A stretch of 64,000 nucleotides of DNA from Oculina patagonica (taxonomy: Eukaryota), in contig NC_135761.1 in the NCBI RefSeq assembly GCF_052425735.1, forward strand, positions 39,184,001-39,248,000, read 5' to 3'. The translations under genes and the position numbers were made by a program. The first letter of the stretch is position 1. Every line of letters starts with the position of its first letter. The notes beneath the pieces are model-generated. The model did no database searches. It had not been told where the DNA came from and saw only the letters and a program-made list of their open reading frames with translations. Positions 1 through 64,000 of the stretch are shown piece by piece.

Positions 1-1140
1 CAAATTAATTCTCTTGTATTTTCTGGAAATCAAGGAATCCTTTCCAAACCAGTCCGGTCAGGAATTAATTCTATTCAATAACAAAGATATTCTAATCAAC
101 AGTCGCACTATTTTTTATAGGGACTGGTTTAATCGAGGCATTTATCTCGTGCGAGACCTTCTAAAATCAGATGGAAAATTCCTTTCTTACACAGAATTTG
201 TTCAGAAATATGATCTTAGATGCAACTTTCTCATTTATTTTCAAGTAGTTTCTGCAATTCCCCGGCATCTTGTAGAACGTGCGATGTCATACCCCGTAGA
301 CAGAGCAGGTTTGTTGTCTAGCACTATGTTTCACCTCTCCCCAGAGACCTCCATCAACTTAACCAAAATGAAAAACAAAGATTACTATCGGCTCCTCGTA
401 AATAAAGAGCAAATTGAACCGAAGGCTACCTCCAAATGGGAAAGAGACTTGCAAATTGGTCAAGCATCTCTACAACCTTTTTTTAGTCGCGTAAGAAACG
501 TATGTAGAGATAATAAGCTTAGGGAATTTTATTTCAAACTCTTACACAGAATAGTAGTCACCAAAAAGGAACTTTTTCTTTTTGGTGTGGCAGAGGACGC
601 AAAGTGTCCATACTGTGATTTGAATGACTCCATAATTCACACTTTCTACAACTGTAATTGGAGTCAATTATTCTTCGCAGAGGTTATAAAATGGTTTAAT
701 AAAGAAAATGCCACCTCTCTTACCCTCTCTCCAACTGAATTAATTTTTGGTAAGGACAAGGATAACATAAACAAAGAAATAGATATCATTAGAAAGTTAA
801 ACTTCACCTTTTTATATGCAAAATATTATGTATACAATCAGAAATTATTGAATGGAAAGCTGTCATTAAATGAATTCTTAGCCAATGTAAAATTTAAATA
901 CATCTTAGAAAAATTTAATTGTAGTTAAAGCGAATTATTTGAAATAAGAGTGTACTGTAGGATGAGTAATAGCGTGTATTAATATTGATGATGTATTGTA
1001 ATTTCTCATTTAAGATCTAGTGTGCTAATAACTATACTATACTTGTAAGTTTTTTTTCTTTTTTTTCAATTATTGTATTTGTTTATTTTTACGTTATTCT
1101 GTGTGTATTTTTTTTCTATTGAAATGAATAAAAAAAAAAA
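1..1140 (+). mobile_element. 3' end of L1/Tx1-clade LINE (ORF2 C-terminus with zf-RVT, 3'UTR, poly-A tail)
   Basis: Open frame to 928 with LREFYFKLLHRI...CPYC...HTFYNC (zf-RVT-type). AATAAA runs into an A-tract ending at 1140. Confidence 0.9.
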
Positions 1141-1252
1141 CACTAGATATTGATTAATATGCTAATAAATTTATTCGGTAAATTCACTTCAAATCATACA
1201 TTTAATTATACTTGATAATTATCACCAGGGGTACAGGCTTGAAAATTTGATT

Positions 1253-1426
1253 GTGTGGTTCCAGAGAATATCCATACCCCCCACGGTAGGGATTTGCCCT
1301 ATGACCCCCTACCCCTCTCAGCTTCATACATTGCTTTAAAGTTTTGGGTCTTTGTGACCCCCTTCCTCCCCAGAATTTCCAATCTCTTCTGTGGAGGAGG
1401 AGTATGGATATTTTCTGGAGCCACAC
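1253..1426. mobile_element. MITE, PIF/Harbinger-like
   Basis: TIR GTGTGGTTCCAGAGAATATCCATAC / GTATGGATATTTTCTGGAGCCACAC; ATT on both flanks (3-bp TSD). Confidence 0.85.
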
Positions 1427-2386
1427 ATTAGAACCTTGCTTAAAGGGCAACTCTCGGCTAGAAAACCCTATTTCAGGAAACGTTTTGTGCCAGCGGGAAG
1501 ATCCGCAGAGCATCATGAATCGGGAGAAGGATCGGCAGAAGGGGCTGATCAACCACCTTCTCGCCGTCATCGCAATCTTGATAGTGAAGAATGGTGAGTG
1601 TCTAGCTGTCCTTGAGCAATTGCTAACTGCAAAAGCATCAAGTAGTTGATTGATTTTATAACGTTTCAATTAACTAGATTTTAAAAAATGTGCAGTTTTA
1701 TTATACATGTTTTCATTCATGAACTGTGTGTCTGGTCTTGATCTTTACTTTACTCTGGCCCATCAGAGCACTCGAAGTAAAACCCGTCTCAAATCAATTT
1801 TTTAAACAAAAAGCCTTTCATAGAAATAGTTATAAATAAGTTCACGTATTATATTGAGTCAGGCACACGTTGCTTAACGCCGTTTGTAATTGTTCGCGAA
1901 AACTATAGAATTATTTTGTAAACAGACTTTTACACAGCCACATAGCTGTGTCATGGAGCGGACACGCTTATTTGTAAATCTCTTATCTTTTTGCCAAAAT
2001 GCCACCGTGTAATTTATCCGTATTAAATTTTGGTTTGTTTGCCTTTAAGAAATTGTACCCTGTATAGGTCATTATCCTTTCCTACCACACAGTTGCTCTT
2101 GTATAAATGATCTAATTTTCTCGTTTGTTGTTTTAATCTTGTTGTCATAGCCATACGTACCAAAACTAGGAAAATGAATTTTCTTTTACAAATATAAACG
2201 CTATAGTCAGTCATTCAAAACTCAAAATGCATTTAGTATTTGGACACATATATATTGTTGGGCTGGCTCAAAGTACTTTAGGCATTAGTATATAATACCT
2301 TCTCGCAATTTTTTCCTTCAGCAATCTTAGTCCCTTTCCGTTAATTAAATAGTCATACTGTTATTGATTGTTTACAACATGCTTGT

Positions 2387-2785
2387 GTGGTAACTGCTAA
2401 CAAATGTGGCAAGAAGAAGAGAATATTTGCTTCCAGGAAGTTGATGCAGCCAGTTGATGTTGAGAAGCTTGACAAGCCTCCTAAGTGTATTGTTGCTCAC
2501 CCTGGGTTTCAGGTAGTTTGCCTGAATCACTGGGTGTTACAAGCGGCATGGTTCCAGTACAAGCAACAGTATGGGAGAGCAGCGCACGAGAGACCTGAAT
2601 ATAAAAAAAGTAGGCACGTAGCCTACAGGCTGTTAGTTAGGTGGTGTTGGGGATCATTGGAGAAGGAAATAAGAGTTCCTTTAACCTCTTGCACAGTTAA
2701 CTGCATTCGGCTCATTTTTAATGAGCCTGGAAGGCTTGAAGATGACATGGTGTTTACAGGATTCCTTTATGCAGTTGCTCATTGA
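2387..2785 (+). CDS. P2X7 cytoplasmic ballast-like / Kolobok KolX-like domain fragment
   Basis: CIVAHPGFQVVCLNHWVLQAAW...RHVAYRLLVRWCWGSL..EIRVPLTSCTVNCIR motif. No P2X channel exons nearby. Confidence 0.8.
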   Translation: MVTANKCGKKKRIFASRKLMQPVDVEKLDKPPKCIVAHPGFQVVCLNHWVLQAAWFQYKQQYGRAAHERPEYKKSRHVAYRLLVRWCWGSLEKEIRVPLTSCTVNCIRLIFNEPGRLEDDMVFTGFLYAVAH

Positions 2786-4136
2786 TAAAGAGTGGGAGAT
2801 AAACAGAAAATAGTAGCATTCCATAAATTCAATGAACTCAATGTTAAAAATTTCTCAAAATAGTACTCACCCTATGCACAACTAATTTTGACAACGCCTG
2901 GCTTTTTCTTTTTGGTCTTGTGTAAAAGCAAGAAAAGAAGACTTCTTGAAGCTATTTTGACAAAGAAGAAACAAAAAAGGCACTACCTTTTAAGAGATGC
3001 ACACAGGGTAACCACCCTACCCACACTGGAAACCCAGAAAAAGAGAGAGAAAGAAAGGTGCAGCTAGGATGGAAGCATTTTAAAGATGAGTACACCCTTG
3101 TCCCACTTGCCGAGGGGAGAAGGAAGCAGACAAGAAGAGTTTCCACTATCAACCACTAAGCGGGAGTTGTTAAAAGCATGTTAAAGACATAAACAAAAGA
3201 CGAAATGGCCTGTGATCTAGCTAACTTGAAGAATGACAAAATTGAAGTAACTCTCGATGTTGCTGAAAAAGATGCAGGTTTTGTTACAAAAGTGCCCCAT
3301 TGTGACAAAAAAGCCCTGTACATGTTTCTTAAGTTCTCGATGTTATTACAAAACAGCTCACCTAATTAACCCGAACAAGACAAAGTTGCTGTTGCTGGGA
3401 ACATCACAGAGGCTTCAGCAACACCTTGGATGCTACAGAGAGTACATTGCCTCCCATGCAACTTCCACGGCATCCCAAGATATTTGACTCAGACCATGAC
3501 CTTGCACAGCTACTCATAAAAGAAACAAACTGTACCTATCACCACAGACCGATTATATTTTAGATCGAATTGAACAAGTAATCCTTGATTTCAAACTTGT
3601 AACAGTTTCATGCTTATTTACAGTGTAATTAGAGACCGTTCGTTTAAACCCTAAAATTTGTTATTTCTATTGGTTTTTACCTCTTTAACTCTTTATCAGC
3701 AGCGTGGATTTGATGGTCTTGAACGCTCTTGATTGGGTGTTGAGTTACAGCCTTCAGAGTTGATGACACTAAGCAGATATGGCCGCTAAAAGGGCTATTG
3801 TTGTGGAGGGAACACTCCAGGCAAACCGGCTGAAAAGGCAAAAGACCAGTCAACGCAAGGGACATCAATAAAAGCCTTTTCTCAGAAACCCAGAATGGTA
3901 CAAATAAGACTTTGGCTAAACGGGAATGGCCAGAGGCAGAAACCTCTGCAATTGTTCAGTTTATCTGCTTGTTCTGGAAGACGCATGTGGAAAGACACCT
4001 GGCCCATGACAGGCGATCAAGAATTTTAGGATACTTTGCAAGTGTATTCCACCAGACATGCAACTCTACGAGAACTGGTTTGTCATAGTAAATATTTTAT
4101 GGTAAAATGATAACTGTTGTTTTATTTCCAAGCAGT

Positions 4137-4275
4137 CAACATGGTGGGCGCCCTAGACATTAAAATTGAAGCAATTTTGAAGAAGCTAGAAAGGCTTGAT
4201 GTCATTGAATCTCAACTCAATGAGGTCCATACAAGAATGGCGAATATCGAAGAGACAAGAAGTAGATTGGACTTC
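4137..4275 (+). pseudogene. LINE ORF1-like coiled-coil fragment
   Basis: IEAILKKLERLDVIESQLNEVHTRMANIEET heptad pattern, cut off abruptly. Confidence 0.4.
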
Positions 4276-4772
4276 TGTTATGGCCCAGAATTTTTCCAAT
4301 TTCTCGTATTTCCACATGTCGCTTTGCCATCCAGCCTCCGTCAAATATAGTTCGATAAATTACCAAGCTCTGGGCCAAAAATCCTTGCAATCACCCGGTT
4401 TTAACGACCTAAACAGCTGCCGCGAATTTTCACATTCTACAAGGATCCCCCATCGTCAGAGGATGTGGCGCAAGGTTGGCGATCATAACGCCATTATCAA
4501 ATTCAAAGTTTAAAAAAGCCGAGGTCAGATTATGCATGCAAGCGACAAATGAACATTCTACCCTCCCTACAGTGCTAGGCGTGTGCAACGAAAAGACATT
4601 CCCATGCAAACTCCCATGTGGGTCATTTGCCACTTCTGACTCGCCACCGGAAAAAGAAATCAACCAATCAGAAACGAAGGCCCCGAGCAAACCCAAACTG
4701 TTTGTATTGACAAGTCCAGGGAACGATTTCTGCACGTGTGTTTGACATGAATTTCTCCCCGGCAGTGTAAAA

Positions 4773-5975
4773 ATGCCAGAGGAAAACAGAGGTCTTACAG
4801 CCGAGCAGGAGTTGTGTTTAAGGGCTGCCAGTGCAGGGCATAATTTTTTAATACTCGGTGAGGCTGGAACGGGAAAATCCACTGTTATCGTCAACATATT
4901 CTGCCAATTTCATCGAGGTGGGAAAAAATTTCAAGTCCTATGTTCGACCGGGATCGCGTGTGAAGTGTTTGAAGATCGCTTGCCTGCATACCAAAAGCCG
5001 ATCACCATTAACTTTTTCCTTGGAATTGGAACTGCAGAAGGACCGTTCAACAATGTTATTAGCAAAGCTTGTCGGAATGAGAATGTTGAAAGGAGAATTC
5101 GGGAAATCAGAAGTATTGTTTTTGACGAGTGCTCCATGGGAAGTTCTCCGCTGCTGGAACTTTTTCACGTGACTACTGCCGCGTTGAGAGGTAGCAACAA
5201 GCTTTTTGGAGGTATACAGGTTATTGCTGTGGGTGACTTTCTGCAGCTAAAACCTGTTCCAAGTAGTTTCGATGATGGTGCCATGATGTTCCATTCAAAG
5301 ATTTTTCCAAAGTTGTTCCCTCACAGGATAAAGCTGAGAGTATTATACAGGAAGGAGAAGAAAGTTTTAGAAGTGCATTGAGGGAGCTTAGAAGAGGTAT
5401 GTGTTCTGAAGAATCACTTGCATTTAAAGGGAGGGTGCTTATTCGAGATAGGGCACTTATTAAATTTTTTGAGAACCAACAGAATTTTCAAAACAAAACT
5501 TAAAATAAATATTAAAATAACTAACAATAACAGAAACTGTAACAGTAACAAATTGTTAAAAGTCAGTTACTTTTAAAAGAATTGCTCATTTTAGCGGTAA
5601 ATATACTCATGCAGAGTATGGTGAATGTTCATGAGTTTGTCTGCGATAACTCACAATAAGAAAATCTTATAACAGTGGGGGGCGCTTATTAGAATGGGGG
5701 CGCTTATTGACTAAAACATATTCGGGGGAGCTATAAGGGGGCGCTTATTGCAAGGAGGGCACTAAATCGAATCATTATGGTATGTGATTAGACCTGTAAC
5801 CTGGTACAATGTCAATAAAGAGGGTAAGCAGGTGGGATAGAGGAAACAAATCCCCCTTAAGCTTGATAAAGCTGTTGTCAGCTGTTTACATGAATTCACT
5901 GGGGGATTACTTTACAAAGCATTCTCAAGGGTAAAGAAAGCTCAAGAATTGCAAGTCAGAGGTTTCAAGTCATTT
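4773..5975 (+). pseudogene. PIF1-family helicase, intronless and disrupted
   Basis: GEAGTGKS (Walker A), FDECSM, FGGIQVIAVGDFLQLKPV. After a MITE insertion, the C-terminal motif VI-like LYKAFSRVKKAQELQVRGF appears at about 5910-5965. Confidence 0.9.
5428..5782. mobile_element. Truncated GGGCGCTTATT-repeat MITE (same family as 56823-57231) inside PIF1
   Basis: Repeated GGGGCGCTTATT motifs; terminus GGGCACTAAATCGAATCATTATGGTA. Confidence 0.7.
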
Positions 5976-6253
5976 CATGGCCAAGACAGATCAGAGGAAA
6001 TTGCTGAAATCAACTCCCACTTGCAGCACTGTCTATTCCATGATGACAATTGTGAATGGCACAAGCCTATTGACTTTGCCTCCCTGACAACTATATCCTG
6101 CCGCCTGAACTTGATGAGGATGTTATGTTGGAAATTGTCAGAGGATTGTTTGATGGCAATGGTGCCACTAGTGATGATGTTGATGGTGGGATGGTCAATT
6201 TAATATGACCCTTAAAGACGTATTAGAAACCATGGAGGAGAAATGTGACCTTC

Positions 6254-6530
6254 CACTGGAAACGTACATTAACGACTTTGCGTTAAAGGCTTCAAATCGT
6301 TTGTTAATCATTCATTTGGCGTTTAAATCGTTTAGAAAATCATTAAAATTTTGTGCCTTGTCGTTATAATCGTTAGAGAAATCGTTTGAACTGTTTTCAA
6401 AGGTCGTTAAAGTCATCAGTAAAAGTCGTTTTGAAAGTCGTTGAAATTTTCCCTAAACAACGTTTAAAAAAGTCGTTCAATTTAAAAGTAAAGCGTCGAA
6501 ATTTCCTCTGAACGGCATTTGAAGCGTTGA
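6254..6530. repeat. Degenerate array of short (A/G)TCGTT motifs, like DNA-transposon subterminal repeats
   Basis: About 10 copies of AATCGTT/AGTCGTT spaced 10-30 bp apart. Confidence 0.5.
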
Positions 6531-7149
6531 TCGAAACCTCATTCAATCAGCTGGTCCGTTTTTGGTTAAGCGGTTAAAACTGAGCTCAATTTGATTGTTG
6601 GCAATCTACCATCGATCGATATTTACAATCTGCAGTCGACGGTACTGTTTGCAGAAAACATTTTTTCTGATAACATGTAATAATTAACATTGTAGTGAAC
6701 GAGAATGCAAGCAAGTAGCAATTCAAGTTTGTTTATTCGTTGAAAAGAAGTTAACATACATTACAAACATACCTTATTCCCCCGGCAACTGCTAAATCAT
6801 GACTAAATGAACTGTTCTGTTCAGCGAAACTTCTCACGTATGTGCCGAGCTTCGTATGTGAAATCGTTCGTTCCCAACACGGTAGCTACATTTCTAGTCA
6901 CAATTTCTAAGCCCTTTTCGATCAGCATTTTTGCAAACAACATCCCTTTTCAGAATTGGAGAATGTTTGAGAAACTGGAATTTATATTTTAACGTGATTG
7001 TCCAAAGGAACCACGTTTTCAACCAATCGCAGGCCGACCGCACGAAAACACTCGTCCCCGGGCCAATCCGCGTCATAGGTCGTTATAGCAATGGTTGATT
7101 GTTTTTTTAACTGTCAGCGTTTTGCATGTTTTATTAGAATCTCAGTAGA

Positions 7150-8297
7150 TATCGAACAGCGAGAAACAGAAAATCAAATGATGGAGAAAGTGAAAGAATT
7201 ATTAAAAGTTGGTTGCAAGTGCTCCCGAGGTCCAAAGGATGGTCCGTGTTCGTCTCAGTTTACCAAAGAAGAGATCATCACAAATTTAAATAATTGCAAC
7301 AAGCTGTCTTCTCGAGAACTAGACCTCGTAAATTTGTAAACGCAAGCCGTCACCCGTGTTAAAAATGTTGGACAGAAAAGAAAGAGAAGTCCTTGAAGTA
7401 ACTTTCTGTTCTAGTGAATGCCGATTTGTTGCGATATGTTTCTTATCTTGTATGGGATAAGCGACTCTCGCTTTGGCCGATTACGGGAACATTATGAGAA
7501 CAGCGGCCTTACATCGCGCACACATGAAAACACCAAACGGCTTCCTAAGAATACTCTTCCTTATGTGGTGAACAAGGATGTCAAATTATTTCTATCAAAC
7601 TATGCAGAAGAAAATGCAATTTCGCTTCCTGGAAGGATTCCTGGATACAAAGACGAGGATATTAAACTCCTGTCCTCCCATGAAACAAAGATCGGCGCAC
7701 TTTCGAAGTCGCGTGCAAAGCCAGGAAAAAGCAGGCTGTCAGCTATTCAAAGTTTGTGGAACTGTGGGAACAATTTTATCCCAACCTCGTGGTAGCAAAA
7801 CCAATGACTGATCTCTGCTTGACATGTCAGCAAAATACGACAAAGCTTCTTTCGAGCTGGGAATCTGCCTGATCGAGAAAAATCAGATTGCGTTCAAGAA
7901 CAACAAGAACATTTAAACTTGGGGTTGAGTGAAAGGGAACATTACAAAGCGGCATGCAAGGAGGCATCAGATACCTTCCAGGCAATCAAGAACACTATAG
8001 AATTAAGTGAAAAACGTGCACCATGTTCAACTCCAGGAACAATGCATTATTCCTTTGACTATGCACAACAGCTGCATTATCCGAGCAATCCCATGCAGCC
8101 CGGTCCCATCTATTTCAAGAATCCGCGAAAATGTGGGATTTTCGGTATAATATGTGAGACCATCCCAAGGCAAGTTAATTATCTCATCGACAAAGCTTCC
8201 AGCGTTGGAAAAGGTGCGAACTCGACTATTAGCTATGTTCACAATTATCGCAAATCATGGTCTAGGAGAAACGCACGTGCACCTTCACGCAGACAAT
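7150..8297 (+). mobile_element. Sola-superfamily-like (DUF7869-type) DDE transposase, degraded
   Basis: GCKC..C, AISLPGRIPG, KPMTDLCLTCQQN, MHYSFDYAQQLHYP..PGPIYF..PRKCGIFG, HLHADN, split by frameshifts. Confidence 0.75.
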
Positions 8298-8379
8298 TCA
8301 AGATTAAAGGATTTCTCTGGCCAGGCCAAAATTTACATACGACCACTTCAGAGAGATCTTGATGTGGACTATGAAGACC

Positions 8380-9890
8380 TAGCCTGCAAGCAGGCTCTCT
8401 ATTCAGGGGCAATGTGAATCTCTTTCTTCGAGAGCGCCAAAGGTAGATTTTCAGCGAGCGAAAGAGAGCCAGCACGTAATTCATTGAATTTCAATTCCAG
8501 CCGCTCCAAATGTGGCAACTTGTTGACAACTCGCCACATTTCCAATGTCAAATAACTACCCAATAGGGAGCGAGCAAAACATAAACAAACACGACAGAAA
8601 GTTGCACTTGGAGGTTTTCCCGGGATTACATCTTGATCTATATGGCTCTTCATGGAAGGATGAGATGATTGTGCGTTGACTCGGAAAAAATTTGAAAAAA
8701 GGGTGTTGCCGTATCTGCAAGTGCAGTTTTTTGGTAAAATATGGAACTGGTAAATCGGGTCAGTTGTCAAGTGAAAATTTATTTCGAGTTTCAAATCGTG
8801 ATGGAAGCCGCGGACATGTTATGTCTACGATGTGAGAACAAATTGGAATACAGTTCGTAAAATTGTTCTTTGTCCGACTGTGTGTGCAATTCGCGCACCT
8901 GAAAAATAAGGAACTTGTTCAGGCTCTTCAAGGAAATCAAAAGTGCAATGAATTTCGACTCATCAGTTGAGACTGGCAGCTCCCCTGCCTGAATTAAGTG
9001 ACAGCTTCCAACAACTGTTTCGACACGGACAGGAGTCCGTCTGACAGAAAAGTGTCACGAGCGAAAACAAAATCAACGCTGCCCACATCTCAAAAGTCTC
9101 TCTTTTCGGAACTTTGTGAGCGTCAAAAGGGGAATCGCGAGAGGAATCGAGCAAACCCTCTCATTCCTGTAATGGCGGTGTAAGCATGTCTACCAGTAGT
9201 GATTTACTTCTGCAACACATGAACATTAATGACCTTGTTGGAAACAATGAAACAATGGTGAAGGTTGTTGCAGTTTACACAAGCAGTCAAAAAATCTCGT
9301 GAGAAATGTTGTCTTCAAGAATTGGGAAGCTGTGGCAAATGGAATGTTTGGTCACGATGCGGTGCGAGAAGAGCTATTTGGTGCTTTACAAAAAGCAGTG
9401 GCCAACGAATTTAAAGAGTATAGCCTTTCAGACTCTGTTTTAAAAGGAACTGAACCTGATCAACTAGCTGGGTTTTCAGCCATGCTTGTGGCACTCGTTC
9501 GATTAGTTCTATTTCTCTATGTAGTGCAGTGGCTGCTGTATCCATAAAGTTTTGCAAACAAATAACGTTATCATTGTCTTTATTGTATGATAATCTAGAA
9601 TTGTTGGTGACAATGTGGATTTAGAAGTTCGTGTCAGAATGTAAACAAAAGAGCATGGGAATAAATCATTGTACTGGACCCACTAGTACGCAGAATTGGC
9701 CAGGTTTATCAATCCCACTGCAGAGTCCAAAACAGCACAGAGAGATGTTAAAGATGTACAGCTAATTGAATTACTCTGCTCTGAGGATGTTCTACAATCT
9801 TTAAAGAAAACATGGTCCATTCTTATCAGCAGAGTGTTATGCAAATACATTGGTGTGTGTGTGGTTATTGATAAACACATCACGTGTTAA
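8380..9890 (+). mobile_element. Academ DNA transposon, 5' part with transposase remnants
   Basis: Starts TAGCCTGCAAGCAGGCT (Academ-type TAG end). N-terminal CCRICKCSF/SSENLF. VGDNVDLEVRVRM*TKEHGNKSLYW at about 9603-9680 (DUF6589-type motif). Confidence 0.75.
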
Positions 9891-9974
9891 GGAATCATAT
9901 CGACTATTAATAAGTACACACATGTACTGTTCAATCACTTAGAGTCTTAATCAGTCCATGTACTGAATGAAAAC

Positions 9975-10715
9975 CTTACCTTACCAGCCATTGAAGCCCT
10001 GAACCTGGTATAAAAAGTTGAAGTAATCCATTCTGATGACAGCACAAGAATTGAGCAAAAAGTTAAAACAATGTACCCTAATTTGTTTAAATGTCTGGAA
10101 GAGCTGGAAGGAGAATTCAGACTCAAGTTGAAGCCTGGTTCAACACCTTACACGATTACAACACCAAGATGTGTAGCACTAAGGTCAAAGAAGAGCTACA
10201 GAGAATGGAAACCCTAAGCATCATTTCAAAGTTGACATACCAACCGATTTGTGTGCAGGTATGGTTGTTGTTCCAAAGCCTGATGGGAGAATTTGCATGT
10301 GTTCATCTAAGGAAACTCAATGAGAATGTGCTACAAGAGAAATATCCTTTACCTTCCTGTAAAGATTGACAACCTGTTGGCCCAAATCAGTGAATGGAAG
10401 TTCTTCACCAAGTTGGATTGCAATTCTAGATTCTGGCAAGAAACGCTCGATCCACACTCCTGCTTGATGACGACATTCATCACACCCTTTGGCAGATTCT
10501 GTTTCAATCGATGCCATTTGGGATCAAGTCTGCACCCGAACATTACCAAAAGAAGATGAGCCAAATATTGAAGGGATCCGAGGGTCACATTTCTATTATC
10601 GATGACATGCTCATCCATGCGAAAACCCAAGAGGAACATGACCGCCGACTCAAGGCAGTATTAAAGAAACTTCACAGCACTGGAACTACCTAAATGCAGA
10701 AAAGTGTGAATTTTA
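9975..10715 (+). mobile_element. Gypsy LTR retrotransposon pol fragment (RT), degraded
   Basis: KVKEELQRME, VVVPKPDG, FTKLDCNSRFWQ, TTFITPFGRFCFNR, MPFGIKSAPEHYQ, IIDDMLI. Confidence 0.95.
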
Positions 10716-10819
10716 GGTTAGAGTATGACACAAGAATATCCACAAGTCAATCCATTTCTACATCAAATGACATCAGTCGGAATGACCTTGTAGCAGCCTT
10801 AGAAAACAATGGTTGATTC

Positions 10820-11315
10820 CCTGGATAAAGACATCAAGTTTCTGGATGGTGATGGTGATTTTTGCATAGTAAAAACGTTATTCACTGCGACCTTAAGGTG
10901 GCAAATATATTAATTGGGGACAAAAGTGAGGGAGGGTACTTGGTGAAAGTTGGCGACTTCGACACAAACTTCAAACAGTTATAATTTCCATTTTGGTCAT
11001 ACCATCAGCAACAAACACTGGGAACTCGGCCATGTGTGCAGCCGCTTACACTACTCCCAAACTATTAGAACGTAATGCTCAACCATCGATTGAAAGCAAT
11101 ATTTATTGCCTGGGGATGGTCTGGCCTAGACTTTATGCCCTGGACTCCTTGGGAGGGAGAGGCTTCAAATTCTTCCATTATATGCAATTTTGTACGCAGA
11201 CAGGGACAGACCATTTCTGGAGAGGACCTGTCCGGTTTAAGTACAGATTGTTCAAGACAGTGGATGAGACTTCTGCAGGCATACTGGGATCAGAATCCAT
11301 AAAAAAGACCAAGTA
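10820..11315 (+). pseudogene. Protein kinase catalytic-domain fragment (TKL/Tyr-like)
   Basis: HSKNVIHCDLKVANILIG, VKVGDF, AAYTTPKLL, SNIYCLGMV, PWEG, WDQNP*KRP across frames. Confidence 0.8.
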
Positions 11316-12749
11316 GTACTGAAGTCGATGTCCAGATCTCTTCCCTTTCTAGCACAGAAGCACGCAACAGTTAAGCAAATGATGCAGAAGCAACGCCTGC
11401 ATCTACCTTTGCACTAAATGCAGATGACCTGCTTACAATTCCTCAAACCCTTGATGAAATAATCAAAAAGGGTTGCAGAGGAAATGATTTAGACACTTTC
11501 TAAAAAGCATCAACCCTTACTGGAATCACGCTGATTTTGTTGATGTAGATGTGGTGTTAAATAAGGACAAGGTGAACTACAAAGACAGTTTGATTCTAGA
11601 ACTGAACTTTGTAAATTCAAGCTGAAGTATCTACTTCTTGCTTTAATATTTGGTATTTAATATTCGCTATATTTTGCACGTTAATAATTATTATTTAGTT
11701 TTAATAAGTACATTAACTGTGTGTGTGAGTATAAGAAGTACAAAAACTGAATGGTTGAAATACAGTCTTCACCAACACTTTCGGACAAAAAGAAGTACTT
11801 GAAATCAGCATTAGCATCTATGGCCAATCGGAGGAAGGAAAAGCTTTTGCCATTTAACTCTGCCATCCAGTGGTTATACTAATAGGCATGCTGCAGTCTT
11901 GCCTTATTCTGTTAGATAGCCACAACGTGCCTAAAGAGGTTTGGAGGCTACAAATCCACTGTTAAATGCCAACATTGTAGTGCCACTATGAGCACAAAAA
12001 AATCTAATTGATTCATTATCACAAGTATAAAACTTGTGATAAAATGTTTGCAATGAACATTCAGATGTTGCGTTTCAGAGGCCAAATTTTGGAAATTTTT
12101 TTTCTGTTCTCATTCTAAACTAAAACACTGATTGGAATGACTTGCCTATTGTAGTCAGATAGTGTTCCACAGTTGACTCTTTTAAATCGAGACTAAAAAC
12201 TTTTCTTTTCAATAGCTTCTTTATTTGATTAGGTACAGAACTTAAATTTTAAAAAACATTGAGGCTCTGTCTTTTTGTTAAATGCGTTTTTAAGCACGTT
12301 TTTATTATTATTATTATAATTATCATCACTATTATTTATAGTTTGATTTAATAGCTTGTACTAATTATTTGTAGTCTGCAGAAAGGTCCAGTAATGCAAA
12401 GGAGCCACAGTTGAAAACAGCATTAAAGGTATGCAGGACATTATTACCTTGCATTGAAACTCGACCATTACGAATGCTGGTTGGCATAAGCAAACAAGGA
12501 GATTCAAGTTTTTTGACAAAAGCATCGCCGACAACAGACTCGGTCCCTTTTGTCAATTTCCAGGTTTTGTTACATGTTTCCAACAGGCCCCCAGATGCTT
12601 AAAACTGAGAACTCAAGCCCCAGGCAAGTATCTTGATCATTGTGCTTTAGATAGAGACCTAATAGTCTTCCAAGGCACATTAAAAAACATTCACTCTAAA
12701 TGGGGAAATTGACTTGGCAATACCTAATGTTATTGAGCAGTATAACATA

Positions 12750-13129
12750 GAATCAGTCAAACCGGTCACACTGTCATGCGGTCACTCAGGCTGCCAAGCG
12801 TGTATTGCTCAGCTACTGGCCATCGAGAACTCACCAAAATGCCCGCTCTGCCAAGATAGAATCCCAAGTGGGTCATCTTTAAACGTCAATTATTCGGTTG
12901 ATGGTATGACCAGCAGATACCAGGTCAAATGCACAAACCCGCGTTGTGAATGGGTGGGTACACTGGGCTCTACAGATGCACACTAGAACACCTGCGTCAA
13001 GGTGCAAGTTGAATGTGTAAATGATGGCTGCAACTATGTCACTGAGAGAGAACATATGGCGAGCCATTCTCTGCATTGTCTGAAAGAGAAAATCCCTTGT
13101 GCGGATTGTCAACCACATATTGGGCGTTG
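12750..13129 (+). pseudogene. RING finger plus TRAF-type zinc finger, intronless, premature stop
   Basis: PVTLSCGHSGCQAC..KCPLCQ, then VKCTNPRCEWVG..H*NTC..VECVNDGC..HSLHC..IPCADC. Confidence 0.8.
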
Positions 13130-13783
13130 AGCTTAAAATAACTGTGTAAGGCGTGAGCTGTCAATCCATGTAACCACATATTCTGAAATGTTCGATTGAA
13201 TTGTTCACAGTTTAAGTCTACATTTGCCTTTGATAAAGAAAAGAATAGCGTGTCAACAGAGCTACAATGCAAGTATAAATGATCAACCAAGAATAAAAAA
13301 TAAAGCGATAAGACCATTGCTCTATTTCAAATACAATAAGAACAACTGCTGAGGTTCTCTAAAATACTATTAAACTTTTCTCACCCATTGCTGCGATCAG
13401 ATGGTTTTTAAAAAATTAAAGATTTCTTTGTTTTAGGGAGGCATGCTAATTGGAGAATCGTGAAAAAAAAAATTTAAAAAGGGTTGAGTGTTCATGGTTC
13501 GAGTGTACTGGCTCCAAGGTCATTTTCTTATTTCAGCATTAAATTTCAATATGGGGAAAAAGACATCAACCCAAGAAAGCAGTATAGTGATGTAGAGCTT
13601 AGATAAGTTTAGATAACGTGTATGTCACGAGCAAGGGAAAACCAAGCAACACTGTGTTCAAAACAACAGCAGAGGCCTTGAAGGTAGGTAAAAGAAGCAG
13701 ATGAAAGCTGTACACTGTGGACAACATTAAATCATGTTGCGCCACACATGAATCGACGAAATTAAACACTGGATCTATTCCAG

Positions 13784-13876
13784 TGAGTTTGTGATGGTTT
13801 TGATAAAGCTGTGACTTAATGTTCCCTTTCAGGACCTGGCCTATCGGTTTATGGTTTCAGTTTCAACAGTTTCACT
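13784..13876 (+). mobile_element. ISL2EU/Harbinger-type transposase HTH fragment
   Basis: EFVMVLIKL*LNVPFQDLAYRFMVSVSTVS (HTH_Tnp_4-like). Confidence 0.7.
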
Positions 13877-14739
13877 GAATCTTTTCCACTTGAACATGTA
13901 CCATGGACTAAAGGCTTCCTCCTAAGGATATTCTTAAGACTTACTTTACACTGTATAAGCTTAACCTTACCTTACCTTTATTTAGTTGAGTAACTTGGGT
14001 TTTTTCATTGCAGATATCATAATAATATCAGATGCCAAAGGTGCCTTCTGATGGCACCATTTGCATTCTTTCAGTAAGTAAAATGGGGATATTTTGCAAT
14101 TTATCATTTTTTTTCTATCGGCTGAAAGAAAATTAAGTCTCCTACCCCATCAGATCATTACCTTAAAGAAAACTTCTTGATTTTACGAAAATCCTTAAAA
14201 TTGGATTTAGTGCTGTTGGCCAACACTATGTAGTTGGTGCATTGTTAAGGAAGCTTAACCATAAGAATCATTTTTTGCGGGGGAGGGAGGGGGGTGACCC
14301 TATTCCGTAGACTGGGGAAATGGTGGAATTGCCATAGAAAGAGTCAAATTGTAACACATTTAGATTGTCAGAATAAGAAAATCAAAAAAGAATATTGCAA
14401 TTTCTCTGTCTTGTTCTGTCAAATGCAAGAAAATCAACATTGTCAACAACGTCTCTCTCCTACCCCATCAGATCATTATTATAAAGAACAAGGCACAAGC
14501 TCTTATTTTAATTTTTTAATCTCCAATTTTATTAGAGTTCTGTTGTTTTACCGAAATCAGTGGTTGCAGTAATCATGATACCAAATGCAAACAGGAGTAA
14601 TTTAGTATTTACTTTTTTAAATTGGTTATAAATATTGGTGTGTAAAAATTGCCAGCATCAACATCAACATGACTTGCATTTTATGTCTTAAATCTGGTTA
14701 TAATTAAGTAGTAGTTGGCAGACATTGGAGTTCAACATT

Positions 14740-15052
14740 GTATGTGCCTGTAATACAACTTGCTTCGGCTTAAAATCAGTTAAAGCAGCCATCACATGGA
14801 ACAACATCTCTGAAAAATTAACTACTTAAACTTTTCTTTCACTCTTCTGTAAAGGCGTTCGAAGACTTAAGTTTGAAGTAATACTTGTTAGCTAAGTTTA
14901 TTGGATACGTTTTCTTTTTTTCCCTTATATTCTTACTATGTTTATCTTGTAAATAGTTTTATTTTATTTTATTTGTGTGCAAATTAGAAATTTTTGTATT
15001 TGCTAGTGGCCCAACAAGCCTTGTAAACCTGAGTAAATAAAGTTATGTCCGT
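14740..15052 (+). mobile_element. 3' end of CR1/L2-type LINE
   Basis: FGLKS..AAITWNNI remnant, T-rich UTR, AATAAA directly before the gap. Confidence 0.5.
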
Positions 15053-15238
15053 NNNNNNNNNNNNNNNNNNNNNNNNNNNNNNNNNNNNNNNNNNNNNNNN
15101 NNNNNNNNNNNNNNNNNNNNNNNNNNNNNNNNNNNNNNNNNNNNNNNNNNNNNNNNNNNNNNNNNNNNNNNNNNNNNNNNNNNNNNNNNNNNNNNNNNNN
15201 NNNNNNNNNNNNNNNNNNNNNNNNNNNNNNNNNNNNNN
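15053..15238. other. Assembly gap (186 N)
   Basis: Run of N. Confidence 1.
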
Positions 15239-16454
15239 TTCTACCAGCAAATGCGCAGTGGCGCAAAATGACCCCCAGCCTCATGCCATTAGAAACCAGC
15301 AACATTGGTGAGCGCCAATTTTGTGTCCTTCATCAAGGAAAATGACATATCGCTTTTTTTGACTTGAAAACACTTGAAGCAGCACTGGGAAAACAAAACA
15401 CTGTTGCTCTTCAAAAACAAGTGCAATGGAATGGTGAGAAACCGGTCACAGACTATTTTAGACATATCAATTCAAGAGAAGCACTTGCTGCTGCTGCTGC
15501 AAAAAAAGGTTATGGAAAAGCATCTGAGGGGAAAATTCCTTGTAGAAGCAATTTAGTGGTTGGTCACAGAGAAGGTAGAGCTACCCACCAGTTTGATCTG
15601 TTATGGTGCCCCAACCTCTACAACACTCTTTTGTTGGGAAAATTTGCATTCGATTGTAAGTTAATCAAGTGCAACTGTAGTGTAACTATAAAAGATAGAC
15701 CAAAATAGAGCCCTTTTGCTTGAAAACGAATCAACACTAACCAAAGATTACACAAAGTTTCATGTTTTTATGTGGAAGAGTCCTTTCTGACAAAACCAAA
15801 CTGTCGCTCAACAAGATCAAATTCCGTTTGGAAGGAAAAGTCAGCATGGAGCACCATTGTCTGGTCAAACTTCGACAGTCAAAGAAGACTATAGTCCATC
15901 CTCTCGAAGATACCCCTGATAAACTGGACCTTGATTGAAACCTGGCTGCTGTGTTAGGCCACAATGAGGATTCAACTTCTACAGATAACATGAGAAGGAA
16001 TCAACGTACCAGGGGGGGGGGGAGAATCAACATTTACATGAGCCAGTGATTCAACTCTTGTTGAACAGGCTTAGTCCACAACTCAACAAAGACCTGTCTA
16101 GTATAGAACCAGTTCAATCGGCCAGCAAGATTAGCATCTGCCAACAACATTAATCAGACGAGTAACAAGTAACTAAACCTTGTACAGTGATATTCTCACT
16201 ATCTGTACATGTAGGACATTATAATTATGGCAACAGTTGGTTTATTTGTAAACATATTTTGTTTTGGTCAAGTTCAAATTCTGGTCACAAATAAATTGCA
16301 ATTTATTGTGATTATATATAGTGATTAGGAAAATCTCTACTGGGTCTAACCCCAAGGTCACACTGAATGAAAAGGCCAATCTGGTGTTGTAAAAGAGGCT
16401 CAATGCACTCTAAAAGGTCCAAAGAATTTCAAGGCCTTTTTCAAGGCCTTTTGT

Positions 16455-17538
16455 GAATGATAACAAGTGGTAATGTATTCATGTTTGCTGATGATACCAC
16501 AATTTACACAATTGGCAAGGACATCGACAATATCATCCTGACACTGCAATCCATTTTAGACCAGGTATACACCTGGTGTCAGTCTAAAGATTAATAGCCC
16601 ACGATCGAAGACGGAAGCCCTGATAATTTCAAGACAGAGCTTTATTGGTCCCCTGCGACGTTTGACTTACGGCAGTGCACTATGAGTACAAACAATCATC
16701 CAAATGTCTTGGTTAACATCGACAACAAGCTATCATGGTATGACACATCGGGAACGTTTGTAAGTCCTTCAGTAACAAAGTCGCAGTCTTAAACGGATAA
16801 AGTTCCTACCAAAACCAGTCTTGAAACTTTTTTATAAAACATCATCCCCAGTGTCCTATATGGTATTGCAGTCTGGGATCTTGTTCTCCAGCTTTGTTAG
16901 ATGATATAGACCGACTGAGAGCAACAAGAATTATTAATAGTCTACCGCATTACATCCATAGTGATTACATCAGGAACGCTCCATATGGAACCCAATTTTT
17001 CTTTTACATTAAGAGACTTCTATTATACGCACAATATTTACCATGGAAATAGCATCGATCCTCTAAAGGACTACTAGTGAAACCCGAGACTATACTTTAA
17101 TCCTAAATGTTGAGGTTGATAGACCAAGAAAAGTGGAAGATCTCACCGCGCACTATCTTGAATTCCCCCATGACATCAAGTCTTGCTCTAACCTTGATTC
17201 TTCAAAAAAACTTAAGGCAAATAAGAGTCTCTTAAAATCTATCAGTTTCACTAAAGCGTCTTGCTCTTTCTAACAAATCTCTGGACTTCATATTTTTTAA
17301 TTTATTCATTCATTTATCTTTTTACTGTATATTTTATTAATTCATCTATTTTACCTATCATTATTTATTCAGATATTGTAAATAAATTTTGATTATTATT
17401 ATATAGGATCTATTTTTTTATTTTAGATAGTGCAGGTCCACATCAGGACTAACGTCTTGCCAATTATTTTGTAACCTGCTTTATCAAATAAACCATGTAT
17501 GTATGTATGTATGTATGTATGTATGTATGTATGTATGT
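16455..17538 (+). mobile_element. 5'-truncated CR1/L2 LINE with (ATGT)n tail
   Basis: MFADDTTIY, IDNKLSW, LYGIAVW. AATAAA followed by (ATGT)n at 17495-17538. Confidence 0.9.
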
Positions 17539-17699
17539 GTCCATCCTATTTTAAGTCCTTTTTGAAGCCCAGGATGAGTCTGAGAATATGTGTAATCAAT
17601 GTGTATGCTACCAACAAAGATTAAGATATTGTCACATTTCTTGAAGCATTAAGAACAACCTTACAAACACCTCTACATGGCTACGTTGATGGGTGATGC

Positions 17700-17945
17700 A
17701 GAAAAATAATCAATGAATTCAATCCTTTGAATGAAATCAAGCTCAAGCAAATTAAGATTTTACTGCATGATCAAATGGATATAATGCGATCAAGATGCCT
17801 TACAGAAGAATGACGAAATCAAGGAAGAAATAAATGATGCACGTAGGTTCCCCGGGAGAATTTTAGAGCTCATTGTGAAGATTGAAACCTTGTATTTGCT
17901 CCAGGAAAGTAGGAGTAAGAATGGGAATGGAACACTTAACCAAAG
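17700..17945 (+). mobile_element. BEL/Pao gag fragment, related to 60545-60760
   Basis: Shares GAGAATTTTAGAGCT..TGAAGATTGAAAC..AAGAATGGGAATGGAA with the copy that continues into VKLPQLNL. Confidence 0.55.
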
Positions 17946-17964
17946 CTCTATAGTTCTCACTAGA

Positions 17965-18105
17965 GTCATACTTATGTTGTCATGGTTATCTAATTTTTGA
18001 AATTTAACTATAGATATTTCTGCAGTTAGTTTTTAGTTCTCACTTGTGTCATACTTATGTTGTCATGGTTGTCTAATATTTTACATTTAACTATAGATAT
18101 TTCTG
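17965..18105. repeat. Tandem duplication, about 83-bp unit x2
   Basis: GTCATACTTATGTTGTCATGGTT...TTTAACTATAGATATTTCTG occurs twice. Confidence 0.85.
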
Positions 18106-18330
18106 TGGTATTTTTTATAGCAAAACTTACCATAAAGCTAATATATAGATTTAGGCAAGCCTAAAAGCGGAGCTCCCTGGTTATTTGCCCTTTATACTTT
18201 TTAGCTGACTCGTCCCCAGTCGTCTTCATATAGCATGCGGCAAAGGGAGAAGCAGGCGCGCGAGGTGGGGGAGCAGGGGATGATGGGCAGGAAGAAGGAG
18301 AGAAGACGACTGGAAAATCCTGTTTTCAAA

Positions 18331-20320
18331 ATGGTGGACGGATTAATGGCGGATGATTATGCAATTTCCAATTTGGAAATTAAGCCATTTCATCGGGCGT
18401 ATTTGGACAAAAAACTCCCTTGTCCTCATGTTAGTTGTGCAGCGCAGCTTGGTGGATCATTATTTTATGAAGAAACAGGGCTTGCCCAGCATTATCGTAC
18501 GAAACACGCAGCAGATCGTATTGGACGTTTACGTGATGAAAACATCGAGCGGCAAGCGTGGCGATTATTAAGACTCAAGCACGGCGAGGAAACTATGAAA
18601 CATGTAGAATGGTTGTCCACTTTTCGCCGGGGCGAGGTTTGTAAAGAGCATTATTGTACGCACTATTCAACTTGGAATATATAAATCCTTATTTACATAT
18701 GTTTTGACATCCTTCCCATGCATGGTCGTAGAGCTTATTTTGTGTTTTTTTTTTTATATATATATTCATCCAGAGCTACGAACGTTATACGGTTTCCACT
18801 AATTTTGCCGGATGTTCATTTATTGAAATAACTTCCAAAGATCCAACGGAATGTGCAAAGTTCACTGGTGTAATTCTTATGCACTTTGGTCAATCAACGG
18901 CTTATGGCGAAGGGAACCCCGAAGTAATCGAAGTCAAAAACGTGGTTTATGCATTCGTTTCAACGTATGGCACTCAAAAAGGATTGTCAACGAAAGGCCT
19001 ATACCAATTGTGATTACTGAAGCCATTTTTGTTAAAAGGGTAGGTATCCTGTCTCGCTTGTTTATTAAAAAAATCTTTATGTATAGCAATATTTTTTTAA
19101 CAATAAAATATCTTAAATAAAATCCCTTATAAAAAGTTTTGTTCATTAAATCCAGCAGTTTTTCATTTAAAGATGTCTCATCTTTTAGGCCTCAATTCAT
19201 CTTTTAAATTTCCAAATGTAATTCCAGTGTCTAAATTATAGAGAATGACATAATTTGCTGATTTGACTCTTACAAATTACTTCTAAATTGTTATAATGAT
19301 GACAACTTGCTTGATTGAAAGTAGGACACTGATGAACAATTTGTTTTTTGTTTTTGTTTTTTTAGGATATTACAGTCACCCCACTTCAAGAGTACACAGT
19401 CCCAGAAATTGTTGAAGGCGAGCATATTGAAGTTATGCACCAGTCAAAGTAACCCCCCCCCCCGGTTTGGGTGGTTTTTTTTGAACCCTTACTGGTGACA
19501 AAGCCCTTGACCTGCTGAGAGGCATATTTCACCTGCAAGATTTTAGAGGATGCCAAAGGGAAACAGTTGACTCAATTTTAAATGGTAAAAACACGCTGCT
19601 CATAATGCCTACAGGGGGTGGTAAAACCATCTGCTATGCAGTGCCTGCATTAATGGAGCCAAACGTTACCATTGTTATCTTCCCCCTACTTGCTCTGCTA
19701 TTAGACCAAGTGGAGAGAATGCGACAACAAGGCTTGAATGTGCGTTATTTCATGTCAGATATGGAGGAAGCTGATAGGGAAATTGCAAAGAGGAAACTTC
19801 AATCAAATCCTCCTGAATACCATTTCCTTTTTGCAACACCTGAAACAGTGCTTGCCCCTGCCGTGTTTAATTTGTTGCAAAAACTGGCTAGTGAAAATTT
19901 GATTAACTTTCTGGTCATTGATGAGGTGCATTGCATTGACTCCTGGGGCTTCCACTTCCGTCCTAGTTATTCAGAACTTTGGAAGTTACAGGCATTTGGA
20001 TGCCCTATCCTGGCAATGACTAAAACGTCAACGCCACAGACTGAACAAGTAATTGTAAATAGTTTACAAGTGGCTGCAGAAGAGACAAGTATTATCAGGC
20101 AGTCCTTGAATCGACCCACTTTATTGTATCATGTTGAGGGAAAGAAGTCAGATGGCATGCAGGCAATTGTTCCATTTATTAAGAATGAGTATCCCAATCA
20201 GTGCGGCATTGTATACTGTGTTGAGAGAAAGGATATTGTCGATGTTGCCTACCACTTGAAAAAAGGTGGCACAAGTGTAGTATTCTTTCATGTAGGTCTA
20301 GACAAGAAAACGAAACAGGC
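18331..20320 (+). pseudogene. RecQ-family helicase gene with N-terminal zinc-finger exon, 3'-truncated
   Basis: Upstream exon CPHVSC...QHYRTKH. Helicase core FRGCQRETVDSILNGKNTLLIMPTGGGKTICY, IDEVHCIDSWGFHFRPSY, CGIVYC, FFH. Breaks off at about 20320. Confidence 0.9.
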
Positions 20321-21239
20321 AGTGGTTCCAGAGAAATGGCGACATGCTGAAGACAGGAAGGAAGGTTGCATTGAACAACCTTATTGCATATGTGGAGGAC
20401 CACCATCTACATTCCGTGTTTGCAATAAGACAACGATTTATAGCTTGCACTTGCACTACCCTGTATAGGTCAAAACTGTTCTGCAATTCCTAAGTAGCAT
20501 CAACTTTATCAGTTATAATGATAGAATCTTATGGATCAGCCAGCTAGATGTTGAAAGAGTGACCTGATATGATTAACTCTGAGTTTCAAACATTCATTCT
20601 TTATTTTCACAATCATGCTTCAAGCTGCTTCCATCTCAATACTTTTTTTATGAAACATTGATCCTGTCACCTTCCTGTTCTAATTGAAAAGATTATGTTG
20701 GGTACCAGTTCAAAGTTATGCTACAAAGGACTAATTTAGAAAGAAATGATGTGAAGTTAAAAAACACACAGAGATCATATGTAAAACAAGAAGCAGCTGA
20801 TGATCAACTCATGATCAACCTGCTGGCACAGCAGAACCATATGATGATAAATCTCATGAGCAATCTTATTAGTGCCTCAGATACAGTACTAACAGACGAT
20901 GTGCAATGTAACAGTCTCTGTGCTCGTGAAAGAGTTGGAGGCATATAAGCTATGTGGTGGACTAAACCCTTGTGAAATGACAAGTAAACTTTGCCATCAT
21001 GTCATTCCTTTGAAAGTCAAAAGAGGTTTTGTTTGCTGAGTGAAAATGTGCACAAAGTCAGATTGTATGAAAGGCCTATTGACAAGCTCTATCTTTTTGT
21101 TGAAGGAATGTTCAAGCAAAGAGGACAGGGACACTAAGACCTAAGAGACATTTAGTAAACATTTAGTCAGTTTTCTTGGATGTGCAATTGCATTGCGTGA
21201 CTATTTCTGCATCTTTAGTCTGTTTTTCATTCGTGTAGG

Positions 21240-23150
21240 CACAGGGAACCCAAACGCTGTATTAATTATTCATAATCTTAACATAAAAATGTTCTTATTT
21301 ACCTGTGTTCCTGTGTCTTTTTTCACCGGTTTGGTGGCGATTTGAATCAGAAGGAAGGCAGTTCACATTGTGAGTTTTAAACGGTAATTGATCTGTTGCA
21401 ATGTCAATACCACGCACCTCAAGTTTCAATTGTTATTAACTCAAGTTACTTACACCTTTTACTACTAACTTTCCTCGCAGGGAGTTTTGTGTTTTAATTT
21501 AACGGTCATGAGAAGAGAGACAAGGGGTGAAACTTACTACGAGCCGTCGTACAATCTGTGACTACAGTTGATACAACCAGTCTTGCGCGTGGATATGCGT
21601 GAGAAAACACGAGCCGACAGCCTTTGGCGGCGATTAACGCGACACGCTAAAATCATGGTTCAAATACATTTAATTTCAACTTTGTTCACTGGTGAGTATT
21701 TGAATTTCCATTTGTTTCGCTCAGCTGTTTTCGAAATAAAAAGCACATTTATGTGTAAAAGTATTATGTGTAAAAGTATAACATATTTTAGCTTTTGTAA
21801 GCTTACATTTTGCTCTCGGGCGAGATTATAGAAAGTAAATCAGTGAATAGGCAGTGAATAAATATTTCTCCTTACAATGTTACAAATTATTCAATTTAAG
21901 ATTTTAAATTTTGGGTTAATGGTTTTAAGATACTAGCAACGGATGCCGCTTCTATTTATCCTGGCTTAAATCAAATATACTCACATACCCACCGTTGGCA
22001 ATTCCTAATTCATAGGGTTTTATTTCTTATGGTTTAAAGCAGTGTCAGTGGAAAAACTACATCTGTTAGCGATCTTATTAAGTGTTACCAAACAGCAACC
22101 TCAGACAAAGAAAATTGCCTGGCACATTTCGAAATTTGCAGAATTTATAAAAAGGTATTCCCAAAAATCAGAGAAGCAGGAATAAGTTACGAAGGAGGTA
22201 GAAAGAAGGTTTATTTAAATTTGGCTCCGAGGTCTACTCCTAACTGCTCAGCTAGTGACGCTGTAGTTCCTTCAACATGGCACACCCTGCAAGCCTACAA
22301 CCCTAAGTTCGATTTTTATTGGGGAAAAAAGGCAGTGGAATATGTCGAAGTAATCAGTGTCAGCAGAGACCGTCTAAGTGGAAATCCCGTAGTGCGTGAA
22401 TCAACAACTATTTGAAGGTCGAAATTCTCATGGCGGGGAGAAAAGTTCCATTAAACGACATCCAAAACCAAGTCAAAACCATCACAGACTTGGACAGCAT
22501 TCTATGTTTGGTCCACACTGACTCCACACTGACAAACAAACGTGAAATTTATCTTGTGGGAAGACCAGGTAATCCGCGTGGAGAGATCTGTTTCATATTT
22601 CTAACACACGCGACTGTCAAAGAAAAACAAGAGTCTGTCATGAGAACAAAAGAACTACTTTGATGATGAACATACACTCTGCATTAAAATCACTTCCGGT
22701 CAAGTCAAGTGTAGTCACAGATCGGACGAAAAGCCACAACATAAGACAAACCAAACCTATTCGGGAAATAGGGAGTCAAAACAAACAAAACAGTTTTCAC
22801 ATGTTTATTTAACTTTTATTTACCTGATCTGTAAAGTTTTGGCAGATTTTGTTGAGAAATAAGAGAATTATGCCTTGAATTTAGTTTCAATTTTTAGTTT
22901 CATCCCTTGTCTCCTTCTCTCTTCTCTCCCACGAGGGGAGTTAATAGTTAATAACAACAATTATTAACAATTAGTAAAAGTTGAGAAATAATTGAGGCGT
23001 GTCGTATTGACATTGCGATAGACCGATAACCCCACATAAACCGCCTTCGCTCTGATTCAAATCGTCCCCAAACCAGTGAAAAAAAACACAGGAACGCAGG
23101 TAATTAAGATTATGAATAACTACAGTAAAAAAGCCTTTAGGTCCCCTGTG
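21240..23150. mobile_element. P-superfamily-like non-autonomous DNA transposon (1911 bp)
   Basis: About 110-bp imperfect TIRs (CACAGGGAACCC.../...GGTCCCCTGTG) and an exact 7-bp TSD GTGTAGG (21233-21239, 23151-23157). Confidence 0.85.
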
Positions 23151-23269
23151 GTGTAGGTTTGTTTACTGATTGCGATCGCACTTAGGTTTTTCAATAGTTT
23201 TTAGCTTTTTTTAGTTAATAAGTGTAGATTTTATTAATTTATTCAATTCCTTAACTATGTGGTCTCCCA

Positions 23270-23780
23270 GTGATTTGACCTCGATAAAATGGACAAAACC
23301 GAGTGTTTCCATGAGTTTAGAGTGAGAAAAATGGACATTCCTTGACTTGCTGACGCCCTTCGATTACCGGAGTGTCTGTCCTGCAAGCAAAGAACAAAGG
23401 CCGACCAGATTGATAGGCTGTGCATAGTCTTAAAACGGTTTGCATACCCATGTGGTCTGAGCAATATGATCCACTGGTTTGTATGTGCGGTGCCAGAGAT
23501 GAGAATGATCACAACCCGTTTTGAGAAGTGGATCTACCATAACCACCACTCAAAGATAACAGAATGGAATCAAGAACTTCTCAGCAGAGATAAGCTCCAG
23601 GTTTATGCTGATGCTGTAGCTGCCAAGGGTGCAGCACTCTCCAACTGCTTTGGATTTGTGGATGGGACCGTGTGGCCTATTTGTAGGCCAGGGGAAAACC
23701 AAGAGGTTGTCTAGGATGGCCACAAGTGGGTACACACCCTAAAATTTAAATCGTTGTCGTTGCCAAATGGACTGGTTGTC
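23270..23780 (+). mobile_element. Harbinger (HARBI1-like) DDE transposase fragment
   Basis: ECFHEFRV, LKRFAYPC, ALSNCFGFVDGTV.PICRP, GHK.VH.LKF.SL.LPNGL. Confidence 0.9.
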
Positions 23781-24049
23781 CACTACCTCTCAGAACAAGT
23801 AAACTCATTGGTTCTTAAAATAACAGGTAACAGGTGACAACAATGCCTCTAGCCCTGAATAACAATAAAGGTAGTGTTTACAGCGTGTGAATGCAAATAT
23901 AGGTTCCAGAGAGGTAGTTTCCTACTGGGTTGCTCAACTGTACATACCTAATGGTAAGTGTGAAGTGTAATACTTTCCGAATTATTTTTAAACTGTATGC
24001 AGCTTTTATCTCATGTCCTGTACAGTAATTATCAAGAAACAAGCTTGGT

Positions 24050-24709
24050 ACAAACCATTGTTGCTAATGTCATTGAAATTTTATTTGTTCTCGGCAAAAA
24101 ATGTCCAAATGTTATTACCATATTTAAACTATTTCCTATTTTGCCACGGTTAATAAAGCAAAATACAAATATCGAACTTGTTAAAATTCCCCGATGAGTG
24201 TGGCCCTTGTAATTTTGGACCATAAAATAATTATGTATACTTTTGAAGGCTGAACTCTAGTGAAGTTATTGTTAATGCTCCTCAATCAAATGTGATGAGC
24301 GTTTTACAAAAAAAAACTTGTGTCATAGAACTTTTAAGGAGTTTACCTAAACTGTGTCCTAGACCCTTTTATATTTATTAATATTAATATTAACAGTTTT
24401 TGACACAACATTTTACTGTTTCTTGTTTAGAATACCTCCTTCCTTAAATGCTGCGTGAAGACGTTTAAAAAGCAAGTTTTGCCACACTTCACCTTTTAAA
24501 ATCTTGCATACTCCTTTCTCACTCTTGAACAACATATTGAACAAACCATTGTTGCTACTGTCATTGAAATTTTATTTGTTCTCAACAAAAATGTTCAAAC
24601 ACTTTTATCTTTTTATTTCCTATTTTGCCACAGTTTATAGAGAAAAATACAAAGATTAAACTCGTTTAAAGTGCCTGACAAGTGTGGTCCTTATAATTTT
24701 GGACCATAA
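24050..24709. repeat. Diverged direct duplication of about 170 bp (24050-24224 and 24541-24709)
   Basis: ACAAACCATTGTTGCTA..GTCATTGAAATTTTATTTGTTCTC...TTTTGGACCATAA in both copies. Confidence 0.8.
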
Positions 24710-25731
24710 GAAACAGGACTGTCGCAACAGTGACAGGTAGAACGTATACTGTAGTGCATTCTTCCTAGTGTTCAAGCGGTTCTTGTACCTGTCCAAAACC
24801 ATAGCAGCCGGGTCAGTCTGCTCTTTATGGATGGTTTGAGGTCCATCTGTAAGTCTGGGATGGATTTATTATTCTAACCCAGTTGCTCATTCCCTTGTTA
24901 AAGACTATTTGAAATTTGTCAGATTAGAGCAAGCCGGTTAAGCTATAATAACCATTCGCAGTCCCTTTGTTGTTCACTTTTGAACAGTTTGGGTTGCATT
25001 GCTTCTCGTTTCTTTTTGCATGTTGACATTGTTGACATGAGCTTAATTTAAGCTTATAGAAATGCTAAAATGTGGAAAGCTCCAAACAGATTTCAGTGAT
25101 TGTGCCGCAAATGTGAAAAAAAAAACGAAAGTCTACAAGGACAGAGTAAATGATTTTTGTTGCATCAGGACTTTAAGCTTAACAAGTCAAGTGTATGACT
25201 GAGCAAACAAATCCTTGATGACATCAACACCGCCATCATCAATAAAACGCAAATCAACCAGTGGAAAAATACGTCGAGCGTACTAAAATGGTTCAACGGC
25301 TTACAGCACAAAGAAACACTCTCTTTCATATGTTTTGACATGTGCGATTTTTACCCGTCAATTACCGAGAGCTACTCTGCAAGGCGCTCGATTTTGCTAA
25401 TAGCTACCGACCCATCAGCGCACACGAGCGTGACATCATTATCCACGCCAAAAGGTCACTGCTGTTCAGTGACAACATCCGGTGGGAAAAGAAAGCTTCC
25501 AGTGATCGATTCGATGTAACCATGGGGTCGTTTGATGGCGCTGAAACCTGCGAGCTGGTTGGCTGCTGCATCTTATCCCTCCTTACCCAAAAGTACGGAA
25601 GCAACATTGGCCTTTATCGCGATGACGGGCTGTCATGCATTCAATAAAACGCCCCGAGAGATCGAGAGAATTAAGAAAGATTGTGTAAAATTTTTCGTGA
25701 ATGATCTAAAGATTACAGTAGAGGCCAACGT

Positions 25732-26469
25732 TGTAGTGCCAAGATTCCAAGGTTGCGCATATAGAAACTTAACAATTACAGGAATAGCGCTGGCGAGACG
25801 AAGACTGCCCATGATGATGATAAAACACATTAATCACAGTTCAATGTTAAGAATTACACAGGTAGCGACGAAAAAAGTTCGTAGTAGCGATGGTAGAAAG
25901 ACGTAGAGTAGTAGTAATAGAGGTGAGTAGTAGTAGTAGTAGTAGTAGTAGAGGAAGTAGGGAAAACATAGTAAATAAAGAAGACAAGCATAGCTACATA
26001 TGATAGAGCGAAAAATTGTCCAGAAAAGATAAACTTAATATACGCAAAGAAGATGCCGAGAACATCACAAAGTGTGTATGAATGATAACACTACACAATC
26101 TAAAAGAGATTGGTAAATAGACAATGGAAGCGTGACGAACCTAGCGTGAAAAGGAACCGGCAACACGGCAGAAAATACGAAAAGAAAAAACTACTTTGGT
26201 GACGGCCGCACAAAGATAGCTGAAAACCAAGTCCAAGAAGGTAGCCGGCTGATCTGACGTAGCGGTTGGGGACGCCTAGCATGCGAGTCGCTATAGGTAC
26301 AGCTACGTGAATGCCTAGGGCGAGCACCGAGAGATGTCATTCTAGGAGCCGGAGTAAGATGAAGGCAATCCTAACAAGCGATGAGTTTTGAGCACGTCAC
26401 TAACGGAAATACAGCTATAAATACTAGAAAATACCTTTAAAAATAAAGAAAGAACTGGGGGCGTCAACA
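25732..26469 (+). mobile_element. Solo LTR (probably BEL/Pao) inserted in the Penelope RT
   Basis: TGT...ACA ends. TATAAA at about 26417 and AATAAA at about 26443. Near-TSD AACGT/CACGT. Penelope sequence resumes (DVTLD) after it. Internal (AGT)n. Confidence 0.8.
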
Positions 26470-27533
26470 CACGTACGTTGATGTCACTCTCGACTAAAAC
26501 CGGAGAACACCTCCAACACAAAAGAAGGAAATGTACCGTTGTATGTACACAAGCAGTCTAACCACCCACCCTCTATCCTAAGAAACATCCCTGAATCGAT
26601 CAAAAACGTCTTTCGCAAATATCTTCTGACAAAGAATGTTTCGACGAGGCCAAAAGCATTTACCAAGACGCGCTTAACAAAAGTGGCTATGAATACACCC
26701 TGTCTTACAAACAGCACAGCTGCTTACACAGCTCCCGATGCACCAAAAGCGAGAAGAAATCGGCAAAGGAACATAACATGGTTCAACCCGCCATACAGCC
26801 AAAATATGGATACCAAAGTCGGCAAATGCTTTCTTTCACTCATCGATCAGCACTTTCCAAAAACCAGCCCTCTTCACAAAATCTTTAACCGGAACACTCT
26901 TAAGCTGAGCTATAGCTGTATGAGCAACGTTAAATCTATAATCTCTAGCCACAACAAAGCTCAAATTAGCAAACCTGTTAATCCATCCAAAGAAGTCAAC
27001 AACTGCAATTGCCGAAAAAAGAACTCTTGTCCACTTGAAAGAAATTGTAAAGAGCGGAACATTATTTATCAAGCAGAGGTCACCACCCCTCAGTCAAAAG
27101 AGGCCTACATCGGTCTTTGTGACACGACATTCAAAGATCGTTACCGAAACCATACATACGTTACCGAAACCAACGGTACAAGAATGCAACCGAGCTCAGC
27201 AAGTATATATGGAGTCTCAAGGACCGGAAAATCAATTACGAGATAAGATGGCCGAAAATAAGACAAGCACGATCGTATTCTAATATCAACAAAAAATGTA
27301 ATCTGTGTCTTTGTGAGAAATATTTTATAATTTGCAAACCAGAAATGTCAACACTCAATCATAGAAATGAACTGACTTCGATCTGTAGACACTCTAAGAC
27401 ATTCTTGTTAAATACCGTGTTGGCTTAATATAGATTTTTTCCGTCCAATAACATCTTGACATGTCACGCAAGTACTCATTGTTCCCTATTTTCAAATTTA
27501 TATATCTTTTCATGTAACTGTTTTTTCTGGCAG

Positions 27534-27579
27534 TCGCCTGATGATTGCCTCGCATGAGGCATGAAACTCAGAGTAGCGA
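27534..27579 (+). ncRNA. Minimal type I hammerhead ribozyme
   Basis: TCGC-CTGATGA-tTGCCTC(gcat)GAGGCAt-GAAA-CTC(a)GAG-TA-GCGA: conserved core, stems I/II/III and a GUA cleavage triplet. Confidence 0.85.
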
Positions 27580-27750
27580 ATAAATGGTTTTGAATTAGTC
27601 CGACTCTACTATTCTATGTTGTATATATATTTATATATATGAATGTTTTATTGATCTTTTCTGAACGCTCAAGCTTGATAGCTGTAAAGTAGATGTCACA
27701 AGAATGTATTGCCTGCATGCATGTGTGAGTTATAATGCTAAGAAGCTATA

Positions 27751-27930
27751 ATGCTTCGTTCGTGTGCAGTTTATAAGTTCGTATGTGCAGGATATAATGC
27801 CTATTATGTCAGGGAAACCACCCAACATTTTTCCACACATGTATGTGAGCACTTAGCCAGTGTTAAGGCCTCTCACACTATCAAACATCTTCAGAATACT
27901 GAACGTTGTTACTCCTTGTGTTGTAATAAT
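27751..27930 (+). mobile_element. GIY-YIG fragment of a second Penelope family
   Basis: VYKFVCAG.NAYYV.ETTQHFSTHV.EHL..SH..KHL. Confidence 0.75.
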
Positions 27931-28184
27931 AATACTGATATCCGATATGTTTGATTGACATGTAATTTCATACATCAACCATGTTTCTGTATGATGACAC
28001 CCAGATAAACAAATGCCTTGAGCTAGTCAACACTACTTTTTTCATTTGTTTCCTACACCACATAAACCCGTTCATTAAACAAATCAATTTATTACATGGT
28101 GTCAGAAGTGGCCATGGTGTCAGAAGTGGCCGATCATGGAACAGGCGAAGCCTATCAGACATTTATAAATAAAAGGGAACCTCA

Positions 28185-28860
28185 CCTTAAACTGGCAAAA
28201 GTGGAAAAAAAGATTGGCGCTATTCACCAAAGATAAATAATGTACAGTCTTTCTACACACCATAGGAGAAGAGGCGCTTGAAGTGTATGACACTTTCACT
28301 TTCGCAGAAGGCTAGGAAAACAAAATAGAACCTGTCATTACAAAATCGAGGCCAAATGTTTCCCAAAAAAGAACGTAATGATGAACACTATCTGTTCTTT
28401 TCTTGTAGACAAACTGGCAGACCAATCGGCGTGTTTGTGACAGACCTTCAAAAAAAGCCAAGACCTGCAAATCTGGCACCCTTTACAATAGTCTTATTAG
28501 AGACAGGAGTGTGTGGAATAGACAATAAGAACGTAAAGCAGTGATTTTATGCAATGAGCTCACACAAGAAATTGCCATCAATTACATACGAGCCACAGAA
28601 ACAAGTACAGCCTATAAGACCCAAACTGTAGCACAAACAAACCCAGGTTTAGAAGCGGTAGCTGTAAATGTTGACAGCAAAAACAAGAAGCCAAAACAGT
28701 AAAGAGATCCCCACTGGAAAGCAGACCCAAAACAGAGAAAAAAATGTGGTCGCTGTGGTTCTTGTCACAAGCCAAGGAAATAAGGGAGTGCAAAGCACAC
28801 AGTCAAACAGGCAAAAAATGTCAGAGGAAAAAATTTTTGCCCACATTTGCCTTAACAAAA
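28185..28860 (+). mobile_element. Gypsy gag fragment, degraded
   Basis: FLHTIGEEALEVYDTF, FVTDL, LIRDR..CGID, CGRCG zinc-knuckle remnant. Confidence 0.75.
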
Positions 28861-28939
28861 AACCAAATTCTGGCAACCGAAAACTCCCTGAGGTCGAGCA
28901 GCAGTCAGTCACCAACGCCAACTCATTCACTGTAAACTA

Positions 28940-29075
28940 GACTAGTTTTTAAATTTTTAACTTAATTTTAAATTAGATTATTGTTTATAGTAGATTCTTA
29001 ATTTTTTAGTACATTAGAGAGGGCCACAAATTTATTAGTTGTAAAACTATTACGTGTAACCCTCTATAAATAAAG

Positions 29076-29134
<59 letters not shown>
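28940..29134 (+). repeat. LINE 3' UTR remnant with (GATT)n tail
   Basis: AATAAAGT followed by about 14 TTGA units (29077-29134). Confidence 0.7.
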
Positions 29135-29137
<3 letters not shown>

Positions 29138-31233
29138 TTCATTTCTAATACATATTTTAATATTGTTTTTAATCTCATTGTTATTTTTTAGTATTTACTG
29201 ACTGGCTGGCAAACTTACTGATGGACCAAACATGTAAACTTAGCAGATAATTTCTACAGCTCTGAGAAATGCCTGGTTAAATTGAGGTAATATAGAAAAG
29301 CCCTGATGCTTACTAGGTGCATTGCTCTTCCCCTTTTTTCTCTTTCAGGTGTTAGTTTGACATATAGCTCGACACCAAGATGTTAAAGAAAAACTGCAGA
29401 GGAGTTAATGGGCTTTTAGATAAACTGTGTACAAAGAGACTAAACACACTAAATTGAAGATGGGGGCTGCAAGGACTGTTATTTATGCAATAGTTAATAT
29501 GTTAAGGATACTAGACAAAGGTCTTTATTATTTACTCCATTATTCATGATCTCAATTCAACAACAGTTTTCCCACCTAATCTTAGCTACGACCTAGTTAC
29601 AGTGTTCTTTATCTGCATTTCTATTGGTTTTGTAATTGGACCTTTTAGCATCACCACGTAATGATGTCATAAACTTAGAAAACCTGAAAATTTAGAGATG
29701 CTTCAGATGATGGACAGATTCAGGAGTGCGAGTTGCATAGTTTCTCTGATGCTAGCCAAGAGAGTTATGGACAGTGTTCATTTGAAAAAGCAAAGCCATA
29801 CAGGTACTGAAGAAAACCAGATTTAGAAGGTTTTGTAGCTAGCGTAAATTGTTGTGTTAAACAAGGAAGCCACTGAGTTCTTTGTTTAAGGTTACAGTGA
29901 AAGGACTGGATCATTTTGGGTAAGCCTAAAAGGCTTGGTGCTACTCTTGCATACCCTTGGCATAAGTAAATGACTTTAAAACAGACTGAGAGCAGATGTG
30001 GATTGATTATACACAGGTTAACATGATTTACATATAATTTCCATTAGTCGACATAATATTTTTATGGATGTTTAAGATAAGCGATACATTTCTCTAGCAA
30101 GAAAGTGTTGTTCTTTCAAAAGTTTCGATGAAACTGCTACCTATGGTGTTGTGGCTTATAGTGTTGTCAATCAGCTATAGTGGATTTATTCTTGTTTATG
30201 TGATAAACACCATAGCGATGTTGTGAAGGCATCTGGGCATTTAATCAATCAAGGTATTACCATGATAATATCAAATACTTATTTAAATGCTGTTTTTATT
30301 TTCTTTTTTATTTAACTGTACAATGTTTTATTGGCAGGTGTGCTTAATTCTTGTACCAAGCCTTTAAAATATGGATCATCGTGTCAGGTGCTCGTCTTAA
30401 AGATGTTTCCATGTTAATCTTTAAAGAAACACTGAGATTTATTATTCAAAACAATTTATTCGCTACTTGGAGTTTTATGCCTCTCACAAAGCAATCATCA
30501 TGTTTTTACTCTCTGATTTGACATGTTTTTATTTCTAATACATATTTTAATATTGTTTTTAATCTCATTGTTATTTTTTAGTATTTACTGACTGGCTGGC
30601 AAACTTACTGATGGACCAAACATGTAAACTTAGCAGATAATTTCTACAGCTCTGAGATATGCCTGGTTAAATTGAGGTAATATAGAAAAGCTTTGATGCT
30701 TACTAGGTGCGTTGCTCTTCCCCTTTTTTCTCTTTCAGGTGTTAGTTTGGGATATAGCTCGACACCAAGATGTTAAAAGAAAAACTGCAGAGGAGTTAAT
30801 GGACTTTTAGATAGACTGTGTACAAAGAGACTTCACACACTAAATTGAAGACAGGGGCTGCAAGGACTGAAATTTATCCAATAGTTAATATGTTAAGGAT
30901 ACTACTCAAAGGTCATTATTATTTACTCCATTATTCATGATCTCAATTTAACAATAGTTTTCCCACCTAATCTTAGCTACGACCTAGTTACAGTGTTCTT
31001 TATCTGCATTTCTATTGGTTTTGTAATTGGACCTTTTAGCATCACCACATAATGATGTCGTAAACTTAGAAAACCTGGAAATTCAGAGATGCTTCAGATG
31101 ATGGACAGATTCAGGAGTGTGAGTTGCATCGTTTCTCTGATGCTAGCCTAGAGGGCTATGGACAGTGTTCATTTGAAAAAGCAAATCCTTACAGGTACTG
31201 AAGAAAACCAGATACTAAAGGTTTTGTAGCTAG
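29134..31233. repeat. Direct duplication of about 715 bp (29134-29850 and 30524-31233)
   Basis: Colinear, highly similar copies from TTTCTAATACATATTTTAAT to GGTTTTGTAGCTAGC. Confidence 0.95.
30445..30502 (-). ncRNA. Degenerate Penelope hammerhead relic
   Basis: Reverse complement ATGATGATTGCTTTGTGAGAGGCATAAAACTCCAAGTAGCGAATAAATTGTTTTGAAT matches 27538-27595. Core positions C3 and G12 are mutated. Confidence 0.75.
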
Positions 31234-31404
31234 CATTAATGTGAATAAAATATGAACAGAATTGCATAAGTAGTTTAATCCATATGTTGCAGGAAGAGGA
31301 AAATAACCAACCACATAATAAAAACATGGCCACTGGAATCCTCACCTCCAAGGTTCCAAAACAATGCTCAAGGCATGAAAGCATTTCAAGAAATAGTGGA
31401 CACA

Positions 31405-32064
31405 CTTCCTTTGGACTAGAACTATAAAACTGGAAAAAATACAAGAAAGAGGCCTCAGAGCAGTTTTTAAGGATAACAGCTCAAGTTATAATCAACTGCT
31501 CGAGAAGGCCAGACTGCCCACATTACTTAATAGACGACTTTAAGATCTCGCTATACTAATGTATAAAGTTAAACATAAGTTATGCCCCTATTATCTCTGT
31601 AATTTTTTAGCAATAACCCTAGTACGTATAACTTAAGACAATCTGACTTTACAATGCCTAGGTTTAACTCGGTGAAATACGGTAAGCACTCGATCAGATA
31701 TCTAGAGCCCAAATTGTTGTCAAAATTACCAAAGAGCATAAGAGAGGCCACATCTGTCAGCATTTTTAAGATGAACATCAGAAATCTTAACAATCTTGAT
31801 GCATTATTAGATGATGGGTGCAGAGGCTGTCTGCTCTGCTCCTCCTAAAGAATTTAGTATGTATTATTGTCTTAAATAAACCACTGTACATAGCCTCATA
31901 ACATATTTTAACTTAGATCTAAATTTAAATATTGTAAATAGCTATAGTTTTTTAGCATTTTCGTTTAGTTTAACTCTATTTTGTTATGTCCCCGTATTAG
32001 TGGGGGGAGTTTTTCCCATGTAGGTGGTTGATGACATTCTTAATATAGTTTCTATCTATCTATC
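31405..32064 (+). mobile_element. 3' end of L2/CR1 LINE with (CTAT)n tail
   Basis: KLEKIQERGLRAVF, LPTLLNRRL, MPRFNSVKYGKHSIRY. Tail TCTATCTATCTATC. Confidence 0.85.
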
Positions 32065-33706
32065 AACACAAGTATATGCTTCCACTTATACCAGAAGAAT
32101 TAAATTCCCACGTCTTGGCTGGTTTATTTCCACTTTTTGACTGTTACCAAAGCTAATTTTAATGACTGAATTCCCATGCACATGGTCGTATTTTCGTGCA
32201 ATCAACATGCAACCGTGACTGCCAAATACAGAGTTTGTAGCTTGACTTCAGAGCACATGGAAAACAGTTTGAAAATGCCTCCGAAGTTTGTCAATATTAG
32301 GAGAGTTATCCTAAAGCACAGAAGAGCAGCGAAATGTCCGTTCTTGGACAGGGATAAAAGAAGTGATTATATCTACAGGAGAGCAAGAGTTTGTGTCGTC
32401 CAAAGAAATATTTCAGGATTACACAAGTGTTGTGACCATGTGGTCTGAGCGTGACGGCCAAACCAAACACCTTATGAATGAGCAAAGTCTTTACCAGATA
32501 AGTCCTTACAAATGTTGAGAAATCGCTTTGGTTTCAGATCATATACAGTTATCATGTAAAAAGACACAAAATGGTTTCTTTTCGCAAGAAGTACTTCTGT
32601 TTTGTGTAGAATAATAGGAAAATGTGATTTCTCGGTAGTGTAGTAGAGTTCTGTTATTCTAGGTGCATTACACAAGCATGACCACAGGTCACGCCATTAG
32701 GGTAAACATTGCATTGCATTGTAATTGAGCCCTATAGGGCTAATATAACTTGTGGTCTTTCGACAGCATTTTGAAGTGTGTTTATGCATTGAATGTGGAG
32801 TCGTGGAGCTAACCCCCGCTCGTTACTGGAATAAACGCGTGAAAAATCCGTTTAAACTGTGTCCCGTGGTTTCTTACTAATCCCCACCGCTACAGTATCG
32901 TAACTTCAAAGTAGCAAAGTAAGCTTTCCTTTTGTTCACCAACTTAAGCACATAGAGATTGCGCAGTTTGTAAGAGCATATCCATCTAAAGCTTAACACA
33001 GATCTGAAAAGGTATAAAAGGAATAGCTTTGTTTGATGCTGGCAGCTTTTTGAAGGTTACGCCACTCCCCCAATCGAGGTAAGCAGCCATTTCCAACCTC
33101 TCCTTACGGATTCCTGTCTTAATACAGGTAATCTTTAAAAGTCGACAAAAGGATCCATATTATCATTGAAAAAATTGTCTATGATACGGACTCTCTAAAT
33201 CATGGCAACAGTGCTACTTTTGCCCACTGGGAGCAAATTTATATAAACTTAATTCTTTATTATGGACACTCTGCTGATTAGGTGACGATAATTTGTGTAT
33301 AAAAATATAATTTACTGTTTGTGGTTACAAAAATAATAACACTTTATTTAAGGGGAATGTTTTGATTTCTTAAGCTTCAAGATGTGTCTAGTGATCTGCG
33401 AGAAGCCAGGAAATGCGCCTTTACATCTAGGGACATAATAAGACACAAAATTGTATGCGAATACGTATGTGAAGTTGTGTGCCCGGAGGAATCTAAGAGG
33501 CGGAAAAACAAGTATTGTGAGCAGGGCCAAGTGTGCTCTCTTATGGTGCTGGACTGCGCAGGCATAACGTGAGTGCTGCTAAGTGTGTTGACAAAGTTTT
33601 TTTTTTTAAATTATGCTGTTTTCCTTAAGTGATATGAAATTCGAACACCTAGTCCTTCAATTTACCACACCGATAAGGTGGTTTAAATGGTCAAGATAAT
33701 ATGTTT

Positions 33707-34285
33707 AAAATTCTATAGTCATCTGAGGCTGGATTAGGAAGCAATGCCATCGCCCAAAGAATTAGAAAACACATGGATGAAAGAAGGAGATTTCAGATGT
33801 TTATTGAATTAATAAATAAGTCAGAAATTAAAATTCTGATGGAACCTTTGAAAGGTTTGCTATGCAGTATCTTACCAGGGTTATTTAAGACTGGTTCTTA
33901 TATGATCGCCCCCATCGTATTGGGAGATCATGAGAACCCATGATCACTTTGTTTGTCTTCATTTGTCTCAGTATCTGCAAACAATCAATGCGATATAAAA
34001 GAACAGGGTGAACATATGAGAACCAGCCTTAACATAACAAATCATAACTACATACAAAAACAAACAACTGTAGGCAAGGGAATAATTCTGTGTTGTTTTT
34101 TGCATCACTTCATAAGTCATTTCAATTTTAAACTAAGCGCTTAAAATTCTATCTATCTATAGTCGTCTAAGGCTGGATTAGGAAGCAATGCCATCGCCTA
34201 AAAGATTTGAAAACACATGGATGAAAGAAGGAGATTCAGATGCTTGAATGAATGAATAAATTAGTCAGAAATTAATATTCTGATG
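33707..34285. repeat. Direct duplication of about 135 bp (33707-33845 and 34158-34285)
   Basis: GGCTGGATTAGGAAGCAATGCCATCGCC...GAAAACACATGGATGAAAGAAGGAGATT occurs twice. Confidence 0.85.
33889..34028. mobile_element. 140-bp MITE at a TTAA site
   Basis: TTAA-GACTGGTTCTTATATGATCGCCC / GGGTGAACATATGAGAACCAGCC-TTAA. Confidence 0.7.
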
Positions 34286-34289
34286 AAAT

Positions 34290-34815
34290 CCCCTGCAAAT
34301 TGGCTTGACAGGAAGTTAAAAGAGAAAAGGGTGGAAGAAATCGCTCACGCAATTGAGGAAAACCATGGCATGATCCATAATGGCAGGCATGGTTGGCAAT
34401 AGCAGACATCACCAAGACCGATTTAGTAGGTGATAAAAACCTTATAATAAAGGAAAACTGGAATTAATGAGTGGACTACATCACCATGCTGCAGTTAAGA
34501 ATTTAAACTACAATATATTTAGCATTCAATGGTTTAAATGAGTTTGGGGGTTGCTTGCTAAGTTGAATATTTGACTGTATTGTTAATTTGTGATTTTGTT
34601 GTAACTGAAAACAGAAAATAAAACAAAAATTACGAAAGAATTGTTAACCAGTAGAACAACAGTTTCTAATTGTTGTTTTTGCACGATCAACATACCTGCC
34701 AGAAAAGCTCTGGAGAAAGCATGGGTCAATGTGTACTCAGCAAGCCTCTATGATGAGCAAGTTCGTTGCCTGGCGGCAAAACACAACACAGAAAACACAG
34801 GAAGCAGACAAATCG
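34290..34815 (+). pseudogene. ParB/Srx-like domain exons, degraded
   Basis: WLDRKLKEKRVEEIAHAIE, LELMSGLHHHAAV, VNVY..LYDEQVRCLAAKHN. Confidence 0.45.
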
Positions 34816-35289
34816 GGTAACTGCATGTCAGCAGAGGCTGAATTTTTTCACTAAGTTTTACAATTAGATTAAATTTAAAAAGCAGAAACAAGGAAACATG
34901 CGTGATAATTCCTGATAATGGGCGGTTTAATTTAACCCACAATACTTATTACATGATATGGGATGTATTTGTCTTACTTGACTGACCATGAGAGTGATAA
35001 ATGATCGTCGGAATGAGGATAAATTTGCACGTAGAGTTTTGTTAAGCATTTAACTTTGGCTCAAACATGATATGACAATTTAACAGCCTATATCTTTATA
35101 TTGACATTTTCTGGAACTACAAAATAGAAAATTTAAGTTTTTTTAGTCATTTATTTTAACATATGTTGTCTGTATTTCTAAAGCGCTTGAAGAGTTTACA
35201 GGATCCAACAAAGAACTGCTTTCTAGTTTAGGAACTTTGCCAGTTGAAGATCCCTGCAACAAAGACACAAGAAGAAAGACGACCCTGAG

Positions 35290-36310
35290 AAAGTGGTCTA
35301 GGGGTCACTGCTTTATTGTTAGTGGAGGAGGCCACATTGCAACTTAGCAGCCATTGTTTAAGTAAGACATTAATATTACTGGCGAATGCTAAACATTTGA
35401 GATTATTTCATTTTAAACAGTGCAATAATTATTACCTTGCGATGCTTTTGCTATAAACAGATCATAACATAACAAAACAACAACTTTACTAGCATAAGAT
35501 GAGTGCAAACATTACTACAGTAAAAACCCGCGTATAAGAACCTAGAAATTAAGAACCTCCTGGCAGAAATTTGCTTCCTCAATACCCCAAAAGGTTCTTA
35601 TATGTGGGGTTAAACTATTTTATTTATAATACAATAACTGTATTTTATCAAAAAGGATGTCTTTAGAGATCAAGAATTGCACAGGGAAGCTAAAAAATGC
35701 CAGTAAGTACCCCAAAATATAAGAACCTGTTTTGCCAAACTCTAAAAAAGCAGGTTCTTATACGCGGGTTTTTACTGTATTAGATGCCTTACTTTTACTG
35801 TAATTTTGGTTTTGTTTGTGACAATCATTATCTAAAGATACTTTACATTTAAAGTTGATGCCAAAAAAAAATTAAGAAAAAGTGATAGATAACACTGAAA
35901 TTCTGAGTGAGTTAATATTTAAACAATTTATTATATTTTTTAGGTCTAAATCACCTTCCCAAGTGATTTTAATAACACTGAGGTTTTTGTACAACACTCT
36001 TAAAAATCTGCCCCCTGAGCAATGGGAAGAAGTCATACTCTCTTATGACAACATGTGTAACCTGGACCAGCTTAAGGCATCCCGTAAAAAACTCCCCCTT
36101 CCCCGTCCCTAAGGTGACCAAAATAATAGACAGCCTTCACATTAGAAATCATAAGAGGGAATCCTGTAAGACAAACTTTGGTGAGAAGCTTAAAAAACTC
36201 AAAGAGAAACACCCTGACTTAAACACCATGGCTGCTGAACAGGTATTTGTATGGTTGGGTGGTTTCAAGAAGATACTGTGTGCCATGGATAAGTGTCGTC
36301 ATATTTTTTC
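35290..36310 (+). mobile_element. KDZ (Kyakuja-Dileera-Zisupton)-type transposase, intron-containing, degraded
   Basis: SRGHCFIVSGGGHI..QPLF / SKSPSQV, SYDNMCNL, IDSLHIRNH...C, NTMAAEQVFVWL..FKKI. Confidence 0.8.
35518..35777. mobile_element. Tc1/mariner (pogo/Tigger-like) MITE in the KDZ intron
   Basis: Perfect 26-bp TIR CAGTAAAAACCCGCGTATAAGAACCT; TA TSD. Confidence 0.95.
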
Positions 36311-36339
36311 CTGCACTGAATGTGGACTTATGGCGACTC

Positions 36340-36711
36340 TCGAGACAGCATATTACTACTGAAGGTCTACAACTTTTTCATTTACTTAATGGAGATGCCT
36401 TCTATCCCATCCGAACCTGGCCCACACACATTCAACAACTCTTCTGGAAAAAACCTGCAGGCGACAATGACTCTTTTAAACCTCTTTTATTTTTCATTGG
36501 CAATGGCTGTTCGCCTTATTTAATCGCAAAATGGATCCTAACATCGCATCATTGGAGAACACATGCCAAAGGAGAATAGCGGGCTAGACAAATTGACTTT
36601 GTTGTAAAAAATCTCACCTCAAAGAGCAGCATCTGGTTCTACTTTGACATTCATCATGATGAGTGGCTTTATTTGAATGGAGAGAAAAGAGAATTAAACA
36701 ATCAGTTACTA
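36340..36711 (+). pseudogene. Unknown protein fragment of about 120 aa with one in-frame stop
   Basis: EGLQLFHLLNGDAFYPIRTWP..FFIGNGCSP..W...GE*RARQIDF..WFYFDI..WLYLNG reads through a single TAG. Confidence 0.55.
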
Positions 36712-38279
36712 ATGTACTTATATTAATATGCCACATTCCTGTTTACCACGATCCATATTTATATTGTATAATTAAATTATTTACACCACACCGCTTTTCA
36801 TAGCTTGATTATTTATGCTGAATGTAATAAAACGAAAATAACACAAACTAACTAACCAAATATACCATCCCCATAGCTTAAAGTTATTTCCCAGCCCCTG
36901 GGAAAGGTTTCACACTACCACAAAACTCTACCTGTAAAGCCTCAACTGACCCTAGTGGTAAAAACCGCAAAAACATATTCCTGTCAATCGTAACATATGC
37001 CCTTTATCTCGACATAAGCTCACCTTTGCACTCTCCTGACCCCAGAAGTATAAACCACAAAGGCATTTAAGAACGAAAAAAAAATAGTTGTTTCCTTTAA
37101 TTTTACTCCCCCCTCCCCCACAATGCGGACCCTCCACCATGGGATTTCTCGTTTAAACCCCTGGGTACAGTTTCACACTACCCCAATAACTCAACGTGAA
37201 AACCGTTTACTGACCCCAGTAGTAAAAACTGCAAAGAGTTTGAAGAACGAAATATTATTATTATTATATTTTTTATTTTCTAATAAATTTTTTTATTATT
37301 ATATTATTTTTTATTTATTTCTCCCTTTCTTTATTTAATTTTTTTATTTGTTTTTTATTTATTTATTATTTTCCTCTTGTACTACCTTGTAGTTGACGTG
37401 GCTGCATTGCAGCTTGTTGGTCCCCCAACGTTAGTGCTTGATTTAACAACTACCATTTATTTTTGTTTATCGCCGACACCTCCCTACCCCACAGACACAT
37501 TACACTTTCCCATTTAGGAGAGGGAACCCATGTATTTGGGATCCCTTATATCAACACCTTTAAAGCTACAAAGGTTGCTAGTGAAACTACTGAGAAATCA
37601 ATTTTTTTTAAGGTTACACTGAACTGTGTTATAAGAAAGGAAGGAATCCAGTGCCCCCTAAAATCCATGGTGCTAACACAACATAATATTAAAAACAAAT
37701 CATGCAGTTTTCAGTACGACTTTTGTCACTATATACCTGTTGTAACACCCTGTAACACTATGTAACAACCTGTAACATCTTGTATCATCTGATTTTCATG
37801 TAAATCGTGCAAGCGCAAATTTAACTTATATACATTATGCCAGCACATGCCTGCAGTTTTGTGTAACAGGTAACACTGTTACAAAAAACCCCTAAAAGAT
37901 CTGATTTTTATCATGCATGATATACCAGATCGAATGTGGTTGAAGACCGCAACAGCAATATATGGGATCTGTAACTGCTTATAACCATTGCCACAGGACT
38001 CAAAAATGTGTTTGTTGTAGAAAAGACGGTCACAATGACAAGTTTTGTCAGGAGTTTGTTGGCTCAGCAGTAGTTCCAGAGAAATGGCGAAATACTGAAG
38101 ACGTCAAAGAAGGTTGCATTGAGCAACTTCATCGCATATGTGGAGGACACCATCTCTAAATTTTGTGCTTGCGCTTGAACTACCCTGTGTAGGTTTAAAC
38201 TGTTCTGCAATCAGGCGCTATGGGCTTGCAGACATCGTTTCACTGTTTGTGGAAGTTTCTTTAAGTGGTCAGTCAAAGT

Positions 38280-39090
38280 TGGTTTAACCTGTGTTTCATC
38301 AGACATCCCAGCCACAATGTAAATTTGTGAACTTCTTGGCCACATGGCATCTCAAGGATGTTCCCGCTGTAAGAAAATTTCACCCGTGGAGAGGGGCTCG
38401 ATTTTAGAGGTTTTGATAGAGAAAGCTGGCATCCTAGAATTTCTTCAGATCACAAGAATTCAGCATAGGAGACACTGGAAGAAACCAGCTCTGCTGCACA
38501 ACAGAGACTTTCTTTTGAGTTAGGTGCCAGGCACTCAGTTTTGCAAGAGCTAAAGTACTTTGACTGCATACCCTATTTTGTGGTGGACCCCATAGAATGT
38601 GTGGCGGAATGAGAAAAATGAGTTCCTTAGTGATGAGGACTTTGAAAGAATCCAAGAATTGGTTGATTCCATGACAGTTCCCCAAGATATAAGGCGTATT
38701 CCTCGAAAGATTACTTTAAGCTTCTCAGGATTCACGGCAGACCAGTGGAAAAATTGGACATCAGTTTATTCACTGTTTGCACTGTTTACCTAACGACCAC
38801 CTGCAGTGTTGGCATTTCATTGTCCTTGCATGCAAGACCCTAGGCAAGAGAGTTCTGACTGGCAATGATATTGAACTTGGAGACAGGTATCTGATGCAAT
38901 TTTGCAGAACATTTGAGACATTATAAGGAAGGATCTCGTCACTCCCAACATGCATCTACATGGACATTTAAAGGAGTGCTTAGTGGATTATGGTCCATTT
39001 CATTCCTTCTGGTGCTTCAGTTTTGAAAGGTTTAATGGTGTTCTAGGGGCTTATCACACAAATAACCGTTCGATAGAAATTCAGCTTAAG
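38280..39090 (+). mobile_element. EnSpm/CACTA transposase fragment
   Basis: CVSSDIPA..GH.ASQGCSRCKK, FTADQWKNW, TPNMHLHGHL.EC..DYGP.HSFWCFSFERFNG.LG. Confidence 0.95.
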
Positions 39091-39169
39091 ATCTCTTTTA
39101 TGCATAAAATCCTGTCCCCTATAGTGAACTATGCCCTCAATTATGAACTTCTACAGTTCCACTAGGATC

Positions 39170-40078
39170 GATGGCTTTTCAAGACCATTACAGGCGCCAT
39201 CAATTCCTCAAAGGCTTCCAGTTGCTTGCCCAATACACGCCTGCAAGACAAGTTGTTTTCTGCAATATATTGGAAGTGGCAGCATTTGTATCTAATTGAT
39301 GCGGTGTGACCCCTCCTTCCTCGGAACTGTGAGTCGATAAGTGGTCATTTCCTTGGCCTCCATTCATGAGAAATAGCTATGGGAGGGAACTGACAGAGCT
39401 GGCTAGCTGGAAATTTTGCATGTAAGCCCCGGGCAAAGTATCCAGCACAGCCAGCTCATGTGCAAAGTTTGACAAATAGCACTTACACTCTCCAAGCAAT
39501 AAATAACCAAACTTTCTAAACCAATGAAGCACATGGTGTTCCAATGTGCACATGGTGTTGCAACCAATGGAGAGAAAGTCTACTTCACAGACCGACAAGC
39601 ACAGAAATTTGTATGATAATAAAAGACAAGGTGTCAGTCATTGCTGGCTTTGGCCAAGAGTGGGAAGTGCAGATGGGTCATCCAGAAATGCTACATTTTC
39701 GCAACCAACAGGAATCTGTATTGAGCTTTCTGTAACTGATTCAGCGGTAGGGAGTGTGAGATTGTTTACACAAACTTTCGCAATGTGCAAATTCCCTTGA
39801 AAGGCTCTCCCACCAATATCATTCTGTGGACGATGTTATGCAATAGTCTTAGGCATCGCCCAGTTTTGCACCAGTTGGCTGGCAGACGTTCAGTGCTACA
39901 CTGAGAAGAGAGGAGTGGTATAAGGACCAGAGGGTATAATTTCTTCTAAGACTATTGCGAGTATAAAGATGTTACAGTGAAATTCGTAGAGCATGTCGAA
40001 CTCGATGCTTACCTTAGTTATTGAACATCTATTCAGGACAATGTGAGCCAGAAACTATACGCCAACAGTGTTGGAATG
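39170..40078 (+). pseudogene. NHL-repeat protein with P-like transposase C-terminal motif, degraded
   Basis: AHGVAT..KVYFTD, VSVIAG.G..GSADG....TFSQPTGICIE..VTD, then GPEG.ISSKT and TLVIEHLF..M*....PTVLE. Confidence 0.55.
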
Positions 40079-40260
40079 TAAATGAAGGGAAGATCCATGC
40101 AGTAATGAACACAACTTAAGCAGTTGCAAAAAGAAAGCCTGAAATGGCAAGCTCGATTCTTTCAGGCTTTCTTTTCGCAACTGCTTAAGTTGTGTTCATT
40201 ACTGCGAGGATCTTCTTTTCATTTATTCTTCATCCGCAGTTCAAATATATGATCTCGTAT
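40079..40260. repeat. Foldback interspersed repeat
   Basis: Arms of about 65 bp: GCAGTAATGAACACAACTTAAGCAGTTGC..AAGAAAGCCTGAAA and its reverse complement at 40160-40225. Confidence 0.85.
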
Positions 40261-42179
40261 ATTCATAATTTCATTGTTAGAATATGCATACCTTTTTGGT
40301 CCCAACATCAAGGTAGTGCTTAAGGAGTTAACTGATTTTTGTTACCATTCAGTAAATCACACTCTTAGAGTAATAAAGTCTGTCTCTCCGTCGGACTGCC
40401 TGTCTGTGGGTACATATCTGGAAAGTATGGTTAGACATTGAATGTGCTAAACATAGCAACAAGCCTGAATGTGCTAAATTGTTGTGGCATTCTGTAAATG
40501 ATTGTAAACTCCCTAAGACATGGCTACGCAAAATAAAAATAAAAACCCATTCGGTTTCCAAGCATTTATACCTTTGCCGGAACATTTTTTTAGATTAATT
40601 TTTTTAAAGCGATGTGTGGTAGGAAGTGTATCTGAAATCTGGATCCGTACGAGATTCTGTTCTATGTCAAAAGGCAAAGCCAAAATGGAAAGCTCCTGTT
40701 GACTGCACAATCGCAAATAAAACAGCATCAGGGAGAATAGTCATAGATAAAGATGTTATGTCTAATTGTAATAAAAGTTTACTTCAGGAACTATTTTTTT
40801 CTGAATTTACTGTACTTGTTGGTTATATTTACCACAAGGCCAGTTATTTAGGGGTTGGTGTGCATGTAAAGCCTTTAGGTGACAATAAGATGAACAGAAT
40901 TTCTAAAGCATAGGCACCCTAATAGCTAAAGCATTTGAAAATAGTCATTTTGCTATTACAGATCAAGAGATAAACGATAGTAACGCAAATAATGTTGAAG
41001 ATAGACTTTGCAATGAGGACATCAGAAAAGGGGATTTATTCTTTAATGAAAAAGATTTTCGCACGGATTGAATCCCTTTTCACATTGCAAACAGATTAAA
41101 TCTGTGCAAAAAATCTTTGTGTAGCCACCTCTGCTATATTAATGTATGACTCTTTGAACTTGCATTTAATAAGTTCTCATTTGAACCCTTGATAATTGCA
41201 TCATGAAGTTGCCAAACGTCGGGAGGTTATATTGCTTGTTTTACCTGTCAGTGGACCTTTTAAGAGGACACAATATTTTACAGGGTATATATAAAAGTGT
41301 CACTAACAATATATCCATTCATATTTTGTGGCTGCTCCAATAGCAATAGGCTCACCTAGATCGGGCAAGTCAACAACCATTGCCATCGTCTCTAAGATTC
41401 GTCTCTTGATTCCAAGGTGGAAACTCAAGAAGCAGCAGTTAAATAGGGAGAGGTCGACTTCCTTATCAATAAAGTTTGCAATCAATTAAACCAATGTGTA
41501 GACGTGTCTTAATACACCTCGTGTTCGTCTTTCTGGATCTAGTTCTGTTCTTAACTTTAGGCAGGGAAGAACAACGTAGTGATGAACTGACAACAATCAT
41601 CAAGGTTTGCCTCACTAAGAATCAATCAAAATCAATAGAATGCAGGCTTTAGAACTTATTGAACCCACTGCCTGACGCAATGCAGGTAGGTTATGCATTA
41701 TCTATATTTCCCCAGTCATTCACTTCAGCCTATAACACCAGCTTTATAACTTTCTTACAGGAAAATGATTTACATGTTTCAATCATTTCCTCCGAGTCTG
41801 ATTTTCCAGATACGTTTGATCCATACGGTGATGAGAACTGCCCTTCACCTTGAGAAGGGAATCTATACCACTGTAGCCTTTGCCCCAAGAAGGAAATAAA
41901 ACCGATGCCAAAGGAATGCAAACTTAAAGGGCATTTGTTTACGAGAGACATTCCTCGGTTTTCCAGGCCAAAGGAAGGCAAACTCTTCCCAACTTCACAA
42001 GCCAATATTGATGCCATGAAGAAGGGACGTTTGCTTTGCCATTTACCTTGGGTTCAAGGTGAGACTGTTCCAGAGCACTTCAGTTTTTATTCTGTTGTAG
42101 ATGAAGACAAAGTTCATCCAGTCACTGGGGTGTCTTATCGCTAGTCTCTATGCGATGGTTTCAAAGTGGTAGCCAGTCC

Positions 42180-42600
42180 AGAGGGAAGGGCATTGCAAGT
42201 GGCATGCAACAAATTGATCCAACTCCTGCTGTTTTAATTCATACATTTGAAAAGGTGACTAAGAGGGGTGCGGAAGAGTTCAAGGGACTTTGCGATAGAT
42301 TGTTGAAAAGCTCAACCTTAGAAGGTTACAAAAAAACAGCAAAGAGACGCATGGACGAATTCATTCCTGTAATAAAAGACAGGGCTTTTTTGGAAGATTG
42401 GGTTTCTTGGTGGCACAACAGACCATTTTTCACCCATTTGCTGTACAGGACGCACCGCAGATGAATCAAGCAGAGGTGATACATGCTGGTTGGGTGCACA
42501 GAGACGGCCCCAACTTATCACTGCTAGAAGCATGCCAAGCCGACGCACAAGATTCTCTGTTGCTTGATGTCGAACTTAAAACTATCAGTCCAGTTCTGCC
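42180..42600 (+). mobile_element. MULE/MuDR-type transposase C-terminal fragment
   Basis: FLEDWVSWWHNR..IF.PF..QDAPQMNQAEVIHAGW....NLSLLEAC..D. Confidence 0.65.
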
Positions 42601-42604
42601 CCTG

Positions 42605-43913
42605 GTGGGTGTATTAATCACAGCACCAGGCAGGATCTCCCTTATTTTGGAAAGGAAGCATTGCTTATACTCTTCAGTGACACACCTTTGTGCCAGAGGT
42701 CTAGAATCAAAAGACCTCTTTGTGTTGTTGTTTATAGTAAACTTGTGATTAGCATTAGACGCATTTTCAACAGACTATATTGGCCAATATAAGGTTAGAA
42801 AGGCCATCTCATTTATCAAAAGTGGCTTTGTTCATAAGGTCCATGTGAAGACCATAAATGCTGAAGATGTCCTCTTAAAAGCAGCGGTGACTCCATCATA
42901 GAGAATCAGAGATGAGTCCCTTGGTTTTGATCAAATTGTCAGGAAAAGGGGTGTGTGGATATTGTACCTGTACAGCTGGCTACAGCAAGTGCTGCAATCA
43001 TGTGCACTTCACTACAAAATAGAATTTGCTGGAGAACATGAGTTCATAGACCCATCCTTTAGTGAAAGAGCATGTTCTTGGAATAACTCTAGTAATAAAG
43101 ACATACAGCCCAAGAGGGTACAAGATATGGTCATTGTAGAGCATGTAAGGTTGTTCTCTAAAATGTAGCTGAAAATCTGCCCAATATGAATTTTTGGCCA
43201 CTTAAACATGTTGTCTTCCCAGCCCTCCATCTCCAATGGATGTTCTGTCACACCACAAGACTTTAATATGTTACTATGTTCCCTTTGTAGAGTAAATAGA
43301 AGAATCTCAGCGGTTTCTTTTATGGGCAGGTTTCGCTCAAATGCTACCAACGCACGGGCGGCTAAATCAGCATGATTACCCTGGCATGTTGACACTCTCT
43401 GTTGCAGATAAAACCGTAGTTCTCCGGTAGAAAGATCAAGGAAATCCTCCAATTCACTTGCACAAGTTCGCCACAAACAACATCTGCAATACCTACATAA
43501 GAGCAAATGCAAAAACTGAACCAATTTTAACTCTGATGAAGGTATTAAACAGGGAGTTACCGAAAATTCAGTTTTATACGTTTTTACCAACTTTTTTAAG
43601 ATCAGATACAAACCAAATTTTTATTATGTCAAACACTGATCGCCCTAATAACATCAATCCTCCAAGTGTTGTGCCATAAATGTAGCGTTCCCCTCGGGCG
43701 TTCAACGTTGTCCCTTTAAAAACCTCTTTTCTGTACTTGTTAACTATCAGAAAAATCACCGAATGTTCTCAATTTTTTTAAGTCAGTTTTCCTGTTTATG
43801 AACGAAAAGCCGCAAACAATTGGAAAACAATTGAGTACGGTCAACGTGCGGCCGCCATCTTGTTTTTGTTTGCCCTGATTACCCATGATCCCTCAACAAG
43901 TGCAAAGTCTTCT
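42605..43913 (-). mobile_element. ISL2EU-type element 5' end with SAP/SWIM-finger (YqaJ-associated) gene; internal segment 42760-43150 inverted
   Basis: Minus strand: DFLDL..ELRFYL..G..ADLAARA..WPKIHIGQIFSYIL. Plus strand: YKVRKA..FIKSGFV..CTCTAG.SKCCNHV. Minus strand again: FDSRP..FL..I...LPGAVI. Putative terminus near 43913. Confidence 0.8.
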
Positions 43914-44199
43914 ATTCCACCAAGTGTTTACTTGAAACAAAACAAACCAGGGAGACCTCAAGGTCACCTTGACCGTCAAAGATGTTGCCGAAGTGTTCAA
44001 GAAACAAACAGGAAACGAACAGATTCTTAAGATCAAAGCTCATAATTAGATGACTTCAAAAAATAACAATCTAACAACTAGTTCACAAAGTTGGAAGAAG
44101 TCTCCCTTAAAAAAGAAAACCAAATTCTCTTCTGTCAACATTGAAAAACAATCTAACACACCTAAATCTTGAATTGCCCTTGGGAATAGCTGCTGAGGT

Positions 44200-44790
44200 A
44201 GGACGAAGTAGGTAAAAGAACTTTGTTTTATCTGAAAGAAGTGCTTTACAAATACGGCAATTGGTGAAGAAAATGGAGGTAACAGAGGGGAGGGAGGTGA
44301 AGAATGGAAATTTGATGAGAAATTTCCAGTTGTTGGTTCTATTGGTGGCTGTGCCACCACCCAATACAGGACATCTACCATGGACTCGATTACAAGAATT
44401 TCGTACATCCTGGAGGTTTCCTCTCTCAACTTTACAACATCTCTTTTACTTTTAACACTGGTGGGGTCAACAAATATTCGTCGTCAACGGCTGGACATCT
44501 TTGGCCCGTCTATTTGATGATCAATGAGCTTCCAAAGGAACACAGAAATTTAAAAATTTAAAAAGAAATTTATCATTCCCGCATATATCTATTGTGACAA
44601 ACATGATCCAAATAGGCTTACATTTCTAAACCCACTGGTTGAAAAGCTTAACACTTTCTATGATTCGGGAATTCAAGTACCAGGCAGCCCTGCAAACGAT
44701 AACATAACAGTTTGATGCATGCTATTCGTGGCCACAGCAGAATGCATGCCCAGCAAATGTGCCTGCCACCCGTGCAAGTTCAGAGGGAAC
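44200..44790 (+). mobile_element. Second EnSpm/CACTA (Tnp2/Transposase_21) fragment
   Basis: DIYHG.DYK, FNTGGVNKYSSS..HLWPVYLMINELPKEHR, FLNPLVEKL....GI, LFVATA. Confidence 0.8.
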
Positions 44791-44869
44791 TGCTTTTGGA
44801 CAGCATAATCTTCACAGATGCTGGCTTTTTGAGAAAAATCCCTAGAAAAGAACACAGTATGATCAAATA

Positions 44870-46045
44870 CGCGAAAACCCAGAATTGCACAACTCAAAGA
44901 AGAAAGTTAAACAGACACGCTTTTCCAGTGATTATGGGACCTCGTTTCAATCGGCATCAGAGAAAGGGTGACATCCATGAAACGTTTCTAGAGAACATTT
45001 CCTTTGAAAACGGCTGATATTGCCTGAAACCTTCCTTGAAGCAAAACCGAGACCTGCTGCCTGATAGCTACAATTGTAATGGACTTAATTAACTACCGTG
45101 GCGAAAAATTCCACGCCACGCCTAGGCAATAAAGAAGGATGGCTATTCCCATACCTCTATTCATTTCCTAAGCGATCAGTGAGCGAACAGCATTATTAGT
45201 GTATAAGCGCATTAATTTTTTTACAATGGCGAGCTTTGACTTCAAACAATGGTACAAAAATTCTGGTCTGAAGGAGGGCACAATCGAACAGTTAGAGAAA
45301 AGCGACCTTGATAGCCAAGAGGCTTTAAAGTTAGTCAATAAGGACGATGTTGTGATGCTGGATTTAACCCGCGGGCAGAGGAAAATCCTGTTGCAAGCCG
45401 TGGCACTACTGAATAGCAAAGGGACAAGCGACGAGTCCAAGAGATCAAATCGAGCGAGACCATCCCCGTGACTACCAAGTCATTGGCCAACGACGCAGGT
45501 GTGGAGGAATTGCTAAAAAAGATTGGCATCATCTTACTAGATGACTTGGTAGTTACTCTTGGAGCCACGGAGCAACCATTCTCTGAGCCACTTGGAAAGA
45601 GTGGACAACAATCCCCAAGTGTTCCTTTCAACCCAGCAATCAGCGCAAGGCAAGAAAGGAAGTGAGACAAAACCTGTTTTGATTCCCGATTTTGTAAGCA
45701 CTGGAACTTACGATGGCTCCATTGAGGACGAGCAAGAAATTGGTGGGTCCACTGATGCTTGCACCGTACTACGTGCTCCCAGAAGCAAACCAAAATTAGA
45801 AAACATTTCATTGTCAATGTGGGTTGCCGCAAACGCGAGAATTATGCACCAGTTAACAAACACCGGAAAGCTTTCAGGCACATAGCAAATTGCAGATTAC
45901 CTTTCATATACACTCAAAGTAGCAGAACTGCTAGAGTCCCACACCCTTGCCTCTGTTGTCATCTACGACAACAAATATCGCAAACTTCAGCACCAGTAAG
46001 GTTTTCGCTGGGACAGCGATTTGCATCATCTCCCTACGTGCTTTC
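44870..46045 (+). mobile_element. DIRS/Ngaro retrotransposon 5' region and gag-like ORF1, degraded
   Basis: MASFDFKQW..GL..TIEQL..DL..GQRK, KPKLENIS.SMWVAANARIM, DYLSYT.KVAEL, VVIYDNKYRKLQ..GFRW.SD.HHL. Confidence 0.7.
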
Positions 46046-46089
46046 TTATTAAACATGGTGCAGTGAATCAGCTACAATTTAAGACTTGC

Positions 46090-46560
46090 AAGGTTACTCT
46101 GTGGTGCGACATCTAAGAAAAGAACCATCTATCGTGAAATATGACCAGACCTTCCAAGATCAACTACACCGTGGAATCATTGAACGTGTGGAAGAAACTG
46201 AAGAACAGTTGCTAGGTCAGACTCACTATTTGCCCCATCAAGCCATCATCAGAAGCGATGCCTTAACGACTAAATTAAGAGTTGTGTTTGATGCAAGTCC
46301 AAAGTGAAACCAGACTGCCCTTCCCTAAATGGCTGTACTTTTACGGGTCTGTGGCTGACTCTGAGTATTGTAGACTTCATATTGTTATGAAGCTGAATAA
46401 GATCGTCAAATTTGCCAAGAACCTGGAACCTACAAAGCGAAACGTTCTTTGAATTGCAGCTTAATTATTTGATACCCTTGGACTGATCTCACCAGTGATG
46501 GTGGTGCTTAGGATGCTATTGCAAGAACTTTGCTTAACCTGGAAGGAATGGTCTACACAA
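46090..46560 (+). mobile_element. BEL/Pao RT fragment
   Basis: YDQTFQDQL.RGIIERV, HYLPHQAIIR.DALTTKLRVVFDAS, PSLN.C, PTKRNVL, FD.LGLISP. Confidence 0.9.
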
Positions 46561-47335
46561 GTGGCTGGCCAACCTGGAAACGGTTAGTCGATCAAAAGAG
46601 TGTGAACTGTTAATAACAAATAAATAAAGACACTGTTAAGGTATTAGATCTGCTGAAAACCCTTCCATTTGAAAAAATTGTTGCTCAAAAAGTAAAAAAA
46701 AATGCAAAACAAAAACTACACAGGTCTAACAATTGAGAACTGAGCTTTCAGAAAATTGACATCTGAGGTGTCAATTTTCACACCTAAGGTGTGATTTTCG
46801 ATTTATATCGCAGGCTCAAAAATTCAATAATTCCATATTTCTGGCTTTACCTTGATAGCTAGGAATAAAAAAATAATTGGAACTGTCTCATACTTAGATT
46901 GTTCATTTACCTTTAAATTCCCGGAAGTTCCCTGAAAATTTTACCTGAGATATGGAGCTGGATTTTTTTTGTAATGCCCTGCAACTTCACGTCGCCGCCA
47001 ACAATTCCAACATGTGTCCTTTTTTCCGGGAATTTAATGCATTTTCCCTTAACATCATGTGAAGAAACCTAGTAATTTTCAGCGCGGTATTTTAAATCCT
47101 CATCTTCTGGCATCGAATTTTTTTCAGTGCAGCCTAAGACAGCCGTGAAATTGACCTTGATTCTCGTTTCACTACGTTTTTTCTTCGTCGCCATCTTGAA
47201 TTCTTGCTAATAAACCGCTGTCCTACATGTCTGTTGTTATTTAGACCCGATTATGATACGAATGGCAACGATTGTAGGCGGTAATCTTCATTTAAACTCG
47301 GATCACATCGTATTTTCAAAATGGCGGTGTAAACA

Positions 47336-50300
47336 ATGATGCAAGGCATAGCAACCATGCCTGAAGCCGCCTGCTCCAACCAAACTATTAGTCAACTGCC
47401 TGTGGCTCCTTCATCTGAGTCAGAAAGTGACTCCGACTTCCATCCATCTGATTTAACAAGTGACGATGCCTTAAGTTCTCCAGAAAAGCGAGTAGCTATT
47501 TCATACAACATGCAAAAGAGGTGAGAGAATCGATCGGTCTTATACTGTTTATATCATTGGTAAGCTGATGTGTACAGTGTATTGTGCTTCCACTTCATTC
47601 ACAGAGTAAAGCAGCTAAAGAATGGTCTCAGGATGATTTAATTTGATATCGTCAAATTGAAAATTGTGTGGATAAAATATGACCATAGCTATCTGTTTAT
47701 TGCAATTCTAGGATGAAGATTGATGGAGATGCAAATCCCACAGTCAGACCTATAGAGCTTCCCTTGAAATATCACATAGCTATGACATCCCAACTCGAAG
47801 ATTTTATTGACCGTATCAATCAAACTCGCCAATGCAAGGAGGAAGGATGTTCTGTTAGTTTTTGTTTTTATTTATTTATTTATTTTTTCATTTGCCTAAA
47901 GGGTTTATAATATTTGTGTGCTGCTTAATATAGCTAGTATTTATTATCAATAGTGTTGCACCCATTGAAGAGAAGTTCTGTAGGATCTTAACTACCCCAC
48001 GAATTAGGCAAATATTGAAAGATTTTGGTCACACGTTATGAACCATGTATCTCTGGTGGCTGTTTTTTAGTTTTTGTTTGCCACTGACCAGTAACAAAGT
48101 TTGGACACTTTAGTAGAAAAAAAGGTTTTGTTGAGGAGGCAAAAATTTGTGTTGATGATTTTTTTCTTAGTTTTATATTTTAGGTACATCAGTGAAAAAT
48201 GTTATTATTGGTCTGCAGGAAAGCGTACCAGTAAAACACAAGACAAGGGGCTCGGCGGAGCAGCGAAAGTATGGTTTGTGTGTGATGGTGGATGCCAGTC
48301 ACAAGTGCATCACTCAAGCAGTCAATTGGCCTTGTTACGTAGGAGGTATTGTTCTTTGCAACAGCTTGTGTTTTTGTTTATGGTCAGGGTTACCAGCATA
48401 TAAAGGTTTAGATTGTTTGTATGAATTTCAAGAGACGAATTGAAAGCTCACAATATAAAACTCCGAAGAAGGAAGAGAATGTGAAGAGGAAAGACCCCAC
48501 TTTTGGAAGCTGGAACCGAGCAGTTACCACCTCAGATGGTTTTTTGATTCAGGTAAGCCAGTTTTGTAATTCTTTGTCGTGTAAAATTGACTCAGATTTG
48601 TGGGAGGGACCTAAGTCGCAGAGGGTCACCTGCTCATTTTTAAAAAGGAAAGGAAGAGGGGATGGTTTGCGCGTTGAATTGGCAGGATCAGGACTGAAGC
48701 AAAGTGGGAAATCTCCTTCAGAGTATGCACGAAGGATGCGTATCCTAGGAAAAGTACCATAGTCGGGACATCCATCAGTGGACATCCGAAGATGGTGAAC
48801 AGGAAGAGTGTGGGTTTCATCCACTGTTGGTGTGTTCTGTGGCAAGTGTGGAGGGAAAAGTTCCTCAGAAACAGCAGCCGAAACAGAGGAGGTTGCTGAT
48901 GCAAGCGATGACAGTGAGGATGGTGATGAAGAAAGTGATGGAATGGAAACTGTGTCAGAAACTGAGACTGAAGAAACCAAAGAGAGCAGTGAAGATAGTG
49001 ATGATGAAAGTGAAGACAGCTCTGAAGAGGAGGAAGATGAGATCACTTGCCCAGGAAAAACATACTGCACCAGACAACCTCTGACATGCAAACTTCATGC
49101 TCTCCTGTATGATATTGAGTGTGATAAGGTGGCAGGTAAAGAGAAGATGTAATTGACGTGGAAATGGGCATTCTAATCTGCCAGAGAGCAAGTTTGGGGT
49201 TCTCGTAAGATTCCGCTCCAAGAATGTTAACTTGCACCAGGTACACTATGAATCAATAAACTGTGACTTTCAAGCAATATGACATTTATGTATCAGGAAG
49301 AGGGTGCTGGGTATCACTGGATGAGAGAGTTTTGAGCCTGATGAGTCTTCCAATTCCTGATGGTGTAGATGAAATTTGGAGGAGGGAAAATGAACAAAGG
49401 ATGAAGGTGTTGACGAAACAGCAGAGTGCCGCTGTAAAGACAGGACGAGCGAAAATGAAGCAAAAGCGGTCCCACGAAAGGAAAAAGAGGTTTGTTATTT
49501 CATTTTCCATTTTTCGGTTTTGGGTACTCCGGATTTCAAGTCACAAGGATGACAGGGCTTGAGACTAATTTTTTTGCTAACTAGCCAAGTGGCTAGTGAC
49601 AGCTTGATTCCACTAAACAAAACTGATTTTCTACTAGCCAGAATTTTCAAGCTACTGGTATTTTCATTTTTTTTTTCTTTTATCATGGAGGGGGGGGGGG
49701 TAGAAAAAAAATGGCAGTATTTTTTTTTTAATTTATTCAAAACAATCTGAATATTCATGGTAGTCACGTGTATCACTTCATTCTGGGAATAAAGTTCAAC
49801 CAAACTTCTTTGCTTTCTGAAAACTTTCAAGGCTCTGAAATTTGGCATGGGGTTTTTGGGGGGTTAATTTTTGGTCCAGGGATTTTTTGAGTTTTGATTT
49901 TTGGTACCACTGGATCATTGCTGTAACTTGAAATCCGGAGTACCTCCCCCTGGGGTTCTTACTTTGATTGGTTAGTAGAACACTCTTATTCTTTGGTCAA
50001 TAATTATTCAAATAGTTGCTGCTGTGTACTTCTTGTTGAGTGGCTTAGTAAATAATCAACTCGTACCTGACCAATAATACTCACAGTGAAATGTTCCTGT
50101 CCATGATTTTAGTAAACATACCTACGCCCAGTCTTTTTATAGTGTTACGTATTTTTGTGTAATTACTTCCTTGGATTTATCTTTTGAAACTTCTTATTTT
50201 TTCCATCACATGAAACCATACCCTGAACAAAGGTAAATAACATTGAAGGACCAGATTCTTTATTACATGTAGTCTATGCATGTATATCCCCGTTTTTTCC

Positions 50301-50560
50301 TATGAAACCCCTAGTCATTCAATAAATATTGAGGTTTTGACACATAATTTATAGAGTGATAGGGTAGTTTGTGTAGTTCACATTTTACTCCAGTACAATA
50401 TTTTGGGAGAAGTAAAGGCTAACACAAAACTTTGAGGAAAACTTATGGCGTGTCTATTGTTTATTTATTCCTTAGACAGCAGTTTGTGAAACGACAGAAG
50501 ATAGTGCATAGTTATGGCAGGGAGGAAGAAGACTGGGTTGATGAGAATGAGGCCCTGGCC
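47336..50560 (+). pseudogene. Kolobok DDE transposase, multi-exon, disrupted
   Basis: GLGGA, GSWNRAVTTSDG, WQDQD, acidic tract, LTCKLHALLY.IEC, GHSNLPESKF..L.RFRSK. Frameshifts and deletions are present. Confidence 0.75.
49750..49955. mobile_element. Partial MITE of the 63529-63975 family, nested in Kolobok
   Basis: TTTTGGTCCAGGGATTTTTT...TTGAAATCCGGAGTACCTCCCCCTGGG end. Confidence 0.7.
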
Positions 50561-51599
50561 GAAGTGCAGAAAAGGTTGAGAGCAAGTTCAAGCAGGGTGG
50601 ATGGTCTTAGAGAAGTTGCCCCTCCAGAAGGTGCCATTGTAAATACTGGAGAAAGAGGAGAAGCGCCTGTCTCTATCCAAAAGAAGTCAAATTGGAAGCA
50701 TTTCTCAGAAAAGAACATCGCACAAGGATTGTCCTCTGAGAAAGAAAAAGTGATTTTTGTAAAATTCATCATGCTAGATTACACAGTCTTCTCGAGTGAC
50801 ATTTTTTTATTCAAATGATAAGCTTTTTTGTGATTTTTGTCTTTAGCAATGTCCTCAGATAGTTTTTAGATGAAGTCTGCCATTCAAAACACTTTTTTGA
50901 AATTTGAGAATCCCCAGAGTGGGAATGGAAAATTTTATATTTGTGCACAGTTATCATTGTTGCAAGGATGTTTTTTTACAACTAATGCCAGATCTTGAAC
51001 CATAAATACGAGAACAATATAAAGATATATTATTTTTTTGGAAATATTTAAAACCAAACAGTCAGGAATCTTTGATGACTATAGTTTTAAATGAATGCTT
51101 TGTGAACAAGCCATACTAAAATGGCCTCCAGGTTGAGAAAATAAATAATTTGAGTTGCAAAGTATCAGGCGCCTCTGTTCTTTTCCCACTCTATGAGCAG
51201 AATTGCCGCAGATCTATTTGGAGAAAGAAACCTTACAAAGGAAAATGTTTTTCTAGTGATCCAATTTGGAATGTCTCTTTTTGTAGCTGATGAAAAATGT
51301 GATCAAAGGCCTGCAACTCTGCTTACAGAGTCTTTTAATTACCCTGTTGATATAAGCAGGATTAGATAAAAATGTGAAACAGACTTTATTCATAAAGAAA
51401 GCATTTTCACTACAACTGCAACTAAATATTGAAATATGTAATTATATTGGTGTTTTGAGGAGTACCCTGCTTGCCTCTTATTTTGAAATGAATCAAACAA
51501 AATTTAATTCCTTATTCATTAATAATCACAGACAAAAAGAACAGGTTATTTTCAAATTGTATTTTGTCACAAACGATTTTCCAAAACATTAAAATCAAT

Positions 51600-51851
51600 G
51601 GGCCATTCCATCTAATATCTGCACCCCCTATTGAGGGTTAAGGAAATCCTAGGGGGAGGGGGGTCTCCAGCAGTTATTTCCTAGGGGGTAGCCATGTCCG
51701 AGTCTTTGATCTTTTTACTTATTTCTGAAGGGGGGGAATCTGTTGGCACTTTGATTAAAAAAATCTGAAGGGGTCTCCAAATGTAATTTCCCTGGGGGGT
51801 TGAGACCAAAAACCATCAGTAAGGAGGTGCAGATATTGAATGGAATGGCCC
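51600..51851. mobile_element. PIF/Harbinger-like MITE nested in Kolobok
   Basis: TIR GGGCCATTCCAT..AATATCTGCACC; AAT 3-bp TSD. Confidence 0.85.
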
Positions 51852-51883
51852 AATACATCTATTCACTTGGAAATATTTTCAAT

Positions 51884-52094
51884 GTTTTAAAAAAAATTGA
51901 TACAAGAATAGTTGACAGAAAATATTTATTCTAATAAACAAAATATAATTTGATAAAAATAACATAATTAAATTTTCGAAGATTTGCTTGTTTTAAAAAA
52001 AATTGATACAAGAATAGTGGACAAAAAATATTTATTCTAATAAACAAAATATAATTTGATAAAAATAACAATTAAATTTTCGAAGATTTGCTTG
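51884..52094. repeat. Tandem duplication, about 105-bp unit x2, over the 3' end of the minus-strand gene
   Basis: TTTTAAAAAAAATTGATACAAGAATAG...AATTTTCGAAGATTTGCTTG occurs twice. Confidence 0.9.
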
Positions 52095-53068
52095 TCTTGG
52101 AAAGACCCTGAAAATGAAGAAGAAAGGCAGTATAAATTATAAGCTCACCATAGAACAGTATATGAACAGTTATTGAAACCAGCGAGAACCATGCTTACCT
52201 CCCCATTCCTGAGATCTGCCTCGCGGTAAACCTCTATAAATTCTTTGAGGGGAACTTCATACAAGTTCTGTCTCTGCAAAATACAATTTGCAAAATTAGA
52301 AACGACACGATAGTAAATGTTTTCTATTCAGTGGTCCAAAATATCACCTTCATTCAACTCACCTTTCTACTCCGAGGCTTGTAATTGCAGACATCGGCTG
52401 GATAAAGCTCGCGGATTGCCTGCACTACTTCTGGAGGATAAATAAGAGACAATCCTTCTCCAACTTCATTTTCCCGCTGCAAAAACGTAGATAAAACGAG
52501 GTAAGGTAAGAATTGTACATGCTCGCCGACCACATGGTCCATGAAGAGAAATTTTCACACCTTAAATGAGCCACAATTTCTAAAATACTTTCGTGAAAAA
52601 CCTCATTTCAGGACAAAATACTATTCAACAAGCTGTAGCTTTCGTTCAGTTCTTTCGCGTATTGCATAACCACAAGCTTACCGACAAAAAGTAGAACATT
52701 TCTCTATAGATAAATGAGCGCAGATCCTTGTCAGATGCGTCTTCCTTTCCAAGAAGATCCTTCGCTTTTGTCAGCAAATTAAAGAGCTTCTTCGGGAACA
52801 CCAAACTAAAAACATGATGTAAAATATAGTTATGTTAAATTCATTTAACATAATACAGTCCTATGGAGATATCCAGCCAATCCATGAGTGAAATACCTGG
52901 GCTATTGCAACTTACTTCAGTGCTTGAAGGCACTCTTCAAGGGGACGGAGAGCTTTCTTTACCGCATCTGTGAGGCTATTTACATCTAAAAAGCACAGAA
53001 AAACTTGTTAGTAAAACGTTTGACCCAAAAACCTGACCTGAAGTGATTTAGAAACACTTACCAGCCAT
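52072..53068 (-). CDS. Intact six-exon 141-aa Kolobok accessory gene (divergent KolX-like)
   Basis: Exons 53068-53062, 52985-52916, 52805-52682, 52476-52363, 52273-52199, 52107-52072. All introns are GT(A/G)AG..YAG, phases are consistent, and there are no internal stops. Confidence 0.8.
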
Positions 53069-53705
53069 TGTATTTCCAAAATTTGCACTGCGAGTTTTCG
53101 CGCGAAATATACAAGTCTTGCTCGTGGCTCAAGTGGAACGTGACACGTCGTTCGTGGATGTTGTTCTTCACACGCATGCGTCAACTCCTGAAATCCAATA
53201 TGGCGTCTCAAAATGGCGGCCTTGACAACAATATTTCAGCCATCGAAATCTCTGCTTGTAGCAGACGTGAAGCCGTTATATTTTGGATTTGCGGTCGCAT
53301 GTATTTGAACTTTTCATATATCAAACTTTTGAGGATGGTTTATTTTTGACCTTATAGCAGATCTAATACCTTAATAACAAATGAAGACACTGTTCATTAT
53401 GTATATTAAAATTCTATTATAGTCTATTAGTATTTTGCCACGCTTATCCTGCCCGTTTAATCTCTTTGGTACAAGAAGTCTTGGGCAAGGTGTTGAAGAT
53501 AAATTAAGTCTTCTGCAGCATCAAAGTGTTACAAACGTAAGTCTTGGGTTGAAACAACAGCGTAGTCCTTGAAGCTACATTGCATAGGTAAAAGAAGAAA
53601 GGTTAGTTAAAGCAGGTGCAAGCAGTACACTGTGTACACAATTTAATGCAGTTAAATTGCAGTTACACAAGATTCTAAATAATTTAATCAGTTTATGTTT
53701 GCTGA

Positions 53706-55920
53706 TGCTTCCCTGTAGACTACCGCCTTGTTGTGGTGGGGGAGCTTGCGTGCCTCTTTGACCTTGAGAGCTATACCGTCGGGGGTCTTCCCCGAGCAGG
53801 TCTAACCTTGGCGGGCAGGTCAAAGGGTAGAGGCCAGACAAAATGGTAGTCACTGGTCCTCCAGGTTGGGGGTTGGGCGTGCAGCTAATCCCCGCACCCT
53901 GTAAAAATATATGATTACGGAAACCGAACAGAAAATTGACGAACTCATCAGGGGGTGCCGTCGGGCGACGCGGCCCCGATGATAGCTTTCTTAGCTGGAA
54001 TTCTGGTGTCACGCGTATGACAGCTGCGGGGCAAAGCCGCAAGGATCCCCGTAACCTGATTAAGTCGCCTGGGACTTCCCTCGTGACACCCAAAACTACC
54101 CTGAGATTTGGGTGTTGGAACGTGCGAACACTTTATCAGATAGGAAAGACTGCTAATGTCACCAGGGAATTCAGGAACTACAATCTGGACATACTTGGAC
54201 TGAGCGAAGTACGATGGACTGGTTTTGGAGAATTGAAAACAGCAACGGGTGAAAGCATTTTGTACTCGGGGCAGAAGAGGAGCACCATAGAGGAGTAGGA
54301 CTCATTTTGAAGAAGGAAGTAAGAAGAACACTGTTGAAATGGAACCCTGTTAACGAGAGAATCATGAGTGCACGCTTCAACTCACGCTTTGCAAAACTCA
54401 CCGTCATCCAAGTGTACGCGCCCACCAATGACGCAGAGGATGAATCCAAGGAAGAGTTTTATGAACAGCTGCAGCGGGAGGTGGAAGCAACACCCAGACA
54501 TGATGTACTAATTGTGACGGGGGACTTGAATGCCAAAATGGGAGAGGACAATGAAGGATGGGAAAAGGTGATGGGAAAGCATGGACTTGGAAGAATGAAT
54601 GAGAACGGAGAGAGGCTGGCAAAATTCTGTGGCAACAATTATTTGGTGATCGGAGGCTCTCTATTCAAGCATAGAGACATTCATAAGATCACATGGACCT
54701 CCCCGAATGGAAGGGATCAGAACCAAATCGACCATATTATCATCAATGGTAGGTACAGAGGTTCGCTGCTGGACACCCGTGCAATGAGAGGGGCTGATGC
54801 CAACTCAGACCATAGCATGGTGATGGGAAAGGTTAGGTTGAAGTTAAACAGCACAAAGAGGAAGAGTAAGGAGAGGGTCATCTTCGACACCACAAAGCTT
54901 TGAGATCCCTGTGTCAAAGAAGCGTTTCAGCTGGAAGTGAGCAACCGATTCCAGGTGTTGGCAACAGATGACGTAGAGGACATTGAAGAGAGATGGGGAC
55001 AATTAAAGGAGGTCTACAATGAGAGTGCCAAGGTGGTGCTGGGAGGGAAGAGGAGAGTGAAGAATGAATGGATCAGTGGAGAGACCTACAAGAAGATCGA
55101 AGAGCAACGAAGGTTAAAGGAGAAGATAGGAAGTACACGGTCTGTCCGCTTGAAGGAGAGTGCCACTGCTGTATATGCAGAGAAGAACAAGGAGGTGAAA
55201 GCCAGTGCCCGGGCAGACAAGCGGAGAAGGCTAAACAACCTAGCAGAAGAAGCTGAAACGGCAGCCAGAAACAACTGTAGCGGTGACCTGTACCGACTCA
55301 CTAGAAAGATAGCTGGACAAGGAAGGAACATGACTACCATCAAAGATAAAGAGGGCAAGAGACTTGTAAATGAAGACGAAGTCTTAGAGAGGTGGAGGGA
55401 ACACTTTGAGGGAGTTTTGAATGTACCACGACCTGACATACCCCTTCCAGAAATAGATCAAGCACCTGAAGTCATCACAAACATTGACACTGGTGACATC
55501 TCAATTGCTGAAATCAAGAGAGCTGTACATCGTCTGAAGAATGGCAAGAGTCCGGGGATGGATGCCATCAGTGCTGAGATGCTCAAGTGCTCTGAGAATG
55601 ATGCTGTGAAGCAGCTACACTTACTTTTCAACTCCATCTGGAAAGTACAATGTGTACCAGAGGACTGGAAGAAGTCACTCATAGTGAAAGTGCCGAAGAA
55701 AGGGGACCTCACTCAGTGTGATAACTACCGCGGTATATCGCTACTCTCCGTACCAAGCAAAATCTTCTGCAGGATCCTCATTGACAGAGTAAAGAGGGGT
55801 GTGGACGAGATGATTAGGCAGGAGCAGGCAGGATTTCGATCTGGAAGGGGAACCTCTGAGCAAATCTTTGCTCTACGGAACATCCTTGAGCAGTGCCAGG
55901 AATGGCAAGCACCTGTGTAC
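53706..55920 (+). mobile_element. RTE-clade LINE: 5'UTR, APE endonuclease and N-terminal RT, 3'-truncated
   Basis: GCWNVRTL, LGLSEVRW, QVYAPT, GDLNAK, NQIDHI, SDH, KGDLTQCDNYRGISLLS, EQAGFR. One frameshift (about 54275) and one stop (54901). Confidence 0.95.
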
Positions 55921-56178
55921 GTTACTTTGTGTTTTTTTGGGGTGTTGGGTCTTTGGATTGTGTAGGGTTTTGGAATCTGTGAGCTGTGTGTTCTCTCTCG
56001 TGAATAAATTCTGTGAATATTGTGAAAGTGTGGACAGCTTTCTTGTGTTTTCCACATTACTGGCACCTCCGATGGGACCAAGGTCCTCCAGATGTCGCTA
56101 AAGAAGCAAATGGGTGAGTTGGATGCGAAGCTAAAAGCTGTATGTCTCAGGATCGTATTTATTCGCTTGTTTGGGTAA

Positions 56179-57810
56179 GGTGACTCGATCGAAATAAATG
56201 ACCTGCTGTATGCCTGTGAAAAAATTTCTAATAACTTCACCATTTCTGACTTGATTTCCCTGAAACTTTCGCATATTACTCGAAATTTATCAAAGAACCG
56301 TTTGATAATACGCACGTCAATATGTCAATGTTATGATCGTGAGTTTTGCGGGATGTTCACTTTATTGAACACACCTATTTGGATAAAAGTGCCATTTACA
56401 GAAAACTGAGCGCTAAGATTTTGTTTAAACTTCTGCAATTAGCTCATTATAACATCTTATTGTGACTCTCTAAGTTTCCGTAAAATCGTCGGAAAAGAAA
56501 CCTCAATACAATTTGATCATCAAAATATTATTCTCGGGCAAACTTCGAGGCTTGAAACGCTCCAGCGCTTCCACATTTCACCCAAAAGTACCATAACTGA
56601 AGACAAAGAAAGTTCAATGCATCAGTTTTGTCAGCTCCAAATCACATTCAGCTATTTGCAACGATGAAAAAGTTTGAGCAAATATTATAAACTCACCATT
56701 TGCGTCAAAATGTAGGAAGGTCGACAAATTTACATTTTTCTAAATTACATGAAAACTAACCATACGAATTGCTTAAAACAACCGGACCATTAAATTGAAC
56801 ATCTCACACAAACTTTGTGCTACCGTATTTATTCGATTAAGCGCCCAACCTTGAATAAGTGCCCACCTCGAATAAGCGCCCACCCTGAAGGTACGAAAAG
56901 ATAATAAGGGCCCAGCCTCGAATAAGCGCCCACCCCTCCTCCAAGAAAAAACTGAAGTGTATAAAAGGAGTATTGATCGACTAAATACTACTAAGAGACT
57001 TCCCCGAAGACCAAGTTTTCTTAGCATTTTGTAAAAACTTTCAACGAACAGCTTAAGTTCTGGTTTGATGTATCTTCTCGTATTGTTATTATTAAATATT
57101 TTGTTGCAAAATAAGCTAACTGCTTGTTGAAAATGGTGAAAATTTAATAAGCGCCCAGCCTCGAATAAGCGCCCACTCTAAAGGTCCAAAAATTTAATAA
57201 GCGCCCAGGGCGCTTAAACGAATAAATATGGTACTCTGCGTTTCTGGAGCTGCCTTGATTTGGATGAAATAATGTTCTAAAGTGAAGCACTACTCCAACT
57301 CTCTTGTGTAAAAATTTGCACATGGATAAGGGGATTGCATTGATAGTGTTCAGTTGCTTCATGTTCTGATGTCAGAGGTGTCCTTAATTTATGCCACATG
57401 AAATTTGAAAAGGGTTGGTACTAAAGTTGAAATTAACACATTGTAGTCTGTTTATTGTCATTGAAATAACCGCTGTCTTATGCACCCCCCTTATCCATGT
57501 GTAAATTCTTCAAATTCTCATCAAATCCAAGGCAATTTGCATAGCGTCAGCTGTGGAATTCAAACGACAACATGGCCGTGTTTAAAAGAGAGTTTTCTGT
57601 TATTCGCAGTTTTGTCCAAATAGATGTGTTCAATAAAAGTAACATCGCGCAAAACTCACAAACATTACATCGACATTTTGACATGCGTATCAATCTTTGA
57701 TAAATTTTGAGTAAAATGCGAAAGTTTCAGGGAAATCGAGTCAGAAATGGTGAAGTTATTAGAAATTTTTGACAGGCATACAGAAGGTCATTAATTTCGA
57801 TCGAGTCACC
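56179..57810. mobile_element. Non-autonomous long-TIR DNA transposon at a (T)TAA site (Kolobok/Sola3-like)
   Basis: About 230-bp imperfect TIRs beginning GGTGACTCGATCGAAAT; flanks GTAA / TTAA. Confidence 0.85.
56823..57231. mobile_element. Tc1/mariner-type MITE with AATAAGCGCCC internal repeats
   Basis: 24-bp TIR CCGTATTTATTCGATTAAGCGCCC (22/24 match); TA TSD. Confidence 0.9.
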
Positions 57811-59394
57811 TTAAGAAGTGTGGCCAAATCATCAAAAATCGTGACAAGCAAACCATCAAACAACAATGTACTTCTGTAGTTTCACTGGCAGGAGAAATAT
57901 ATCAGTTAAGAGGATTGATCCAGGAGTCTAAGTTTTCTTAGGGAGAGTCAGAAGAGCAAGTCAAAATCTGGTCAGAAGAAATAGAGAAGGATCTGCGTCT
58001 GGCAGATGATTACACAAATAAAAAGGGTTGTGATGAAAGAGAGCATGATCGGGAACAGATGCGAGAAAAAGATCTGGAGCATGAGAAGCAAATTCTCAAT
58101 TAAAAGTTGCAAGCTGCTCTCAAACAAAAGGAGCAGGTAGAGAATAAATCCACTGTTAAGCTTCCTAAGCTATCCATTACACCGATTAGCGGGACTGTGA
58201 TCGATTGGGTGCGTTTTGAAAGCAGGCTGATCGGGTCTGCTGAGGGAAAAGAGCCGTACATTCCTTTCATATCCTCCGATCGCCTCGGAATTTCGCGTGG
58301 ACCACGCACTATAGTTCTTTTACATGTTCACTGATGGGGCATTAAAGGTCGGCAACATCTGCAAGTTTTTCCGTTGAGAGCCATTGATAATGGCTTTATT
58401 CAGATGTCTCATGAACCAAGCGTTTGAAAATCAGCTTAGCAACCTGGCCTAAGGTTCGAATTACTTACACACCCCGTGGGTGACGCTAAAATGATGCCTA
58501 CAACAATACTCCTCTCAGGCCCTTCCCTGACACACAATGATTTGTCACCATTGTTCCTTTCGGCCAATCGCAGCAAAGGCAAGCGAAGATCAAGGAATTG
58601 CACGAAGGTGCGACCTCGCGGGAAATAATCGCACCTAATACCAATCGAACGATCAAGGACACTCCAGCTTCTTCAACTAGCCAGCGTTATTCACTAAGTA
58701 AGGGATTTCTTTTCGTTTAAACCAGGACAATTTCGATTTATCATGGACGGCGGTTAGAATTTATCGCAGTATAGAAGAGCTACAATGGATTACAGGTGAA
58801 AAGTTTTGTGAAATGATTTTATTTTGCTCGACTTCATGTTCGAGCTTGTCACAATATGCTCGAGAATAATCACGAACTGAATGAAATCCACATTTTATCT
58901 TTCTTATCAAGCTATTCAGAAACACATGTTACTCTTTTCAAACAATTTACAATATCCTAATAATCCAAAACGCAAATTCTACGTTTTAATGACTGTGTGG
59001 TAGCAGAGCAAATCCAAATTTTACAGTCTTCATGTGTTTAATTTCGAGTGGTTTTCCTCACGTCTTTTTCGGCATTGTTTTCACGATGTGGCTCCTTGTA
59101 ATCAAAAACCCTTTGATGTATATAATAAGAAGTTTATAAGTTTTACTAAGTAAAGTTGGGTGAGCGAGGGTCTTCTGTGAAGCTTAATATACTTGTAGCT
59201 CAATCAAATCGCACAATTTATGTTCTTCCCCGTCACACAATATAAAGCACAATACAATGCACGCGGTGTTGACACGAAAGCAATCCGACCTTTGCCACTC
59301 TTTTCGCACTTTATTCCAGTGTTCGGCATTACAAAAATGATTTACCTTGTAATTAAGCTACATGTTGCTCTTTTTTTTCAAAATTCGTTCTTCA

Positions 59395-59955
59395 GTTTCT
59401 CAGAGAAGCAAGAAAAAATACTGAAAACTGCTGAATCTGGCCATAATTTTCTGCTTGCTGGCCAGGCTGGGACTGGAAAATAACATGTTGTTAAAGGTAT
59501 TGTGCGGAGTCTAAAAAGTCGCGGACGGAAAGTTGTTGTTGTGTGTTCCAGTGGTATTTCCACTTCAGTTTATAGGGACGGGGTGAAATCTTCCACCGTA
59601 TACTCGCATTATGCCTTGCAAAATGCAGATATGCCTGCTGAATTGGTCGTGACAAGAGCTACTGCACTGCCCCACTGTGTTGCCTGAATAAAAGCAGCTG
59701 ATACCATAATATGGGATGAAGCAGGAATGTTGAGCAAGCGCATCTTCGAGTTGGTCAATGCGATCCACCATGAGCTTGCAGAGGACAGTGAGAAATATAA
59801 GCCATTTGCATCGAAGCAAATAATTTTGGTGGGTGAATTTTTACAACTAAGGCCAGTGCCAAGCACTTTTGATGATGGTGATTTTATGTTTCGGTCCCGT
59901 TTGTTTGATGTGGCAATTCCCCACAGGTTTGAACTGAGACTGTTAATGAGACAGA
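59395..59955 (+). pseudogene. Second PIF1-family helicase, with stops, truncated
   Basis: GHNFLLAGQAGTGK*, VCSSGI, IWDEAGMLS, KQIILVGEFLQLRPVPSTFDDG. Clear paralog of 4773-5381. Confidence 0.9.
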
Positions 59956-60544
59956 CACTACTGAAGACATCAATGAAGGTTTCATTGAACAACCTCATTG
60001 CATATGTGGAGAAAAACCATTTACATTCTGTGTACAAATACTGTGCCAATGATGTCATGATCCCAAGGAGGGATGTCAAAGGATTATCAAAAGTATGAAA
60101 ACCATACTCCATGTTAATCGGATATCAGATAGAATTACCATTGCCTCTGCCTATTCCGAAGTTTATTGCAAGGTTTTTCATGTAAGGGGGGAGTTGTCTC
60201 CCACCCTTGCTTAGAAGGATCTGCATGGCTTTTCTACACATTTGAGCTCTGCCATAGTATTTTCCCTTCTTTTTATTATTAACACAGAAAAGGCCTAACA
60301 TGCCTATAATGCAGGCCTCACGTGTGTATGCTTCTGCAAGCAAACACTTTGGAAAGTGTATACGTTTGTGAGAATTGTGCATCCGCCTACAAGAGTCTGT
60401 TAGAACTGTTTCACGGCACCGATGCTAATTATTTGGCTAGTACTGCTGCCTTTCCCAGGAACTCAACATGTTTGGTTGATTGACTTCTCACCATGATCCT
60501 GATCAAGATGGGAGTGTAAGCAAAAGTGATAAGGCAGTGTTGAA

Positions 60545-60760
60545 GGAGTGAATGGGAATGATGTGGGAAGGTTCAACAAGAGAATTTTAGAGCTTATGGT
60601 GAAGATTGAAACTGTGTTGTCCCTCCGCAGAAGTAAGAGCAAGAATGGGAATGGAAAACTCACCCAAAATTTGACGATGGCAAGCACTGGCAGCGCTTAC
60701 AAACACGTGAAACTACCCCAACTCAATCTGAAATATTTTGCTGAAGAGGCAAGCCAGTAG
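60545..60760 (+). mobile_element. BEL/Pao gag fragment
   Basis: KHVKLPQLNLKYF (DUF1759-proximal motif); similar to 17820-17945. Confidence 0.6.
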
Positions 60761-60784
60761 ATGAGGTTTTTAGCAGCACCGTTC

Positions 60785-61165
60785 ACGAAAACCCAGAATT
60801 GCACCACCCAAAGAAGAAAATTCCACAGACACGCTTTTCCAGCGATTACAGGACCTAGTTTCAATCAGCATGACGGTCCATGAAACGTTTATAGAGAACA
60901 TTTCCTTTGAAAATGGCTGATAAAGCCTGAAACCTTCCTTGAAGGAAAACCAAGACCTGCTGCCTGATAGCTACAATTGTAATAGACTTAATTAACTACC
61001 CTGGCAAAAATTCCATGCCATGCCTAGCCAGTAAAGAAAGATGGCAATTCCCATACCTCTATTCATTTCCTAAGCGATCAGCGAGCAAACAGCATTATAA
61101 GTGTGTAAGCGCATCAAATTGTTTACAATGGCGAGCTTTGACTTCAAACAGTGGTGCAAAAATTA
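60785..61165 (+). repeat. Second copy of the DIRS/Ngaro 5' region (paralog of 44870-45260)
   Basis: CGAAAACCCAGAATTGCAC...ATGGCGAGCTTTGACTTCAAACA is colinear with the first copy. Confidence 0.9.
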
Positions 61166-61224
61166 TTATCATGTCAAAATAAAATATTATCATGTCAAAA
61201 ATAGGCAAATATTAAAATTGCTGT

Positions 61225-61600
61225 ACAACCCTTAAGAAAAAGTCTTCCCTGTAGAAACCCTGTGGGAGCCCAGTGGAATCCTGTTTACAGCCCTTTTTAG
61301 TTTTTTATAAGGCTGAAAACTAGATGTGGCAGGGTTGTAGCAGGGCTGCAATATAACCTGAGTTAAGAGAAGCAGAGCTGTGACAGGGCTGTAAAGATTA
61401 AATGCAAAGTACAACAGGGTTGTAACATGACTGTGAAGATATACATGCATAACAACAGGGTTTAAACAGGGCTGCCAAGTCATACACAGGTAGTAGAACA
61501 GGGTTGCAAAATGGCTGTAAGTTATGTTGCACAATACCCGGGTTATAATAGTGCACGATAACAAGCAGGGCTGTGTTGTAAGTGGGTTCTAGCAGGGCTG
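61225..61600. repeat. Array of CAGGG(C/T)TG motifs, EnSpm-like subterminal repeats
   Basis: About 10 copies of CAGGGTTGT/CAGGGCTG. A related inverted motif (CCTGTAAC) occurs at 37735-37880. Confidence 0.55.
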
Positions 61601-63206
61601 TGAAATTTATAAAAAGGTAACGTTTGCATATTGATCGTTCTTATAAACAAGTCATGACATGCATGTGCAAGTCTTACATCCGTGTACACATGCATCTGCT
61701 CGGTTAGCGACTTCAGCTTTAGAGCCGACGAGGCAGTTAAAACAATGAGAAAAATTGAATGAACATAGCTATTAAAGCTCGATTATTTTATTTGCTGTTT
61801 CTGTGAATATTGTTTGCTTCAACAAGCTCTGTACCCTTTGTCATATGAAATTGAGGGTCTTTATCAAACGGAAAAATCAAAGAATAAAATAGAACCTTTC
61901 CTGAGCTTACCATTAACTTAGTATACTTTATTCCGGTATCATTGGTCTAAATGGATGTTTCCACTTAAATTAAGTTAAATGTCTTCAACAAAAATACAGA
62001 CAGGTACGAAGAATAAAACGCATTACTGTATTTATATTTGGCTCGGCGGCCACTTAAGAGCAAAGATCCACTAATACCGCGCGAAAACAAAAATAGGTGG
62101 CACAAAAGTTGCACATCAGAATTCTTGATATGCCGCCCAAAGAAAGCCTATGGTAGGCCTAGAAACGCGGTGGGATTTTTTTCTTCAAATATTTCTTCAA
62201 CCGGTCAAAAACTTACAAAACCGTTATGAACCCCAGTGTCTTCTAAAACACACAAAATAAACATTACTAACACCGTGTCGTAAACTTCGCACTGGCTCAT
62301 TCGCATTAAATGAAACCCCGTTTTTGAGCCTAGAAATGGACTATTGAAGTGTTTATAAGTCATTTGAGTCCAATCTTTCTTCTGTAAGTTAATTGCGAAG
62401 GTCACGGCGAGCCGCTGAAAATCACTAAAATTCGGTTGCTCGAAATTCTTAATTTGGCGCTCTTTTTCGAGAGAGAATTACTCTACCCGGTAAAACTCTA
62501 AATAACTTGAATTTCAGATATTTTGAAAGGGGAAATGCCATTCTAAAACCTAGTGTAAAAATTTATTTCGGGCTCTCTATACGCGCTGAGTGCGAACGCT
62601 CTCAAAATACTTATAATTACAAAATTATCTGTCACTGAAACGTAAACAATACCCACATTCTCCCGGCCTGAGAGTCCAAAACGTCTTCTTCTGAGTCTTT
62701 CCTCCGTTTTCTACTAGTATTTAGATGTAATCTACAGCAGAAGTTCCCTGTTAAGATCATCCTGAACACCATATCTTCTAAATATCGAGGGTAAAGCGAA
62801 TTTCGAATGCTATCGCCATCTTTAATATCGATCAGTCTTCAAGCGTGCTGTCGACAACTTCAGTACATCTCCGTGTTGACATTCAACATTCGACCACTTT
62901 CAGGTCTGCCATGATATATTCCCATCTCTTGTTAAACAACCGTCGAATAAATATACCCTTCTTGTATCAATCCTTTGATTTCTCGACCGAAATGCCGGTC
63001 CGTTCAGTTCTCCATGGTCGGAAACAAACCAGACAAACTGTTGTTCTCCGATGACATGTTGACTAATTTGAAACTTGCGTGTCACGCAATCGCTTTCGTA
63101 CTAGTCACTCGGTAGGTTTTTGCTCACGATTGCCATAAATGAAATAAAAAAACACGATGATTTGAAAGATCAGGACGTCTAAATTAATTGTTTTGTGTTT
63201 AAGGGG

Positions 63207-63305
63207 AGGTGGATGGAAAGGGTCGAAATGAATTTCAACTTGAACGTGAAAAATTTCGGCAGAGTTTCTCAAGTTGAAATTCTTTTCGACCCTTTCCATC
63301 TACCT
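63207..63305. repeat. Hairpin / tiny MITE
   Basis: GATGGAAAGGGTCGAAATGAATTTCAACTTGA and a near-perfect reverse complement about 26 bp downstream. Confidence 0.85.
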
Positions 63306-63528
63306 AAAACAAGTAGGGGGATTATGGCACAGTTTCGACGAAAAACAATCAAAATAGAAGCCTCTACAGCAGTTGTTTTACAATATGCAAACAACCAAAG
63401 GTTAAATTAACGGCAAATCATTTCTGAGCGGCAACGTCTTGTCCAAAATAATATTGTTATCGCAAGTGCTGAACCCACTCCATCACCCCTCCCCCTCTCC
63501 GCTACACCTCACCGAAGGCACTCAACCC

Positions 63529-63975
63529 CCCAGTTGGGGGGGGGGCATTCGGGATTTAAAGTTACGGGGATGATCGAAGGATTTTTTTGGGTTTGAAATT
63601 TTCGATTCCGTGATTTTTTTTGGGTAGCAAAATTTGGCAAGTATTTTATTGGGTGGCTTGATTTAACTAGGGATTTTTGGGGGTATTACAAACAATCTCA
63701 AAATTCGTGGCAATGCTTTGACCACATAGTTCTGTGATTTAAGTACAAACACTCAACGTGTTTCTAATGTGTTTTTTTGTGTGTGTTATATCTTATATTC
63801 CCCCTTTCTGATTTATTTCGTGGCTTAGAAATTTGAAATGGTATTTTTGGGGGGTTGGTTTTTGGTCCAGGGTTTTTTGGGGTTTTGTTGGAAGCCTCAG
63901 GGATTTTTTTGGGTCATGATTTTCGCTCCCATTCGATCATACCCGTCATTTGAAATCCCGAGTACCCCCCATGAG
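63529..63975. mobile_element. 447-bp MITE with 8-bp TSD
   Basis: About 45-bp imperfect TIRs (CCCAG..GGGG..TCGGGATTT..ACGGG.ATGATCGAA). CTCAACCC at 63521-63528 and 63976-63983. Confidence 0.85.
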
Positions 63976-64000
63976 CTCAACCCAAGGTCCAGATCCTTAC

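Follow-up and report, generated by a model that had tools for sequence, protein, structure and literature searches.

Kolobok transposons of the Kol0 group carry a second gene, KolX, from whose protein the ballast domain of the P2X7 receptor descends, and cysteine-poor KolX-like proteins, in which most of the seven cysteines are absent, have been described in a few piggyBac families (PMC9587614, Data S6). The seven-cysteine zinc motif of KolX and of the P2X7 ballast has been defined in two reports (PMC9587614 and PMC7016195), and R546 and R578 are the only P2X7 contacts with GDP that are conserved beyond deuterostomes (PMC7016195). Koloboks are separated from piggyBac elements by a TTAA duplication together with 5'-RR...YY-3' termini (PMC9587614). 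Here we analyze a 64,000-nt stretch of the genome of the coral Oculina patagonica (the window), in which an original prediction, made from the letters of the sequence, had placed a hidden but intact six-exon accessory gene within a Kolobok whose transposase is broken. Our best explanation, to which we assign a probability of about 0.8, is that positions 46640-53370 represent a non-autonomous anthozoan Kolobok-type copy with the two-gene layout of Kol0, in which the transposase is dead and the accessory gene, encoding a strongly diverged relative of KolX, is intact.

The element hosting the accessory gene spans 6,731 bp (46640-53370); its inverted ends are perfect over 15 bp, and each is flanked by TTAA. 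Its ends and the repeats nested within it are as follows:
46636-46639, left TTAA target-site duplication
46640-46654, plus strand, left terminal inverted repeat GGTATTAGATCTGCT; the ~20 nt that follow are similar to the left end of short derivatives
49523-49944, nested small repeat with 30-nt inverted arms, including a ~150-bp segment found at least 25 times in the genome
51578-51873, nested ~296-bp MITE with 52-nt inverted arms and at least 13 copies at 80-88% identity
53356-53370, minus strand, right terminal inverted repeat; ~46 nt inward are common to short derivatives
53371-53374, right TTAA target-site duplication

The 19-mer TTAAGGTATTAGATCTGCT, which includes the TTAA, has exactly two matches in the window, at 46636-46654 (plus strand) and 53356-53374 (minus strand), and none of 100 shuffles gave two. 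Apart from the two nested repeats, no part of the element interior recurs in the genome at the DNA level, and the ~46 nt inside its right end recur at no fewer than 26 genomic places with 92-98% identity, as short derivative copies. Both ends were present at seven of nine such places examined, spaced 1.1-1.5 kb apart, and TTAA abuts 15/16 ends of these copies, as it does the ends of the window element and of a Porites element described below. The termini read GGTATTAG...CTAATACC in the window element and GGTG or GGTA in all copies, in agreement with the 5'-RR...YY-3' pattern of Koloboks. The TTAA-flanked, GG...CC-ended structure fits a Kolobok-type DNA transposon, in line with the original assignment.

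Several other features of the window lie outside these ends. A LINE-type endonuclease/reverse transcriptase (53936-55965, plus strand; Pfam Exo_endo_phos_2, with RVT_1 just below cut-off) begins ~560 nt to the right of the element, and long inverted repeats are found at 56176-56407 and 57591-57813. ORFs at 42105-42745 (plus strand) and 43015-43620 (minus strand) carry a transposase-like ...WW..R...N.AE..H... tail and gave no Pfam match. At a distance of 50 kb from the accessory gene, a 132-aa ORF (2387-2785, plus strand) is a canonical KolX-type fragment, matching profile positions 104-183 of the Pfam family P2RX7_C with 28.9 bits (match at 2480-2725). A large share of the genome's P2RX7_C matches, and likewise of its RAG1-like transposase fragments, falls within ~29-43 Mb of chromosome C4, a region that includes the window and looks like a transposon-rich zone.

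The ATG of the accessory gene is located 302 nt inside the right end of the element, and the gene is oriented inward. Six minus-strand exons, from 53068 to 52072, join via five GT-AG introns into a 426-nt frame:
53068-53062, minus strand, coding part of exon 1; 7 nt, ATGGCTG
52985-52916, minus strand, exon 2; 70 nt
52805-52682, minus strand, exon 3; 124 nt, containing DLRSFIYRE, which aligns to KolX FRKAAYRQ (the R546-equivalent arginine)
52476-52363, minus strand, exon 4; 114 nt, the most conserved part, ...SLIYPPEVVQAIRELYP...
52273-52199, minus strand, exon 5; 75 nt, conserved in paralogs and other species
52107-52072, minus strand, exon 6; 36 nt, including the TAA stop

Translation of the joined exons gives 141 aa and a stop, a product identical to that of the original model, and exon 4 aligns to the C-terminal helix of KolX and the ballast, which bears the R578-equivalent arginine. 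The donors are without exception GTAAG or GTGAG, and each acceptor consists of a pyrimidine tract followed by AG; the introns measure 76, 110, 205, 89 and 91 nt and have compatible phases. The start context is ACAATGG, and GC content is 0.44 in exons vs 0.35 in introns. The intact six-exon gene was reproduced in its exons, canonical introns, phases and product, but the view that it had been hidden is contradicted: the same 141-aa protein is listed in RefSeq under XP_078364315.1 (an Oculina patagonica entry, "uncharacterized protein LOC144648707"), which is also library hit P0003, and the GenBank model KAL9977740.1 has exons 2-6 of this model at the same locus. The gene model is real, and two pipelines, RefSeq and GenBank, had already predicted it.

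For similarity searches, exons were used singly, and full-length analyses took the identical library protein P0003 as reference. None of the single exons drew a Pfam match. As DNA, the coding part occurs once in the genome, and when exons 3 and 4 were searched in six frames against the Oculina genome, two paralogs emerged, both on the chromosome of the window. A word-index search with P0003 returned itself as the sole match, and an exon-4 profile built from three peptides (the window and the two paralogs) gave 34 hits in a library of 1.84 billion proteins.

Putative regulatory signals lie on either side of the coding sequence. The YY1-like motif reported near 53210 is AAAATGGCGG (53210-53219, plus strand), accompanied by a second box, ATATGGCG, at 53198-53205 on the same strand, and the AATAAA reported downstream is present on the minus strand at 52036-52031, 36 nt past the stop. 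A second AATAAA follows at 51930-51925, because the 3' end of the gene is tandemly duplicated:
53173-53228, minus strand, probable core promoter; GTTGTCAAGGCCGCCATTTTGAGACGCCATATTGGATTT, with two GCCAT/YY1-type boxes, then CGCATGCG
51883-52103, minus strand, tandem duplication of the 3' UTR together with the final ~30 nt of coding sequence; period 104-106 bp, 84-98% identity

The block at 53173-53228, at a distance of ~145 nt from the terminus, recurs in other copies and species and probably acts as the core promoter of the gene. The CGCATGCG/CATGCGC box, an NRF1-like half site (53173-53180 in the window), is positioned ~10-30 nt downstream of the tandem GCCAT boxes and is conserved in four copies (the window, L020, L037 and L064). 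We found no support for the suggestion that this promoter could feed read-through transcription into the upstream array of transposable elements: the gene points into its own element, runs toward the transposase remnant and is followed by AATAAA twice.

A complete relative of the element is present in Porites evermanni (L064, 9464-16867), with 20-bp perfect terminal inverted repeats (GGTGTTACGAAAGGCTAAAA) and TTAA on both sides. It holds the accessory gene (P0008) near one end and a convergent multi-exon gene with an 812-aa product, for which Pfam gave no match. Read by eye, the motif order of this product (TSDGCW, S.LWEG..AEG, WQDAD, CGGH, GHSNLPES) resembles the D, D, C/DxxH, E layout of Kolobok and the transposase excerpt in the supplement of PMC9587614. 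From the ends, the target-site duplication and these motifs, read by eye rather than from a curated profile, the transposase is tentatively assigned to Kolobok. The Porites element sits in an intron of a host gene of the Gtr1/RagA family (368-17149, minus strand). A tblastn search of the window with the Porites ORFs located the following remnants:
48236-49493, plus strand, broken transposase remnant, matching the Porites 812-aa product in frames +2, +1, +2, +1, +3
50468-50566, plus strand, remnant of the final transposase coding exon, 62% identical to the Porites copy over 34 aa

Accessory gene and transposase are thus convergent between the ends in both Oculina and Porites. Across all remnants the tblastn frames run +2, +1, +2, +1, +3, +2, and the window transposase contains at least six in-frame stops. 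Furthermore, ~91 aa are missing between 48694 and 48688, the CGGH (C/DxxH) motif among them, the part around the last catalytic motif has degenerated, and the N-terminal exon of the Porites transposase had no tblastn match in the window. Set against the complete Porites element, these frameshifts, stops and the deletion bear out the prediction that the transposase is broken. Pfam returned nothing for ORFs of 41.8-50.8 kb in the window, and a tblastx comparison of the element with the Oculina paralog loci revealed no transposase in common. Among the Oculina loci analyzed, no autonomous copy emerged.

We considered and rejected other candidates for the partner transposase, namely a protein of 652 aa encoded close to the Paramuricea copy, with its Oculina relatives of 908 and 809 aa. 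These have weak, sub-threshold Pfam matches to RAG1 and SAP, lack TTAA-flanked inverted ends and left no trace in the window, and were set aside as unrelated neighbours. The 908-aa open frame (L051:1456-4179, minus strand, equal to G000:C1:23991764-23994487) is 44% identical to a Paramuricea ORF that has a weak match to the RAG1 C terminus (E 5.5e-5, below cut-off); its own SAP-domain match is borderline (23.8 bits vs a 23.9 cut-off), and no TTAA-flanked inverted ends were found around it, so that it is probably a Transib-like transposase, possibly intact.

The accessory gene recurs with the same surroundings in other copies, in the order TTAA|GGT terminus, ~145 nt, GTTGTCAAGG.CGCCAT.TT....CGCCAT.TTGGAT, CATGCGC box and gene. 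This full terminus-promoter-gene order was found at Oculina C4:31.88 Mb, where an intact 155-aa paralog is encoded, in Porites and in three run-assembly contigs. At Oculina C2:29.08 Mb only the terminus and a degenerate promoter block remain, and the copy in the octocoral Paramuricea clavata has kept the terminus and an ATGGCTG|GTAAGT first exon, with the same seven bases as window exon 1 followed by a GTAAGT donor, and lacks the promoter block. A right end was looked for in the Paramuricea and Oculina C4:31.88 Mb elements and not found.

Intron positions and phases are largely conserved among the Oculina, Porites and Paramuricea copies, as they should be under the conservation of splice sites among paralogs that had been set as a test of the prediction, and many of the library hits consist of an exon-4 ORF that terminates with ...K|V(GT), at the same exon boundary. 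A comparison of substitution rates among copies, also proposed with the prediction, gave pN of 0.30-0.37 vs a saturated pS of 0.8-0.9, with dN/dS of 0.20 over 93 codons for the closest pair. This shows that the family is under purifying selection. In the exon-4 relative P0007, which is 84% identical to window exon 4, two conserved arginines are replaced by C and W, and therefore the constraint is not universal.

Evidence on splicing comes from relatives of the window gene. In contig L066, from a Porites sample, introns 2-5 are absent exactly at the GT-AG sites, with 98-100% identity to the Porites genomic element, and the 71-nt first intron is present in one of contigs L037 and L038 and absent from the other. 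L037, L038 and L066 are Logan contigs of runs SRR26350445, SRR26074472 and SRR22861274; all of them contain the transposon terminus and 27-53 nt of differing flank, and intron 1 is retained in two and missing from the third. These intron-less versions of the gene represent either read-through transcription or gene copies from which introns were lost through RNA. Although the terminus and flank are also present in them, an RNA origin of the spliced contigs is the simpler reading and a likely one. On either reading, family transcripts have been spliced at homologous junctions in these relatives.

An intact gene next to so decayed a transposase could have been taken over by the host, that is, kept as a single-copy gene for a host function after the transposase died, so that it is now an ordinary Oculina gene in the carcass of a transposon. 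The single-copy coding part, the RefSeq annotation, a promoter with housekeeping-type GCCAT and CGCATGCG boxes, and a nearly identical exon 4 in another sample (P0001) all point this way. However, promoter, position and introns are the same as in mobile copies of other species and are therefore the transposon's own, the selection measured between copies is indistinguishable from selection at the level of the transposon, and P0007 is altered at the conserved arginines. We consider host take-over unlikely, and prefer a gene that belongs to a Kolobok-type element and is related to KolX.

By the criteria of the Pfam family itself, the 141-aa protein is kin to P2RX7_C (PF20478; cut-off 23.5 bits) and not a member. 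Neither the single exons nor the full-length protein (P0003) matched P2RX7_C at E values up to 10, seven full-length relatives gave no match, and the accessory gene locus is not among the 66 places recovered by a genome-wide P2RX7_C scan, one of which is the window fragment at 2480-2725. The protein has none of the seven zinc-coordinating cysteines of KolX and the ballast (PSC is replaced by PPE); its two cysteines, C21 and C97, both lie outside the zinc motif.

Kinship emerges from other profile comparisons. An HMM built from nine canonical KolX ORFs of the Oculina genome scored the 141-aa protein at 15.9 bits, a score reached by none of 1000 shuffles (best, 6.9 bits), and two paralogs at only 4-5 bits each. 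Comparison of the family with KolX profiles by hhalign gave P = 0.005 and 0.0017, in one register. In the reciprocal search, a family HMM was run over 1,775 real ORFs; the first places went to the exons of the family itself, and canonical KolX ORFs came immediately behind, taking all but one of ranks 27-40. P2X7 was not recovered when PDB sequences were searched with a profile. R54 and R89 align to P2X7 R546 and R578; R54 occurs in all full-length members, and R89 in all of these and in most exon-4 fragments. The proposal of a divergent, cysteine-poor KolX-like protein is thereby upheld in the very register in which it was made, and we regard the protein as probably a true, if very much diverged, relative of KolX.

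Structure prediction, which had been suggested as a comparison with the P2X7 ballast, gave a mixed result. The AlphaFold2 model of the 141-aa protein (pLDDT 82, pTM 0.74) has helices at residues 51-69 and 82-91, with pLDDT around 90, and these contain R54 and R89 in the manner of the R546- and R578-bearing helices of P2X7. When 48,161 chains were scanned with this model in an unbiased manner, rat P2X7 (6u9v_A), a target named before the scan, ranked second, residues 19-103 of the model being matched to ballast residues 477-595. The rank and the location stand in favour of the comparison; against it, the match was weak, and Foldseek against the PDB and searches of the ESM Atlas by fold and by features gave nothing usable. 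The control KolX model was too poor for calibration (pLDDT 46).

It is conceivable, and in our estimate quite improbable, that this is a true accessory gene of the transposon family without any relation to KolX, the R..YR...G.G...P..VV..IR..YP pattern having arisen by convergence or chance on a small helical protein. Chance sits poorly with the fact that all sequence methods agree on one register and no shuffle reaches the observed score, with non-family hits among the 1,775 real ORFs that are essentially canonical KolX only, and with P2X7, a target set beforehand, ranking second of 48,161 on ballast residues; moreover, the gene fills the slot that KolX occupies in Kol0 Koloboks (PMC9587614). 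That a host gene was captured by a non-autonomous element is least credible of all: DNA transposons do capture host fragments and the rest of the element interior is unique in the genome, but the same gene, in hexacorals and in an octocoral alike, stands equally far from a terminus of one and the same type, lies inside a complete element beside the transposase in Porites, and was not found in any copy away from a terminus.

The first of the two genes of the element would be the small accessory gene, just inside one terminus and with a subterminal promoter, and the second the convergent multi-exon DDD/E transposase, dead in the window copy. The accessory protein appears to have kept the C-terminal helix-strand-helix of KolX and the ballast with its two arginines, and to have lost the zinc cysteine motif wholly. 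It probably serves its own element as a non-catalytic helper or regulator of transposition, and may bind nucleotides or the transposase through its two-arginine face. Expression would be driven by the subterminal promoter with its two YY1-type boxes, and the dead window copy could still produce the protein.

A Kolobok family whose second protein is stripped of its zinc domain, multi-exonic and undetected by Pfam adds a variation to a type of system that has already been published. An "uncharacterized" coral family that Pfam leaves unplaced can now be named, on the kinship argued above, as a cysteine-free branch of KolX, and an anthozoan Kolobok family is defined, for which the Porites evermanni element serves as the complete reference copy. 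Should the predicted fold be correct, the zinc cluster would be dispensable for the nucleotide-facing half of the P2X7 ballast fold, and a small, soluble object of 141 aa would become available for testing what KolX and ballast domains bind. There is also a lesson for annotation, in that an intact gene in a dead transposon may be the transposon's helper gene and not a host gene. We further put forward, as a speculation that we think will probably not hold, that the C-terminal half of the ballast/KolX fold, with its two arginines, can exist and be maintained by selection as a stand-alone module without a zinc site, and that in Oculina it has perhaps outlived the transposase as a gene used by the host, at an early stage of the capture seen for the P2X7 ballast and Nanor.

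In comparison with known systems, the piggyBac KolX-like proteins are similarly poor in cysteines, but those listed in Data S6 of PMC9587614 keep a canonical GFLGKG.R..IP.C...IR, and the window element has ends of the Kolobok type, not the piggyBac type; strings typical of the coral accessory family are absent from that supplement. With the P2X7 ballast (rat 6U9V; P2RX7_C), the coral protein shares the stretch aligned above (model residues 19-103 with P2X7 477-595) and conserved counterparts of R546 and R578. Unlike the ballast, it is free-standing and soluble, has no dinuclear zinc site, and carries V and A as the counterparts of R574 and K583. Zebrafish Nanor, a proposed domesticated KolX, is likewise a small stand-alone protein of KolX descent and a possible precedent for host take-over; it differs in that it has kept the zinc cysteine motif and lies outside any transposon. 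Another close system is KolX of the Kol0 Koloboks themselves (for example Kolobok-1_NV 2p, Kolobok-1_XT 2p; Kojima and Bao 2022, PMC9587614). The Oculina-type protein departs from it in having 0/7 zinc cysteines, in lacking the LGKGNR loop and in being missed by PF20478, and the members of the coral family are shorter (135-155 aa), have their coding sequence split over five or six exons and differ from KolX in the helical N-terminal half. In common, the two have their place as a second, non-transposase gene in TTAA-inserting elements with GG...CC ends, the predicted helix-strand-helix order, and a C-terminal stretch of ~50 aa that aligns in one register (R..YR, G.G, P..VV..IR..YP) with both arginines present.
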